Assembly: GCA_963733095.1 (NCBI GenBank)
Contig: CAVTBV010000009.1
Coordinates: 192,001 to 256,000 of the forward strand
DNA length: 64,000 bases
Reading direction: 5' to 3'
Source of the DNA: Candidatus Bathyarchaeota archaeon
Lineage (GTDB): Archaea; Thermoproteota; Bathyarchaeia; Bathyarchaeales; Bathycorpusculaceae
Part shown: positions 1 through 64,000 of the stretch, piece by piece
Position numbering within the stretch: position 1 is the first letter of the stretch
Layout: each line of letters starts with the position of its first letter
Program-made: the position numbers and the translations under genes
Notes under the pieces: generated by a model
The model's database searches: none
What the model saw: only the letters and a program-made list of their open reading frames with translations
What the model was told of the DNA's origin: nothing

Positions 1-1
1 C

Positions 2-1150
2 GTAATCCTCGACCACCACCAGACCAATTCCAAGGTTGTTAACCCAAATTTTGTTCAGGTAAACCCTCATGCCTTCGGCATCGATGGGGCAACAGACGTT
101 AGTGGTTCAGGCGTGGCTTACTTTGCAGCTAAAGCGGTGAATGCTGCGAACGTTGATTTAGCGCCCGTAGCCTTGGTTGGCGCCCTTGGGGACATGCAGG
201 ACAAACACGAGCAACGAAGCATGAGAAGCTTAAACGAGATAATAGTTAACGACGGCGTCGCCGCTGGCTTGCTTAAGGTCGAAAAAGACCTGATTTTCTT
301 CGGCAGAGAAACAAGACCTATCTACAAGATGCTCGCTACAACTACAAATCCGTTTATTCCTGGTTTGAGTGGTCAAGAGACTGAAGCTTTGAATTTTGTT
401 GCAAACCTGGGCATTCCCCTCAAGCAGGGTGACAAGTTGCGGGCTCTCTGCGACTTAACAGACGAAGAACGAAAACGCTTGTGCTCAGCTTTAGCAGACT
501 ACCTGTTGTCTAAGGGGTTGCATATGGAAGTCGAGAATCTAATCGGTTATGTTTACGTTTTAACCAAGGAAGAACCCAACACAGCTCTTAGGGATGGCCG
601 CGAATTTGCAGTGGTTCTGAATTCGGCAGGACGCATGGATCGACCGAGCCTTGGCATCGCAATCTGTATGGGCGATCGAAAAGCAGCCCTTGAGGAATCC
701 AGTAAAATCCTCGAAGACTACCGCAAAAACATCAACAAATACCTCGGCTGGGTAGCAGAAAAACCCGAACGCATGCGAGAACTCCAAAACATCTACGTTA
801 TCTACGGCGAGAACTTTATCAACGAAAAAATCATCGGGACCGTCTCCTCCATAATCGTCTCCAGCCTTGCCAACAACGAGAAACCGCTCTTAGCGTTCGC
901 CAACATTGAGGCAGAAAAAGCTGCAAAGTTTTCTGGCAGAACAACCGAAGCTGCTTTGCGTAAAGGCGTTAATCTTGGCGATGTTATGCGGCTTGCTTCG
1001 GAAGCGAACGGTGGCAAGGGGGGAGGACATAACATCGCTGCAGGCGCCCAGGTGCCACTTGACAAAGTTATTGATTTTCTTAAAACCGCCGATGAGTTGG
1101 TGGGTCGACAGTTGAAGGGTGAGAAGCTTGCAGGCAACAGTCACGCTTGA
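2..1150 (+). CDS. DHH-family phosphoesterase, RecJ/Cdc45-like (5' truncated by window edge)
   Basis: Frame is open from position 2 (VILDHHQ = DHH motif) and ends with the DHHA1 motif GGGHNIAAGA. Confidence 0.9.
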   Translation, partial: VILDHHQTNSKVVNPNFVQVNPHAFGIDGATDVSGSGVAYFAAKAVNAANVDLAPVALVGALGDMQDKHEQRSMRSLNEIIVNDGVAAGLLKVEKDLIFFGRETRPIYKMLATTTNPFIPGLSGQETEALNFVANLGIPLKQGDKLRALCDLTDEERKRLCSALADYLLSKGLHMEVENLIGYVYVLTKEEPNTALRDGREFAVVLNSAGRMDRPSLGIAICMGDRKAALEESSKILEDYRKNINKYLGWVAEKPERMRELQNIYVIYGENFINEKIIGTVSSIIVSSLANNEKPLLAFANIEAEKAAKFSGRTTEAALRKGVNLGDVMRLASEANGGKGGGHNIAAGAQVPLDKVIDFLKTADELVGRQLKGEKLAGNSHA

Positions 1151-1370
1151 GTACAAAGACGAAAAGACTGCAAAAGCCGTTGCAGAAGCTGTCTCGCCAG
1201 ACAATTTTAAAATGCCAGTTGGCTTGCGGGTTAAAACGGTTAGGGGAAACAACAAAGTAGTAACACAAATTGAATGCGATGGCAAACTTGCTACCTTCAC
1301 AGCTACCATCGATGACCTTCTCTGCAGCGCATCCACCGCAGAAAAAACGCTTTATTCCATAACAAAATAG
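1119..1370 (+). CDS. pcc1: KEOPS complex subunit Pcc1
   Basis: 83 aa with A..V..A.SPDN and TIDDLL motifs; follows the RecJ-like gene. Confidence 0.8.
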   Translation: MRSLQATVTLEYKDEKTAKAVAEAVSPDNFKMPVGLRVKTVRGNNKVVTQIECDGKLATFTATIDDLLCSASTAEKTLYSITK

Positions 1371-1584
1371 ACCAATCTATTTCGCCCTAAGTTTATTGTT
1401 GACTGTTTGGACTTTTTGGATCCTATCATATCCTATTAGGGCTTCTATGTTGAAACGATAGATGGGTAGGTTGTCTGCGCAATAAGCTATTTGGACCCCT
1501 AATAGAAACTCATTGCACAAACCTTTAGGTGATAGGTCACCGTTAAATGTTTTAAACAGTCAATAGCATGTTGAAACTAAATGG

Positions 1585-1998
1585 TTACGGTAGGGGCTTG
1601 TAGGTTAAGGCGATTGCGCCGCCGATTATTCCGAATCCTGCGCCGACAAAGTATCCACCCATACCAACAAAGCTAATGGTTGAAAACACTACGATAACCA
1701 CACCCCAAAGGACATGTTCCTGCGGATGAACCCTCAAAACCAAAGCACTCATTACAACGATTACTCCGCATACAAGACTAACAACTGAGACTGCGGTGAA
1801 GAAACCGTTGGAGCTTCCGTAGTTGCCCATGAAGCCATGGTAGCCGCCAATCATGCTGCGTATGTAGTCGCCAAAGCCACCCCATGCAGGTGCGTTGGTA
1901 CCAAACCAAACAGCATTAACCAAACTTAAAAAGAGGACAATTAAGCCTCCGATAAACGAAATTAAAAAAGGCACGAATACTCCCTGTCTAGTACTCAC
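1585..1998 (-). CDS. small integral membrane protein (DUF6114-like)
   Basis: Four hydrophobic segments; Gly-rich C-terminus GG..G..GIIGGAIAL. Confidence 0.65.
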   Translation of the reverse strand: MSTRQGVFVPFLISFIGGLIVLFLSLVNAVWFGTNAPAWGGFGDYIRSMIGGYHGFMGNYGSSNGFFTAVSVVSLVCGVIVVMSALVLRVHPQEHVLWGVVIVVFSTISFVGMGGYFVGAGFGIIGGAIALTYKPLP

Positions 1999-2010
1999 TA
2001 TTTCACCTCC

Positions 2011-3771
2011 TTAGATGAATCTCCTTGGGTCAGTGTCTATGTCCACTATTGTGGGCACGGTTGCTTTGAGGGCTTTGTCAACGGCTGCTTCCAACTCGTT
2101 TGGCTCGGAAACTTTGATGCCTAAACCGCCTGCGTTCTCAGCGAAAGCTGCGAAGCTGAAATCATGAAGTTCTGTCTGCCAACTCTCGTATCTTTCCACC
2201 TTCTGTTCCTGCATAATCATTCCCAAATGCTTGTTATTTATGACGAACACTTTAACGGGCAAATTGTACTTGAGTGCTGTAAGGAAATCGCCCAGAACCA
2301 TCGTTAAGCCGCCGTCGCCAGTTAAACAAACAATCTGACGTTCAGGATAAGCCAACGCCGCCGCCAAGGCTCCTGGCAAACCAAACCCCATAGTAGCTAA
2401 ACCTCCGCTCATAACCATCTTCTGCGTCTTTTTCATGGCAAAGTTTCTGCCAAACCACCAGCAGTTCTCGCCAACGTCTAGTGAAATTACGGCACTGTCC
2501 GCAATTTTTTGGTTTAATATCTTGATGATGTATTGTGGTCTTATGGGTTTTAGATTTCCATCGGCTTCTTTTTCAAGCTGCTCTAGCCATTCCTGTTTCA
2601 ACCCTGCAACTTCAGCGACGTAAGTGCTGTTCTCCTTTTGTTTGACTTTTTCAGTTAACTTTGGAATCAACACTGCACTGTTACCCAGCAATCCCACTTC
2701 AACGGGGTATCGGCGAGCAATCATGAGGGGGTTAATGTCAATTTGGACTATTCGTCTTTTGGGAATCTGAGATAGTTCTGAAAATGATGAGCCTATGGCT
2801 ATGAGCAGATCTGTTTTTTCCATTAGTTGACCCGCTGCGGTTGAACCAACCCCGCCATGACAACCAACATAGAGCGGTTCGTTATCGTCGACGACCCCTT
2901 TAGCTCGGAAAGTTGAGATAATCGGCGCCCCAATCTTTGATGCCAACTTTAACAGTTTGTTGCCTTGTCCTCTGGTGCCAAAACCCGCCAAAATTACAGG
3001 TCTGATGGCTGAATCGATAACTTTTGCGGCCTTCTCAATCATCCAATCCTCCTGTCCATACGCAAGATTAGGCATTCTGCCTTCAAAGGGCAAAATCTGT
3101 GTTTCATACGGCAGCTTTTGTACATCGTTTGGGATCCCGATGTGAGCGACTCCCTGGTCGAGGAGTGCATGTTTAATCGCCAAAGTCGCCAGAGTTGTGG
3201 TTTGGTCTTCGGTCATTAGAGTTTTGTTGTAGACACTTATGGGTTCGAAGAATGCTTGGTGGTCGATTTCCTGCAGTGCGCCTTGTCCTATTAGTTTGCG
3301 TGGAACCATACCTGTTAGGGCTAACACTGGTGCATGGTCGAGTTGAGCATCATATAGACCTGTGGCAAGGTTGGTTGTGCCCGGACCCGAGATGCTGAGG
3401 GTAGCCGCCACGTGCCCAGTTAGTTTGCCGTAGGCAGAAGCCATAAACGCTGCGCTTTCTTCGTGGCGGACTTGGATGTACTTTACTTTGCCGTTGCTCT
3501 TTCGTATGGCATCCACCACACCCAATGTTGACGTGCCAGGTATGCCAAAAACGAACTTGACGCCCCACTCGGCAATCTGGTTGATAAGCACTTCAGAAAC
3601 CGTATGTTCAACCTTCTTCTCTTCCCCACTTCCCTCCGCCAACACCACAAACGCCGATTTAGGTGCTCCACAAACGGGACAAACCCATTCTTTGGGCAAA
3701 TCAGCAAACTTTACTTTTTCTTTCGCATCATCATAAACAAAATTGCAGACCGTACACCTGTATTTCGCCAT
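2011..3771 (-). CDS. rubredoxin domain fused to ThDP-dependent pyruvate oxidase-like enzyme
   Basis: N-terminal CTVC...WVCPVCG rubredoxin motif; RHEESAAF and GDGG...NN ThDP motifs. Confidence 0.9.
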
Positions 3772-3898
3772 AACAAACCCTTCAAAAACGATAATAAACT
3801 AAATGATTCCGCCCTTATCTGTTTATTGGAATGCCAAAAACCGAACAATTTTATAAACCGCTCCAACCAACTATTTAGCAGTAAAGAGATGCACATTT

Positions 3899-4831
3899 AT
3901 GGAGAACTGGGATATCATAATAGTCGGCGCTGGCTCAGCTGGTTTAGCCGCTGGAATCTATGCCGTTCGAAGCGGTTTGAAAACCCTGATTTTAGATGAA
4001 AAATTTGCTGGAGGCGCAATCTCTGATGCCTCAAAAGTCGTCAATTACCCGGGGTTTGCAGAGATAAGCGGTAGCGAACTTTCAGAAAAAATGACAACAC
4101 ATGCTAGAACGGTAGGCGCAACTATTCATGATATAGAAGCCGTAACTGGATTAGACCTCACAGGCGAAGTAAAGACGGTGAAAACCGCGAGTGCCTCCTA
4201 TCAAGCTAAAGCAATCATCTACTCTACAGGCTCACATTATAAGGAGCTGGGTGTGAAGGGTGAAGCCGAATTCAAAGGGAAAGGTGTAAGTTACTGTGGA
4301 GTTTGCGATGGCCCATTCTTTAAGGGTAAACGAGTTCTGGTTGTAGGAGGCGGAAACACCGCTTGCGTTACAACCCTTTATCTTTCAGACTTAGCGTCGC
4401 AGGTTTTTGTCATCCATAGGCGGGCGGCTTTTCGAGCGGAAGAAAGTTTGGTGGCTGATATTTCAAGCAAAAGTAATGTTAGCATAAATTGGAACACTGA
4501 AATCCAAGAGATAAAAGGCGACAAACAAGTCAAAACCGTAACATTAATGGACAACCTGACGCAAAAAACAAGCGAATTAGCCGTTGACGCAGTTTTTGTA
4601 CAGATAGGGGAGGCACCGAACAGTCAATTTGCCAAAGCTGCAGGCGTAGATATAGATGAGCATGGTTACATCAAAGTCAATGTGCGTCAAGAAACCAACC
4701 TGCCTGGCGTGTTCGCTGCAGGCGACGTTACAGACCACCCAATCAAGCAGGTAGGCACGGCAGTGGGTCAAGGCATCACTGCAGCCTTAGAGGCTTATAG
4801 TTACATTCGACGACCATATTACAAAAAATAG
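3899..4831 (+). CDS. trxB: thioredoxin reductase (FAD/NADPH)
   Basis: GAGSAG, CGVCDG redox motif, GGGN and GVFAAGD motifs. Confidence 0.9.
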   Translation: MENWDIIIVGAGSAGLAAGIYAVRSGLKTLILDEKFAGGAISDASKVVNYPGFAEISGSELSEKMTTHARTVGATIHDIEAVTGLDLTGEVKTVKTASASYQAKAIIYSTGSHYKELGVKGEAEFKGKGVSYCGVCDGPFFKGKRVLVVGGGNTACVTTLYLSDLASQVFVIHRRAAFRAEESLVADISSKSNVSINWNTEIQEIKGDKQVKTVTLMDNLTQKTSELAVDAVFVQIGEAPNSQFAKAAGVDIDEHGYIKVNVRQETNLPGVFAAGDVTDHPIKQVGTAVGQGITAALEAYSYIRRPYYKK

Positions 4832-4936
4832 AGAGTAAGGATTATATGATTCTAAAGTCCTTTTCATGGTTTCAATCAGCTTAAGCCATAAAGCAAAGCG
4901 GCAATAACAGAAATGCGCATGAAAAGAGGTTTGTGA

Positions 4937-6163
4937 ATGAGTGAAAAATGTCTTGCTGTAGTAGAAATCGACCAAGACCTTTGCAGCCGATGTTATGTCT
5001 GTAAATCAATCTGCCCCTATGAAGCCATAAAGGCAGATTCAACAGGCAAAGTGGAAATTAACAGCCAGGACTGCCAAGTTTGCGGTATTTGCTACAGTGC
5101 TTGTCCATCTGCTGCGATAAAAATGCAGTATTACACTTACGATAACCTATCCGAATACCTTAAAAAGGCACAGGCAAAAGCCAAAGAAGGCGCTGAAACA
5201 CTAGTTTTGATGTGCCGAGGAAACTCGCCATCCTCAGGTGAAGTTCAAGATATCCTTAACGCGCAAGGGTTGGAAGTTGGCAATTATATGGCTCTACGTT
5301 TGCCCTGTGCAGGAAGAGTTCCGACAGACTTTGTCTTTGAAGCGCTAAATTCCGGCGTAAAAAACATAGTTTCCATCCAATGTGAAGACCCATTCTGTAG
5401 ATACAAAGAAGGCACAAAGATTAACACTCGAAGGCTTGTTTTAGCCCGTAATGTTCTCAAACAGTTAGGCTTCGACGAGAATGCTGTTAGAGTTGTAAAG
5501 TTTTCCCGTAAAGCAGTATATGATGTGCTGGAATGTGTGGGTTGCGGTAAATGTGTTTTCATCTGCCCATATGGCGCGATTGAATTCGAATCTTTTGCAA
5601 CTCCAAAAGTTAACGAGGAGAAGTGCACTGGTTGTGGTGCGTGCCAGCTAGTTTGTCCGCACCATGCGATACAGGTGAAGGGCTTTGAATTTGAAGATGT
5701 TGTTGACCGCTACGGCAAATCGCTCGCACTGTTAAAAGATAAAAACAAAGGTCCAGCCGTCCTCGCTTTTGTCTGTCAATGGTCAGAATTCTCAGCATTA
5801 GATAACCCAAATAAAGCATTCGAAGGCAAAAACGTCTTAGCCCTTGAAGTTCCCTGCTTCAAATCTCTCGACCCAGTCCATATCATCAATGCATTAAACT
5901 GTGGTTTCGACGGCGTAATGGGCGTGGTCTGCTCATCTAATGACTGCAAGCTCCAAGAAGGTCGAGACACAGCCGAACGCAATCAGGCCGCTTTGAAGGT
6001 TGTGCTTAAAGAATTGGGTGTGCTCGACAGATTCGAACTCTACGAGGAATCCCCTAGGTGCGCTGGCGACTTTGAGGCTAAACTCGATGAATTCTACAAA
6101 AAGATTTGTGCTTTACCTAAACGTGAAGTAGCTGTGGAGGCGACTGCAAAACGTACAAAATAG
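4937..6163 (+). CDS. multi-Fe-S protein with 4Fe-4S ferredoxin domains and two MvhD-like domains
   Basis: Four CxxCxxCxxxCP motifs; LPCAGRV...C...C and FVCQW...VPC...C...C MvhD-type motifs. Confidence 0.8.
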   Translation: MSEKCLAVVEIDQDLCSRCYVCKSICPYEAIKADSTGKVEINSQDCQVCGICYSACPSAAIKMQYYTYDNLSEYLKKAQAKAKEGAETLVLMCRGNSPSSGEVQDILNAQGLEVGNYMALRLPCAGRVPTDFVFEALNSGVKNIVSIQCEDPFCRYKEGTKINTRRLVLARNVLKQLGFDENAVRVVKFSRKAVYDVLECVGCGKCVFICPYGAIEFESFATPKVNEEKCTGCGACQLVCPHHAIQVKGFEFEDVVDRYGKSLALLKDKNKGPAVLAFVCQWSEFSALDNPNKAFEGKNVLALEVPCFKSLDPVHIINALNCGFDGVMGVVCSSNDCKLQEGRDTAERNQAALKVVLKELGVLDRFELYEESPRCAGDFEAKLDEFYKKICALPKREVAVEATAKRTK

Positions 6164-6996
6164 TATCGAAAAAAGAACTAGTTCCCAAGATTAAACTCTT
6201 AGAGGTTGACGCTCCAGACGTTGCGGCTCAATCGCACGCTGGCCAATTCCTAATAGTAATTCACGGCAAAACAGGCGAACGCATACCATTAACCATCTGC
6301 GGATATGATACTGCGAAAGGCACAGTTTCTTTTGCCTTCCATGAAGTCGGCAAAACCACCAAAGACTTGGGTTCACTAAACCAAGGCGATTGCATCGACA
6401 ACATTACTGGTCCACTAGGTAACCCTTCTGAAGTGAAGAACTTCGGCAAGGTCCTGTGTGTGGGCGGAAGCGTAATGATTGCACCCTTACTGCTGCAAGT
6501 TAAAGCTATGAAAGAAGCAGGCAACAAAGTAACCACCGTTCTTGGTGCACGAACAAAAGAGTTCATAATGATGGAAGAGGAAGCTAAACGTTACAGCGAC
6601 AAAGTCATAGTAGGAACTGACGATGGCTCAAGCGGTTACAAAGGCTTAGATTTCCTAAAAGAGTTGCTGAAGACAGAAAAGTTTGACCGCTGCGTAGTTA
6701 TGGGTCCAGTAATTCTCATGAAGGATGTTAGCGAAATCACCAAACCCTACAACATCCCAACAATCGTCACCCTAACCCCTATAATGATCGATGGGATGGG
6801 CATGTGCGGGGTCTGCCGAGTAACGGTTGATGGCAAAATGATGTTCGGATGCGTAGATGGACCAGAATTTGACGGTCACAAAACAAACTTTGACGAGTTA
6901 ATTCTACGTCAACGAACCATGCTTCCAGAAGAAAGATTAAGTTCAGTACTATCGGAAATGAGTGGAGGTTGCAAGTGTGGCAGAAACAAAGCCTAA
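6151..6996 (+). CDS. nfnA: NfnA/SudB-like FAD/NAD-binding 2Fe-2S subunit; probable non-canonical ACG start
   Basis: In-frame extension above 6367 reads (ACG)YKIVSKKELVPKIKLLEVDAPDVA...GQF...GERIPLTI; C-terminal DGMGMCGVCRV...CVDGPEF. Confidence 0.85.
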   Translation, partial: TYKIVSKKELVPKIKLLEVDAPDVAAQSHAGQFLIVIHGKTGERIPLTICGYDTAKGTVSFAFHEVGKTTKDLGSLNQGDCIDNITGPLGNPSEVKNFGKVLCVGGSVMIAPLLLQVKAMKEAGNKVTTVLGARTKEFIMMEEEAKRYSDKVIVGTDDGSSGYKGLDFLKELLKTEKFDRCVVMGPVILMKDVSEITKPYNIPTIVTLTPIMIDGMGMCGVCRVTVDGKMMFGCVDGPEFDGHKTNFDELILRQRTMLPEERLSSVLSEMSGGCKCGRNKA

Positions 6997-8386
6997 ACCA
7001 AAGTTAAACAAAAAAGCCGTAGAGATGGCAAAGCAAGAGCCTAAAGTTCGCGCTAAAAATTTCGGTGAAGTTGCTTTAGGTTACACTGAAGCAGACGCCC
7101 AAGAAGAAGCAAGCCGATGCCTGCAATGCCCAAAACCCCAATGTGTAACAGGTTGCCCAGTGGAGGTTCCTATTCCAGCATTTATAAAATGCATCCGCGA
7201 AAAGAAGTACGCTGAAGGCATTGCAACTATAAAAACCAAGAACGCCTTGCCAGCTGTTTGCGGACGTGTTTGCCCGCAAGAAGAGCAATGCCAAAAGAAA
7301 TGTGTTATCGGCAAAATGGGCGAACCGGTAAGCATCGGACGTTTAGAACGGTTCTTAGCAGACTGGGAACGCGACAATGGTTTCCAACTTCCGCCAAAAG
7401 CTCCATCAACGGGCAAAAAAGTCGCTGTTGTCGGTGCTGGTCCAGCAGGATTAACTGTTGCAGCAGACCTGGTGAAGCTGGGTCACGAAATCACGATGTT
7501 TGAAGCGTTGCATGTCGGCGGCGGAGTGCTCATGTATGGTATTCCCGAGTTCCGTTTACCTAAAGCCATTGTGCAAAACGAAGTCAACTACGTCGAGAAA
7601 CTCGGCGTTGACTTGCGTCTGGGCAACTTGGTCGGTAGAATCCACACTATCCCAGAACTTATGAAGAACGGCTACGAGGCAGTATTCATCGGTAGTGGCG
7701 CAGGCTTGCCACAGTTCACGGGGTGCAAAGGAGAAAACCTCGGTGGAATCTACTCGGCAAACGAATTCCTCATCCGCGTTAACCTCATGAAAGCATACCT
7801 GTTCCCTGAGTACGATACTCCAATTCGCATCGGCAAAAAAGTAGTTGTCATCGGCGGCGGAAACGTAGCCATGGACTGCGCAAGAAGCAGTATGCGACTC
7901 GGCTCCGAAGTATGCTTACTCTACAGACGTTCAAGAAACGAGTTACCCGCAAGACACGAAGAAATCGAGAACGCAGAAGAAGAAGGCTTAGTCTGCAAAT
8001 TCCTCGCAGCGCCAATGGAGTTCTACGGGGACGATAAAGGCTGGGTTAACGCCATGAAAGTCATCGCGATGGAGCTAACTGAACCCGATGCAAAAGGCAG
8101 ACGAGGCGTCAAAGAAGTCCCAGGCTCAGAATTCACTATGGACGTTGACACAGTCATAATCGCCATCGGACAAACACCAAACCCAATCATCCAACGCACC
8201 ACAGACGGCTTAGTAAGCGACCCAAAACGCGGAACCATATGCGTTAACGAAGTCGGCAAAACCAGCTTAGACGGGGTTTACGCAGGCGGAGACGTCGCAA
8301 CCGGTGCAGCAACAGTCATTAGCGCTATGGGCGCAGGCAAACGAGCAGCAAAAGCAATGCACGAATACCTCACAAGCAAACAATAA
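6977..8386 (+). CDS. nfnB: NfnB/SudA-like (GltD-family) NADPH-dependent oxidoreductase large subunit
   Basis: EASRCLQC...GCPV, CGRVCPQE, GAGPAG and GGGNVAMD motifs; GTG at 6977 follows GGAGG. Confidence 0.9.
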   Translation: MAETKPKPKLNKKAVEMAKQEPKVRAKNFGEVALGYTEADAQEEASRCLQCPKPQCVTGCPVEVPIPAFIKCIREKKYAEGIATIKTKNALPAVCGRVCPQEEQCQKKCVIGKMGEPVSIGRLERFLADWERDNGFQLPPKAPSTGKKVAVVGAGPAGLTVAADLVKLGHEITMFEALHVGGGVLMYGIPEFRLPKAIVQNEVNYVEKLGVDLRLGNLVGRIHTIPELMKNGYEAVFIGSGAGLPQFTGCKGENLGGIYSANEFLIRVNLMKAYLFPEYDTPIRIGKKVVVIGGGNVAMDCARSSMRLGSEVCLLYRRSRNELPARHEEIENAEEEGLVCKFLAAPMEFYGDDKGWVNAMKVIAMELTEPDAKGRRGVKEVPGSEFTMDVDTVIIAIGQTPNPIIQRTTDGLVSDPKRGTICVNEVGKTSLDGVYAGGDVATGAATVISAMGAGKRAAKAMHEYLTSKQ

Positions 8387-8501
8387 TCCTCCATAGTCCC
8401 CTTCTTTGTGGACAATTTCATTTTTTCAATTTTTTCTCTATTGACATCACCAATTATCTTTAGTTCCTCAAAAGAACAATATTTTCTGCTTACATTCATG
8501 A

Positions 8502-9266
8502 GTGCGGTTGCCATACGGTAATATAGCTTCAAAGCCAATGATTTGCCATATGCATAAGATTAAAGGCTCCAGCAACTACCTAAAAAACCAAGTCAGAAAA
8601 AACCTTGCCAAAGCAGCGCTTAGCGCAATAATATTTGCGGCTGTCTCCGCTCTCTTAATTTACCGAATACTATCAACGCTTCAAGTTGGCATTTTGGAGG
8701 AGACAGGTCTTGTTTTCTTGCTTGCACCAATAGTTGCCTTCTATTTTTACCTGCGTAAATACCACATCTACCAAGGTGGCTGGCAAGGGGAAAAACAAGT
8801 AGCCAAACTGTTAAGCAGCAAACTAAACGATGACTACTACCTTTTAAACGACCTGTACCTGAGCGGTGGAGGCGGAGACATCGACCACATCGTTTTGAGT
8901 CCTAACGGCGTTTTAGTTTTGGAGACCAAGAATTGGAGCGGCAGCGTATCTTGCAACGGTGACGAGTGGCAGCGAGTTGGAAAACGTAACTTTTCGGGTA
9001 GTCCAAGCCGTCAGGTTAAACGAAACGCTGCCAAAATTAAACAAATAATCGACAACAGCCCAACGTTAAAACAGGTTGGCATATGGGTCGAAGGCATTGT
9101 GGTTTTGACGAATAATCATGCCACCTTGCATTTAAATAACCCGACTGTTCCAATCCTTCCTCTTTCCAAGTTACCTAGTTACATAACCGCTTATAGAAGT
9201 GCAAGAAGCTTTTCTCGCGAACAACTAGAGGCCATAGGAAAAGAAATAGTTAAACAAAAAAACTAA
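8502..9266 (+). CDS. membrane-anchored NERD-domain putative nuclease
   Basis: Two TM helices, then G..GE, DIDHIV and LETKNW motifs; true start probably a downstream ATG. Confidence 0.85.
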   Translation: MRLPYGNIASKPMICHMHKIKGSSNYLKNQVRKNLAKAALSAIIFAAVSALLIYRILSTLQVGILEETGLVFLLAPIVAFYFYLRKYHIYQGGWQGEKQVAKLLSSKLNDDYYLLNDLYLSGGGGDIDHIVLSPNGVLVLETKNWSGSVSCNGDEWQRVGKRNFSGSPSRQVKRNAAKIKQIIDNSPTLKQVGIWVEGIVVLTNNHATLHLNNPTVPILPLSKLPSYITAYRSARSFSREQLEAIGKEIVKQKN

Positions 9267-9997
9267 CTGCACTTAGGAGGGGTGATTTTTAGCCACGCCT
9301 TCCTCTTCACGCAGACCAAAGAAGTGATGGTAGTTACCGTGAGGGCTCCAATCAAGAATGAATTGTAGAATGCTCGATCAGGGTTGAGGGCTGTCACTGC
9401 CAAAACGGAACCCAAAATGTAGAGCGACGCTATCCCAGTTATCAATTGAAGTATATGCAGAACCCTTTTCGCTTCGCAAGCCTTAGATTTTACCCAGTTC
9501 AAGCTAGACTCAATTCGTTCTGACACATCGGGCAAATCATCCAACAGCAACGTTAACCCTGCCAAAACAAAAAAGCGCCCAACATTAACCGCTATGTCAC
9601 TTGAATTCAAAAGAAAAAGGTAAACAAGAGAGATAGATGTGAAGAACACCACAAACAATGAAGCGAATAGAAGAACTAAAAAGCCGTAGACATAGTGATG
9701 AAAGAGGAATCTTCCCGTATGCAAAGCGCGGCCTACGCAGGCTGCTGGAAAAATGTTGATCACTGAAGCTGCGATTGCAAACCAAAGCAGGTTTCCATCG
9801 ATTAGGTAGGGGTAGAAGGGAAGCCAGTATGGGTAAGCTTTGTAGAAGCCAAATAAAAGTCCAGAAACGACCCCCAACGTGATGAGTGCGTTGAAAATCA
9901 ATGCCAGACTGAATATTTTCTTCAAGATTACTCTTACGGATCCAGCCATTTTACGCCAAGCCCTAAGATAAGCCCTCAACGCAGTTTCATACAACAC
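9263..9997 (-). CDS. hypothetical polytopic membrane protein
   Basis: About six hydrophobic helices; HHYVYG motif. Confidence 0.7.
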   Translation of the reverse strand: MLYETALRAYLRAWRKMAGSVRVILKKIFSLALIFNALITLGVVSGLLFGFYKAYPYWLPFYPYLIDGNLLWFAIAASVINIFPAACVGRALHTGRFLFHHYVYGFLVLLFASLFVVFFTSISLVYLFLLNSSDIAVNVGRFFVLAGLTLLLDDLPDVSERIESSLNWVKSKACEAKRVLHILQLITGIASLYILGSVLAVTALNPDRAFYNSFLIGALTVTTITSLVCVKRKAWLKITPPKCS

Positions 9998-10135
9998 TTG
10001 CAGCTCAATCTTTTATAAGTAACGCAAATAAAACCCAAAAACAATGAGTATCGATCTCAACTGTTGTACGAATGAGATTTAGAGGCCGCCGAAGAGAACC
10101 TTTTTATTTTTTCTCATTCTAAGCAACAATAATCG

Positions 10136-10504
10136 GTGAAGACTTTGGGCAGCATCGGATTAGGCGCACTTGTAGGGTTCTTAATTACAGTAATCCTGAG
10201 CGTAATTTATCCGAGTTTCGGGTTTGTTGTCGGCGCTTTCTTTGGAGGAATAATCGCTGGGTTCATTGCGCGAGGTATACTGGGTGGAGCAATGGCTGGT
10301 TTCCTTTCAGGATTCGCTAGCGCCGTCGTGTTAGCAATATTGTCATTTCTCCATGTTATTGTCGTTGAAACTGTTAGGCATGGGATTTTGGGTTTTCTGT
10401 TCGGCGGCTTGGCAGGGTTAGTTCTAGGCGTGTTAGTTCTGATTTTGGTTACGGTGGTGTCTGTAATAGCCGGAGTCATCGGCGGCATAATCACAAGATA
10501 TTGA
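10136..10504 (+). CDS. Gly-rich membrane protein (DUF5518-like)
   Basis: G..GG.IAG.IARG...G..AGFL.G pattern; paralog of the next gene. Confidence 0.75.
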   Translation: MKTLGSIGLGALVGFLITVILSVIYPSFGFVVGAFFGGIIAGFIARGILGGAMAGFLSGFASAVVLAILSFLHVIVVETVRHGILGFLFGGLAGLVLGVLVLILVTVVSVIAGVIGGIITRY

Positions 10505-10596
10505 CCGATGGATTTTTTGTAATTGCGCCTTTACACCAACAAAACATTATCTGAAGAGTATCTCCTAACTAATTAAGTAACTGAGTATTCTGTGCA

Positions 10597-10974
10597 GTGG
10601 TGAATGGATTGGGTAGTATATGGATAGGTGCCTTTGTGGGTTTCTTGGTTGTTTTGGTCCTTGGTTTTCTGTTTCCAGGTCTCGGACACTTAGTGGGCGG
10701 CTTTGTAGGTGGCATTGTAGCCGGATTAATTGCTAGAGGTGCAGGCAGAGGATTACTTGCGGGCTTCTTGGCAGGAGTATTTGGTGGCATAATAATTGCA
10801 GTTCTTGCGATAATAGGATTGGCGATTGCGGGAGGAGTCACTGCGGGAATTGGAGGCGCATTATTCGGCGGCTTAGGCAGCTTAGCAATTGGCTTAGCTG
10901 CGATTGTACTAGCAGCTTTTGCAGCTATAATTTCGGCAATAGGCGGCTTAATCGGCGGAGCAATCGCGCATTAA
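10597..10974 (+). CDS. Gly-rich membrane protein (DUF5518-like)
   Basis: Same pattern as 10136-10504. Confidence 0.75.
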   Translation: MVNGLGSIWIGAFVGFLVVLVLGFLFPGLGHLVGGFVGGIVAGLIARGAGRGLLAGFLAGVFGGIIIAVLAIIGLAIAGGVTAGIGGALFGGLGSLAIGLAAIVLAAFAAIISAIGGLIGGAIAH

Positions 10975-10980
10975 ATGGAT

Positions 10981-12534
10981 TTACCTGTCGAGCATGAACG
11001 TTTTCTCATGTGACGCTTGCTCTGGGATTCTGTCCAGAATCATTTTTTCCTCCGGTTTCTTGCTTAGCACAATCGGTGACAGTTGTCCTGCAAGATCCAA
11101 TGCGGAAGACAATTTGGTTTTTCTCTCTGCATAAATTTCGAATAATACACCATTTTTATGCACGTTGTCGCCTAACTTTGCATGCAAAACAACGCCTGCA
11201 CCCTTCTCTTTGGGTGCTCCAGCTTCACGAGCAATCCGCACGATGTCGTCAGTGCTTAACCAAAGAACTTTACCAGCCTCCTTTGAACGCACCACTATCG
11301 ATTCCGGTCCCACAGGCAAATCTTCAGGCTTAACCGTTGGGTTGCCCCCTTGAGCCACAATGATTTCTCGCATCTTCTTCTCGGCTTTTCCTGAGTTAAT
11401 CATTTCATCGGCCAAGCCGCGCGGGTTTTCAACGCCTACCATTTCAAAGAGCATGCTGGCTAAGCCAACTGCTTTTTCCCGTAAGTCAGGAGGGCCGCCA
11501 CCCATCAGAGTCGTCAACGCTTCCCGCGCTTCTAAAGCTGGTCCGATGCCGCAGCCTAAAGGTTGCTCACCAAAAGTAAGGGCACACTGGATGTTTAATC
11601 CTAAACGTTTCCCCATATCGACAAAATCGGATGCTAAAGAATAGGCTTCTGTTCGGGTTTTGATTTTTGCACCCATGCCTGTTGGGATGTCTATGGCAAC
11701 GTGTGTGGCACCGACGGCTTTTTTCTTGCTCAGAATTGATGGCAAAAGCATTGGGTCAATTCCCAATGGGTATTCGACTTGGATGAAGAGGTCGTCGGCT
11801 GGCGCAAGTTCAAGTGAGCCGCCCCAGACGAGGCATCCGTTGGTTTTTGCCACTACTTCTTTGATTTCTTTTATTGAGAGGTTGACTGGGCAGAGTGTTT
11901 CCATGCGGTCTGCCGTTCCTGCAGGAGATGTGATTGCTCGCGAGGAGGTTTTGGGGATGGTGAATCCGGCAGCTGCAACGATGGGCACGACAAGCATGCT
12001 GGTTTTGTCGCCCGGGATGCCGCCGACACTGTGTTTGTCAAGGATGGGTCCCGATCCGAAATCGAGTGTTTTGCCTGTAGAAATCATTGCCCTAGACAAC
12101 GCTTCGGTTTCGCCTGTGCTAAGTCCATGGATGCTCAGGGCCGTAAGAAACGCGGCGATTTCAACGGTGCTCAAATGCCGCTCAACGACATCCTTTACGA
12201 TGGCGACGAGGTCTTTCTCGCGTAAGCGTTCTCCATGCAGTTTGGCGCGTATGTTGAAGAGAGATTCAGGCAGCGGAGCTAACTGCACATTAACAATTTC
12301 CGCTTCCTTGACCCCGAGTGCAGCAACGGTTTCCCGGTAGAGTCCGATACGGTTTGAGGGAAAATAATCAGCGATGTTAGCAATAGCTATCATTTCTTGG
12401 TTTTTGCAAGTAATTTTTATTCTGTCTGAACTGTGCACGCCCAGCATGTTGGCGGTTTGTTCGCTGAGCAAGGCAATTCTGCTGCCGCCTGTAGCAATCA
12501 TCAAGACTTCAACGCTAAGTTCCATCTGAAACAC
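10981..12534 (-). CDS. AMP phosphorylase
   Basis: DKHSVGGIPGDKT and KTSSRAITSPAGTAD motifs; divergent from RuBisCO. Confidence 0.95.
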   Translation of the reverse strand: MFQMELSVEVLMIATGGSRIALLSEQTANMLGVHSSDRIKITCKNQEMIAIANIADYFPSNRIGLYRETVAALGVKEAEIVNVQLAPLPESLFNIRAKLHGERLREKDLVAIVKDVVERHLSTVEIAAFLTALSIHGLSTGETEALSRAMISTGKTLDFGSGPILDKHSVGGIPGDKTSMLVVPIVAAAGFTIPKTSSRAITSPAGTADRMETLCPVNLSIKEIKEVVAKTNGCLVWGGSLELAPADDLFIQVEYPLGIDPMLLPSILSKKKAVGATHVAIDIPTGMGAKIKTRTEAYSLASDFVDMGKRLGLNIQCALTFGEQPLGCGIGPALEAREALTTLMGGGPPDLREKAVGLASMLFEMVGVENPRGLADEMINSGKAEKKMREIIVAQGGNPTVKPEDLPVGPESIVVRSKEAGKVLWLSTDDIVRIAREAGAPKEKGAGVVLHAKLGDNVHKNGVLFEIYAERKTKLSSALDLAGQLSPIVLSKKPEEKMILDRIPEQASHEKTFMLDR

Positions 12535-12603
12535 TCAGTACCAAGTAGGCTGGGAAATAGTTAAAGATTTTAAGGCAAAGCCAATTGGTCTAGCATACGA
12601 GGA

Positions 12604-13833
12604 TTGCTCTTGAAGTACCTTGACTTTATAGATTTATCTTATGAACCTAAAGAAACTGATTTAGTCTGCACTTTTCATGTTGAGCCTGAAGGTATAAGCC
12701 TGAAAGAGGCGGCGGGCGGGGTAGCAGCGGAAAGCTCTGTTGGAACCTGGACTGAACTAACGACCGAGAAGCCCTACGTCAAACGGTTAGCCGCACGCGT
12801 CTTCAGCATAGAAGGCAGAACGGTCAAAATTGCCTATCCTGTCGAGCTCTTTGAACCAGCCAACATGCCCAACATCCTGAGCAGTGTAGCTGGGAACGTC
12901 TTTGGGCTAAAAGCACTAAAAAACCTGCGTTTGCTTGACATAGAATTTCCAAGACAACTCCTGAGCAACTTTAAAGGTCCCGCTTTTGGCATCTCGGGAA
13001 TCCGTAAACTCCTCAAAATCCCAAAACGCCCCCTCATCGGTACAATCATCAAACCCAAACTCGGATTAGAAACCAAAGACCACGCCAAAGTTGCTTACGA
13101 CGCATGGCTTGGCGGATGCGACGTAGTAAAAGACGACGAAAATCTGAGCAGCCAAAGCTTCAACCCCTTCGAAGAGCGCTTAACACAGACTCTGGAGAGC
13201 CGAGATAAAGCCCAAGAGGAGACGGGTGAACGCAAAGTCTACATGATAAACATCACAGCAGAAACCCAAACAATGCTCAAACGCGCTCAAGCCGTCGTTG
13301 ACCAAGGCGGTGAATACGTCATGGTGGATATCTTGACCTGTGGCTGGTCAGCTTTGCAGACGTTGCGTGACCAAGACTTCAGACTCGTTATCCACGCACA
13401 CCGTGCCGGACACGCAGCCTTCACTAAGAATCAGCTGCACGGCATCGCCATGAAATCAATAGCCAGGGTTGCAAGAATAATTGGAATTGACCAATTGCAT
13501 GTGGGAACGGTTGTTGGCAAAATGTCAGAAACCAGATTCGAAGTAACCGAAAACATCGCTGCCTGCAAATCCGAAATGGGTCTCCTCAAACCCGTTTTGC
13601 CCGTTGCAAGTGGAGGACTGCACCCTCGACTCGTTCCCGCACTCATGGAGACGTTCGGCAGCGACTTTGTTATCCAAGCAGGCGGTGGCATCCACGGCCA
13701 CCCAGAAGGCACTGTCTGTGGCGCCAAAGCCATGCGCCAAGCAGTTGACGCTACCCTTTATGGAAAAACCCTTGAAGAATACGCCAAAACTCATCAAGAA
13801 CTCGCCTCAGCCCTAAAACAATGGAAATCCTAG
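12604..13833 (+). CDS. rbcL: form III ribulose-1,5-bisphosphate carboxylase
   Basis: AAESSVGTW, GTIIKPKLG, KDDEN, HAHRAGH, SGG and GGGIHGH catalytic motifs. Confidence 0.95.
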   Translation: MLLKYLDFIDLSYEPKETDLVCTFHVEPEGISLKEAAGGVAAESSVGTWTELTTEKPYVKRLAARVFSIEGRTVKIAYPVELFEPANMPNILSSVAGNVFGLKALKNLRLLDIEFPRQLLSNFKGPAFGISGIRKLLKIPKRPLIGTIIKPKLGLETKDHAKVAYDAWLGGCDVVKDDENLSSQSFNPFEERLTQTLESRDKAQEETGERKVYMINITAETQTMLKRAQAVVDQGGEYVMVDILTCGWSALQTLRDQDFRLVIHAHRAGHAAFTKNQLHGIAMKSIARVARIIGIDQLHVGTVVGKMSETRFEVTENIAACKSEMGLLKPVLPVASGGLHPRLVPALMETFGSDFVIQAGGGIHGHPEGTVCGAKAMRQAVDATLYGKTLEEYAKTHQELASALKQWKS

Positions 13834-14068
13834 CAAGCTCTCAACACACAGTTTAAGTCAAAAACTACGGTTTTTTTGCTGTTTTTCTTAATGCCTCTGG
13901 TGTCTGACCCGCCGTTTTAGCCATTATTGGGTAAAATTGGCTGTTTTTTTAGTTGTCAGTACCCTCTTTCCAATCATGAATATAAAGGATTGATGTGATA
14001 AAACCTGCGATTAGGCAAATCATTGTTTTAACAGAACATACTTTGCCTAATAAAACAAAAAAGAAAAA

Positions 14069-16630
14069 ATGCTAAGAGGAAAGGAAATGAATTCAAAGAA
14101 AATATTTGCAATTCTAATAATTGCAGCATTCATTGCATCAGCAATGACAGTTATGTCAACCACACAAGTTGAAGCACAAACGACTCCCACATTGAAAACC
14201 TACCCCATCATCGACGCCATACCCAACCCAATAGGTGTTGGACAAGTAACACTGTTAAAAACTGGAATTCTGCAGCAAATTGCCGGTTCTCTCAACGGTT
14301 GGACTGGTATAACCATAACCGTAACCAAACCAGACGGCACAAAAGAAACACTTGGACCATTCAAAACAGACTCCACAGGATCAACCTTCACATCGTACAC
14401 ACCTGACCAAATCGGTACATACATGTTAACGACAAACTTCCCCGAACAAACCAATCCAGTCACTTTCTATAACAATGAAGGCGGTAACACAATTGAAGCA
14501 GGCACAATAATGCTTGCAAGCACCGCAACAATTAACATGACCGTACAACAAGATCCTTTGCCATTCTACCCAGGTCACGCTCTTCCAACAGAATACTGGA
14601 ACCGCCCAATCGACCCACAATTAAGAGAATGGTACTCCATCTCAGGCAACTGGGTACAGAGACCAGACAACTCACTAGCACTCTACAACGACGATGCACC
14701 AGAAACCGCACACGTACTATGGGCACACCCAATAACTACCGGAGGCTTAATGGGCGGTCTATGGGGCGACGGACAAGTTCCATCAAGCGCTGAAGCAGGC
14801 GACGCATATGAAGGCAAATTCCCCGGATCAGTGATACTCAACGGAATACTCTACTACCAAAGAACAGATACCCGAAGAGAAACTGCACCAGCAATCATCG
14901 CAGTTGATCTACACACTGGCGAAGAATGGATGTTCAAGAACAACACAGTCCTATCATTTGGTCAAATCTTCTACTTCAACAGCTACAACTATGACGGCAC
15001 ATTCTCATACATCTGGTCAGTATCTGGTAGCACCTACACTGCGTACGACCCATTCACTGGCAACCAACAAATACAAATAACCAATGTTCCATCAGGCACA
15101 CGCTTCTTTGGACCTAGCGGCGAAATTTTGATTCTACAAATCGATTATAACCGCGGCTGGATGGCACTATGGAACGAAACCGACTGTGGACTACAGAATG
15201 CAGTTATCGGCACACCTGACTACGGCAGCTGGGGTAACACAGCCCATGGGAACGCTTTAGGACCCGGATTGAATGGAACTAACCCACGATGCTACACATG
15301 GAACGTAACAATCCCGCGGGGCTTAGGTGCCACTAGCGGAATTGGCGGAGCAGCACTGAAAATCTACGTTGAAGACAGAATAGTTGGCATGATGTTCAAC
15401 CGAACAAACGTCAACATCTGGTCACTTGACATCTCACCAGGGCATGAAGGCGCAGTCATATTCAACAAGAACTGGACACCACCATCAGAATGGAATGAAG
15501 GCTCCAACACCTTAGCTTACACCGGCGCAACCAACTACGTTAAAGATGACACATATGGAAACGGCGTAATCGCAATATGGGACAAAGAAATAACAACACA
15601 CTACGGATTTAGCGTACAAACCGGAGATTTCCTATGGCAAACAGGCGGTGAAATCTACTTAGACTCTTACGGCTGGGGCAACGCAGAACACACATGGTAC
15701 TTTGCATACGGCAAACTCTACTCTGTCGGCGTCGGAGGCATACTATACGCTTACGATTTAGCCACAGGCAAAACCGACTGGACATACACTCTCTCAGACC
15801 CATACAAAGAACCAGTCACAGGCGAAAACTGGTGGGGCTGGATCGACCTAATCACTGACGGCAAAATCTACATCGGCACACTCGAACACTCTGCAGAACA
15901 GCCAGTACCAAGAGGCGGACCATACGCAGCAATAAACGCAACCGACGGCAGTGTCATCTGGCGTGTTAACGGCATGTTCCGTGAAACCCGCTGGGGTGGT
16001 AACGGAATCATCGGCGACAGCATCATAGCTACCATGGACACCTACGACCAACAAGTCTGGGCAATCGGCAAAGGACCAACAGCAGTTACAATGTCCGCTT
16101 CACCAAAAGTTTCAGTGCAAGGCAGCAGCGTCCTAATTGAAGGAAGCATAACTGATACATCACCAGGAACAAACGACTACACAATGAAGGCTCGATTCCC
16201 CGACGGCGTCCCTGCAGTCTCTGACGAAAGCCAGAGCGAATGGATGCTGTACGTCTACAAGCAATTCGAAAAACCAACCAACGCAACCGGAGTTGCACTA
16301 TCAGTAGATGTCATTGACGCAAACGGCAACCTAAGAAACATCGGCACAACCACAAGCGACTCCACCGGCGCATATAGCCTCAGCTGGATGCCAGACATTC
16401 CAGGAAAATACACGGTCCTTGTTAACTTTGCTGGTTCAAAAGCTTACTGGGGTTCATCTGCTGAAAGCGCATTCGTAGTTGACGCAGCACCCGAAGCAAC
16501 AGCGGCACCCGATGTCTCGCAATCAAATTCCGCAGCTGATCTGTACTTTGTACCAGCGGTCATTGGCTTATTGATAGCCATAGTGGCTGTTGGTTTAATG
16601 ACAGTACTATTGCTTAGGAAACGACCATAA
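14069..16630 (+). CDS. secreted PQQ-like beta-propeller surface protein with C-terminal membrane anchor
   Basis: Signal peptide; repeated A.D..TG...W motifs; C-terminal TM followed by RKRP. Confidence 0.85.
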   Translation: MLRGKEMNSKKIFAILIIAAFIASAMTVMSTTQVEAQTTPTLKTYPIIDAIPNPIGVGQVTLLKTGILQQIAGSLNGWTGITITVTKPDGTKETLGPFKTDSTGSTFTSYTPDQIGTYMLTTNFPEQTNPVTFYNNEGGNTIEAGTIMLASTATINMTVQQDPLPFYPGHALPTEYWNRPIDPQLREWYSISGNWVQRPDNSLALYNDDAPETAHVLWAHPITTGGLMGGLWGDGQVPSSAEAGDAYEGKFPGSVILNGILYYQRTDTRRETAPAIIAVDLHTGEEWMFKNNTVLSFGQIFYFNSYNYDGTFSYIWSVSGSTYTAYDPFTGNQQIQITNVPSGTRFFGPSGEILILQIDYNRGWMALWNETDCGLQNAVIGTPDYGSWGNTAHGNALGPGLNGTNPRCYTWNVTIPRGLGATSGIGGAALKIYVEDRIVGMMFNRTNVNIWSLDISPGHEGAVIFNKNWTPPSEWNEGSNTLAYTGATNYVKDDTYGNGVIAIWDKEITTHYGFSVQTGDFLWQTGGEIYLDSYGWGNAEHTWYFAYGKLYSVGVGGILYAYDLATGKTDWTYTLSDPYKEPVTGENWWGWIDLITDGKIYIGTLEHSAEQPVPRGGPYAAINATDGSVIWRVNGMFRETRWGGNGIIGDSIIATMDTYDQQVWAIGKGPTAVTMSASPKVSVQGSSVLIEGSITDTSPGTNDYTMKARFPDGVPAVSDESQSEWMLYVYKQFEKPTNATGVALSVDVIDANGNLRNIGTTTSDSTGAYSLSWMPDIPGKYTVLVNFAGSKAYWGSSAESAFVVDAAPEATAAPDVSQSNSAADLYFVPAVIGLLIAIVAVGLMTVLLLRKRP

Positions 16631-16723
16631 AATCGATAAAGACAAAAAATAATCTCCCTTTTTATTTTTTTCAACTTTTCAATTAAATGAAAATAGCAAC
16701 GTTTTACAGGTTATTGCGAACAG

Positions 16724-17650
16724 TTAGAAAACCCATGGATATCTTAGACGCATTACTTCAACGATGGATTGAGGTGCGATTATGCCTTCTTCGCATATTA
16801 AGCCGTGGATGTAGCGGTTCGGGGTGACATCGAAAGCAGGGTTGCAAACGTTTAGCTTTGCAGGTGCTTCACTCCAAACTTCTGCTGGGTTTCGTTGTTC
16901 AATCTTTTCGCATTCACCTTGAAGGGTTGCTGGGTCGAATTTTAGCAGTTCCGAAACCACGTAGAAGGGCACTCGGGCTTCATGGGATAAGACCGCTATA
17001 CCGCTTGACCCAATCTTGTTAACCACATTGCCCTCTGAAGTAATTGCGTCAGCTCCCACGATTACAATATCAACCTCTCCCATGAAAGTCCGCGCGGCAG
17101 AGTCAACAATAAAAGTGGTTTCGATGCCTAGCTCGACAAGTTCTTTGGCAGTTATTCTTCCCTGAAACGCTGGGCGCGTCTCGGTGCATATTACCTTAAA
17201 GTTTTTGCCACCTGCCTTGGCTTTGGCTAGCAGGCGAGTTACGGTTGAGGAGTGGCAATGAGTTAAAACTATGGAGCCATTACGGATTCGTTTGGCTCCA
17301 ATTTCCGCTATATGCTCTTTTGACGTCTCTAAATCTTTGAGGAATTGGTTTGCGCTTGCAACTAAGTTTTGGTTTAGTGTCTTAACTTTCTCAGTTTCGG
17401 CGGCTTGGGCTTGGGTGATTAGCCAGCGGATGGCGTTGCTCATCAATGGCTCAGTTTCTCTTGAGGCGGCGAAGATAGTTTGGGCTTCTTTGAGTTCCTC
17501 AATGAATTGGGTTTTGGTTTTTGCTTTTGTATGTTCTGCTTGAGTTTGAATGGCTTTGATGGCAGCTATGGCGACGTTTCTGGCGCCTTGAACTTGGAGT
17601 TTTCGGATTTTTTCGGCTGTTGCGTGGATTGTTACGGCCATGATTCTCAA
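16724..17650 (-). CDS. ribose-1,5-bisphosphate isomerase (eIF2B-like family)
   Basis: VQGA, THCHSS, ETRP, VGADA, NKIG and NPAFDVTP motifs; clustered with AMP phosphorylase and RuBisCO. Confidence 0.9.
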   Translation of the reverse strand: MRIMAVTIHATAEKIRKLQVQGARNVAIAAIKAIQTQAEHTKAKTKTQFIEELKEAQTIFAASRETEPLMSNAIRWLITQAQAAETEKVKTLNQNLVASANQFLKDLETSKEHIAEIGAKRIRNGSIVLTHCHSSTVTRLLAKAKAGGKNFKVICTETRPAFQGRITAKELVELGIETTFIVDSAARTFMGEVDIVIVGADAITSEGNVVNKIGSSGIAVLSHEARVPFYVVSELLKFDPATLQGECEKIEQRNPAEVWSEAPAKLNVCNPAFDVTPNRYIHGLICEEGIIAPQSIVEVMRLRYPWVF

Positions 17651-17723
17651 CCTAAGCGTACATGTTTTCCAGTTTTAGTTTATTTGTGGAGAAGCATATA
17701 AGCAAAACCATAACAAAGGGTTA

Positions 17724-18872
17724 ATGAGCATTATGTTGCCTGACGAAGATAGCATCAACAGTATTCTGAGACCGTACATTCAGCCTTGGTATGACTCAAT
17801 AGAGAACCCGCAGAAGGCGCAGGAGCATGTGCTGGCTGATTTGGTGGTGAAATACGGTGCCACAGATTATGGCACAAGCCACAACGCTTCTCAAGTCAAA
17901 GGCATATTGGATTTCCGGGCTAATTTTCCCATAATCGACTATTCAAAGATTATTCCATACCTCGTTCAGGTAAAAGAGAAAAACTACAAGACGTTTTTAT
18001 CTGAACAACCCCAAACTTGGGTTATGACCCGAGGCTCGACAGGAACATCTAAAGTCCTTCCAGCAACCCAAACACACCTAAAACAAATCTACAGTTGCGG
18101 CGCACGCGGACTCATAAACTACGCTGTACAAAAAAAGAATTATGAGGTTTTTTTGGGCGTTATTTTGAACTTGAATTTTCCCTCCAACGTCCACACTATG
18201 TGTGTCAAAGGGAAACAAGTAACTTACGGGTACAGTTCAGGTACCTATGCACGTCTTAACCCGATGTTTGACAGGGTAAGCCTTCTGCCTCGCCAAGAAG
18301 AAATCGACGCATTAGGCAGCGGCGTTAGTAGAAAAGATTGGGAAAAACGCTTTGACCTCGCCTACCAGATGGCGCTAAACCAAAACGTAACCGCCGCCAT
18401 GGGTGTAACCCCAGTAATCCTTTCTTTCGCCCGATACGTTAGACGTAAATATGGAAAAAAGCCTGTCGATATATGGAAAACCCAAGCATTATTCTGTACC
18501 AGCGTACCCAAAATCCAATTCAAGTACGGGCCAATTCTCAAACGGTACTTCGGCGATGTACCTATCGTTGAGATGTATACTGCCACAGAAGGCGTCTTTG
18601 GACAGCAATTAGACGATTACCCATACATAACCCCAAACTACGACACCTACCTCTTTGAAGTTGCCACAGGCAAAAGAGTTAAAATGTTGCATGAACTCAA
18701 ACGTGGCGAATGGGGCAGACTAATCGTTTCCACATGCATGTTCCCACGCTATGACATCGGAGACCTGATTGAAGCGGCAGGCAAAAACCATTACCGGGTA
18801 TTTGGAAGAAAGAAAACCCTAACACTTCTTGAACATAGGCTCTACCGGTCGTTTTTAGGCTGGATGCTTTAG
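17724..18872 (+). CDS. GH3-family acyl-adenylate-forming protein
   Basis: TRGSTGTSK loop, Y.ATEG and RYDIGD motifs. Confidence 0.8.
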   Translation: MSIMLPDEDSINSILRPYIQPWYDSIENPQKAQEHVLADLVVKYGATDYGTSHNASQVKGILDFRANFPIIDYSKIIPYLVQVKEKNYKTFLSEQPQTWVMTRGSTGTSKVLPATQTHLKQIYSCGARGLINYAVQKKNYEVFLGVILNLNFPSNVHTMCVKGKQVTYGYSSGTYARLNPMFDRVSLLPRQEEIDALGSGVSRKDWEKRFDLAYQMALNQNVTAAMGVTPVILSFARYVRRKYGKKPVDIWKTQALFCTSVPKIQFKYGPILKRYFGDVPIVEMYTATEGVFGQQLDDYPYITPNYDTYLFEVATGKRVKMLHELKRGEWGRLIVSTCMFPRYDIGDLIEAAGKNHYRVFGRKKTLTLLEHRLYRSFLGWML

Positions 18873-19285
18873 ACTGGTTGTGGCGAGCGTCTTCGTGCAA
18901 CCATGGCAACGTAAATGGCGCCGACGATGATGATTATGCCGATTATTAGCAGCATTATCGCCCAGCTTTGTCCAGGATCCGTGAAATAGTTACTTAATTG
19001 TAGTACGGCGAACAAGCCCAGCGTGATGAGGATTAAACCACCTATCAAATAGCCGATAAAGCCCGATTCGCCCTTTTCTTGCTTTTCGGTTCTTTGAGGA
19101 TGCTCATTTTTTTCTTGCTTTTCTTGTTTCTCGTTTTTTTCTGATTTTTCGTTTCTCCCATAATAGGGTTGCGCAGGCGGTGGTGCAGGTTGACCAGCCG
19201 AAACAGCCTTCAATGATGCTCCGCAGCGAGGGCAGAAAGCCATCGTGTCTTCAACTTTATTGCCGCATTTTGGACAATACGACAT
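18869..19285 (-). CDS. zinc-ribbon membrane protein
   Basis: CPKCG...FCPRCG, EK-rich repeat linker, two TM helices. Confidence 0.85.
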   Translation of the reverse strand: MSYCPKCGNKVEDTMAFCPRCGASLKAVSAGQPAPPPAQPYYGRNEKSEKNEKQEKQEKNEHPQRTEKQEKGESGFIGYLIGGLILITLGLFAVLQLSNYFTDPGQSWAIMLLIIGIIIIVGAIYVAMVARRRSPQPV

Positions 19286-19360
19286 GAATTCCCATCCAAT
19301 TATCCTTTATCAGGTCTTGATATTTAAAACATGCACTTCCTCCTCTAAAGAGAAAGATAT

Positions 19361-19894
19361 ATGTTCCAACTAATGCATTTTCGAATGGTGAAAAACTCTT
19401 TGAAGATTACCTTGAGCCTGCAGGGATTATCAGAAAAGAAACAAGAAAACCTGTTAACGGCTATTTATGTTGGGGGATTCTTCATAATTTTAGCTTTAAT
19501 TTATTCTATTAATCCTGGTCTTTGGGATAATTTGGTAAATTTTTTCTCATCTCTCACTCTTGCACCGGTTCCCGCCACAGGTATTTCCTTGCCTGCCCCT
19601 GCAAACCCAGCCAATTACACAAGCCTCTATTTGGCTGGATTTCAACTTGCCCTAGCCATAGGCATCTTAGAAATTGTAATTCTATTCCTCAGAGTTGGAT
19701 TGCATTCGTCTGTGACGCGTAAGGCTGAAACCATCGAAAACATCGTTTTCTGGCTCGGCTCAAGCTATCTGATAATCTCTTACCTGGTTAACATGACTAT
19801 TTCGAGCGAGTGGTTTGTTTTCTGGGCTGGAATAATTCTAGTCTTCGGGTTGGCTTTGGTTGCCCGGGCATTTGTGTTATTAGCTAAAAAGTAG
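19361..19894 (+). CDS. hypothetical membrane protein
   Basis: Four hydrophobic segments; start position uncertain. Confidence 0.65.
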   Translation: MFQLMHFRMVKNSLKITLSLQGLSEKKQENLLTAIYVGGFFIILALIYSINPGLWDNLVNFFSSLTLAPVPATGISLPAPANPANYTSLYLAGFQLALAIGILEIVILFLRVGLHSSVTRKAETIENIVFWLGSSYLIISYLVNMTISSEWFVFWAGIILVFGLALVARAFVLLAKK

Positions 19895-20626
19895 CTACTG
19901 TTTTTTTATTTTCAGTTTCCACCAAAGCGACATTATTTGTCTAAACATGTTCCAGGAATCTTTGAGCAAGTTAACTTTGGTGTCTCTGCCGCTTTTCCAT
20001 TCCACCGCAATCTCTTTTATCTTAAACCCTGCAAAGTGAGCTCTAACGAGGATTTCGGTGTCCCAAAACCAATGAGTCGCCTCAACATTATCGATTAAGC
20101 CCATCAAGGGTTCTCTCTTGAAAGCTTTGAAGCCACACTGGTGATCATGAAGTTCAGAGCCAAGCATATGCCTGACCAGAAAATTATATGTTTTTGAGCT
20201 TATTCCCCTGCTGAAGGTGCGTTTAGCCTTGCTTTCAGCCAGCATTCTAGATCCAGTCGAAAAATCGTAATTTTCAACCTCGATAGCTTCAACAAGAGGT
20301 TTTAGGTACTTGAGGTCTGTGGCTAAGTCTAAATCCATGTACGCTAAAACCTCGCCGTTGCTATGCTTAAATGCGTTGTTGAGCGCTGTTCCTCTTCCAA
20401 GTCGCTTTTCACGGTGAATATGCCTGACATGTGGGGTTTTTTGTGCGAGTTCTTCGGCGCGTTCAGCGGTGCCGTCGGTGCTGCCGTCTTCAGCGATTAT
20501 GACCTCGTAGGATTGGGTGAACTGGCTTAGGGTCTGGATAGTTTTCTCTACAGCTGGCTGGAGGTTGTCGACTTCGTTGTAGGCTGGAAGTACTACTGAA
20601 ATCTGGACTTGTTTTGTCGCTGCCAT
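19895..20626 (-). CDS. GT2 glycosyltransferase, dolichol-phosphate mannosyl/glucosyltransferase-like
   Basis: PAYNE, EDGSTDGT, DLD, D.QCGFK and DTE motifs; its ATG overlaps the upstream stop. Confidence 0.9.
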   Translation of the reverse strand: MAATKQVQISVVLPAYNEVDNLQPAVEKTIQTLSQFTQSYEVIIAEDGSTDGTAERAEELAQKTPHVRHIHREKRLGRGTALNNAFKHSNGEVLAYMDLDLATDLKYLKPLVEAIEVENYDFSTGSRMLAESKAKRTFSRGISSKTYNFLVRHMLGSELHDHQCGFKAFKREPLMGLIDNVEATHWFWDTEILVRAHFAGFKIKEIAVEWKSGRDTKVNLLKDSWNMFRQIMSLWWKLKIKKQ

Positions 20627-22482
20627 TAAACGAACGCTCCCCAGCTTGGGAACCACCTGAGATAATTATTGATAAATGAGGTTGAAACTGAGGCGCCTGA
20701 AATTACTGGATAAAAGAGGAGAAACATCGCCACTGTAGCCGCGAATATTGCTATTGCAGCAACTTTACCCAGTCGGGTATTCCAGTACTTGTTGATAAAG
20801 TACGTTGTTGCTAGGCAAATCAGAGGTACGCTGAGGTAGTAGTGATAGATGTAGGTAGCTCTGCCGATGAATACATAGGGTAGCCAAGAGAAAGCGTATA
20901 CCACCACTATGTATATCGCTTGTACATCCCAACCTTTACCTCGAATATTGACCTGCTTGCTTACAGAGGATTTAGAAATTCGGCTCCAAAGGTTCGCTAC
21001 TAACTGTCTGCCGTGGATTGCTCTCTCGGCAAGCACAAGCATGAGCGCAAAACCAACCCACCAAACAACGGGGTTGCCCAAAACTGAAATTGTAGAAACC
21101 GTATTGTTGGGCAGGTAAGTAATGTCAAACCATCTTGGAACCGTGCCTGTGCCCACCATTAAGGGCCAAGACCACCAAGGAGAAGAAGATGGATCAACCA
21201 CTGAGCCTCCATGGAAGCTAAGCATGGCTGACTGCAAGTTAACAATCTTTGTGAACGAGTCACCCAGAAGCATGTCTGGAATATAGGTTGCGAAGTAAAT
21301 GAGCGCTACCAGACCGATGCTGGCTACCAGAAGCAGAAACGGATGGTCAAAGAAACCCACGTACTTGTCAGCTAAGCTGCCCTTTTGCTTCCAGAGGTCC
21401 CTTAAACGAACTGCCACAAGCAACGCAAGCAGTCCTAACGCGGGAAAAAGCGGGAACCCGAACTTTGTGGAAAACCCAAGTGCAAAGAAAACCACCGCCA
21501 ACATCAGCGGCCAAACCGCAGTTTTCTTCCACCCATCTTTAAGCATTTTCATAAAGTAGACTAAGAAGAACAACTGAGAAAGCAACGAGAAAAATATCAG
21601 GTAAGTATCGACTGTGCCGATTCGCGCCATGGTAAAGTGCATAAAATCGAAAGTCATCAAAAACGCTGCGGAGAACCCGCCAATCCAGGTGCCGAACAGT
21701 TTCTTACCTAAAAGGAACATAACCACAACTATTAAGGCACCAAATATGACTCCCATTATGCGCCAAGCAAACGGCGTTGCACCAAGGGCTGCTACTCCAA
21801 CCGCCTGGATAAGTTTTCCAAGGTCTGGGTGGGTTCTTTCATCAGGTATTTGGTGGTTAACAAATTGTATAGCGGATCTGGCAAAGTAAACTTCGTCAAA
21901 GTACATTTTGGACATGTATGTTGGTGGAATCTGAAGCGCACCTTGTTCATCAATCAGTTTAGAAAGCGTTGCGTCTGTGTTGTTTTCGCCTGTTATGCCT
22001 TTGATGGGGATTTGTTGGTTGTTTTGGTTTGATATGCCTATTTCGGAGATTTCTATGAAGGGTGAGGGTGTTTGGTCAGTTGGGTTGGGGACTGACCAGT
22101 AAAAGTCTGGTCTTGAATCGTAGGTTTCGGCTGTAACGTTGAACTCGAGATATTGGGTGTTTACGTTGACGGGTGTGTCTACTTGGACCATGTAGTCTGT
22201 GGCTCTGCTCTGAAGATTTTGGGCACGTACGAAACTCCAGTTTCCAGGTGAACCGGAGGACACATCGACTGAGGCGTTTCCGCTTGGAACCCAGAAATAA
22301 ACCGTCTGAACCTGCTGCGTAGAACCCAAATCAACGTAAAACCTCTGTTGTGAGGTACTCTGCCAGTTTGTAAGCGGTGCTTTGACTTCGCCAACGTTCC
22401 AAGTGGCGATGCCAAAAAAGATGATTGCTAACAGAATCATTGTTATGACGTCTTTTTTTGTGAGTCTTAATTCGAAGTTCAT
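20626..22482 (-). CDS. dolichyl-phosphate-mannose-protein mannosyltransferase (PMT/GT39)
   Basis: YFDEVYF, THPDLGK, WSWP, GNP..WW and Y.YHY motifs. Confidence 0.88.
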   Translation of the reverse strand: MNFELRLTKKDVITMILLAIIFFGIATWNVGEVKAPLTNWQSTSQQRFYVDLGSTQQVQTVYFWVPSGNASVDVSSGSPGNWSFVRAQNLQSRATDYMVQVDTPVNVNTQYLEFNVTAETYDSRPDFYWSVPNPTDQTPSPFIEISEIGISNQNNQQIPIKGITGENNTDATLSKLIDEQGALQIPPTYMSKMYFDEVYFARSAIQFVNHQIPDERTHPDLGKLIQAVGVAALGATPFAWRIMGVIFGALIVVVMFLLGKKLFGTWIGGFSAAFLMTFDFMHFTMARIGTVDTYLIFFSLLSQLFFLVYFMKMLKDGWKKTAVWPLMLAVVFFALGFSTKFGFPLFPALGLLALLVAVRLRDLWKQKGSLADKYVGFFDHPFLLLVASIGLVALIYFATYIPDMLLGDSFTKIVNLQSAMLSFHGGSVVDPSSSPWWSWPLMVGTGTVPRWFDITYLPNNTVSTISVLGNPVVWWVGFALMLVLAERAIHGRQLVANLWSRISKSSVSKQVNIRGKGWDVQAIYIVVVYAFSWLPYVFIGRATYIYHYYLSVPLICLATTYFINKYWNTRLGKVAAIAIFAATVAMFLLFYPVISGASVSTSFINNYLRWFPSWGAFV

Positions 22483-22488
22483 GTTGGC

Positions 22489-23724
22489 TCAACTCTCGCT
22501 TGAATTTGGCTTGATGGCTCCAGAGTCAGGTTCCGCTTTGAGCCATCCGTGTCCTTTTAGCTCATGCCACAACAGTATGGAAGCATAAGCAAGCATTAAT
22601 AAATTAATAGCGCTAACAGCCAAGATTACGGGGTCCCAAGGAAAATCAGAAGGATACCCAGTATTGAGCCAATTGAGAACCACAGCTTGATTGAGAAAAA
22701 GCGTTACAGTTAATGTGGCATAAATTAAGCGCGTTTTTTTAATAAGTGGAAACATTAAAGCTAACATGCTTATCGCTGGAAACATGTAGCGCTCATGAAT
22801 CCGTGTGGGCAACATAAAAAAGCAGAACAGCAGCATGAACGCTGCGAAAATCGCCAAATAATCGCCTGAAACGTGAAAACGCTTGTGCACAACATACAGC
22901 GTGAAGGCTGCTAATGCCCCAAACAAAACCCAACCTACAACATAGAGACTGCCGTCATGCACCCATGATAAACCAAGCAAACCCCACAAGTTAAAAGCAT
23001 TAACTGAACCATAGTTATAATAGGTGTAGCCAGAGGAGTAAATATTCGTTAGAAAAGAAATTGATACGCCTTCAAAGGGCAAAACAACAACAAAAACCGT
23101 TGCTGCGAATGCAAGCACAGAAAACAATAGTTTTCTCACCCCATTCTTCTTGTAAATCAACAGGACAATCAGTGGGAGCAGTGCGATACCCTGTGGTTTA
23201 GTTAAAAGCCCTATCGCAAACACAACTGCAGAGGGTACTGGTTTAGATTTCAATGCAAGCATAACTGACAGCACAAGGAAGAAGGTATAGACTGCGTCAA
23301 ATTGCCCCCAAACCGCTGCGTTATAGATTACTGCAGGGTTAAACGTGTAGAGCGCTGTGGATACAAGGGCTACTTTAAAGGATGCCTGTTTTCTAGCAAA
23401 AACGAAAATTAGCAGTGCCGTCGCTAAATCAAAAAGGTTTGGAACAACCTTAACCATCGCTGCCATGTTCAGGTTAAAAGCGTTGGCAAGTGAGCCGAAC
23501 GCCCAGAAGATGTAAACGTTAAAGGGAGGGTAATCGGCGAAGCCTGCTACGGAATAGAACGGTCTTATACCATGCTGAGAGGCAGTTGTAAACCAAGAGA
23601 TAAAATCTCCTGTGTCAGTTGGAAATCCTTGCATGGGAAACAGTAGAGCCCTGACTAAGGCGGAAATAGCAAGCACCACAGCTAAAATAACAGCTTCGCG
23701 CCTGGCAAACGAGAAGTTAACCAC
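22489..23724 (-). CDS. GT-C fold lipid-linked glycosyltransferase (GT87/PMT-associated)
   Basis: DYPP, WGQFD, KPQ and HERY motifs; multi-TM; GTG start at 23724 preferred over the longer ORF. Confidence 0.8.
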   Translation of the reverse strand: MVNFSFARREAVILAVVLAISALVRALLFPMQGFPTDTGDFISWFTTASQHGIRPFYSVAGFADYPPFNVYIFWAFGSLANAFNLNMAAMVKVVPNLFDLATALLIFVFARKQASFKVALVSTALYTFNPAVIYNAAVWGQFDAVYTFFLVLSVMLALKSKPVPSAVVFAIGLLTKPQGIALLPLIVLLIYKKNGVRKLLFSVLAFAATVFVVVLPFEGVSISFLTNIYSSGYTYYNYGSVNAFNLWGLLGLSWVHDGSLYVVGWVLFGALAAFTLYVVHKRFHVSGDYLAIFAAFMLLFCFFMLPTRIHERYMFPAISMLALMFPLIKKTRLIYATLTVTLFLNQAVVLNWLNTGYPSDFPWDPVILAVSAINLLMLAYASILLWHELKGHGWLKAEPDSGAIKPNSSES

Positions 23725-24135
23725 GGTTCCCCTCTCGGAGAAATACTCACTGCCAAAGCATAAGAAGCTTTTTCCAAAATCCATCTTTAGATTATATTGA
23801 TGCCGATAGTTTGTAGAAGCCCTTATTTTTTTACCACGAGCATGAAGATTTTTGAAGTTGTTGTTGTTAAGCAATGCAGCAGCATTTCAGCCCTTCACTA
23901 CTCGGTGCCCGAAGCGCTCGCTACTAACATGAGCCAAGAACTCAATTCAAACATTCTTTAAATTAATCCCTTTCTCAATAAAAATGAGCCGCTTAAACAA
24001 ATATCATTAATTAAAATAGCTTTATTTGAGTGGGGATTCAATTTGATTTCCCACATAAAACACCCAAGGATTGGAGTTCCACTCCTGTCAAAATCATATA
24101 ACAGTAACTAATTAGATTTCGTCCCAAGTGTTTGC

Positions 24136-25797
24136 TTATTTCCAAGCCTTTTCTATATATTCACTTAACATTCTTTTAGTGTTATAATAAGAAGCCAGCG
24201 AAATAGAATTTTTTTGCATTTCTACCCATTTTTCGTGGTTACTGTAAAATGTGGGCATTACCTTTTGTTCTAATACGTTGTATAAGCCGAGAGCATTTTG
24301 AAAATCTGTTTCATGTTGGTAACCAAAAGCCCAGCCTATTTTGCCTTCTTTTGTTTTGAATTCTTCATCTATCCATCCGTCCCAAGAACTAACATTTATA
24401 ACTCCGTTTGGAAGGGCTTTCATTCCGCTAGTTCCTGAGGCTTCATTGGGCGGTCGTGGAGTATTCAATAGAACATCAACACCCGCGATCAACGTGGGGC
24501 TGATTTCCATCCCGTAGTTTTCAATAAAAATGGTTGGGATCGCTCCATTAATTATTCGGCTCTCTTCATGAATCTTTGTTATTGCCTCTTTGCCATAGCC
24601 ATCTCTCGGATGGGCTTTTCCAGCCATTAGAATTTGGATTTTTCCCGATCCAATAAGTTTAAGCCTTTCTCTCTCGGTGAAAATCAATGTTGGTCTTTTA
24701 TATTCAGCTATTCTTCTAAACCAACCTAGAGTCAGTTTGTTCCTATCCAAATCTATTCCATATTCATCTTCAATGAAGTCCAATAAAATTATCTTGTTTT
24801 CTAAGTGAGCTTTCCATACTTCGTCATTGGGTAATCTCAGGGCATCTTTTAATTTTTCTGGGTTCTCTTCCCAACCAGGAAAATGCCTATCAAATAACCC
24901 TTTAAAACTACCACTGGTCCATGTCCCAAGATGTACAGCATTGGTAATATAATCTATATTTTTATTAGGAAACATATCTCGGGCTGCTTCAGCATTTTTT
25001 TTAGAAACACCGTTCTGATAATCGCTTAAACTCATGGCAAGTTTTGTCATGTTTAAACAGTTTGCCTGTTCACCGTATTCTTTAATTTTGTCTAATGGAA
25101 AAGAATCTTTTAGAATGCGCTCAACCAATCTCATAGGAAATATTTCGTGTCCCGCGGGAACTAAAGTATGAGTTGTGAAGCTAAATTTTTTCTTTGTTTT
25201 ATCCTCATCCCAATTGTATTTATTTGCAAGTTCTAATGTTGCAAGCGCCGTATGACCTTCGTTCATGTGGTACTTTCGTATATTGTACCCTAGCTTTTCT
25301 AAAAATCTAACTCCACCGATTCCAAGGACTACTTCTTGTTTGAATCTATGGCTTTGGTGTTCGTCGTATGTAGTGGATTTGCCCTTCCAATAGCAATTCT
25401 CACTGATTTCTTTATCTTCTGTAGCATTCTCACTTAATCTAGTGTCAAGAAAATATATCAAGACTTTATTGTTATGTCCATTTTTAATGACATACTCTTC
25501 TGCACCAATTGTAACGTCTCTATCTTCAATTTTTACCTTGACCTTTTCATCCCTTTTTCTCAACACACCGAAGGGATTTGACCTTTTTAGCACTTCTTTT
25601 TGCTGGTAATTTTCAATTTTTTGTTCAAAATACCCTTTATGATGTCTTAATGACACACCCACTAACGGAAAATTTAGTTCAGCTGCACCTTTTATTGTAT
25701 CTCCCGCTAAAACACCAAGCCCTCCACAACAGGTGGGAAGGCGAGCGTTTACGCCGATTTCCATTGAAAGATAAGCGACACTATCCGTATATGACAT
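24136..25797 (-). CDS. glgP: alpha-glucan (glycogen/maltodextrin) phosphorylase
   Basis: GGLGVLAGD, NEGH, FTTHT, RR...YKR, AGKAHP and EASGTSGMK (PLP lysine) motifs. Confidence 0.92.
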   Translation of the reverse strand: MSYTDSVAYLSMEIGVNARLPTCCGGLGVLAGDTIKGAAELNFPLVGVSLRHHKGYFEQKIENYQQKEVLKRSNPFGVLRKRDEKVKVKIEDRDVTIGAEEYVIKNGHNNKVLIYFLDTRLSENATEDKEISENCYWKGKSTTYDEHQSHRFKQEVVLGIGGVRFLEKLGYNIRKYHMNEGHTALATLELANKYNWDEDKTKKKFSFTTHTLVPAGHEIFPMRLVERILKDSFPLDKIKEYGEQANCLNMTKLAMSLSDYQNGVSKKNAEAARDMFPNKNIDYITNAVHLGTWTSGSFKGLFDRHFPGWEENPEKLKDALRLPNDEVWKAHLENKIILLDFIEDEYGIDLDRNKLTLGWFRRIAEYKRPTLIFTERERLKLIGSGKIQILMAGKAHPRDGYGKEAITKIHEESRIINGAIPTIFIENYGMEISPTLIAGVDVLLNTPRPPNEASGTSGMKALPNGVINVSSWDGWIDEEFKTKEGKIGWAFGYQHETDFQNALGLYNVLEQKVMPTFYSNHEKWVEMQKNSISLASYYNTKRMLSEYIEKAWK

Positions 25798-26075
25798 AGA
25801 TAGGGATGTAATTACTACAAAAATAATAAAGCTTTACACGCAAAAGCATAATCCTGTTATTTTTTGTGAACCTGAAGTTTATTCTTAGATTATAACCTCA
25901 ACAGTAAGTTTACAATACATTACTTTCTGTAACCATTACTCACCAGTTTCTTCTTTATGTGACTTGACGTAAGGTCGTTGGCGGGATTAGTAACAGAATG
26001 CTGTAACAAGTTAAGGAATTTAGTCACCACAAAAAGGGCGCAGATAAAACCCCTTCAATGAATTAGGAGCAGATT

Positions 26076-26091
26076 TGGAGCCTTCGGCGGG
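26076..26091. repeat. att site: copy of tRNA-Thr 3' end
   Basis: Identical to 32253-32268. Confidence 0.85.
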
Positions 26092-26877
26092 TATTCTAGC
26101 TACAGAAACACAGTCTTATGCTGTGTTAAGAAGTACCATTACTTGCTTAAGGCAGATAGCAATCTTAGAGAATTAGAGCTACGCAGCAATGATGTTAAGA
26201 GTAGTATTGCTAAGTCTCTGTTGTTATTCTCAAAGTTTAACGGTTGCTACTCACAGTTTAAGGCAAGGCTATCTGAGTATGGGATAAATCTGTACAGACC
26301 TGACAGTCTGAATGCTTTTCTAAGAATACTTGGCGCCACCAACTCAAACATCTTAGAGTATTATAATGAAGTTACTCCATTGCTTAGAGATAATGAGCAG
26401 TTATTTGCAAAGTTTCTCTTGCAAAGTGGCTTGAGGGTTAGTGAGGGAATTGAGAGCTTTAACCTGATAATTCAGCTAGCACGTAACAATAAGCTATTAG
26501 ACTATTATGATGAGAACTTAAGCTGTTTAATGCACTTCAAATATCCAACGCTCTTCATCAGACACACTAAGAATGCATTTATCACCTTCATCAGCAAAGA
26601 TTTCTTGGAGCAAATAGCAGAGAGCCAGCCAGTTACTTACTTTAGCATTAGAAAGAGGTTAGAGAGAAACAAGAAGCCTTTGAGGCTCAATGAGTTTAGA
26701 GACTACTTTGGAACAACCTTAGTCAATAATGGAATCTTAGACCGAACAGAACTTAGTCTGCGGAAGAATACCAATTAGCATATTTTCAGCAGACACTATT
26801 GGAGCCCTAAGCTCAAAGAATTGGGAGAAAGAATCTTTGCTGCTACTTCTAAAATAGGCGTAACAGTAACTTGCTAA
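26092..26877 (+). pseudogene. tyrosine integrase C-terminal part, frameshifted
   Basis: SGLRVSE, TK.AFITF and LR..F.T motifs; continuation CGRIP.SIF / RHYWSPKL appears in other frames after about 26740. Confidence 0.8.
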
Positions 26878-27039
26878 AACCATTCTAAGTCTTGACCATG
26901 CCAATCATTGTCCTCTGATTTTATAGGCTAAGTTACCTGTTCAAAATGCTTGATGTCTAAGACGAAAAAGTATCATAAACAGATATTGAGACGTCAGACC
27001 TGATTTTAGATAGAAGCTTAAGTTAGAATCGAACTGCTT

Positions 27040-27378
27040 TTATTTCATAAATGAGTCTGCAGAATTAATTTGCCTTAATTCGTGCTCCAAACAATCAGTA
27101 AGAGTGGAATCTTGTTTTATAAGGATAATAATTTTCTCCTTAAACTGGAAGGTATGTGCTTCAACATTTTTGTTGTCAAAACCTGCTCCATTTTTTTCAA
27201 CTCTAGTGTTTATCATATTAGGAGTTGTCTGCAACAAATTCGCCATACGCAAAAAGTCTCTATCATCAAATGTGAAGGCATAAATTTCTGGCATTGGTTT
27301 ATCTGAAATCTTTTTCCAAACACTTTCAAGAATTCTATCAGAAACTGGATTGGTAGATGGAAGTTGAGGTAATTGCAA
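27040..27378 (-). CDS. hypothetical protein (possible zincin-like LEHEL motif)
   Basis: 112-aa ORF inside the element. Confidence 0.5.
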   Translation of the reverse strand: MQLPQLPSTNPVSDRILESVWKKISDKPMPEIYAFTFDDRDFLRMANLLQTTPNMINTRVEKNGAGFDNKNVEAHTFQFKEKIIILIKQDSTLTDCLEHELRQINSADSFMK

Positions 27379-27496
27379 ATTGATACCCTCGCATTTATTG
27401 CTAGAGTATGCTTATAAACCAATTGTTTAAGGTGTTACGGATCGTAACTAGTACATTAACTGGAGGTTGGAGAGATTAACAACTGCTTTCTTCCGA

Positions 27497-27787
27497 CTAG
27501 ATTTTTTCATCTATGGTAATCTGATGAATTTTGCCCAGTTTCTTCTCTATGGTTATGCCAATGTTTCTTCCAATATAAGGTGCAAAGATTTCCTCAACGG
27601 ATAAAACATCTTCTAATGGAAATGGCGGTATTGCACTTTCAGGTTTATGTGGCATGTCAAGAGCTATATATGACTTGCCATTTACGTTAAGCTCTGTAAC
27701 TTTACCGTTATAAACAATTTTTTCCCTGCTTAAACCGTTTCTATACTTTGGAGACAAAGAAAATCTAGTTCTATGCTTTGCAGACAT
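27497..27787 (-). CDS. hypothetical protein
   Basis: 96-aa ORF with ATG start and upstream TTAAAT box. Confidence 0.55.
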   Translation of the reverse strand: MSAKHRTRFSLSPKYRNGLSREKIVYNGKVTELNVNGKSYIALDMPHKPESAIPPFPLEDVLSVEEIFAPYIGRNIGITIEKKLGKIHQITIDEKI

Positions 27788-27980
27788 AATTAGCCTATTT
27801 CTATGCTGTGCAGATTTAAGACTTGTTAATTATTCAACAAAAATCCTTTCTGTTCAGTTCTTGCGCTTTTGCATCACTCTAAACTTAGACTTAGAATAGA
27901 TTCTTAGCACTATTCTATTCTACTGGAACAATCAGGTATTAACAAACTAGAGTATGATAAAAAAAGTGAAAGCGGCTATC

Positions 27981-28265
27981 TTATTTGGGAGGATGAAGAT
28001 ACATATGTAACTGAGCTTTTGAAACTTGAACTTCAACTCTATCCTTAGATGTGCTCTTAGAAGCTGGCGCAACAGCTGAAATTGCCAGAGTATTATAGAA
28101 CGATTTCTCTGCACCAAGCAACTCTTTAGTCGCTTCTTTAGTCATTTTTATTGCAAGATGAGTTATTTTCCACTCTTCTGGATCTAAAATGATATCCGTG
28201 ATAATGCCCAGTTTTAGATTTTCACAATAGACCTCTTTATAGAGCAATTCATAACGAAATTTCAT
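27981..28265 (-). CDS. PRC-barrel domain protein
   Basis: L..KEV....KLG.ITDIILD..EWKITHL pattern; ATG at 28265. Confidence 0.75.
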   Translation of the reverse strand: MKFRYELLYKEVYCENLKLGIITDIILDPEEWKITHLAIKMTKEATKELLGAEKSFYNTLAISAVAPASKSTSKDRVEVQVSKAQLHMYLHPPK

Positions 28266-28364
28266 AAAATAAACCACGCTCTTAATAGATATATACTCTA
28301 TTTTCTTTATAAGATTTGCGAAATTGTGAAAAACTTGGCTAATTATGATTGATCTGAACAAACC

Positions 28365-28511
28365 ATGATGCTTGTGGACACTTTATTGGGTGGATTCAAA
28401 CACTGCCCAAAATGCCACATTTACCTCTGTGGTCTATGCTCATATCAACTGATGAGTATACAAAGTAAATTTCCAATAGAGTGCCTAATGTGCAGAGGAA
28501 TACTAAGTTAA
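28365..28511 (+). CDS. small Cys-rich zinc-finger/RING-like peptide (possibly 5' frameshifted)
   Basis: MMLVDTLLGGFKHCPKCHIYLCGLCSYQLMSIQSKFPIECLMCRGILS; below the ORF-track length cutoff. Confidence 0.5.
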   Translation: MMLVDTLLGGFKHCPKCHIYLCGLCSYQLMSIQSKFPIECLMCRGILS

Positions 28512-28701
28512 GCAATTTGCCATTTGCTTTAGTTCGTAACTTTTTGATTCTATACATTTAATGCCTTGATTAGCTCTTCCCTTGTTTCAGGCAATCTAGA
28601 TTTGATGATGCTTGAGACGTAAGACCTGCTTTAGATAGAAAATAAAAACTGGAGCAATGGCTAAGATTCCCACTTCTATGAGTATTTCTTTGTATGTCAT
28701 T

Positions 28702-28998
28702 TCAACTTGCATGAATGGTTGACTGAATAGTCTTGTAATAGGCTTCTTCACCTATTGTTTCCTTAATAATCTTCTTCTCTATTTTCTTCTCTTCCACTAA
28801 TTTATCTAAAGCTGTCCTTACTTGTGCAGCAAGCTCATAACTCTTTGCCTCTTTTGTGACTTCGTACCCCAAACCATTCATTATGCTCACAAGACTAAAA
28901 GCAACATTCACGCCATCTTTTTTGTTCAGAAAAGACATTATTCTATCTTCAAGTGGACGTACTTTTCCAGAATCCCATTCATCATTATCAATAGGCAT
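28702..28998 (-). CDS. small winged-helix-like protein
   Basis: AFS...I...L...ALDKLVEEKKIEKK...YY pattern. Confidence 0.6.
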   Translation of the reverse strand: MPIDNDEWDSGKVRPLEDRIMSFLNKKDGVNVAFSLVSIMNGLGYEVTKEAKSYELAAQVRTALDKLVEEKKIEKKIIKETIGEEAYYKTIQSTIHAS

Positions 28999-29113
28999 TT
29001 TTCAACCCAATTCTATTTCTAGCCATTATGCAGATTTAAGATTTACCTTTATGAAAATTGCTTGGCTGAGATTATCCAGTTAAGAGTCAGCACTTAAAAG
29101 GTTAAGCCAAAAG

Positions 29114-29245
29114 TTATCTTGGATTCCTTTTTAGCACTAACGCACTAATTGAGCCTGTTACAATTAGGGCTATTATGATTATCAACGATGGAAACTCTGG
29201 AACTGTTGGAGTTGGAGAAGAGGTGCTAATTTGCTGGTTGTGTTT
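29114..29245 (-). pseudogene. orphan C-terminal VPEF (PEF-CTERM-like) sorting tail
   Basis: SSPTPTVPEFPSLIIIIALIVTGSISALVLKRNPR* with no in-frame start. Confidence 0.6.
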
Positions 29246-29400
29246 CTTTTAAAAACTTTTCTAGTAAAAGAGTTATTGTCGTAACTATTAGTGTCTATCA
29301 TATTAATTGATGTTAATAGTTGTTATTTACATAAGTGGTTGGTGTATTTACTGTGTTTATTAGACTTAGTATTAAATAGTGTGATTAACATATATTTAGT

Positions 29401-29709
29401 GTGAATTATATGGTAGATTTGAATAACTCTAAAAAGAAGTTAGCAGTGAAAGCTACGCCAGTAAAGGAAGTTCCAGAGGGCAAAAAGATAGCTAGAAGAC
29501 CAGAGTATGATGAAGCATTCAAAAAGGTTATGGACAGCCCAGAGAAGATTTTCAAGATTGAAGTGGAAGGCAGGACAGTAAAAACAATGTATGCACCATT
29601 TGCTTCTAGAGTAAAGAGATACAATAAACAATCTGACAGAAAATTCAATGCACAGCTTAAAGTAAGAAGTAAGGAAATCTATATTGTCAAATTAGATAAG
29701 TCAGACTAG
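29401..29709 (+). CDS. basic hypothetical protein, possibly DNA-binding
   Basis: 102 aa, Lys/Arg-rich, with an AT-rich upstream region. Confidence 0.6.
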   Translation: MNYMVDLNNSKKKLAVKATPVKEVPEGKKIARRPEYDEAFKKVMDSPEKIFKIEVEGRTVKTMYAPFASRVKRYNKQSDRKFNAQLKVRSKEIYIVKLDKSD

Positions 29710-29831
29710 AATACTACAGAATATTTTCTTTTGTCCGCTCTTTTCTTTTCACTTCATTTTTCAGCAGAGTTTTCTTTACGCTCCAAAATTAGTTCTTAAT
29801 GGTTGGAAGCTGTCATAGGTGTATTGCAGGT

Positions 29832-30122
29832 TTAGCGCATATTACTTTGGCTTAGGGCGCTATTGGTTTTTTGAAGTTTAATTTTGCCATGAAAAACATG
29901 GTATGAAAAAATAGCAATTATTAAACCTGCAATGCTCATAATAGAGCCAATTAGTAGTTTAGGATAAGTTATAATCACTCCATTGTTTAAGGTATGAATT
30001 TCAGTAGTTGAAAGGGCATTTAAGATTCCACTTACAACCAAAACAACACCAAACAACAGAAGCAAAGGTACAACTATTCCTCTAATAAAATCAATCAAAT
30101 TAAATGAAGAATAAGTTGACAT
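29832..30122 (-). CDS. two-TM membrane protein flanked by direct repeats
   Basis: 96-aa ORF with two hydrophobic helices. Confidence 0.6.
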   Translation of the reverse strand: MSTYSSFNLIDFIRGIVVPLLLLFGVVLVVSGILNALSTTEIHTLNNGVIITYPKLLIGSIMSIAGLIIAIFSYHVFHGKIKLQKTNSALSQSNMR

Positions 30123-30418
30123 AACTCTCGATGATAATTTAGGTTAATACTCTTAAATATTTTTCTAAGAGTATTCATACGCTCCAAATTTGTTCTTTAA
30201 TGGTCACTAAATAGCTCCTCTTGCACTCTGCCCCGCTCCTGTCTCGAGATAGGCACGGATTAGTCGGAACCTGCCCGAACACAATGTATCAAGGCAACGG
30301 TCATATGAATTCTGGATGCATAAGGCTTATGAAAAGTGTATCCTTAGGCTGATTGGGCGGGTTCAGAGGGAACTGCTGGCTCACGCACTTCCACAAACTC
30401 TCAACCTCCCCCTTCTTT

Positions 30419-30552
30419 AAGGCCTTCCGAAATCTAGGGGACATAGTAGAAAAGGCTTATCTGAATTTAGCTTATCATCAGAACATAAAAAAAAATAAAT
30501 AATATTATTTTGATTTCTCTTTCTCTATACGGGTCAATTTGTTAAAGGCCTT
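30419..30552 (+). repeat. ~132-bp MITE-like element, copy 1
   Basis: AAGGCCTT at both ends, imperfect terminal inverted repeats, core CTTATCATCAGAACATAAAAAA shared with copies 2 and 3. Confidence 0.8.
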
Positions 30553-30554
30553 GG

Positions 30555-30683
30555 TTAAGCTTTCCTTTTCGCTTTGCCTACTTCTTCCTGGACCTTGCCT
30601 TCTACTTCTTCAACTTTGCCTTTAATCTGTTCAGTTTTGTCGCCAGTAATTTTACCTAAGCCTTCGCGGACTTTGCCCTTGAA
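30555..30683 (-). pseudogene. CsbD-family stress protein, 5' truncated
   Basis: KGKVREGLGKITGDKTEQIKGKVEEVEGKVQEEVGKAKRKA* with no in-frame start. Confidence 0.7.
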
Positions 30684-30767
30684 GCCTACCCTGATCGTCG
30701 CCTGCTTCGGACTGAGAAATTAGCCCTTAGTTAAAAAAAACTAAACTGTAACTTGAGCCTTTTTGCT

Positions 30768-30998
30768 CTACATGCACTGAAGAGGCGTGCTTGCGGAGAT
30801 TTTCGGTTTATGTCCTTGATTTAGGAGTTCTAGTGCCTCATCGTTTGTTATTCCGAAGGGAAGAATATCTTTGTGAAAATTTTCAACATGTGACCGTACA
30901 ATGGATATGGCTTCACATATGCTGCCTAAGATTTCAAAACTATAACCGCAGGGACATTGACCTTTTAGCTTCCTTCTCAAATCGCTCTCCTCAATCAA
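30768..30998 (-). CDS. small metal-binding protein (CxC...H...H)
   Basis: CPCGYSF...SHVENFH. Confidence 0.6.
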   Translation of the reverse strand: MIEESDLRRKLKGQCPCGYSFEILGSICEAISIVRSHVENFHKDILPFGITNDEALELLNQGHKPKISASTPLQCM

Positions 30999-31097
30999 CT
31001 CAAAGATGTATTTAAAATAAAAAATGAGATATTAACTTCTGTGACTGCACAAGCGCAATCACAACATTATCATTTAGAAAGTTAGTCCAAGCCAACC

Positions 31098-31229
31098 AAG
31101 GCCTTCCAAAATCTGGGCCCCATAGTAGAAGAGGCTTTTCAGGTTTTATCTTATCATCACAACATATAAAAAATAAATATAGAATATCGATCTGGCTCTA
31201 TCTATCCCCCTCAATTTGGTGAAGGCCTT
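31098..31229 (+). repeat. ~132-bp MITE-like element, copy 2
   Basis: AAGGCCTT termini; CATAGTAGAAGAGG and CTTATCATCACAACAT core. Confidence 0.8.
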
Positions 31230-31480
31230 CATTTACATGAAAAATCAGGCGCGTCTGAGCATGCAGGGCTACCTTAGCGCCCCTCTAAAATAGAAACAGC
31301 CGGCGGGCAGCAGCACGCGTTCGAGATCCGCCTCAAGAAGAAGTTTGAATGGTTCCACAGCACCGAATTCAAGAGCCTCTGGCGGCAGCAGATTCAGTAC
31401 CAAGAAGTAGCATATCCGGTCAGTCACCTTCGCCCGGGCGAGGCATTGATTGAGCGCTTTGACACGTGGGACATCGACGA

Positions 31481-31611
31481 AAGGCCTGCAGCAAACCAGG
31501 GGGCATAAGGTAAGTGCATTCTATTTTTCTTTATTTTTTTTAATGTTCTGATGATTAGCTGTTTTGCCCCAAACCTCTCTTCTACTATACCCCCAGAAAA
31601 TTGCAGGCCTT
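31481..31611 (-). repeat. ~132-bp MITE-like element, copy 3 (inverted)
   Basis: AAGGCCTGCA...TGCAGGCCTT termini; reverse complement has TATAGTAGAAGAGAGG and CTAATCATCAGAACATTAAAAAAA. Confidence 0.78.
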
Positions 31612-32036
31612 GTGAGTATCCCGCTACCGCACGATAGAAGAAATGCGCTTGCTGGAAAATGCCGAATTAATTGCACCAGAATTTGCACGAACGGTTGCTC
31701 CGATTTTCATAGGAAATAACCGAACTCGACCGATTCCGATGCCGCAGTTACGCCGTTCCTACGGGCTTTCGTTTTGATCGCCCGTATCTGAAATAGTAAC
31801 CAATGAGCATGAGGCCAATTGTAACAGCGATTACTATAATTGCCGTATCAGTAGTCGTGTTGTTTCCCCTCTATCCATGCGTTGTTTAACATCTAATAGC
31901 CCTACCTGCACGTTTAAAGTATGCAATGTCACGCTTATATGGCACGCTGTTCTTAGAGCGCAACAAATTGAAGGCCTTTAGCTATCGCAAGAAAACCTGT
32001 AGAGGCGATTAAATATCGCTCAAGGAAAATTTTTTT

Positions 32037-32318
32037 ATGCTCAGCAAAACGGAACAGGAATTTCTTCGGGACCCATCAAGTTTTAACTCGAATTATCAGC
32101 GTTCATTGCGTTGCCGCCTTAAAGTCAAAGCCGAAAAAATGCGCGGGGAACTTTCTTTGCTTAACGCTACGGAAAACTGTAGCGGCGTTGCTGAATTCTG
32201 CAGCGAAAATAAACGTCTAAATCAAGACCATTCAATGAATCAGGGGCAGAAATGGAGCCTTCGGCGGGATTTGGACCCGCGACCATTACCTTACCAAGGT
32301 AACGCCCCACCGGGCTAG
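32037..32318 (+). pseudogene. probable integrase N-terminal fragment int(N) running into the tRNA-Thr att site
   Basis: ORF enters the att as WSLRR and continues antisense through the tRNA, as expected for partitioned archaeal integrases. Confidence 0.6.
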
Positions 32319-32328
32319 GCTACGAAGG
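32253..32328 (-). tRNA. tRNA-Thr(GGT), CCA encoded
   Basis: GCCTTCG/CGAAGGC acceptor stem, TTACC-TTGGTAA-GGTAA anticodon arm, GCGGG-TCCAAAT-CCCGC T arm. Confidence 0.95.
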
Positions 32329-32496
32329 CAAATTTGTGTTCTTCTCTCAAACAACATGCAGTTCTAAATAAAGAGCTTACGGTTACCCAGCCCAATCCAA
32401 CGATGGAAACCAGCAAAATAACGCTGAAACACCAGACTTTAGGGGGCAAATAAATATTAAAGGAGGCTAAACGTATTGTCACACAGTTCAACGTGT

Positions 32497-32584
32497 GCAG
32501 GGGTCTCCAAGCCAGGTCAACGGAGTAGGGCTTAGGACCCTATCGCGTAGGCGTTCGTGGGTTCGAATCCCACCCCCTGCACCA
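32497..32584 (+). tRNA. tRNA-Leu(TAG), CCA encoded
   Basis: GCAGGGG/CCCCTGC acceptor, TAGGG-CTTAGGA-CCCTA anticodon arm, long variable arm, GTGGG-TTCGAAT-CCCAC T arm. Confidence 0.96.
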
Positions 32585-32651
32585 TATATAAATAAACTGC
32601 AGTGGATTTATCCTGGCGATGTATACCTGTTTTTTCTTGGTTTTTCATATT

Positions 32652-32717
32652 TTAAATATTCCTTTTTCTAAAGAACTTGAGCCCTTCAAAGTCGGTGATG
32701 TACTCAAAGCCTTCTTC
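32652..32717 (-). pseudogene. tyrosine-integrase C-terminal tail remnant
   Basis: EEGFEYITDFEGLKFFRKRNI*, resembling the GFEYV...K.FRKRK tail recalled for Bathyarchaeia integrases. Confidence 0.55.
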
Positions 32718-32921
32718 TTTCCAACAAGCGTAGGACTGTCACTTAACTAAAAGAAGACGACAACATTCCTGTACACAGCGCTGTCTTCTGTCGACTTAAA
32801 GCTGATTCCCAACGCAAGCCATCAGTTACCGGGTAGAAGAAGCGTCCGTGCAGCAATCTTCTTCTTCTCTTAAAGTAGACTACCGACGAACAAATAACCT
32901 TGTGCAGGACCTTAACTGGAC

Positions 32922-33611
32922 TTAATAATATTTCTTCAACGGGTTTTGCGGGTCCGTCGCTAACTTCACAGACGACGGAATTATGACGTTGCGCCAATCC
33001 GGTTCGAATGTTCTTGCTTCAATACCAGAAACATTAACTCGGTGGATGTGGAGAGCATATTCCATCGCTTGGTCCTGAGGGTTCTCAAGCTCAAGCATCT
33101 GCTTTAGGCTTAAGTGTTCAAAGACTCTTCTAATCGGGCGCATCGAGTTGCCATGGCACGAGATAGCCACATTACAAGGATTCTGTCGAAGCCAACTTTC
33201 AAGTTGCACAATAAAGGGCAAGGTGCGGCTTTCAACCATTTTGAGGCTTTCGCCGTCTGGAGGCGCAAAATCGTAGCCTCGATGAACTTTGGCAAACCAC
33301 TCAGGTTTTTCGGCTGCTACCTCAACCTTGCTTTTGCCCTGCAACGTACCATAACAACGTTCTATCAGGCGGTCGTCTACGAAAACAGGAACGTTGAGGT
33401 GCGGTTTGAGGACAATCTCAAGGGTTCTTTTGGCTCTCAACAGATGTGATGTAAATGCATAGTCAATTTTTTCTTGTTCCAACTGTTGAGCAATTTCTTG
33501 TGCCTGTAAAAGTCCTTTTGCAGTTAAGTCTGGGTCACGCCAGCCCGAGAATATTCGGTTGCTATTATCAGTGGTCTCAGCGTGTCTAAAAACGAACAGA
33601 TTACAAATCAT
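32922..33611 (-). CDS. histidine phosphatase family, cofactor-dependent phosphoglycerate mutase-like
   Basis: RHAE, FSGW.D, ERCYG.LQG, PPDGES and HGNS.R motifs. Confidence 0.88.
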   Translation of the reverse strand: MICNLFVFRHAETTDNSNRIFSGWRDPDLTAKGLLQAQEIAQQLEQEKIDYAFTSHLLRAKRTLEIVLKPHLNVPVFVDDRLIERCYGTLQGKSKVEVAAEKPEWFAKVHRGYDFAPPDGESLKMVESRTLPFIVQLESWLRQNPCNVAISCHGNSMRPIRRVFEHLSLKQMLELENPQDQAMEYALHIHRVNVSGIEARTFEPDWRNVIIPSSVKLATDPQNPLKKYY

Positions 33612-33934
33612 AAATTAGCTTCACCAAATGTCGAGTAAACTGGGGCTATCGCAAATTGTCTTAACTCTTTTATTTACATATCTCAATTGAGTTACTGGCA
33701 TGTTCCAAAGCGGTTCTCACATCCTCGGTGAACAGAACATTTCTTCATCTTAACCGTACGCATTTCATAAAGTCTGTTTGCAACTGTTAATAATCTGTCT
33801 TTTTCTTCACGGTAGTTTATCACCAAAACCGTGTTGCTTACAGAAACATAAACAACATTTTGAATCTCAATTTCTTCTGAATTAGACCCTCCTTTCTCTT
33901 TTTATTTTTCTTTATTTAATTTGCAAAAAAGGCA

Positions 33935-34450
33935 CTATAATTGTTCAATTTCAATTGCAACCTCGTTTCTGCGCAAAAATCCCGGAATAAATGGCGGATT
34001 GTAAAGCATTGTGAACACTTCACCTTTTGTTTTGATTTTCGCCGCTGTTAATTCGTGCAATAGTTCTTGCGTCTCTTTTTCAAAATGAGCTTCTGACCAC
34101 CCGCCTGAGAAACAAAGGGCAGCAACAGTTCTCTCAGGAATTTCAGATATTTTCACCTTATCATCCAAAGGTTCAGGAGTGGTCTCAAGCGTGTATTCTG
34201 CAGGCATCACAAAGGCCATAGCACCAGTCTCCGAGATAACGGGTGAAGTCATCGAGATTTTTTGAGAAACCACTGGCGCAGTCATTTTCACTTTTGATTG
34301 TTGCTTATTTTGGCCCGTTATGAACTTGTAAAGAAGACTAAACGCATCTACTGTTGGATCTTCGACCTTTGCAATAACGGTCTTTGGGTATCGACGAATC
34401 TCAACTTTTCCTATCTCTCGAATTACTTCATATTTTAATGTCTCAACCAT
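33935..34450 (-). CDS. SOUL heme-binding protein
   Basis: EIRRY, I.G.N, MTAPV and YNPP.....RRNE motifs; ATG at 34450. Confidence 0.88.
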   Translation of the reverse strand: MVETLKYEVIREIGKVEIRRYPKTVIAKVEDPTVDAFSLLYKFITGQNKQQSKVKMTAPVVSQKISMTSPVISETGAMAFVMPAEYTLETTPEPLDDKVKISEIPERTVAALCFSGGWSEAHFEKETQELLHELTAAKIKTKGEVFTMLYNPPFIPGFLRRNEVAIEIEQL

Positions 34451-34469
34451 TTTTTCCACTTCCAAGTTT

Positions 34470-35252
34470 TTAGGAGATTTTGCGTCTAAACAACAGAATA
34501 CTGGCACCCAAACTAAGAACGCCCACGATAAATATTGCAATCAATGCGTACCAAATATCTTGCCAGACGAAGCCCTTGATTATTAATGACTGAAAGGCGC
34601 CAGCAACATAGGTGAAGGGGTTGACCTTCGCGACTTGTTGAACCCAATCAGGTAACAGACCAAGCGGCATTACAGCAGCGGAGAGAAACAAAAGCGGAAA
34701 AGTAGTTAAAAGACCAATTGAAAGGGTAGTTTCAGCATTCTTGGTGTTTAAAGCCACAAACAAGGAAATTCCTGACCAAGCAATTCCGAAAAGGGCGGCT
34801 AACACGAAAATCAATAAAACTCCGAGAACACCCGAGGCTATGTTTACACCTAAAACTAAACCAATCGCAAGTATAATTGCAACCTGAATAACTGTAGTCA
34901 ATGCGCTACTGAAAAGTCTCCCAAAGAGAATTGATGATTTATTGATTGGAGCAACTCGCATTTTGTCCATAAAGCCGCTGTCAAAATCGTTCACTATTCC
35001 AATCCCTGTATTCAACGCTGAGGAGGCAATTGTTTGTATTACGACTGCGGCAGTGAAGAACGTAATGTAGCTGCTTGTTCCAGTGAGCAGTCGGAAGGTT
35101 GGTATGTTTCCAATTGCCGAGAAAGCTTGAGTGAAAAGCAAAAACCAAACTAGCGGTTGAATGAGATTGAAGAAAATTAAAATTGGCTGGCGCAACAGTT
35201 TTTTGTTCCAGCGCATAAAAATAGCTGCAACTTCCGAGAGCATTTCCATCAT
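34470..35252 (-). CDS. ABC-2 type exporter permease
   Basis: Six TM helices; LPDW...A.VNP.TY motif. Confidence 0.9.
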   Translation of the reverse strand: MMEMLSEVAAIFMRWNKKLLRQPILIFFNLIQPLVWFLLFTQAFSAIGNIPTFRLLTGTSSYITFFTAAVVIQTIASSALNTGIGIVNDFDSGFMDKMRVAPINKSSILFGRLFSSALTTVIQVAIILAIGLVLGVNIASGVLGVLLIFVLAALFGIAWSGISLFVALNTKNAETTLSIGLLTTFPLLFLSAAVMPLGLLPDWVQQVAKVNPFTYVAGAFQSLIIKGFVWQDIWYALIAIFIVGVLSLGASILLFRRKIS

Positions 35253-35254
35253 TT

Positions 35255-36271
35255 TTAACGTCTCCTTCTTTTTTGAGCACCAATTGCTTCTTTGCGTTCT
35301 ACAACGTTGAGGGTTTTTCCTGTTAGTTTAAGGAAGACTTCATCAAGAGTGGGCGCTGAAAGGTTAAGTTGTTCAATGTCAATACCAGCATTATCCAATT
35401 CTCGTACTATTTGCGTAATAACTGTTGGGCCATTTTTTGCTGTTATCGTCAAGCCGTTCTCGGAGATTAAGCCGTCGTTGCATTTGCCGACTTCTTGAAT
35501 CCCGGGCAACGTAGAGATTAATTCTTTAGCCTTATCACACGCTGAGGAATCGGCTATTTTGAATCGGAGTTTGATTTTGTCTGAGCCTATTTGCTCCTTT
35601 AGTTCATTTGGTGAGCCTTCCGCAACAATTTTACCTTGATCGATGATACATAATCTTCCGGCTAAAAGGTCAGCTTCTTCCATATACTGTGTGGTTAAGA
35701 AGATTGTCATTCCTTGACGGTTGAGCTTTGTTATGTAACTCCAAATATCTTGACGGCTCTGTGGGTCTAAACCTGTTGTTGGTTCATCTAAGAATAGAAT
35801 TTTAGGTTCAGAAACTAATGCTGACGCTAAGTCGAGCCTCTTTCTCATTCCACCTGAAAAAGTCTTTAATCTACGGTCAGCTGCCTCAGCAAGCCTGATT
35901 GTTTGTAGGAGTTCGTTAACTTTTGCTTTCGCTTTTTCTTTTGCAATATGATGAAAGCTGCATTGCAACATTAGGTTCTCACGTGCAGTGAGGTCATCAT
36001 CGACTCCGACTTCCTGTGACGAGTATCCTATTATGCGTCTTACCTTGGCTTGGTCAGCATCAACGTCTAATCCATCGATTGTGACTTCTCCAGAACTTTT
36101 TTCTAAAAGTGTTGTTAGGATTTTAATTGTTGTACTTTTTCCTGCTCCGTTCGGACCTAGAAAACCGAAAATTTCGCCTTTTTTCACAGTGAAAGATATG
36201 TCATTTACTGCAACAATGTTTTTGCCGTAAGTTTTGTTTAGATTTTTTACTTCTACAATATTTTCTGCCAT
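35255..36271 (-). CDS. ABC exporter ATP-binding subunit (DrrA-like)
   Basis: GPNGAGKST, FSGGM and LDEPTTGLD motifs. Confidence 0.93.
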   Translation of the reverse strand: MAENIVEVKNLNKTYGKNIVAVNDISFTVKKGEIFGFLGPNGAGKSTTIKILTTLLEKSSGEVTIDGLDVDADQAKVRRIIGYSSQEVGVDDDLTARENLMLQCSFHHIAKEKAKAKVNELLQTIRLAEAADRRLKTFSGGMRKRLDLASALVSEPKILFLDEPTTGLDPQSRQDIWSYITKLNRQGMTIFLTTQYMEEADLLAGRLCIIDQGKIVAEGSPNELKEQIGSDKIKLRFKIADSSACDKAKELISTLPGIQEVGKCNDGLISENGLTITAKNGPTVITQIVRELDNAGIDIEQLNLSAPTLDEVFLKLTGKTLNVVERKEAIGAQKRRRR

Positions 36272-36658
36272 CTTTTTCTCACTGCAGTTAAAAACTAGGG
36301 GTAATTCCTACACTTAACCTATTTCTAAGGGTGTAATAACCTTATCGTTGAGTTCTTTAACAACTTGTTTCTCAGGATTATTATTTATAATTAAAATCTT
36401 GTTTTTCTTCTCTAAAATACAAAGAAAAAGGGGAAAGTAACTGCACAGAAGCAAATCAAACGATAGATGCATCCCCACAAGTACCCTCGGCCCAATTACC
36501 TCTTGGCCATTAAGGGTTCGAGGCAACGGCTGCTCAAACTACCAGGGGATTAAAACACAACCTACTGCAGGCGAATTCTTTCGATACCACAAATCGTACT
36601 TCAACTCAAAAGCCCATCCCCAGCACTATGGTTAAGATTCAGTATATAGAAAGAATTT

Positions 36659-36700
36659 TTGGGCAAAGAGTACTTTCATTGGGCAAAGAGGACTTTCAAT
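36659..36700. repeat. tandem 20-bp duplication
   Basis: TTGGGCAAAGAGTACTTTCA followed by TTGGGCAAAGAGGACTTTCA. Confidence 0.7.
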
Positions 36701-36762
36701 GAACTATAACAAAGCAAATTTAGCTGTAACTACATAAATGAACTTTAAGATGAGGGTTTGAA

Positions 36763-37380
36763 GTGCAAATTTGGTTCCTGCTTTCCTTATTAGGCTTCAT
36801 CGCAGTAATACCAATTTATTTCTTATCAATTGAGCACTCAAAACTCAAACAAAAATATGGTGAACAAAAAGGAAAAAGGATCGGAGAAATATTAGGTATA
36901 GTTTCTGGTTGGGGATTTTTTCTTTTTTGGTTCGGAATCTGGTTTTCTCCGCAAGACAGATTTGCTACTCCATTTCTTGAGGATTTGTCAATTCAAATTC
37001 CATACATCAACTTCACACTCAATGTCGCCAATCTAATTGTTTTTCTGCCGTTTTTCATAGCTGGTGCATGGTTTGGAGTCAAAGGCGTTCTAGAAACATC
37101 TCTTAAGGTTGCAGAAACTCACAGAGCAGAAAAAATCACCTCCACAGGCGTTTACTCAATTATGCGTCACCCACAATATTTTGGCGGAATACTAGCACAC
37201 ATCGGTTTTTCCATTCTACTATCAGCAACTTTTTCTCTTCTCGTTACTCCTTTGGTAGTGGCTGAAATCTACTTGATTTCACTAAAGGAAGAAAGCGAAC
37301 TATCCAAAGAATTTGAAAAAGAATATGAAGACTACAAAACGAAAGTTCCGATGTTGTTTCCCAGGAAATTGAGAAGGTAG
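36763..37380 (+). CDS. isoprenylcysteine carboxyl methyltransferase / PEMT family membrane protein
   Basis: GVYSIMRHPQY, EE..L..EF..EY..Y..KVP motifs. Confidence 0.88.
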   Translation: MQIWFLLSLLGFIAVIPIYFLSIEHSKLKQKYGEQKGKRIGEILGIVSGWGFFLFWFGIWFSPQDRFATPFLEDLSIQIPYINFTLNVANLIVFLPFFIAGAWFGVKGVLETSLKVAETHRAEKITSTGVYSIMRHPQYFGGILAHIGFSILLSATFSLLVTPLVVAEIYLISLKEESELSKEFEKEYEDYKTKVPMLFPRKLRR

Positions 37381-37537
37381 AAAATGCATGTTTTTCAAAC
37401 CTTGGTTCTTTGTTGCAGGTGCTATGTTGGCGAACACGATTTTGTACTTGTCGTCCCAGCGTGATAGATGAGTTGAGGTCAACCCTATCCTGAAAGCCTA
37501 ATAGGGCAGATGAGAAATTCCTTTTGGGGTGTAGTAA

Positions 37538-37774
37538 GTGAAGAATGGCGAATGCACGATTTACATTATGAAAGGTGAGAAATGTATCAATAAGTTTAGG
37601 AGAGCAAAGGATGGTTGGAGTTTAACCATTGCGAGCGGTCGTGTGTTTTCTTGTACCTGTGAACAGATGGTTTCTCATTTACTACCCGCTTTAGCATTTG
37701 GGAGCAAGAAGGGCATAGCGGTTAAGGTCATCCCCGACAAAGAATTGTTGACAAAATCGCCAACTAATAGCTGA
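37538..37774 (+). CDS. hypothetical protein
   Basis: 78-aa ORF ending just before a mini-tRNA repeat. Confidence 0.5.
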   Translation: MKNGECTIYIMKGEKCINKFRRAKDGWSLTIASGRVFSCTCEQMVSHLLPALAFGSKKGIAVKVIPDKELLTKSPTNS

Positions 37775-37803
37775 ACAAACCCCTCTTAAGATAAAAGAGG
37801 GAT

Positions 37804-37851
37804 GTGCGGGTGACATCTCCACGGGTAGAGGGTTCAAATCCCACCTGCACA
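37804..37851 (+). repeat. mini-tRNA-like/att repeat (tRNA-Leu 3' derived)
   Basis: GTGCGGG-TGACAT-CTCCACGGGTAGAG-GGTTCAAATCC-CACCTGCAC. Confidence 0.75.
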
Positions 37852-38392
37852 ACAATCGGACCACATCGCAACGCCATTGCTCCGATAAACGGCTTTTTGA
37901 GCTGCTAAAGAACTTCTGTTGCCTAGAGCGCTCAAAGAAGAAAAAGATGGTGCAGCAATCAAACTACTCAATAACCCATAAGGAAAACAAAACAGACAAC
38001 TAAGATGCCCACCCCTCTTAGGATTCTCCCGATTAAGCGCTTGTTGCTTTAAACCTGCAGCGGAGTGCAAAGGCATTGGGTTTGCCTAAATGCTTGTACA
38101 CTCACGTCCACACTGCTCTGCATGGGTTCTATGTTGAGCTGTGTGGGCAAACGCTCTTCCCACACTAAAACCGCATAAGGCAAAAAGCCTAAACCAAGAA
38201 AGCAGACGTTTGCAAAGCCCACAGTGTAGTGTTGAATCTTTAGAGCCCCACACTCACACAAAGAAAAAAGAAATGAACCTCTTTCATGGCTAAAGCGATT
38301 AGGGTCTGAGCGTTAAATTTAGACGTGGTTTAAATCTAACCCCTGCGCCAGTTTAAGCAAAACGTATGAGGGTACGTTCGGGTATAATTCCG

Positions 38393-38500
38393 CTAAAGTT
38401 TACATTCTCTAAAGATTCTGGCGCCACCAAATTCTGTGACCTACTCAAAGCCTGATTCTACAAAGCTACAGATTTCTTTTTCCGTTTTAGCAACTTTTGA
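38393..38500 (-). pseudogene. tyrosine-integrase C-terminal tail remnant with internal stop
   Basis: SKVAKTEKEICSFVESGFE*VTEFGGARIFRECKL*; similar to 32652-32717. Confidence 0.6.
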
Positions 38501-38568
38501 GTTGTAGCTTGTTTTGCCTTGGAATAATGCTTCTTCAAGCTGGACGCAAAAAGGAAAGTTTTGGACTT

Positions 38569-39036
38569 CTATGCGAAGCTAACAAATTTTTTCGGTTCAT
38601 TACTCGTTGCAAAAGTCCAGAAGTGAGCTGTGCATTTAATGATTCTAAAGAGAATCAGCCCTGGATTTTCCGGTGTTAATCCTGCCTTCTTTAGGAAGGG
38701 CCTGGCGTCAAGAAGCTTCTTTTTCATTTCTATATCATCAATGAATTCAACCGTGCCGGCTACCCTCATTTGCTGCATGTCTTTGCTTTTACTGTTAAAG
38801 AAGCACACTTCAACCTTAGGTGTAGCTTTCAACTGCTTATAGACATCTTTTCCAGCGGCAGAGCTGTAATATAGACCTGACTTGTCAGCGTACCAAAGTT
38901 GAAATCCTCTGACCCGCGGTTGTCCACTATCTACGGTTGCTAAGAAGCCTATTGGATTTTCATTTACAAACTTGATATACTCTTCTAATGTAGATGGTTG
39001 ACTCATGTTGTTTTTCACTGAAAGATACTTTGGCAA
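38569..39036 (-). CDS. pyridoxamine 5'-phosphate oxidase-like FMN-binding protein
   Basis: FLATVD.GQPRVR and K.VY.QL..P.VE.CF motifs. Confidence 0.85.
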   Translation of the reverse strand: MPKYLSVKNNMSQPSTLEEYIKFVNENPIGFLATVDSGQPRVRGFQLWYADKSGLYYSSAAGKDVYKQLKATPKVEVCFFNSKSKDMQQMRVAGTVEFIDDIEMKKKLLDARPFLKKAGLTPENPGLILFRIIKCTAHFWTFATSNEPKKFVSFA

Positions 39037-39106
39037 CAGTATATTTATTGTTATTAAATTATGAAAGTTAATCTCTCAAAAAAGATTATTCTTTCAAAAT
39101 AGGGAA

Positions 39107-39157
39107 GTGCGGGAACATCTCCACCGGCTTGAGGGTTTGAATCCCATCCCTGCACCA
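39107..39157 (+). repeat. mini-tRNA-like/att repeat (tRNA-Leu 3' derived)
   Basis: GTGCGGG-AACAT-CTCCACCGGCTTGAG-GGTTTGAATCCC-ATCCCTGCACCA. Confidence 0.78.
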
Positions 39158-39436
39158 TTTTCGAACACTATCACATGACTTAGAAACCAAGCAGTCAATA
39201 ATGACTGCCAGAACCCTGACGAACCCATTCAAAGGCTGGGTTCTTCCAAACGCCTAAATGCTGGATAGGGCTTAACCATCTATTCCAGAGATTTGGTGTA
39301 CCCAACTCTATTTATTTCGTCAAGAGTCAGCTAACGTTGTACAAATCGATAAAGCAACAATCAAAACGGTAAACTTCAATGGACAATTAGTCCATACAAA
39401 CTAAATTGCAACCCAAATTTTCTTCTTTATTCATTA

Positions 39437-41155
39437 TCAAATAAGATTCGTTTGGTCTTGACACCCTCTATGTGTAAGTTTCCCGTTTACTACGTTTGAG
39501 GCGTCAATATCGTTGTTCGTTGCGTTTTGAAGAATTAAGTTGTAGATGTTCCCTCCGATTTGGTTAGTTCTAAACGTGTTCCCTGTGGAGTCCTGGAGGA
39601 AAACTCCAACATAGTTGCCGGTAATACTGTTGCCGATTACTGTGCAGTTATGGGCGTTTTCAAGCAATAGTCCAGTGCCCAAACTATCTGAGGGGTAACC
39701 GCTGTTTGTTATGGTAAATCCACTTACTGTAATGTTGTCAGTAACTATTGTTAATGCAGTGCCATTATCTACGCCTGAAATCACGGTTGTTTCGTTGTTA
39801 CCACTGAACAATTCCACAGACTTATTTAAAATAATATTTTCTTGATAGGTACCTGGATTAACCTGAATGATGTCTCCTTTGTAGGTTGCAAAGGAGTAGA
39901 TTGCCTCTTGAATAGCGTTGTATCCTAAGCCATTATTTACGTCAGTAACTGAGTAGTTAACTCCTGATTCAAAATCCTGCGGCCAAACAAGAATTCTGCC
40001 GTATAGACTCTGAGTCTGATTGTCGAATTGTGGATCATTGTAAACGATGTCAAAACTTGAGTTATACTGATTAAGCAGTTCTGCTATGTCGCTGTAGAGT
40101 TTTTTGGTCCAACTCGATGCTGTATGGTATTGCCAAACTGAATCATCAGGACTCCTGAACCCAAATCCGTAATCATCTGGAAGCACGACAGCCGTGTTTG
40201 CTTTGAGGTAACCCTGTTTGTAAGGATTATTTTTTACGTAGCTCCAGAAGTCTTTGAGTGCATCAAAATGACTTTGGTTTAGGGTAGTGCTTGTGTAGTT
40301 TTGGCTTGAATCATAAACTGCTATGTATGTTGCGCCTGAATTGTAAGCTAAAACCATGTCACTGTACATTTGGGGACCGGATTCAAGGTAGGGCGCTTGA
40401 TTGTATGTCCAAGTTATGATAGCACCCCAGGTTTTATCTTGCACTTGCGCAGAGCCCCTCAGCTGGCTGATTTGCAATTGCCTACTATTGTTCCAGCCAA
40501 ATTGAGCTAAAATCGTATCGTATCCCAGTTCATAATCAAACCAGTAGAGCGCATAATCTGAAGTGAATAGTAAAGAATCTAGGCTGTGGGTAAAGTTGGC
40601 GGCTACTGGTACACCTTGACCCTGAGTCCATATGTGGAAGTACCAATTAGCGTAGTCCAGATAACTAGTAGGTTGGCTTGTCACGTTGTAAATGCTGTTA
40701 GACGTTAAGTTGACAGTTTCATCCAGCTGAATACCTCCAGGTTCATCGTAAAAATAGATTCCGAGCAACCGATTACCAAACTGTTCTTTTGCCGAGACAA
40801 ACCAAGCTTCTGGAGTGTAACCGATGTATCCAGGGCTATTTAGGTCTTGGTAGTAGGCGGGCATAAAATACATACCTGCGTTGTAAGCGTAGTCACAAGT
40901 TTGGTTGAGCAATGTCTCGTTGCTTAAAATGTAGGGTGAAGCAATAATGAATAGGTTAGTGTAGTCTTTGACTTTGTCGATTAGGGCTTTACAGTCTGCA
41001 ACTGTACTGTTCCACCCCGTCTCAATTCCCACATAGAAAGTCTTAGATTCACCCGGGGTTTGTCTTGATGGGGTACGCAGAGTGTATGCTAAAATAAAAG
41101 ACAAAAGCACTAACGCAACCAGCAGTGCTGCAGTAACAGTTCTTTTATGTTTCAA
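39437..41155 (-). CDS. secreted protein with glycoside-hydrolase-like domain and C-terminal NosD/CASH beta-helix
   Basis: N-terminal TM, YFYDEPGG motif, then V.PGTY.EN and Asn-rich beta-helix repeats. Confidence 0.7.
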   Translation of the reverse strand: MKHKRTVTAALLVALVLLSFILAYTLRTPSRQTPGESKTFYVGIETGWNSTVADCKALIDKVKDYTNLFIIASPYILSNETLLNQTCDYAYNAGMYFMPAYYQDLNSPGYIGYTPEAWFVSAKEQFGNRLLGIYFYDEPGGIQLDETVNLTSNSIYNVTSQPTSYLDYANWYFHIWTQGQGVPVAANFTHSLDSLLFTSDYALYWFDYELGYDTILAQFGWNNSRQLQISQLRGSAQVQDKTWGAIITWTYNQAPYLESGPQMYSDMVLAYNSGATYIAVYDSSQNYTSTTLNQSHFDALKDFWSYVKNNPYKQGYLKANTAVVLPDDYGFGFRSPDDSVWQYHTASSWTKKLYSDIAELLNQYNSSFDIVYNDPQFDNQTQSLYGRILVWPQDFESGVNYSVTDVNNGLGYNAIQEAIYSFATYKGDIIQVNPGTYQENIILNKSVELFSGNNETTVISGVDNGTALTIVTDNITVSGFTITNSGYPSDSLGTGLLLENAHNCTVIGNSITGNYVGVFLQDSTGNTFRTNQIGGNIYNLILQNATNNDIDASNVVNGKLTHRGCQDQTNLI

Positions 41156-41354
41156 GATAACCTTTGATTAATTATTAAGCCATCTTTTAAGTTAGTGTTA
41201 AAAAATAATTAATTAGAGCTTGATTAAACGTTCAAGTTAAGTACAACTTCAGAGATGCCGCTTGCATACTCTTCTGTCCGCCTAGAACTTCCAGTAATCA
41301 ATACCATTGTATGTTATCCACCTTTAGACATATGCGCAAAGAAAAGAGGGAGTT

Positions 41355-41405
41355 TGGCGAGTGATACCTCGGCGCCTTGAGGGATTCGAATCCCGCTATC
41401 CACTA
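41355..41405 (+). repeat. degenerate mini-tRNA-like/att repeat
   Basis: AAAAGAGGGA leader as at 37793; TACCTCGGCGCCTTGAGGGATTCGAATCCC. Confidence 0.6.
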
Positions 41406-41608
41406 TCGAGGAACCTTAGCTGTCGACACTTTTCACTTCTTGCTCTGAAGACCAAAAACGTTCAATGGATAATTCACGCTTAAAAGATGCAGCTAAAACA
41501 TTTTTATTCAATAGTTTTTTAAGGCGACACAACAATAACTTCTCATTCACTACGGGTACTGCCTACGGTCGGAAGTTAACAACTTGCCCTATATAGGATG
41601 AGAAAACC

Positions 41609-42730
41609 ATGAAAAAACAATTGCTTTCAGCTATTCTTATCGCATTTTTCTTTGTTTCAGTTGCAGCCATTTCCCAAATATCCCCCTGCCAAACAGTGGC
41701 GCCGGGAACAACAGCAACTCCAACGCCAACAGAAGCACCAGCACAAGGAAGTGCCCCTGACTTTTTACTCATAGTTGGAACCATAACTGTTGTGGTAGTA
41801 GCTATCGGAGGCACGTCTGCATTTTTGGTTGTTAAGAGGAGGCGGGTGAATGAAAAAAGCTTGAGGCGATTTTCATCCAGTGACTTCCAAGAATGGGTTA
41901 TCAAAAAATTCAATGGTAAACCAAGTGATTCCTCTTCGGGCGTAAATGGTTTTACCCAGGGAGGTCAACCACTTTTGGTTAAACAATCTGACCATGTCAG
42001 CTTGGCTGAGGTTGAAGACTTTGTCAAAACACTAGTGAAGGGAAAGGCGCAAAAGGGCACAATTGTAGCTTTCAACTTTGACAACGATACCATTGAAGGA
42101 AAAGTAACGGCTATGGATAACGGAATTGAGCTTCAAATGTTGCGCATAACTGAACTAGTGAATAAACGCTTCTCTCGCAGAATTGAAAGCCTTGCTCGTT
42201 CGCAGGTCACCTTCGATGCCCCAGCCACATACATACCAGCGGAAGCCCGTGGGGGGGAAACACAAAAACAAACTTTTGAGAAAATACCAACAATGCTCCC
42301 TAAGGATGGTGTGGGCAAACCTAAGGTATTCGTATCTAATAGTAACACGAAGGTAGCTGACCAAGTAAAGAAAATGCTGGATTTTCTTCATTATGACTAT
42401 GTCATAGGTGACAAAGAAGAAACGTCTGTCCCAATTCCTGAGAGCAAATTTGGTCTTATGCAAAGCTGTGATTGCGCAATAATTAACATCGCTGCTGCTG
42501 AACAAGAGAGAAGGTACAGCGGACTTTACGTCCTTAATTCTAATATTATCTCAGAAATCAATGCAGCCTATCTGAAATATAATACGCAAGTTATCTTGTT
42601 GTTGGAGAGAAAGATAGACCTCCCTACAAATCTTAAAGGGCTAAAAAGAATTGAATACGACAGCGATGATCTGTCTTTCAATGCAGCAATGGATCTGGAG
42701 AAAGCTTTGGCAGATTTCAAAGAAATATAA
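41609..42730 (+). CDS. membrane-anchored protein with Mrr-like domain and C-terminal TIR-like (Cap12/Pycsar-type) domain
   Basis: Signal peptide plus TM; 'SSSDFQEWV..KF.G...KQS' Mrr-like region; 'KVFVS...CDCAII...N.NIISE...LLE...LP.NL.G...IEY' TIR-like region. Confidence 0.7.
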   Translation: MKKQLLSAILIAFFFVSVAAISQISPCQTVAPGTTATPTPTEAPAQGSAPDFLLIVGTITVVVVAIGGTSAFLVVKRRRVNEKSLRRFSSSDFQEWVIKKFNGKPSDSSSGVNGFTQGGQPLLVKQSDHVSLAEVEDFVKTLVKGKAQKGTIVAFNFDNDTIEGKVTAMDNGIELQMLRITELVNKRFSRRIESLARSQVTFDAPATYIPAEARGGETQKQTFEKIPTMLPKDGVGKPKVFVSNSNTKVADQVKKMLDFLHYDYVIGDKEETSVPIPESKFGLMQSCDCAIINIAAAEQERRYSGLYVLNSNIISEINAAYLKYNTQVILLLERKIDLPTNLKGLKRIEYDSDDLSFNAAMDLEKALADFKEI

Positions 42731-42766
42731 TATTTTGAATTCCTGTCTCTAGCAAAACCTTCTTTA

Positions 42767-42819
42767 GCTGGGGTTCGGGAAAGAAAATCTGAGTGCGGTT
42801 CGAATCCGACTCCTGGACA
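42767..42819 (+). repeat. tRNA-like fragment of a different type
   Basis: GCTGGGG...TGCGGTTCGAATCCGACTCCTGG with a canonical T-loop. Confidence 0.45.
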
Positions 42820-42978
42820 ACCAAATTAATACATGCAAAATATATCTTTGCGATGTCCCGTTTGTTTTAATCAAAAGTTGATTTAAGGGTTTTTTTGTTG
42901 TAGTCAACGACATAGCCCTTTGTCGTAACCGGGCATATACTAGCATTTTAATATCATAAATCCATGCCCTATGGATAA

Positions 42979-43296
42979 GTGAAAAATTCGATGTTAGTAA
43001 AAGTTGAAATGAAAGATTTGATCGGTGAGACCGAGAGCCTTGTCAACTTTTTAACCAAGCACTACAAATTACATCCATCTTTAAACCGTAACGGTTTGGA
43101 GTTAACTGAGGAGGTTGTTTCAACTTTTGGGGTTGTGCGGATGGTAAACAAGTTTCTTGGTAGCAAGAAACTAAACAGTACTTACTGGGCTAGTGTGCAA
43201 GGTAACGCAGTTTTGATCAACAGGTTTAACCGGAAAAAGAACGAAAAGAAAAACAAGCATCCGACTGCTCCACACATGATTAGTCATGGTTGGTAG
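42979..43296 (+). CDS. hypothetical protein, possibly eL22-like
   Basis: L..FL....S...V...VNKFL....L...Y......V.I.RF pattern with a basic tail. Confidence 0.5.
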   Translation: MKNSMLVKVEMKDLIGETESLVNFLTKHYKLHPSLNRNGLELTEEVVSTFGVVRMVNKFLGSKKLNSTYWASVQGNAVLINRFNRKKNEKKNKHPTAPHMISHGW

Positions 43297-43399
43297 CATA
43301 AGCTTCTATATCTAAGGAAAGTCTAAATTCCAATTTAGGACTATTTGCAGGGTCCAAAATTTGGAAAATAATTTGTAGATAGAAAAGACCTAATTGTTT

Positions 43400-43436
43400 G
43401 TGCCGTTATAAGGGTTTGAATCTCCCTTCTGCACCA
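43400..43436 (+). repeat. distal tRNA-Leu 3' copy (outermost att)
   Basis: GTGCCG...AGGGTTTGAATCTCCCTTCTGCACCA. Confidence 0.65.
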
Positions 43437-43556
43437 TTGTTATCAAAACGTTAAAGTGTTCCAAATGCCGTTTATTTTGGTAGAAAAACTTATCTTTAAC
43501 ATAGAATACAAAGCAGTCAAAAAAAAGATAGGTCTTGCTTGAGTAGGATGTAAACA

Positions 43557-44345
43557 ATGTCTGAACATAAACCTGTATGGCCTGAATCGGGTGACCTCGT
43601 GATCGCTACGATAGAAAGCGTTATGGATTACGGAGCATATGCTAACCTAGATGAGTACAGCCGAAGAGGTTTCCTTCACATCTCCGAGATCTCCAGCGCC
43701 CGTATAAGAAACGTCCGAGACTTTGTTCGTGAAAACCAAAAAATGGTCCTCAAAGTCCTTCGCGTAGATATCGAAAAAGGTCACATCGACCTATCACTAC
43801 GAAGAGTAACTAAACGTGAAAGAATCGAAAAAATCAAATCTTGGAAAAAAGACCGCAAAGGCGACGCCCTCCTGCATGCAGTAGCAGAAAAAACTGGGTT
43901 ACCCATACATGAGGTCTACCAGAAAGCCGGTGTACTTCTTGAAGAAAAATACGGCTTATATGACGGCTTCGAAAAAGTCGTGAAAGAAGGCACAGATGTC
44001 TTAACTAAACTCAACATTCCTGAAGACCTTGCCAAAGTTATCGCTCAAGTTGCTGAAGAACGAATAAAAATCAAAACCGTGAAAGTGCGAGGCGTTATCG
44101 AGGTTCGTTGCATGAAGCCCAACGGTGTTCGATGTATCCAAGAAGCATTTGGCAAAGCTAAGAAAACACAAGAAGTAAAAGATGCCCAAATAGAATTTGC
44201 AGTAATCGCAGCCCCAAAATACAGCGTAGAAGTCTCCGCTGATAATTGGAAACGCGCCGAAGAAGTGCTAGATAAAGTAAGCGAAAGCGTAGTTGCCAAC
44301 ATAACTAACGCAGGCGGACACGGCTCTTTTAAGAGAGAAAAATAG
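43557..44345 (+). CDS. eif2a: translation initiation factor aIF2 alpha subunit
   Basis: WPE.G.LV, S1 domain with LHISEIS and KGHIDLSLRRV, AP.Y motif. Confidence 0.95.
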   Translation: MSEHKPVWPESGDLVIATIESVMDYGAYANLDEYSRRGFLHISEISSARIRNVRDFVRENQKMVLKVLRVDIEKGHIDLSLRRVTKRERIEKIKSWKKDRKGDALLHAVAEKTGLPIHEVYQKAGVLLEEKYGLYDGFEKVVKEGTDVLTKLNIPEDLAKVIAQVAEERIKIKTVKVRGVIEVRCMKPNGVRCIQEAFGKAKKTQEVKDAQIEFAVIAAPKYSVEVSADNWKRAEEVLDKVSESVVANITNAGGHGSFKREK

Positions 44346-44354
44346 GGTGAGAAA

Positions 44355-44729
44355 TTGAGAGAACCCTCAGTCAAAATAGAATGGGGTCAAGTGGAGAAGA
44401 TAGGAAAGGGAACCAAGGCAAACTATGATTCAAAGAAGCTGGCGCTGACTTTCTGCTTTAAGCGGGGACCTGATATGTCGAGCGAGCTTCTGAGGGCATC
44501 TCGGGAACTTTTGATGAAAGAACTCAAAGAGCTAGGTTATACGAGTCGCATGAAGTACAATGGAGAAGTTGTTGTTGATAATGTCCAGGAGAGCAATGTA
44601 GTTTTGGTCAAGAAAAACCATAAACTTGTGATTCGCTTGAACAAGAAGCAAACTGAAGAAGAACTCAATTTGTCTTCAGAGACGCTCGATTCTAAGAGTG
44701 ATAGCCAGAGTAACATAAAGTTCTCTTAA
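44355..44729 (+). CDS. hypothetical protein
   Basis: 124-aa ORF directly after aIF2-alpha, preceded by GGTGA. Confidence 0.6.
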   Translation: MREPSVKIEWGQVEKIGKGTKANYDSKKLALTFCFKRGPDMSSELLRASRELLMKELKELGYTSRMKYNGEVVVDNVQESNVVLVKKNHKLVIRLNKKQTEEELNLSSETLDSKSDSQSNIKFS

Positions 44730-44847
44730 AATCAATCCCCACTTAGTTTTTCTCGGGGTAGGCTATTTTAGCTCTGAATTTTAGGATCGATTTTAATTGG
44801 GTTTTTGGGAAAACAACTAAATACTTGATTTAGGAAATGTTAGAGCT

Positions 44848-45537
44848 ATGGCTATTCCAAGAAAACGCTCCAAAAAGAACCTGTACATTGCCTTGCTTCT
44901 TATTGTTATTCTGAGTGTTTCCGTTGCGGCAGCAGCATATGCGTTTTGGCCCCGCGCTGTGGTGGGAAAGGCGGGTGTCCATGTTGGTGATAGCTTTACC
45001 TACAGCATTACTGGATCAGTGTCTTTACAAAGTCCAGACGCAACGGTAGCTCCCGGATTCGAGCAATATAACCAAACAGACTATTACAAGGTTTCAGTGA
45101 CAGATGTAAACGGTCCCATGGTCTCTCTTGATACTCTATGGGCCTTCAAAAACGGAACACAAGTAACTGGGCAACAAACGATTAATTTGACCGATGGAAG
45201 TCAAAGTGTCGATAACGGGTTCTGGGCTATTTACTCAGCTAACCTAAATGTAGGTGACCGACTTCGTCCAACTGACAATAGGTACATCGTTAATGCTACT
45301 GACACTCAACCCTATGCTGATAGCACCAGACAAAGAAACTTTTGGTTTATAGAAAACGAGTTCTATGATGTTAACGACCCAACACAAAGCACACTACGCG
45401 ATGTCTACAACGGTATCTACTTCGACAAACAAACAGGGATGCTCCTAACATTGAACAGCATATCCTACTACAACAATCCATTAAGGACAGAAGTCATCAC
45501 TTGGCAACTGGTCAACTGCACAGTTTGGGCTGTCTGA
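44848..45537 (+). CDS. membrane-anchored secreted protein
   Basis: N-terminal TM; GV.VGD.F.Y and FDK.TG.L motifs shared with 62752-63426. Confidence 0.75.
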   Translation: MAIPRKRSKKNLYIALLLIVILSVSVAAAAYAFWPRAVVGKAGVHVGDSFTYSITGSVSLQSPDATVAPGFEQYNQTDYYKVSVTDVNGPMVSLDTLWAFKNGTQVTGQQTINLTDGSQSVDNGFWAIYSANLNVGDRLRPTDNRYIVNATDTQPYADSTRQRNFWFIENEFYDVNDPTQSTLRDVYNGIYFDKQTGMLLTLNSISYYNNPLRTEVITWQLVNCTVWAV

Positions 45538-45601
45538 GCTTTCTCAATTTTGTTAACTGAAATCAACTTTTACTCCATTGCCAAGGCAGAAAAAGAGCAA
45601 T

Positions 45602-47515
45602 TCATTTTTGTTTTGCCTTTATAGCAGCCAGTTTTCCGCCTGCCTTAACTATGCTCTTCTCCAAATCACTAAGGCTCAAAGCAACCTCAAAAGTTGTGCT
45701 CTTAGTCAGGTTCTTCACGCACAGGCGCTCCTCTAAGTTCTTAACATCTAAATCCAAAATGTCGCCCTGAGCTATGCCCAAATAATCCTGCTTGTCAGCA
45801 AAGGTTAAGGGCAGAATTCCAAAGTTTACCAGGTTTGCCATGTGTATTCGAGCGAAGGATTTGGCGATTATGGCTTTTACGCCGAGGTATTTTGGTGCAA
45901 GCGCTGCGTGTTCGCGTGAGGAGCCTTGCCCGTAGTTTTCGCCGCCTACGATGAAACCGCCATTTTTCTCCAGTGCTCGATTGGCGAAGGTTTTATCGAT
46001 GTGGATGAAGATGTACTTGCTTATTTCTGGGATGTTGCTTCTAAGCGACATAATTTCGGAGCCGCCTGGGAGAATGTCGTCGGTTGAGATGTTGTCACCA
46101 AGTTTAAGCAAAACTTCCCCCGTCAACTTCTGCGGGGTTGGCGTGAAGGTTGGTAGGGGTTTAATGTTGGGTCCCATTACAACATTGCCTTGGAATTCTG
46201 CTGTGGGGTAGATGAACATTGCGTCGCTTAACATAAACCACTGTGGCATTGTGATTTCGGGGTATTTGCCGAGTTTGCGCGGGTCGGTGATTTTGCCTGT
46301 GAGTGCTGCTGCAACCGCTGTTTCAGGGCTTACAAGGTAGACTTTGGCGTCTTGGGTTCCGCTACGCCCTTTGAAGTTGCGGTTAAAAGTCCGAAGCGAC
46401 ACGCCCTCACTTGTTGGGGCTTGCCCGATTCCGATGCAGGGTCCACAGGAGTTTTCAAGGATTCGTGCGCCTGACTGGATTAAGGGTTCAAGTTCACCGG
46501 TGGCGGCGAGGTTTTGCATGGCTTGTCTTGAGCCTGCTGAAACGGTTAGGCTTGTGTTTTCGTTGACTTTTTTGCCCTTTAGAAGTGCTGAGACGATTTT
46601 TAGGTCCCGCAAAGACGAGTTGGTGCAGCTTCCAATGCAGACTTGGTCGACTGGGGTGCCTTCGAGTTCAGATATTGCTTTTACATTGTCTGGGCTGTGT
46701 GGTAAGGCAATTAACGGCTCAACCTTAGAAAGGTCAACGTATAGGGTTTCAGCGTATTTTGCGTCATCGTCAGCTTTGAGTTCTGACCATTGGTCTTCTC
46801 GACCCTGTGCACATAGAAAATCTTTGGTAACTTTATCTGAGGGGAAAATGGATGTGGTGGCGCCTGTTTCAGTACCCATATTCGTTATGGTGCCCCGTTC
46901 GGGAACGGTTAGGGTTTTGACGCCTGGACCAGAGTATTCGAGGATTTTGTTTACTCCACCCTTAACTGATAATTCTTTAAGAATTTGGAGTATGACATCT
47001 TTGGCGCTAACGAACGGTGCGAGTTTTCCAGTTAATTCTATTCCTGTGATTGAGGGCATTTCGAGGTAGAATGGTTCTCCAGCCATGGCGGCGGCGACGT
47101 CTAAGCCTCCCGCGCCAATCGAAATCATACTCATGCCACCTGCAGTTGGCGTATGGCTGTCACTGCCCAACAAGGTTGCGCCTGGCTTGGCGAATCGTTC
47201 GAGGTAGAGTTGGTGGCAGATGCCATTTCCTGGGCGGGAGAAGATGATGCCGTATTTTGCGGCGACTCCTTGCAGGTAGCGGTGGTCGTCGGCGTTGCGG
47301 AAATCGTTCTGCAACATGTTGTGGTCGACAAAGCTTAGGCTTAGTTGGGTTTTGACTTTGGGGATGCCCATGGCTTCAAACTCAAGGTAAGCCAATGTGC
47401 CTGTGGAGTCTTGGGTGAGTGTGTGGTCGATTTTTAGAGCTATCTCTTCGCCTGCAGCCATTTTTCCCTGGGCTAAGTGTTTGGCGATGACTTTTTCTGC
47501 GATTGTCTGTTTCAC
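45602..47515 (-). CDS. aconitate hydratase
   Basis: QDSTG, DHN, GICHQ, GSDSHT, IGSCTNS, CGPCIG, STDDI and GSSREHA motifs. Confidence 0.93.
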   Translation of the reverse strand: MKQTIAEKVIAKHLAQGKMAAGEEIALKIDHTLTQDSTGTLAYLEFEAMGIPKVKTQLSLSFVDHNMLQNDFRNADDHRYLQGVAAKYGIIFSRPGNGICHQLYLERFAKPGATLLGSDSHTPTAGGMSMISIGAGGLDVAAAMAGEPFYLEMPSITGIELTGKLAPFVSAKDVILQILKELSVKGGVNKILEYSGPGVKTLTVPERGTITNMGTETGATTSIFPSDKVTKDFLCAQGREDQWSELKADDDAKYAETLYVDLSKVEPLIALPHSPDNVKAISELEGTPVDQVCIGSCTNSSLRDLKIVSALLKGKKVNENTSLTVSAGSRQAMQNLAATGELEPLIQSGARILENSCGPCIGIGQAPTSEGVSLRTFNRNFKGRSGTQDAKVYLVSPETAVAAALTGKITDPRKLGKYPEITMPQWFMLSDAMFIYPTAEFQGNVVMGPNIKPLPTFTPTPQKLTGEVLLKLGDNISTDDILPGGSEIMSLRSNIPEISKYIFIHIDKTFANRALEKNGGFIVGGENYGQGSSREHAALAPKYLGVKAIIAKSFARIHMANLVNFGILPLTFADKQDYLGIAQGDILDLDVKNLEERLCVKNLTKSTTFEVALSLSDLEKSIVKAGGKLAAIKAKQK

Positions 47516-47659
47516 TTTTCATACCTCAAGGTTGTAATGCTCAAATATCTTATTACATGCCAAATTGAAAGGCGGGAAATTTTAAGTTTCGCATGTAACT
47601 TGAAGGATTAAATGCCCGTTTAACGGAAAAAATGAAATAGTCAAGCACTAACACCTATA

Positions 47660-48442
47660 GTGAGAGGCAAAGCAATGTCGTTTAAGACTAACATGCATGA
47701 AGCAGCAAAAAGCAAGGATTCGCGCCTTGTTTTAGCATTGGATTTTCCATTCGAAGCTGCCGAGAACCGTGATAAAATTTTGGCTAAAGCGCAAAAGGTT
47801 CTCAAAGCTGTTCATCCCTACATATGTGCGGTTAAGATTAATCATCATTTGACTCTTCCACTTGGTACATTTGAAGGTGTGGCGCAGCTTGTTGAGCAGA
47901 TTCGAGGGGAAGGTATGCTTGCAATCATGGATGCGAAAGTTAACGACATCGGCAACACCAACCAAATAATCGCTGAGTATTATTTTGCCGCAGGATTTGA
48001 CGCGATAATCGCTAATCCATTTGTCGGTTGGGATGAAGGTTTAAAGCCTCTCTTTGACGTTTCAAAACGACTCAACCGAGGAGTAATATTGCTTACATAC
48101 ATGAGCCATAAAGGTGCGGTTGAAGGCTACGGACAAACGGTCATCGACCCTGAAACAGGTCTACAAACCCCACAATACTTTTTGTTTACTAGAAAAGCGT
48201 TGAAGTGGGGTGCAGATGGAGTGGTGGTTGGAGCAACAGTTCCAGGCAAGATTGCTGAAGTTAAGCAAATTCTCGGCGAAAAAGTTCCGATTTACTCTCC
48301 TGGAGTGGGTGCACAGGGTGGTGCTGCGGAAACAGCCGTCAAAGTAGGTGCCAATTACCTAATTGTCGGACGAGAAATAACTAAATCTGATGATCCAGCG
48401 AAAGCTGCACGCTTGCTTCGTGATTCGATAAAAGGGATTTAG
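47660..48442 (+). CDS. pyrF: orotidine-5'-phosphate decarboxylase
   Basis: LALD, DAKVNDIGNT, PGVGAQGG and IVGR motifs. Confidence 0.95.
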   Translation: MRGKAMSFKTNMHEAAKSKDSRLVLALDFPFEAAENRDKILAKAQKVLKAVHPYICAVKINHHLTLPLGTFEGVAQLVEQIRGEGMLAIMDAKVNDIGNTNQIIAEYYFAAGFDAIIANPFVGWDEGLKPLFDVSKRLNRGVILLTYMSHKGAVEGYGQTVIDPETGLQTPQYFLFTRKALKWGADGVVVGATVPGKIAEVKQILGEKVPIYSPGVGAQGGAAETAVKVGANYLIVGREITKSDDPAKAARLLRDSIKGI

Positions 48443-48449
48443 CCGCAGT

Positions 48450-48602
48450 TTACCTGCGTTTGTTTTCCCAGAGTTCTTTTTTGAGCAAATCACGCACTGA
48501 AGAGCGAATTACGCTGCTTCTGCTGGGGTACATGTTGGCTCGGACTAATTCGTCTAATCCTTCTAGGTAGGCTTCTGGTAGTAAGACTGTTACAAGTTTC
48601 AA
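48450..48602 (-). CDS. ribbon-helix-helix (CopG-like) regulator
   Basis: TTG start; MKLVTVLLPEAYLEGLDELVRANMYPSRSSVIRSSVRDLLKKELW; below the ORF-track cutoff. Confidence 0.85.
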   Translation of the reverse strand: MKLVTVLLPEAYLEGLDELVRANMYPSRSSVIRSSVRDLLKKELWENKRR

Positions 48603-48681
48603 TTTGTTTTATCCTCCTCAAACTATATCATGGATATAACATGTGGCAAATATAAGAGTTAGCGTAGCAAACCCTAACTAG

Positions 48682-49524
48682 TCACAATTGCCGAAGCTGA
48701 TTTAAAGTTCCCAAAAAAGTGCCATCTAAAAGGTAAAGCTCAGCCTCATCCACATCTACCGCATCCGAACGCAACACAGGTCCAATCAACGCTTCACTAC
48801 CGATTTCTTTTCGAGGTCGAGTTTCGTTTACTGGTCTGCCGCCCAAAAAATCGTTAAAGCTGGGCATGATAAAAATCTCCTTTGCCTTCGCTCTGATGTT
48901 ATAGTATTTCTTTAGGGTTTCAGCTATGGATCCTTCGATTTTCAAGCCGCTTTTCTGCAGCAGAATTTTCGTTAAGGCTCCAGTGTCGCATTTTGCCTTC
49001 ATCCACACTTGCCTTATAATTTTGCAGCCTGTTGGGTCACGAAAAACCACTACGGGATGCAGATGACCCATAACCAATGTCTTACATCCCAAAAGAGCAG
49101 GTGAAGGCCATTTGTGTCCGTGAAAAACTCCCACATCACCAATTACTGCTCCGGTCGCTGGCAAAAACTCTACATTCTCAGGAAGTAGCGGCTCCAAGTT
49201 AGCATCATGGTTACCACGAACTACCGCAATACTCTTAATGCAGCTTTCGAGTTTTTTAAAAAAATCCGGGATGTCCCGCCATTCGCCAAATTCATGTGAA
49301 ACAACCGTGTACTTTACATCGCCAAGAATGACTAATCGATCGGGTTTGTTCTCGCAGATAATAGTAGTTAATTTGTTTAGTATTTTTGAGGTTTGGCTGG
49401 GTACATGGATTCCTTTTTCTTGAAGTTGCATCTCCCAGCCAAGGTGTGGGTCAGCAATTAGGAGCGTTTTGGTTTTTTCTGTCTTAACAAGGGCTGCTGG
49501 GTGGGGCAAGAGCAAATTTAGCAT
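48682..49524 (-). CDS. calcineurin-like metallophosphoesterase
   Basis: D.H, GD, GNHD, HGH and GH.HP motifs. Confidence 0.88.
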   Translation of the reverse strand: MLNLLLPHPAALVKTEKTKTLLIADPHLGWEMQLQEKGIHVPSQTSKILNKLTTIICENKPDRLVILGDVKYTVVSHEFGEWRDIPDFFKKLESCIKSIAVVRGNHDANLEPLLPENVEFLPATGAVIGDVGVFHGHKWPSPALLGCKTLVMGHLHPVVVFRDPTGCKIIRQVWMKAKCDTGALTKILLQKSGLKIEGSIAETLKKYYNIRAKAKEIFIMPSFNDFLGGRPVNETRPRKEIGSEALIGPVLRSDAVDVDEAELYLLDGTFLGTLNQLRQL

Positions 49525-50348
49525 TATGCTTTAACCAAACTCAAGATTTTTTGGTGGATTTCTATGTTACCTGACGTTATGAAGCTTAACTTTTGTTTTG
49601 GGTCCAACTTTACGTTTATTTGCTGGTTTTCTTGGTTGGTTACGATTCCGCCCGCTTCTTTAATTATGAGGAATCCTGCGGCGACATCGGTTGTGCGAAT
49701 TTTGTTTCGCAAATCTATGAATGCATCCGTTAATCCTGCTGCAACTTGACAGACTTCCAGTGCATTCGCACCGAAGTGACGTGTGTGCCTGATGTTTTCG
49801 ATTAACGCTGCTGCAACAGTCATGTCCAATTTTGCTTTGTAAGCATTTAAATCCAAACCTACGATCGCTTCATAGAGCGACTGGGTTTTTGACGTGTGTA
49901 TTCGCTCTTTGTTGCGGTATGCGCCTTCACCTTTCAGTGCAATGTAGGTTTCATCGTGGACTAAGTCAGTAACCATGCCAGCGTAGACGTCGGCGAGTTC
50001 GGGTTTATCGGAAACAGCGATGGAGGAGCAGTAAAAGGGTAAGCCATGCGTCAGGTTAGTTGTTCCATCTATGGGGTCTACACACAAATAACACTTGTTG
50101 GGTAAAGCGCCGTATTCTTTGATGCCTGATTCTTCGCTGATAAGCGTGAAGGAAACACCGTGCTGCTGGAGGGTTTCCACAATTGCAGTTTCAGCCGCTA
50201 AATCCACTGGTTTCATGGCGTCTCCGCCAGCACCCATGCCTAATTCGGGTTGGGGCTCCTTTAGGGTTTTGAGACACGGCTGGATGGTTTTTTGTACGTT
50301 GTTTTTGCACTCGATCAGGATTTGTTGCCAGTCAATTTGAGTTTTCAT
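49524..50348 (-). CDS. inositol monophosphatase / fructose-1,6-bisphosphatase family
   Basis: SEE, DPIDGTTN and D.AAG..I..EAGG motifs. Confidence 0.9.
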   Translation of the reverse strand: MKTQIDWQQILIECKNNVQKTIQPCLKTLKEPQPELGMGAGGDAMKPVDLAAETAIVETLQQHGVSFTLISEESGIKEYGALPNKCYLCVDPIDGTTNLTHGLPFYCSSIAVSDKPELADVYAGMVTDLVHDETYIALKGEGAYRNKERIHTSKTQSLYEAIVGLDLNAYKAKLDMTVAAALIENIRHTRHFGANALEVCQVAAGLTDAFIDLRNKIRTTDVAAGFLIIKEAGGIVTNQENQQINVKLDPKQKLSFITSGNIEIHQKILSLVKA

Positions 50349-50493
50349 TGCTTAACCTTCAGTTCTATATTGCGTACCCAGTTGATAAAGCCCTTACTCC
50401 TGGCATCGGACACGGATATCAAAAATAAATATCATAAATGAAGTATTGTCTGAAAATGCAGGTGCTGATTCAAACTGTTAAAGAATTAAAAAC

Positions 50494-50718
50494 TTAGGCT
50501 TTGATTTTTCTAACTCTCTCAGAAGAAGCGATGTAGCTTTGGCCTTTAATGGTGACAACGTATTTGCCGTTGTTTTGGACAAGCATGCTTTGCCTTGTGA
50601 GAACTGTCAGATGGGATTCTGCTTGCACGTCGTTTAAACCTAGCCAGCTCATGATTCTGCCCTTATCTTTCGGTGTTTCGCAGAAACGGATAATTCCTAT
50701 CCTCTCACTAAAAGCCAT
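50494..50718 (-). CDS. small winged-helix DNA-binding protein
   Basis: K..IM...GLN...L..L....Y..T.KG pattern. Confidence 0.7.
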   Translation of the reverse strand: MAFSERIGIIRFCETPKDKGRIMSWLGLNDVQAESHLTVLTRQSMLVQNNGKYVVTIKGQSYIASSERVRKIKA

Positions 50719-50869
50719 ATTAAATCACAATATACATACCCATTGAACAGCAAATAAGCCTGCGTGATTGTTGGGCAACTACAACAAACGACTCATCGAT
50801 TTTTCAGTAGAGAAACTCATCAGCAACAAATAAGAATCGGCAAAACGATATTTCAACATGTGATTCATC

Positions 50870-51241
50870 TTGGGAAAAAAAATCCATATACCTCAACTGG
50901 CGAAAAACGCAGTAGAACAAATCTTCACTAAACCAGCGACATCCACCTACCCCTTCGATAAATTAAAGTTAGCAGATAATTTTCGCGGTCAACCAATATT
51001 TGATTTTTCGACCTGCATTGGTTGCGGCATGTGTAGCAGAGATTGCCCAGCAAAAGCGATACAGATGGTTTCGGTTGATGGGAAAAAGCGTCCGGAACTT
51101 GACCTTTCTAAATGTGTGTTCTGTTATCAATGTGCTGAGACTTGCCCCAAAAAATCCATAAAAAGCTCCTGCAACTACGAGTTAGCCACAACCGACAAAT
51201 CAACTCTGGTTAAGATTCCACAGGCAGACGGAGAAACTTGA
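50870..51241 (+). CDS. 2[4Fe-4S] ferredoxin-like protein (NuoI/EchF-like)
   Basis: T..YP...FRG and two CxxCxxCxxxCP motifs. Confidence 0.85.
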   Translation: MGKKIHIPQLAKNAVEQIFTKPATSTYPFDKLKLADNFRGQPIFDFSTCIGCGMCSRDCPAKAIQMVSVDGKKRPELDLSKCVFCYQCAETCPKKSIKSSCNYELATTDKSTLVKIPQADGET

Positions 51242-51407
51242 TTATTTTCTTTTTCGCGAATTACTCAGTCTGTTGCCATTGTGCAGCAGTTTCTTTTAGT
51301 CGACTTAAATTACCATGAGATAATTGGAAGTTGCCGAGTTGAAACGTTAAAAATTATGAAAACTCTTAAATTATACAATTCCCAACAGAACTGGCAAGGT
51401 CCCGTTT

Positions 51408-52421
51408 ATGTCATCAAACACTACTAGGCTTCAAATCGAAGGCTACGACGAAAATGAAAAAATGTTCCTCGTGAAATCGCCTTCAGGCAATATTGTGAAG
51501 GTTCAGGATACTTTTGCAGAAATGTTCGCGCTGTGGGCAGGAAGAGTTTTAATTACTGCGCAAAACGAGAAATGGGCACAAATCGCTGCAAGTTTAACCA
51601 CTGGTTTTGCGACGAGTGTAATTGAAGCGACTGCAGAAGCAGCAATCGAACGTGCGGTTCCAGCTGACCAAACACCTGACAAACGGCCCGGCGTGCTTAT
51701 TCAAATTTACAATCGAGACCGTTTTGAACTAAAGCATCAACTGATGGAACGTATCGGTCAATGCACCCTGACTTGCCCAACAACCGCAGCTTTCAACGGT
51801 TTAACTGGAAAACGCACTCTTAACGTCGGCAGCAGCCTACGGTACTTCGGCGATGGCTTCCAGAAAAAAGCCATGGTCGGAGGTAGAAAATGCTGGAAGA
51901 TTCCAGTTATGGAGGGCAACTTCATAGTGGAAGACGGTTTTGGCGCGATGGAGGGGGTTGCAGGCGGCAACTTTATGATTTTTGCAGCAGACCAGCCTTC
52001 GGGACTTAAGGCGGCTGAAGCAGCAGCAGATGCCATCCGTGCAAACGCTCCGGACGTAATTATGCAGTTTCCAGGAGGCGTTTGCCGTGCAGGAAGCAAA
52101 GCTGGCTCATTAAAATACAAACTGAAAGCATCAACTAACCACCCATATTGCCCAACACTGCGTACGCTTGTGCCCGACACTGTTGTTCCTGAAGGTGTAA
52201 CATGCGTCTATGAAATTGTCATGAACGGTTTATCGTTAGATGCAGTTAAAAATGGCATAAAAGTCGGCGTAACAGCAGCTGTCGCAGTGCCCGGTGTTGT
52301 AAAGATTTCGTCAGGCAACTATGGTGGAAAACTTGGTCCATTCAAGGCTTATCTCAGAGACGCTATAGGTGTACCTGCTCCCGAACCAGCGCAGACCCCG
52401 TCGGCTAAACCAAAAGCCTAA
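51408..52421 (+). CDS. ftr: formylmethanofuran-tetrahydromethanopterin N-formyltransferase
   Basis: DTFAEMF, TGFATSVI, RIGQC.LTCPT, G.AGGNF, ASTN..YCP and GNYGGKLG motifs. Confidence 0.93.
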   Translation: MSSNTTRLQIEGYDENEKMFLVKSPSGNIVKVQDTFAEMFALWAGRVLITAQNEKWAQIAASLTTGFATSVIEATAEAAIERAVPADQTPDKRPGVLIQIYNRDRFELKHQLMERIGQCTLTCPTTAAFNGLTGKRTLNVGSSLRYFGDGFQKKAMVGGRKCWKIPVMEGNFIVEDGFGAMEGVAGGNFMIFAADQPSGLKAAEAAADAIRANAPDVIMQFPGGVCRAGSKAGSLKYKLKASTNHPYCPTLRTLVPDTVVPEGVTCVYEIVMNGLSLDAVKNGIKVGVTAAVAVPGVVKISSGNYGGKLGPFKAYLRDAIGVPAPEPAQTPSAKPKA

Positions 52422-52500
52422 CTTCCATTTTTTATGTCGGAACTTTTATTTGATTCCTTTTAACGTTAGTTATCAAGTTAAAGATATTTAGTGAAGTTAT

Positions 52501-53769
52501 TTGAGTACCGCAAAAAAATCATCCCTCGAACTATTCAAGCTCAGAAAAACCCTCAACTCCCTAGCAAACAAAGAGGGTAGCCACACCGAACTCATCACAG
52601 TCTACGTTCCGCCAGGCAAACAAATCAGCGACGCCCTCAACCTGCTCCGCAACGAATATGGCACAGCTAGCAACATCAAATCCAATGTTACACGCAAAAA
52701 CGTGCTCGATGCCATCGTCAAAGCACAACAAAAACTCAAGCTCTTCAAAGATCCAGGAGAAAAAGGCATCGTGGTCTTTACTGGTGCATTGTTGCCCGAG
52801 GGTGCGGCACCGGGAACGGAACGTATGGAAGCCTACGTGATTGTTCCGCCTGAACCTATCAAGATTTTCCTCTACCGCTGCGATAGCCGTTTTCACACTG
52901 AGCACTTGCAAGAGATGCTGCGGGAAAAAGAGACCTACGGCATTTTGCTAGTAGATGCTTCCAACGCTACGATTGCAACCCTGCAGGGTAAACGCTTGCA
53001 GATTGTGCGGGAGATGCATTCGGGAGTTGCTGGGAAGACTCGAGCTGGTGGTCAGTCTGCGAGACGTTACGAACGTTTACGGGATATGCAGCTCAACGAG
53101 TACTTCACCCGTATTGGGCAACATGCAAACGAAATATTCTTGCCCATCGATACACTCAAGGGTTTAATTATAGGTGGACCTGGACCAACAAAATACGACT
53201 TCGAAAAAGGCGACTACCTAAACTACCAGCTAAAAAACAAAATCTTGGACACCGTAGACACCGCCTATGTTGAAGAACAAGGCGTTAAAGAAGTAGTTGA
53301 AAAAGCCCCTGAAATCATGCGTAAAGTCCGCTACATCGAAGAGAAAGAAATCATGCAGAAATTCCTCTACGAAGTCGGACACGACACTGGATTGATAACT
53401 TATGGTGAAGGCGAAGTGCGGCGTTTGCTACAGAATGGCGCTGTGCGAACATTGCTCATGTCTGAAGAATTGGATTTAGTCCGCGTGACCATAAAATGTG
53501 GTGCCTGCGGCTTTGAAGAACAACACACCGTTAAAGGTAAGGACGTGGCTGATTTCGAGAAGGGTTTAGTTGGGCAGCCCTGTGCATCTTGTAAAGCGCC
53601 TTCGTTTACGATAGTGGATAAGAAGGATGTTGTGGACGATTTGGGGGAACTGGCTGAGCTCTCAAACACTGAGGTTGAGGTTATTTCGGCTGAAACCGAA
53701 GAGGGCCAAATGCTAAAGAACGCTTTCGGCGGTATCGCGGCAATTCTAAGGTTCAAGATGCAGGGTTAA
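52501..53769 (+). CDS. prf1: peptide chain release factor aRF1
   Basis: NIKS, YRCD and GGQS motifs. Confidence 0.97.
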   Translation: MSTAKKSSLELFKLRKTLNSLANKEGSHTELITVYVPPGKQISDALNLLRNEYGTASNIKSNVTRKNVLDAIVKAQQKLKLFKDPGEKGIVVFTGALLPEGAAPGTERMEAYVIVPPEPIKIFLYRCDSRFHTEHLQEMLREKETYGILLVDASNATIATLQGKRLQIVREMHSGVAGKTRAGGQSARRYERLRDMQLNEYFTRIGQHANEIFLPIDTLKGLIIGGPGPTKYDFEKGDYLNYQLKNKILDTVDTAYVEEQGVKEVVEKAPEIMRKVRYIEEKEIMQKFLYEVGHDTGLITYGEGEVRRLLQNGAVRTLLMSEELDLVRVTIKCGACGFEEQHTVKGKDVADFEKGLVGQPCASCKAPSFTIVDKKDVVDDLGELAELSNTEVEVISAETEEGQMLKNAFGGIAAILRFKMQG

Positions 53770-53991
53770 ATTCCTAATCTTCAATTGTTATGGCTCCTGA
53801 AAACGCATTACAGCAGGTCCCTTATAGGGTTTTAGAAAATTGCCTCGCCAAATAAAACCGCATAGCAATTGTTCATAAAAAAACAAAGATGGATGGGGGT
53901 AAGGTGAGGGGTTAGTCCCTCTCTCCATCGTTCTCTAATAAATACCTGAATTTTTTGCTTTATAAGGCATATTTCAATTCCGGAATATTCC

Positions 53992-54291
53992 TCATCGATA
54001 ATTGGGCTTTAGTTGCAAAAGTTCCTCTGCTTGCTGCTTTCCCATGCCTGCAACAAAAAGCTGTTTTTCTTTAGACGTTAGCCCTGAGGCAAGCTCTACT
54101 TTTGTATGCAAAAGCTTGGTGAATTCCTTTATTATTTCCTTGTTTACTTTGCCCTTAACTGGTTCTTCGGTAGAATAAACTACAATGTCAGTGCCGTCGA
54201 GCTCTATTTTGAATTTTGGAGAATTGGGTTTAACAAAAATGGTGAGGATTACCCCACCGTTTGCCTCGTTGATGCTCATGCAGGTATGCAC
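53992..54291 (-). CDS. DUF167/YggU family protein
   Basis: VKPNS, P..GK.N.E and G..S..K motifs. Confidence 0.8.
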   Translation of the reverse strand: MHTCMSINEANGGVILTIFVKPNSPKFKIELDGTDIVVYSTEEPVKGKVNKEIIKEFTKLLHTKVELASGLTSKEKQLFVAGMGKQQAEELLQLKPNYR

Positions 54292-55934
54292 TCAGAATCG
54301 CAGGACAATTGTGCTTTGCCAGATTGCAGTGCCCAGCTGAATTTGTTACGTAGCGTTGTGGGGTAGAATTTTTCTATGTCGAACTTGACTTTTTTTGCCC
54401 ACTTAACATAAGCGGTTGGGTCAATGTATGATTTGAGCGATGTGCCAAGGTTGTATTCTTTTGTGAGCTTTGTTAGTTGGATGTCAAGTTTGGCTCTTTC
54501 GATTCGGGTTTCAAGCGACTCAGTCTTTTTGCCAGCGACTTTCTTTACTCTCAGTTGTGCTTGCAGGTTTTTGAGGTTCTCTTCTTTCTTGGCTACGCGG
54601 TCATCAAAGGTTGGAGGCACCTTGCGTTTGTGGTTAGCTACTTCTGCTACCTTAAAGTTTGCCATTTTTGCTGCAAACCGCTTCTTGTAGTCTGGGGTAT
54701 CTTTGGTTACGCCGCTTTTTTGCAGCTCTTCTTTGACGGTTTTTGTGCATCTCCAAGTGCGGAAGACTTTAGCGGTTAGTTTTGGCATTTTTTCAGAGAG
54801 GAAGCGGCTGACTTTTTTGCTGTCGATTCCTTGGAAAAGGTACTCCATTTTTGGGTCTGCTTCTTGAGCGGCTTTAAATTCCTTTATGTTTCGGATAACT
54901 GCAGGCGGCGCCTTGTAATCTTTTACCCAACGTACACTGTCTTTGCCGAGGAAGTCAAAATGGATTGTGTCACCGTTAATTGTGATGTGCTCAGAGCGCA
55001 GGGTAATGGCGCCTACCGTGTCGGCTTCATCTGGGTCTTTTTCGTCACCAACCCTCATGTTGGGAACAAGGATGAGCCATGAAACCGTCGCAACCTTGCG
55101 TCTTTCGATATCTTTGGATTCGAGGTTTTTGAGGATGTGAGCCTCAATTTGTTTGATTTGTTTACCTAAGGTTTCGGCTTTTTGGAATTTCTCTTTCTCA
55201 CGGTTCTGCTTGAGAAAAGCAGTATCAGAGAACCAGACATACTTCATCTTGCCAGTTAGCTTGTCTTCCCATTTTGCCACATACATCTTGTTGGGTTCCC
55301 ACACCGCATCTTTCCAACCTTCTTTTTTTGCTTCTTCCCGATCTTTTTCATCCGAGAGATTAAGGATAATGTCGCTTTTGTTTGGTCCTTCTTTCCATTT
55401 TCCACGTTGTGGATGGTCACCGCGTCCAGCGAAAAGGCAGGATGGCTCAGAGGTCCAATTGGCAATTTCCAGTTTTTGCCCGTCAACGTTCGCGTAACCA
55501 AACTTTTCTTTGAATTCCAGCCTTTTGACTTTGCGTTCTTCTGCCAGTTGTTTTTTAACTTCTTTAGTTAAAGATTCCTTTGTGGCTTTTTCTTGTATTA
55601 TGAAATTTTTTGGTTGCGTGAAATCTATTTCTCGGGTTAACTCTGGGTTATCTACATTGGACAGATATTTTGTGCAGAATAGATCAAGAAAGTTTGCTTG
55701 AGGATTCTCTTTCCTGAGTTGCCCCAAAAACTCCTTCATAAAGTTCTTCGTAAAAACCGGGTCTGGTGGAGCCAAGGTGGCGGATAGAATTCTGCGGCAC
55801 CATGCAACTGCCATGGGTTCAGTTTTTTCTGAAAGTTTGATAGTTTGCCCCTGTATTTTAACGCTAAACCCCTTGTAATCGTAAGGGGGGACGAATATGC
55901 CGTTGTGCTTTAGCCTTTTCATGACATGTTTCAT
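54276..55934 (-). CDS. DNA topoisomerase IB (eukaryote-like)
   Basis: L.HNG, GRG.HP.RG, R.G.EKD...DTVG, FLGKDS, KVFRT, NHKR and S...Y.DP motifs. Confidence 0.95.
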   Translation of the reverse strand: MKHVMKRLKHNGIFVPPYDYKGFSVKIQGQTIKLSEKTEPMAVAWCRRILSATLAPPDPVFTKNFMKEFLGQLRKENPQANFLDLFCTKYLSNVDNPELTREIDFTQPKNFIIQEKATKESLTKEVKKQLAEERKVKRLEFKEKFGYANVDGQKLEIANWTSEPSCLFAGRGDHPQRGKWKEGPNKSDIILNLSDEKDREEAKKEGWKDAVWEPNKMYVAKWEDKLTGKMKYVWFSDTAFLKQNREKEKFQKAETLGKQIKQIEAHILKNLESKDIERRKVATVSWLILVPNMRVGDEKDPDEADTVGAITLRSEHITINGDTIHFDFLGKDSVRWVKDYKAPPAVIRNIKEFKAAQEADPKMEYLFQGIDSKKVSRFLSEKMPKLTAKVFRTWRCTKTVKEELQKSGVTKDTPDYKKRFAAKMANFKVAEVANHKRKVPPTFDDRVAKKEENLKNLQAQLRVKKVAGKKTESLETRIERAKLDIQLTKLTKEYNLGTSLKSYIDPTAYVKWAKKVKFDIEKFYPTTLRNKFSWALQSGKAQLSCDSECIPA

Positions 55935-56080
55935 TAATTAAACACCGTTTTTTGGCAAAGTTTCTGTCTTGCACACTATTAGCTTAAAGAGGCTTTTTTT
56001 ATCTTTCTATTTTAAAAACGCAACTTTCCAATAACTGAACTTCGCAACTTAAGAACTTATGACAAAAAAACACGCAAAAA

Positions 56081-56488
56081 TCAGGGAAAAAGCGTTTTTT
56101 GACGTTTTGCTGCCCTGTCATTTTGCAGCTTCTTGTAAACTTGCTCAACATTTTTACGTTCAACAAAGCCCTTGTGGGGACGGAAACCGCCCGAGAACCC
56201 TCCTGGAATATGCATGAGTTCATGAATCAGGGTTCTCTCCTTATCCTCGGGGCTCATTCGGTCAAAAATCTCGGAAATAACCTCAATAGTGTAAGAGGGT
56301 GGAAGGTTCAAAACGCCCTGCCAAATCTTACCTAACCCATGAATTCGAGCTATGGTGCGGCGTGCCTTGGAGCCCCTGCTTCGAACACAAAACACGAATT
56401 GAGGAACCACATGGTAGAACTCACATTCTTCTGCTAACTGGTCAACTTGTTTTTTGATCTCAGGGGCCTCAAAATATTTGATTGGCAA
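56081..56488 (-). CDS. putative metallopeptidase
   Basis: HELMH motif; ARIHGL...FSGG.RPH. Confidence 0.8.
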   Translation of the reverse strand: MPIKYFEAPEIKKQVDQLAEECEFYHVVPQFVFCVRSRGSKARRTIARIHGLGKIWQGVLNLPPSYTIEVISEIFDRMSPEDKERTLIHELMHIPGGFSGGFRPHKGFVERKNVEQVYKKLQNDRAAKRQKTLFP

Positions 56489-56537
56489 TTCAAACCCTCT
56501 CTGGTTATCATTGTGATATGTTGTTTAGGTTAAAAAG

Positions 56538-59159
56538 CTAAGTGCTTTTCCGCAGAATTTTCGCAACTTCCATCCAGAAGGTAGCAACAAAGGGCACACC
56601 TATTACAAGGACCCAATCCTGAGCATGTAAGCCTGTAATCTGGAGGGCTGCCTGTAGAGGCGGCAGTGAGGTTGCTGCGATCAAGGTTGCAAAAGCAAGC
56701 AATGCCCACAGCAGCATTACTTTGTTTGAAAATAGTCCTTCTTTTATTAGGGGCTCGTTTTCTGAGCGGAAGTTCAAGGCAAGGAAGATGTGTCCAAACA
56801 TCCAAGTTGCGAAAGCTATAGTTCTCGCGTAGGTAATGTCAGAGGTTGTGTACCATGCAAACAGGAAGGTTGCGGTGACCGCTAGGAAGAGGCTGAAAGC
56901 GCCTAAGGCAAGGCTTCTAAGCATGGGGTTGCTTAAGAATTTCTCTTTTGGGTTTGTAGGCGGTTTTTGCATGTTTCCTGCTTCTGCGGGTTCAGCTACA
57001 AAGGTGGCTGAGGCAGCCAAATCCATGAAGAGTTCAAGAACTATAATTTGGATTGGCGCAAATGGCAGTTTAACGCCCAAGAATATTGGAACAATGAAAA
57101 TCGACACCAAAGCTACCTTGCAAGCTAAGTAGTACCTGACGCCTTTGCGGAGGTTGCCAAACAGTTTGCGCCCCTCTTTAACCGCAGTTTCTATCGTAGC
57201 AAAGTTGTCATCTGTCAAAATCATACTCGCAGCTTCTTTGGCAACATCTGTCCCACGAATACCCATAGCAATTCCGATGTGGGCTTCTTTGAGCGCAGGA
57301 GCATCATTAATGCCGTCGCCCGTCACAGCCACAACCTCCCCGTTTTCTCTAAGTAGCCTAACCAAGTGCAACTTATCTTCAGGAGTTACCCTAGCAAAAA
57401 CGAACGTGCTTTTCAACGCGGCTTTTAAATCTGCATCAGTCATCTTTGTGATTTCATTCCCTGTCAACACGTTTGCGCTATTTATTCCGACTTGGCTGGC
57501 GATTGTTTTGGCTGTTTCCGGGTGGTCGCCCGTAATCATAATTACTTTAATTCCTGCTTCTTGACAGGTTTTAATGGCGCCCTTGACTTCTTTTCGGGGT
57601 GGGTCGATGAAGCCTATGATGCCCACAAAGACGATTTCCTGTTCTACACTTTCCTTGTCGGCAATGGCGTCTGCTAATAGTCGGTGGTATCCAAAGGCTA
57701 AGAGTCGTTCGCCGCCTTGAGCCATCTGTGCTATAGTGCTGAAAACTTCAACTCGTCTGGCGTCGTTGAGTTCAGCTTCTTCCCCCCCAAGTAGAATTCG
57801 ATTGGAGTTTGCTAAGATTTTTTCTGGTGCACCGCTTGAGAGAACCACTTGTGAGCTGCCATATTGGTATATGTAGCTGGCGAGTTTGCGCTTAACATCA
57901 AAGCTCAGTTCGTCTTTAAGGATCCAATCTTTTGAGAAATCAGCGACATCTACGCCGTCTTGCTTTAATCGCTCCAGAATTGCTTGAGCCATCGGATTGC
58001 TCAGTGTAGCGGTTATCGTAGGGTCGCGGATGGCGTCGCTTGCCAAAAGTGCAGTTCTCAATGCTGCCTTCTCGTTACCTCCAAACTGGGAACTTGAGCG
58101 TACGGCACCGTCAAAATACATGTGTTCTACCCTCATCTTATTCTCAGTAATGGTGCCCGTCTTGTCTGAAGCTATTACGGTTACAGTTCCAAGAGTTTCA
58201 GCTGCACGCAGACGCTTCACGATGGCGCCTTTTCTGGACAGTGCATAGCTGCCGACGCCTAAAACCATAGTGATTATGATGGGAAGTTCTTCTGGGATAA
58301 CGACAAATGCCAAAGACAGTCCATACAGCACGGCTTCTGCTGGGCTTGGCTGTAAACCCCTGATGTAGCTAAGGACTGGTATGAGGATGGCGAATAAGAG
58401 TGCCACCCATACCAACGTTTTCGAAAGCTGCTTCATAGCCAATTGCAACTGAGTTTTGGGTTCTTTGGCTGCTTTAGTTATGCCTGCGACTCTTCCAAGT
58501 TCAGTCTTAACACCTGTTGCAGTTACAAGCGCTTTTGCTCTTCCTCGGGTGACAACGGTTCCGGTGAAGAGCATGTTAGTTTGGTCAGTTATCCGAGTTT
58601 CACGGGTTAGTATGGCAATGGCGTCTTTGGCTGCCGGAAACGACTCGCCAGTTAAAGAGGATTCATCAACTTCTAAACCGTACGCTTCAAGGATTCGGGC
58701 GTCAGCTGGGATGCGCTGACCAATTTTAATAAGCAAGACGTCGCCTGGAACCAAAAATGCTGTCTGCACTTCCATAGGTTGTCCGTTCCGAAGAACCAAC
58801 GCGGTTGGCGGCGCCAGTTGACGAAGTGCAGAAATAGAACGTTTAGCTCTGTACTCGTTCCAAACCTCGGCCAAGACAAGAATGATGATTATGACAATTA
58901 TTGTAAAGGCGTCGGTTAGGCTGCCCAAGATGCTGTATAGAACTCCAACGGTGATTAGTAGCAGAATCATTGGTTCGGTGATTTCTTCCCGTAAAATCCC
59001 CAAGAAACGGATTTCACGTTCTTCTACCAAGCTGTTTTTGCCGTATTGGTTTAGGCGCTGTGCTGCCTGTTGGTCTGTTAAGCCCTTCTCAGGGTCGGTG
59101 CCTAACGCCGAAACGACCTCTTGCGGCTGTTGCGTGTGCGGTTGACTCATCTGCAGCAC
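56538..59159 (-). CDS. P2-type cation (Ca2+-like) transporting ATPase
   Basis: TGES, PEEL, DKTGT, DPPR, TGD and GDGIND motifs. Confidence 0.93.
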   Translation of the reverse strand: MLQMSQPHTQQPQEVVSALGTDPEKGLTDQQAAQRLNQYGKNSLVEEREIRFLGILREEITEPMILLLITVGVLYSILGSLTDAFTIIVIIIILVLAEVWNEYRAKRSISALRQLAPPTALVLRNGQPMEVQTAFLVPGDVLLIKIGQRIPADARILEAYGLEVDESSLTGESFPAAKDAIAILTRETRITDQTNMLFTGTVVTRGRAKALVTATGVKTELGRVAGITKAAKEPKTQLQLAMKQLSKTLVWVALLFAILIPVLSYIRGLQPSPAEAVLYGLSLAFVVIPEELPIIITMVLGVGSYALSRKGAIVKRLRAAETLGTVTVIASDKTGTITENKMRVEHMYFDGAVRSSSQFGGNEKAALRTALLASDAIRDPTITATLSNPMAQAILERLKQDGVDVADFSKDWILKDELSFDVKRKLASYIYQYGSSQVVLSSGAPEKILANSNRILLGGEEAELNDARRVEVFSTIAQMAQGGERLLAFGYHRLLADAIADKESVEQEIVFVGIIGFIDPPRKEVKGAIKTCQEAGIKVIMITGDHPETAKTIASQVGINSANVLTGNEITKMTDADLKAALKSTFVFARVTPEDKLHLVRLLRENGEVVAVTGDGINDAPALKEAHIGIAMGIRGTDVAKEAASMILTDDNFATIETAVKEGRKLFGNLRKGVRYYLACKVALVSIFIVPIFLGVKLPFAPIQIIVLELFMDLAASATFVAEPAEAGNMQKPPTNPKEKFLSNPMLRSLALGAFSLFLAVTATFLFAWYTTSDITYARTIAFATWMFGHIFLALNFRSENEPLIKEGLFSNKVMLLWALLAFATLIAATSLPPLQAALQITGLHAQDWVLVIGVPFVATFWMEVAKILRKST

Positions 59160-59417
59160 CTGAACATAATTTTGGATTATTGTTAATTTGCGAAAGGCAC
59201 ACTCCCTAAAAAGATTGCGCAGACAATAACTAAAATTTAGTGAGCGCAGACTTTGCCATTTTCACTGTTCTTGTAAAGGTGCAACAACAAGTTTCCTTAA
59301 CTAGGTGTGTAAGCAACCGTTTGACTGCAAATTATGATTTTGAAAATTCTGCAATGCTTATTATGCAAAACTTTATAACCGCGCCGAACGTTTTGTGTCT
59401 AAAAAGGTAGAATCAAG

Positions 59418-60338
59418 ATGAAATTCGGCACATACATGTTTGAAGCAAAGAAAGTTCCAGGCTTCGACTATGACCTTTTCCGAGTAAAACCAGAAGTAGG
59501 CAGACGAATGCCGCCCAAAGCTGACATGCACAGCAACATCGCGATCTTTGGAGACAATGTGACCGCCCGCCTTCACCCCGACTGGATCAGCCAATCCGAC
59601 TTAGGTCCCGCATGGAGAACCAACGACAACTTTAACGTTCGCTGGGAAGTACTCTGCGCAACACAACCCGAACACAGAGCAGAACAACTCGACTACATCG
59701 AAGACGTTGCACGCAAAAGCGAAGGCATCTGGCTAAACAGCATCCACTTTGCAGAACACGGCCACTGCACATGCCCACGATGCAAAGACCTATGGAAGAA
59801 AAGCGGCTTAAGCTGGTATGAATGGAGACGCAAAGAAATCACAGGCTACATGGCACAAGTAAGCGACCGCGTACGCAACAAAGCAAAGAAAAAATTCGTA
59901 ATCGGTGTCCTTCCAGACCCAGTTACAAACTATGAACGCTTCGGCGTAAACTTCGACGATTTAGCACCCCTAACCGATGAATTCCTCGTTGTTATGTTCA
60001 GCAAAAACTACGCTACACCATGGTATTGGGAAATGCTCACACGCAACTTCAAGAAACTCTTCAAAGACGTCAAACTAAACATTGCACTATACGTTATCGG
60101 GCCCGGCGACGATCCAAAAGAAACTCCAACCCCAAGCGAACTCTTAACAGTCTCAGTTCGTATGGCAAGAGCAGGAGTAGACGGAATCCTATACTTAACC
60201 GACAAAGCAGCACAGATGCAAGAATTCCAGAAAGCAGCAATCGCACAGAAAGACACACGCGAACGCCTAGTAAGCTACGGCGGAAAGCAAGGTCAAGAAG
60301 TTCTCGACTTAGTCACAAGTTGGGAAAAGCTCTTCTAA
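59418..60338 (+). CDS. hypothetical TIM-barrel/glycoside-hydrolase-like protein with CxCxxC
   Basis: 306 aa; HCTCPRC; HPDW...C...P pattern. Confidence 0.6.
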   Translation: MKFGTYMFEAKKVPGFDYDLFRVKPEVGRRMPPKADMHSNIAIFGDNVTARLHPDWISQSDLGPAWRTNDNFNVRWEVLCATQPEHRAEQLDYIEDVARKSEGIWLNSIHFAEHGHCTCPRCKDLWKKSGLSWYEWRRKEITGYMAQVSDRVRNKAKKKFVIGVLPDPVTNYERFGVNFDDLAPLTDEFLVVMFSKNYATPWYWEMLTRNFKKLFKDVKLNIALYVIGPGDDPKETPTPSELLTVSVRMARAGVDGILYLTDKAAQMQEFQKAAIAQKDTRERLVSYGGKQGQEVLDLVTSWEKLF

Positions 60339-60423
60339 AATAAACCAAACCGTTGCAGGCAGAAACAACCTGTGTGGTACAAACCACCAAGGCTGCCCTT
60401 TTTATTTAATTTAAAAAAAAGAT

Positions 60424-60855
60424 TTATTGTATGTATCCCAAGTTTTTGTTCTGGGTTTCGCTTATTTCCTTCATCGATTCGTAGTGGGCTTCGATTAGGA
60501 TTTTGAGGGCTTCAATATTCTTTTTAATGTCCTCTACCTCGCCGCTCTTCTGCAAAACCCCCGACTTTATTAGCTGTTCATTTATCTTACTGACCGAAAC
60601 CTCGATCACTTTAACTTTGAACGCAAAAATCTGCAGCGTATAGAGCAAGCTAAGCTGAGAATTCAAACGTTCTAAACGGTCTAACTCAAGAGTTTTTCCG
60701 ATAAATGCTTTTAATTTTTGTTCCTGAGATGCTAGCGGTGAAACCAAAAGTCCCTCATAAACAGCTGTCTGTTTTGCAGTGGCTTCTTTTGTTTCATCCA
60801 CAACTTTCTGAACCCGCTTAGCGGTTTTATCCAACATTTCTAAGACTTCATCCAT
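60424..60855 (-). CDS. hypothetical coiled-coil protein
   Basis: 143-aa helical ORF. Confidence 0.7.
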   Translation of the reverse strand: MDEVLEMLDKTAKRVQKVVDETKEATAKQTAVYEGLLVSPLASQEQKLKAFIGKTLELDRLERLNSQLSLLYTLQIFAFKVKVIEVSVSKINEQLIKSGVLQKSGEVEDIKKNIEALKILIEAHYESMKEISETQNKNLGYIQ

Positions 60856-61012
60856 TCCGATGTTACCCCAAAGTATCAGTAAATTTAACTTTCATCAAAC
60901 TGTATAACCCCATGTATATATAATTTAAACTCAGCAAATCAGTTTTTTAATAGTTAAGCTTTTAGGCAAATCTACACATAATAACTAACCAGAATCAACT
61001 AAGAGGAATAAT

Positions 61013-61081
61013 ATGCCATCTCTAGCAAAAAAGAACGCTGCAAAAAAGAAGAAACACGAAGAAAAAACCGGAAAGAAGTAG
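61013..61081 (+). CDS. 22-aa Lys-rich small protein
   Basis: MPSLAKKNAAKKKKHEEKTGKK*, preceded by AAGAGGA and followed by a T-rich tract. Confidence 0.5.
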   Translation: MPSLAKKNAAKKKKHEEKTGKK

Positions 61082-61788
61082 CTTTTCTTTTTTGAACGCT
61101 ACTTAACCGAAAAACTACTCATACCTTTTCTCTTTATTACAAACCAGAATAGCAGTCCTGTTTTTTCCCTTTCACTCCAGAACTCTTACACAACTATATT
61201 TTTCATCACACGGTTTTACAAAGATACCGAGAAATGGCGGATACAAAAGGTTTACTTGCCAGTTAAGTTGAGGTTTAATTTTCTTAACTGGCACCTGTAG
61301 TGGTCCGAGTTTATATACTATTGTATACTGTTTGATATACAATTGGCGATGTCCAAAAAACCTAAAACGGATTAACCAACTTCAGAATAATTACGTAATG
61401 GATGTCGGTAGAGTCCCAGTAAACCCAGTGGCAATTTCTTCTTTTTATTTTTGTGCAGCAAGGAGGAGTGTTAAATTGAATTATGCTGCGTGGCGAAGCG
61501 GTTTTTTCGAACTTTATTTCTGCCTGATTTGGGATTAAATTGGGGTATTCTTGGGCTTAATGTTGAAAAATCATTTAATAAGCGTTTGAACAACGTTGTT
61601 TTGAGCAACGAAGCCAAAGAGATGAACTGAGAACTATTCGGTCGATGCGACAAGCTTAAGGTTTTTTGCATTTTTCTCCTAAGCTTGTTTAGGAAGCCTC
61701 AGTCTCTCTTTCTTCATTGCGATTTTCTCTAACAGTAAGAAATTAAAGCACTACCAGCCTATCTGCCCTATTACAGGATGAACACCGC

Positions 61789-62631
61789 TTGGTAGCCTTC
61801 GTAACTAAAGCAGACGGCACAAAACAGCCATTTGACAGAGAAAAGATAGTTCAAACTTGCCAAAGAATGGGCGCAAACCGCGACGTTGCCATTCAAGTAG
61901 CCCAAGAAGTAGAAAAAAATCTCTACTCCGACATAACCACAAAGAAGATCCTTCAAATAATCTTTACCCAGATGAGCAAACACAAACCCGCTGTAAAACA
62001 CCTCTTCGACCTCAAATACGGTATAAGCCTAATGGAGCCAAAACCCGAATTCGAAGCCTTTGTCCGAGTTGTCTTAGCTCACGGTGGCTTCATAGTTAAG
62101 CCCAACATGATTCTTAAGGGAATGTGCGGGGAACATGAAGTGGATGCTATAGCTACCAAAGAAGGCTTAACTTATCTTGTGGAAGCAAAACATCACCTAA
62201 GCTACCATTCACTGACTGGACTTGATGAAACTCGCATAGCTCGAGCAATCATAGAAGACGTCACAGAAAGTTACACAAATGGCGAAACAAAAATCAAGAT
62301 TGACCGCGCAATGATAGTTACAAACACCCGTTACTCAGACCATGCAGTAATGTATGGGGGTTGCCGCGGCATTTTGCAGGTCGGATGGGCTTCTCCTAAA
62401 GGTTTCGGGTTAAAAGATCTTGTTGAGAAACACAGGTTGTATCCCTTGAGTTGCTTGCGTGGAGTTAGCACAGAAACACGACTGCGCCTTGTTGAGGAGG
62501 GAATAGTACTCATAAAACAGCTACTCGAACAAGACAGTCACTACATTGAAAGAAAAATTGGGCTGCCCCAACGAACCGTCTTGTCCATAATGGAAAAAGC
62601 CCGACACACAACAGAAACACTATGGCTTTAG
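61789..62631 (+). CDS. ATP-cone plus Mrr-like PD-(D/E)xK endonuclease domain protein
   Basis: VTKADG..QPFD..KI ATP cone; FE..V, HEVDAI, VEAK and VTN motifs. Confidence 0.8.
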   Translation: MVAFVTKADGTKQPFDREKIVQTCQRMGANRDVAIQVAQEVEKNLYSDITTKKILQIIFTQMSKHKPAVKHLFDLKYGISLMEPKPEFEAFVRVVLAHGGFIVKPNMILKGMCGEHEVDAIATKEGLTYLVEAKHHLSYHSLTGLDETRIARAIIEDVTESYTNGETKIKIDRAMIVTNTRYSDHAVMYGGCRGILQVGWASPKGFGLKDLVEKHRLYPLSCLRGVSTETRLRLVEEGIVLIKQLLEQDSHYIERKIGLPQRTVLSIMEKARHTTETLWL

Positions 62632-62654
62632 TCAAAACTAACCGAATTCGAGTC

Positions 62655-62707
62655 AGTCAAACTTTCTTGACTAACCTCCTTTTCAGCTTAGTCAAAGTTT
62701 CTTGACG
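62655..62707. promoter_or_regulatory. two palindromic operator-like sites
   Basis: AGTCAAACTTTCTTGACT (62655-62672) and AGTCAAAGTTTCTTGACG (62690-62707) upstream of 62752. Confidence 0.55.
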
Positions 62708-62751
62708 AAAAACGTCTTAAGGAGAAAGCATCAAGGCTCTATCGATGTGAA

Positions 62752-63426
62752 ATGAAAGCATTTACCGCCCTGATTTTGGTAGGCCTGATACTTTCTGTCT
62801 TAACTACATCGTCGCTGACTTATGCTAATGCTGGGTATTCTGTGGGTGTTAAAGAGGGCGATTGGATGGAATACGACGTCAACGTCAAGGACACTCCCCC
62901 GCCAATACATAATGTTACATGGATGAGACTTGAAGTCCTTCAGGTTGAAGGAGCAGCGTTCCCAGCGAACCTAACTGTAAGGTTTCAAAACGGGACATTC
63001 TACAGTTCCATCTGGCAGTTTAACTTCACAGAAGGCAACCTTGAAGGCTGGATAATAATACCCTCAAACCTCAGTCCAGGAGACACATTCTATGATAACT
63101 ATTCCAAAACGGACAAAAACATAGCAATACAAAGTCAAACCCAAAAAACGGTGTTAGCGGCAAGCCGAATAGTAACTTACGGAAGTGATTCCTACAGAAC
63201 CAAGGAATGGGACAAAACAACGGGCGTCATTGTGCATTCTTCAGAGATTCTGAAGAACTGGAGTGTTAACGTCGATATGATTGCCACTAACCTGTGGGGT
63301 CCTCAGACTCTGGGACTAAGTAAAACGGCATTCTACACTATTGTTGGGGTAGGTGTCGGAATAGCAGTGTCGATAGGGTCTTCAGCAATTTTTGTTGTAA
63401 AAAGAAAGAGGCGGAAACTTGTATGA
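62752..63426 (+). CDS. secreted surface protein with C-terminal TM anchor
   Basis: Signal peptide, VGVKEGDWMEY, WDKTTG, TM followed by KRKRRK. Confidence 0.8.
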   Translation: MKAFTALILVGLILSVLTTSSLTYANAGYSVGVKEGDWMEYDVNVKDTPPPIHNVTWMRLEVLQVEGAAFPANLTVRFQNGTFYSSIWQFNFTEGNLEGWIIIPSNLSPGDTFYDNYSKTDKNIAIQSQTQKTVLAASRIVTYGSDSYRTKEWDKTTGVIVHSSEILKNWSVNVDMIATNLWGPQTLGLSKTAFYTIVGVGVGIAVSIGSSAIFVVKRKRRKLV

Positions 63427-63836
63427 GTGTAGCAGAAATTAACCTGATCGTGCAAACCTTTTGGACAACTTTGATTTTGGTAAGTATGTGGTTTAGAAAC
63501 AAAGGCAACTATCTCATACATGGTATACTAATGGCGATAGTAGTCGTTGCAACGTTGGTTAGTTTTTCTTTTGTGCTGCTCATGACTCCTCCCAGCGGTA
63601 GTTCCATGCAAGTATATTTCGGTTCGCCTCTAAAAATGGCGGAATTCGTTTCGCATGCCATTCTTTCGATTCCAGCAATATTCTTTGGAGTTTGGCTTGT
63701 AGCACTTTGGCGTCCCAACTCAATAACATTTCCAGCAAAGAGCAAAAGGATAGCCCAAATTACCGCAACCCTGTGGGTTCTATCATATGTAGCGGGCGTT
63801 CTGGGTTTTCTAGCAGACTACGTTCTATTTAGATAA
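63423..63836 (+). CDS. four-TM membrane protein (DUF420-like)
   Basis: H...M and H..L motifs in TM helices; ATGA overlap with the upstream gene. Confidence 0.65.
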   Translation: MSVAEINLIVQTFWTTLILVSMWFRNKGNYLIHGILMAIVVVATLVSFSFVLLMTPPSGSSMQVYFGSPLKMAEFVSHAILSIPAIFFGVWLVALWRPNSITFPAKSKRIAQITATLWVLSYVAGVLGFLADYVLFR

Positions 63837-64000
63837 GCAAAGTCTGGAGAGCGATTACATCGAACTCTGTTGAGCCAATTTAAGTGACTTTGCAAATTCG
63901 ATAATGTCTATGCAGTTTTCTTTTTTGCATAGAAATTTAGTCAAACGTTAAATAACAAAACTGAGCTGACTTGGAGGAGATCTGAAATTGTAGCTTGAGT

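Follow-up and report, generated by a model that had tools for sequence, protein, structure and literature searches.

Three described systems are close to the locus analyzed here. In genomic islands of the Islander type, an integrase lies next to an intact tRNA gene and a displaced 3' fragment of that tRNA forms a direct repeat at the distal end (PMC4383910, in the portion available). The portion available on tycheposons describes how elements integrate one after another at a single tRNA, and how pieces of integrases and of tRNAs lie throughout the islands (10.1101/2020.12.28.424599). Archaeal elements are also described as integrating in tandem at a single tRNA locus and losing their integrases afterwards (PMC8371274, likewise in part). 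The mechanism of integration is already well known, and what is new here is a family of sites. The window, by which we mean the whole stretch of 64,000 nucleotides from a Candidatus Bathyarchaeota archaeon that was analyzed, contains an 11-kb island behind tRNA-Leu(tag). We propose, with a probability of roughly 0.85, that tyrosine-integrase elements entered the 3' end of this tRNA gene again and again by site-specific integration, thereby building the island, and that the repeats which punctuate it are the att scars. The target locus and its flank are as follows.

32253-32329, minus strand: tRNA-Thr(ggt) (ARAGORN; Rfam tRNA, 62 bits; synteny)
32497-32584, plus strand: tRNA-Leu(tag), the proposed integration target (ARAGORN, Rfam)
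43557-44345, plus strand: eIF2-alpha, the conserved chromosomal right flank of the island (Pfam)

The tRNA-Thr gene diverges from the neighboring tRNA-Leu and the pair is retained in relatives, as judged by synteny, while the eIF2-alpha flank is present in 58 of 61 genomes of the genus. The boundaries of the insertion can be read directly: tRNA-Leu is intact at the left edge, a direct repeat of its 3' part lies at 43400-43436 (copy 4, below), and the site is empty in a relative (G056), where tRNA-Leu ends at position 16252 and is joined straight to the homologue of window position 43437 onward. Window positions 43412-43560 match this empty site, comprising the tRNA-Leu 3' end and flank, at 86% over 150 nt. 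The region 32585-43436 is thus an insertion, which we read as a genomic island with the 3' end of tRNA-Leu(tag) as its putative attL core and left edge. The preliminary description of this DNA had suggested comparing cassette order at tRNA-Leu in related genomes, and beyond the empty site in G056 the gene sets do differ: in 10 of the 12 relatives compared, tRNA-Thr/tRNA-Leu and eIF2-alpha enclose about 0-13 kb of differing gene content, with occupied sites of 1.6-13 kb in which the leader copies described below are internal or at the distal edge, and in the other two (G012 and G057) no tRNA was found inside the 17 kb examined. Relatives of this genome carry the name Ca. Bathycorpusculum, and a transaldolase-transketolase-epimerase cluster is located at tRNA-Leu in relatives. 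In the window, the island carries the following genes.

32922-36271, minus strand: histidine phosphatase, SOUL haem-binding protein, ABC-2 permease and ABC ATPase (Pfam)
36763-37774, plus strand: PEMT/ICMT-family methyltransferase and a 78-aa ORF (Pfam; ORF list)
38569-39036, minus strand: PNPOx-like flavoprotein (Pfam)
39437-41155, minus strand: 572-aa NosD-like beta-helix protein (Pfam)
41609-42730, plus strand: 373-aa protein with a weak C-terminal TIR domain (Pfam score slightly below the cut-off)
42979-43296, plus strand: 105-aa ORF without family assignment (ORF list, Pfam)

Most of the cargo labels proposed earlier were recovered by Pfam (His_Phos_1, SOUL, ABC-2, ABC_tran, PEMT/ICMT, PNPOx and NosD-like), but 'Mrr', 'GH' and 'eL22-like' were not. 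Between and beside these genes lie the repeats, which were scored in the window with an nhmmer profile built from genome-wide copies.

36420-36548, plus strand: degenerate att-like site of the 'module B' type (nhmmer family comparison)
37784-37857, plus strand: leader copy 1, with leader, T-arm and tRNA-Leu-like tail (nhmmer E 2.4e-16)
38322-38350, plus strand: leaderless tRNA-Leu 3' fragment, a core (blastn similarity to the tRNA-Leu 3' end and flank of relative G055)
39095-39160, plus strand: leader copy 2, with tRNA-Leu-like tail (nhmmer E 9.2e-10)
41337-41406, plus strand: leader copy 3, with a tail resembling a tRNA-Ala(cgc)-type 3' end (nhmmer E 3.9e-10; tail comparison)
42770-42825, plus strand: degenerate leader copy with GGTTCGAATCC T-loop and non-Leu tail (sequence, junction alignment)
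43400-43436, plus strand: copy 4, a displaced tRNA-Leu 3' fragment at the distal edge (sequence; G056 alignment)

The repeats first noticed in the sequence are therefore real, and three of them score strongly in the genome-wide profile, although the sites at 38322-38350 and 42770-42825 had been overlooked. A tRNA-Leu-like 3' end, earlier ascribed to all of them, holds for copies 1, 2, and 4 but not for copy 3, whose tail, CCCGCTATCCAC, is closer to the tRNA-Ala(cgc)-type fragment than to tRNA-Leu. The weak copy reported at 36497-36521 is indeed part of an att-like site, but of a different variant, in which an A-rich/GGGG start is followed by the T-loop half GGGTTCGA and then by a separate conserved module; a tRNA-Cys-like tail follows this site at about 36613-36626. 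Copy 4 has lost most of its leader, and it is visibly degenerate, as are the sites at 38322 and 42770. Copy 1 would be the attR of the element on its left and copy 4 the oldest attR of the island.

The repeated element is about 70 nt long and consists of an A-rich tract, GCGGGTGAYATCTCC (which holds an imperfect palindrome), a short spacer, a tRNA T-arm, and a tRNA 3' tail. The leader of about 45 nt is sharply conserved and is common to elements that target different tRNAs across Bathyarchaeia. This genome has 39 copies by nhmmer, all of them intergenic and co-oriented within each array, and a strict pattern search gave 8 matches versus 0 for a reversed control pattern. The tails match different real tRNAs of the genome, namely Ala(tgc), Arg(cct), Val(gac), and Leu. 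The family model matches all 101 sampled genomes of the genus (E ≤ 1e-3), some of the weak matches possibly being tRNAs because the model includes the T-arm, and 46 of 141 genomes of the class (E ≤ 1e-6), one example of leader conservation being a match in another family of the class at E 2e-19. In the 141-genome class sample the leader and a Group A-like integrase occur together in 29 genomes, the leader only in 17, the integrase only in 24, and neither in 71, as raw genome counts that ignore kinship. Conservation of the leader across the class far exceeds what a decaying scar would be expected to show, which counts against reading the copies as scars alone; the leader is therefore under constraint, presumably for a function.

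The preliminary description had offered a second reading of the repeats, in which they are transcribed as mini-tRNAs that lack the anticodon arm and act as processing signals or decoys. Copy 1 can take the required shape, an acceptor stem, one hairpin and a T arm, with a minimum free energy of -19.2 kcal/mol (z -2.3 versus shuffles), and it has a weak likeness to the mascRNA model (RF01684; E 6.8, with 19.7 bits where the gathering score is 42.5). However, copies 2 and 3 fold like shuffles (z -0.01 and +0.10), so that only one of three full copies folds better than they do. The pairing of GTGCGGG with CCTGCAC can be drawn in copies 1 and 2, as claimed, but only copy 1 is predicted to fold that way, and the CTC/GAG hairpin, put forward as a shared feature, is absent from many copies of the family. 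Moreover, in a comparison of 47 copies, exchanging tails between copies does not weaken their pairing with the leader (-9.43 kcal/mol for the leader's own tail versus -9.86 for others), and 95% of permutations score at least equally well; the tails vary while the leader, including the supposed 5' acceptor strand, stays constant. Compensatory changes in the acceptor-like stem had been suggested as a check, and among 18 copies there is no RNA-type covariation, the value for the proposed structure being 0.124 versus 0.124 in shuffles and the pairing cells 65.3% versus 65.5%. No copy matches the Rfam tRNA model (RF00005) at E ≤ 10, and the adjoining genes lie on either strand. The RNA reading is largely refuted by these observations, and we regard it as very unlikely.

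What does accompany the repeats is the remains of integrases. Two Group A tyrosine integrase stubs were found in the island by tblastn, each 45-70 nt behind a tRNA-Leu core.

32655-32774, minus strand: Group A tyrosine integrase C-terminal stub (tblastn)
38396-38566, minus strand: Group A integrase C-terminal stub, 57 aa (tblastn)

The first is convergent with tRNA-Leu, about 70 nt from its end, and its best match is to residues 354-374 of the 375-residue intact integrase on contig C14 of the same genome (57% identity, a weak E of 1e-3), with four other Group A integrases also matching. The second, convergent with the core at 38322, corresponds to residues 318-374 of 375 (47% identity, E 2e-11). 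The island has no intact integrase, only these two short stubs, and Pfam shows no integrase ORF adjoining tRNA-Leu; no stub was detected by tblastn behind copies 2 and 3. The same layout recurs at other sites of this genome and in relatives, 57 nt behind tRNA-Leu in G067 and 55 nt behind a leader copy in G035. Complete elements are found as well. In G048, tRNA-Pro(ggg) is followed by a Group A integrase convergent with it, by cargo, and by a leader copy (E 1.3e-12) at the distal side; the tail of this copy agrees with the tRNA-Pro 3' end plus about 20 nt of flank, and the element measures about 6.2 kb. In G163, from another family of the class, tRNA-Leu(taa) is followed by a convergent integrase and three downstream copies, the distal one with the same tail. 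Contig C14 carries an element of 17.5 kb whose integrase is intact and whose attR has a variant leader. The leader could in principle be the start of an integrase gene that is split by integration, as in SSV-type elements with attP inside the ORF, and many copies do have a TTG, GTG, or ATG codon behind a GAGG-like motif at the leader start. This start-like codon is, however, absent in several copies, and no reading frame is kept through leader and core because leader and T-arm are separated by a spacer whose length differs by 1-2 nt among copies, one frame having a conserved TGA. In addition, the integrases and stubs lie on the opposite strand, directly behind the core, with complete C-termini. 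The frame analysis and the intact, unsplit integrases adjoining tRNAs rule out a split integrase, to which we give practically no credence.

Taken together, the empty site, the variable islands, the stubs, and the complete elements lead us to read the repeats as attR or hybrid att junctions, and the earlier suggestion that they are scars of tandem integration that left mostly cargo is supported. Specifically, we propose that each integration would restore tRNA-Leu as attL and move the earlier tRNA 3' fragment downstream, where fusion with the right arm of the newly arriving element would give attR. The mini-tRNA-like repeats would then be attR or hybrid attR/attL junctions of decayed, serially integrated elements, in which the T-arm and tail represent the recombination core copied from the tRNA and the shared leader (the A-rich tract plus GCGGGTGAYATCTCC) the element-borne arm of attP. 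The integrase gene would usually lie directly behind the tRNA and point to it; in this island it would have decayed to C-terminal stubs, with cargo genes remaining between the scars. The leader may bind the integrase or a partner protein, and in compact elements it probably overlaps the integrase promoter region. The absence of tRNA-Leu tails from copy 3 and the 42770 site is not predicted by simple serial integration into tRNA-Leu, and the non-Leu tails may have been carried over from other tRNA loci or have arrived with elements that integrated into att copies already present.

An extension of serial integration, rather than an alternative opposed to it, is that the leader-core sites are still active and that integrases from other loci of the genome act on them in trans, cutting out, reordering, and reinserting cassettes that lack an integrase of their own, so that tRNA loci behave like integron arrays. 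The strong class-wide conservation of the leader fits such a platform, as do the numerous integrase-less units of 0.2-2 kb in the arrays, the mixing of tails of different tRNAs inside single arrays, and the 20 tyrosine-recombinase matches in this genome. The TIR cassette is also suggestive, since its homologue is first behind tRNA-Leu in G010 and it is fourth or fifth here, the homology in both genomes begins only a few nt from the core (junction alignment), and the cassette has diverged further (75.9% over 1235 nt by blastn) than the adjoining eIF2-alpha region (85.4%). Against this, no cassette-skipping joints indicative of excision or circular forms were found in four DNA metagenome contig sets, the stubs show that at least some units once owned an integrase, many sites are degenerate (copy 4, 38322, and 42770), and the NosD-like gene alone is 90% identical in G012 by blastn, the flanking copies not being common to both. 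Cargo genes in the arrays lie in both orientations, and the array head has no resident integrase. Still active shuffling of this kind is, in our estimate, improbable, and the term 'integron-like platform' used earlier exceeds the evidence, there being no resident platform integrase, no single gene orientation, and no conserved hairpin. The related and more general idea, that leader and T-arm form a live class-wide module, at once an attP arm and a control region for a divergent integrase, which lets integrases act in trans on integrase-less cassettes and makes tRNA loci integron-like platforms, we also hold to be rather unlikely. If it were true, accessory genes would be taken up, rearranged, and passed from species to species at such loci, and so would entire metabolic operons, for example the transaldolase-transketolase-epimerase cluster at tRNA-Leu in relatives.

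With serial integration as the preferred reading, an 11-kb patch of unrelated accessory genes is accounted for by ordinary tRNA-targeted integration. With the leader plus T-arm model as a sequence signature, integration scars can be recognized throughout the class, which helps to locate the limits of islands, to identify spurious 'tRNA fragments', and to define the flexible genome of these uncultured archaea. The tight conservation of the leader also points to a specific candidate protein-binding or regulatory site.

Among known systems, mascRNA resembles copy 1 in that an acceptor stem and a T arm, with no anticodon arm, can be drawn for the latter, but the score is far under the gathering threshold, the fold is not common to the other copies, and there is no covariation. 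Integrons share with the island an anchor site followed by units with cassette sites, the addition of new units at the anchor, and mixed cargo. They differ in that no IntI lies beside the anchor here, the cassette genes face both ways, the units keep their own integrase remnants, and the sites are tRNA-derived direct repeats with no pairing above shuffles and no compensatory changes. Like Prochlorococcus tycheposon islands, as far as these are described in the portion available, the island is tRNA-adjacent, with older elements pushed inward and metabolic or adaptive cargo; the host domain is another, and the comparison is by description only. In the part of the review on archaeal elements (PMC8371274) that was covered, no description of this conserved leader arm was found and 'Bathyarchae' occurs once, under topoisomerase IB; the tandem insertion at one tRNA and the loss of integrases that it describes both fit the island. 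The island is also like the tRNA-gene islands presented in the available portion of PMC4383910. Unlike those, the window has integrases reduced to stubs and a conserved arm of about 45 nt beside the core; in common with them, it has an intact tRNA at one end and a tRNA 3' repeat at the other, a putative integrase stub where the integrase would adjoin the tRNA, an empty site in relatives, and a tandem array probably formed through repeated integration.

Each repeat between the cargo genes downstream of tRNA-Leu(tag) is an attR junction or a hybrid of attR and attL. In the mechanism that we propose, the T-arm and variable tRNA 3' tail of each copy would form the recombination core, and the leader that precedes them, an A-rich tract followed by a motif, would be the element's arm of attP. 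The four repeats named in the preliminary description (copies 1 to 4) and its weak one at 36497 were found where that description had placed them, and the four can be aligned to one another and to the 3' end of tRNA-Leu. Two further sites, at 38322 and 42770, had been overlooked. Tails that are not of the Leu type occur inside this tRNA-Leu array, in copy 3 and at 42770.

Features of the island and its flanks in the window (tRNA genes by ARAGORN, integrase stubs by tblastn with Group A proteins)
32253-32329, minus strand, tRNA-Thr(ggt)
32497-32584, plus strand, tRNA-Leu(tag)
32655-32774, minus strand, integrase C-terminal stub, ~70 nt behind tRNA-Leu (E 1e-3)
36497-36521, weak copy
37784-37857, copy 1
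38322-38350, leaderless tRNA-Leu fragment
38396-38566, minus strand, integrase C-terminal stub, 45 nt behind the 38322 core (aa 318-374 of 375, 47%, E 2e-11)
39095-39160, copy 2
41337-41406, copy 3
42770-42825, degenerate copy
43400-43436, copy 4
43557, start of the eIF2-alpha gene

Among the earlier cargo labels, Pfam recovered His_Phos_1, SOUL, ABC-2, ABC_tran, PEMT/ICMT and PNPOx, but not 'Mrr', 'GH' or 'eL22-like'. The NosD-like cargo protein has 572 aa, a 373-aa protein gives a TIR match slightly under the cut-off, and PADLOC returned no match for the TIR protein or for a 105-aa ORF.

Of 61 genomes of the genus, 58 have the gene for eIF2-alpha, and the region upstream of it, taken from 12 relatives, contains a tRNA-Thr/tRNA-Leu pair in 10 of them, ~0 to ~13 kb away, with no tRNA in the 17 kb upstream of eIF2-alpha in the other two (G012 and G057). 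In relative G056 the homologue of the window from 43437 onward directly abuts the tRNA-Leu 3' end, and window positions 43412-43560, copy 4 included, give an 86% alignment over this junction; the island is therefore bounded at 32585-43436. The comparison of cassettes at tRNA-Leu suggested in the preliminary description yielded an empty site in G056 and differing cargo elsewhere, including DUF1385, PEMT, histone-fold proteins, tail-tube-like genes, and a cluster of transaldolase, transketolase, ribulose-phosphate epimerase and PRPP synthetase. The last is island cargo in four relatives (locus L015 of G067, L008 of G035, L013 of G010 and L018 of G002). In the source genome, which is 95% complete, tblastn at 1e-10 gave no match to transaldolase, transketolase, the epimerase fusion or DUF1385, and PRPP synthetase was represented only by a remote homologue at 32% identity; DUF1385 and the pentose-phosphate cluster are accordingly accessory cargo. 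In G010 the counterpart of the window's TIR cassette immediately follows tRNA-Leu, and in both genomes the homology begins within a few nt of the core, with a further core after the gene. Also seen within relatives' tRNA-Leu islands were T4 gp19-like and contractile-injection-system tube genes (L010 of G072, 7137-8333) and small chromatin proteins, histone-fold or Alba (L009, 11535-11753; L010, 6664-6882; L012, 13784-14068). Metagenome contigs from four DNA runs cover 31500-45000 in fragments, with no cassette-crossing joints, and those from three runs that diverge from the window just after 32584/32585 may belong to other organisms and carry no evidential weight.

A search of the whole assembly (16 contigs, 2.84 Mb, the window being C9:192001-256000) for T-loop-like motifs outside tRNA genes showed that many copies have a common 5' part and unlike 3' tails. 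A profile built from 22 copies found 39 leader-containing copies in the genome, with E-values of 2.4e-16, 9.2e-10 and 3.9e-10 for copies 1, 2 and 3. The consensus of 47 copies runs from an A-rich tract through GGGG, a short variable stretch, TGCGGGTGAtaTCTCCAct, a variable spacer of 8-9 bases and GGGTTCaAATCCC to a variable C-rich tail, and the leader is well conserved. The tails match 3' ends of the genome's own tRNAs, namely Ala(tgc), Arg(cct), Val(gac) and Leu, the match extending ~10 nt past the tRNA in some copies. All copies are intergenic and grouped in arrays with one orientation per array, and the genes between them lie on both strands. Seven of 31 genomes, all from one genus and the source genome among them, contain a match to a strict pattern, and none of the 12 genomes from other families does; the reversed control pattern had no match in any of the 31. 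The covariance-model scan of Bathyarchaeia genomes bore out the presence of homologous repeats elsewhere: with a sequence-only model (R1), all 101 genomes sampled from the genus gave a match at E<=1e-3, where some weak matches may be tRNAs, the T-arm being in the model, and, across the class, 46 of 141 genomes in 28 of 76 genera did so at E<=1e-6, with matches spanning the leader. A pattern scan of IMG/VR picked out a single contig of 24 kb, which bears a terminal copy and gave no integrase match.

The preliminary description had offered a second reading, in which the repeats are tRNA-mimic RNAs with a mini-tRNA fold. That fold is predicted as drawn for copy 1 only (z -2.30, equalled by 5 of 200 shuffles), the values for copies 2 and 3 being -0.01 and +0.10. 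The Rfam tRNA model matched none of the copies, copy 1 scored below threshold against the mascRNA model (19.7 vs 42.5 bits), and true tRNAs were the only family that Rfam returned for the island and for four further arrays. Compensatory changes were not apparent in the proposed structure: among 18 copies, 65.3% of cells pair vs 65.5% in shuffles, and the covariation score of 0.124, against 0.124, was reached by 221 of 500 shuffles. Over 47 copies, the duplex energy of the 5' part of the leader averages -9.43 kcal/mol with its own tail and -9.86 with the tails of other copies, 95% of permutations being at least equal, and of ten Leu-type tails five pair strongly and five weakly. The pairing of GTGCGGG with CCTGCAC is accounted for by a G-rich leader, constant among copies, that faces the C-rich tail of tRNA-Leu. 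Two other roles were considered for the leader: a coding N-terminus of the SSV type was ruled out by frame, and for a promoter of a divergent neighbour the nearest leader-side gene was divergent in 13 cases and co-oriented in 10, so that a bias is not clear.

The source genome has 20 Phage_integrase matches, 17 exceeding the cut-off. The largest cluster, Group A (about 375-430 aa, with an N-terminal zinc ribbon), typically lies just 3' of a tRNA and is oriented toward it. Core-then-stub layouts occur in many genomes of the class, with numerous matches limited to aa ~260-373. Such C-terminal stubs of ~30-120 aa right behind att cores are very common class-wide and far commoner than other fragments, probably because the tRNA-proximal end is spared from deletion. 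In four clear cases and a weaker fifth, a copy has on its leader side, back to back with it, a zinc-ribbon N-terminal remnant, 30-75 nt away in the clear ones; in compact elements the leader is therefore flanked by the 5' end of the integrase on one side and by the core on the other.

Integrase remnants beside repeats outside the island (C8, C9 and C14 are contigs of the source genome)
G067, core then stub, 57 nt behind tRNA-Leu, ahead of the pentose-phosphate cluster
G035, core then stub, 55 nt behind a leader copy
C14 23626-23805, 28116-28473 and 30561-30819, core then stub
C9 259942, core then stub
C9 109649, N-terminal remnant
C9 264548, N-terminal remnant
G053 (L009 11826), N-terminal remnant
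G013 (L045 1372), N-terminal remnant
C8 23900, weaker N-terminal remnant, ~150 nt from a copy scoring only E 0.29

Two other tblastn candidates for integrase N-termini, a TFB-like protein (C5 41516) and a transposase-like protein (C9 15955), were zinc-ribbon false positives. The A-rich tract lies ~25-75 nt from the start codons of the remnant integrases, on the opposite strand, and may contribute to the integrase promoter. Of the class genomes sampled, 29 have both the leader and a Group A-like integrase, 17 the leader alone, 24 the integrase alone and 71 neither, counts uncorrected for relatedness. Two Group A integrases of the source genome (C13 457881-459166 and C6 121471-123012) precede a tRNA, Val(gac) or Arg(tcg), in the same orientation, the reverse of the usual convergence. 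Two Group B integrases, 80% identical and of 424 and 458 aa (C13 16340-17611 and C9 114719-116092), are inside arrays between leader copies, and one adjoins an AbiV-like HEPN gene.

Complete elements have the same plan. On contig C92 of G048, tRNA-Pro(ggg) is followed by a Group A integrase that converges on it and ends 39 nt away, by cargo, and at 6.2 kb by a leader copy that matches the tRNA-Pro gene in T-arm, tail and ~20 nt of flank. In G163, which belongs to a different family of the class, a convergent integrase accompanies tRNA-Leu(taa), and the distal one of three co-oriented copies bears the same tail; C14 of the source genome carries an element of 17.5 kb whose integrase is intact, with a variant leader ahead of its distal repeat. 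G003, G016 and G001 also have arrays behind tRNA-Ala(tgc). The corresponding array of the source genome is divided between two contig ends, one with tRNA-Ala(tgc) and a truncated integrase (C16 178287-178984) and one with a reversed array bearing tRNA-Ala-type tails (C9 256900-267371); these ends are probably adjacent, the assembly having broken at the array repeats.

A leader-related motif, GGCGATGT or GGGTGATG, is found on the other arm, 35-45 nt past the core, at 5 of 11 tRNA-Leu loci compared, with a near variant at one more and in the C14 element, a pattern suggestive of protein-binding sites on both arms. A second type of site ('module B') has the leader and first half of the T-loop (GGGTTCGA), then a separate conserved ~45-nt module containing a hairpin followed by a G-run plus GTAGC. 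In the window and on C7, a tRNA-Cys-like tail follows ~95 nt beyond, as though an insert had split the T-loop. About 40 nt before canonical copies there is a sequence that resembles the leader and lacks a T-arm (GCGGGAGACATC..CCACT.GGGTATGTTCC), perhaps a second binding module or a tandem arm.

Other site types (contigs are those of the source genome)
Window 36420-36626, module B
C13 28730-28780 and 19641-19691, module B
C9 265483-265534, module B
C7 85227-85277, module B
C3 3554-3608, module B
L022 (G016) 764-809 and 5777-5824, leader-like sequence without T-arm
C16 58639-58685, leader-like sequence without T-arm

Taken together, the empty site, the stubs and the complete elements uphold att scars of tandem integration as the first of the two earlier readings, whereas the lack of a shared fold and of covariation speaks against tRNA-mimic RNAs. 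Our literature search returned no paper describing the leader or tRNA-linked arrays in Bathyarchaeia, and a Bathyarchaeia virus paper, in the portion available, mentions integrases and not att sites (PMC10848311). Islander rests on tandem tRNA-gene islands with displaced tRNA fragments (PMC4383910); for tycheposons, integrations one after another are described, along with broken-up integrases and partial tRNAs inside the islands (10.1101/2020.12.28.424599); and a review of archaeal tyrosine recombinases covers tandem integration and integrase loss (PMC8371274). The island represents the same phenomenon as these Islander, tycheposon and archaeal tandem elements, and the repeats are a new family within the already known tRNA-gene integration islands.
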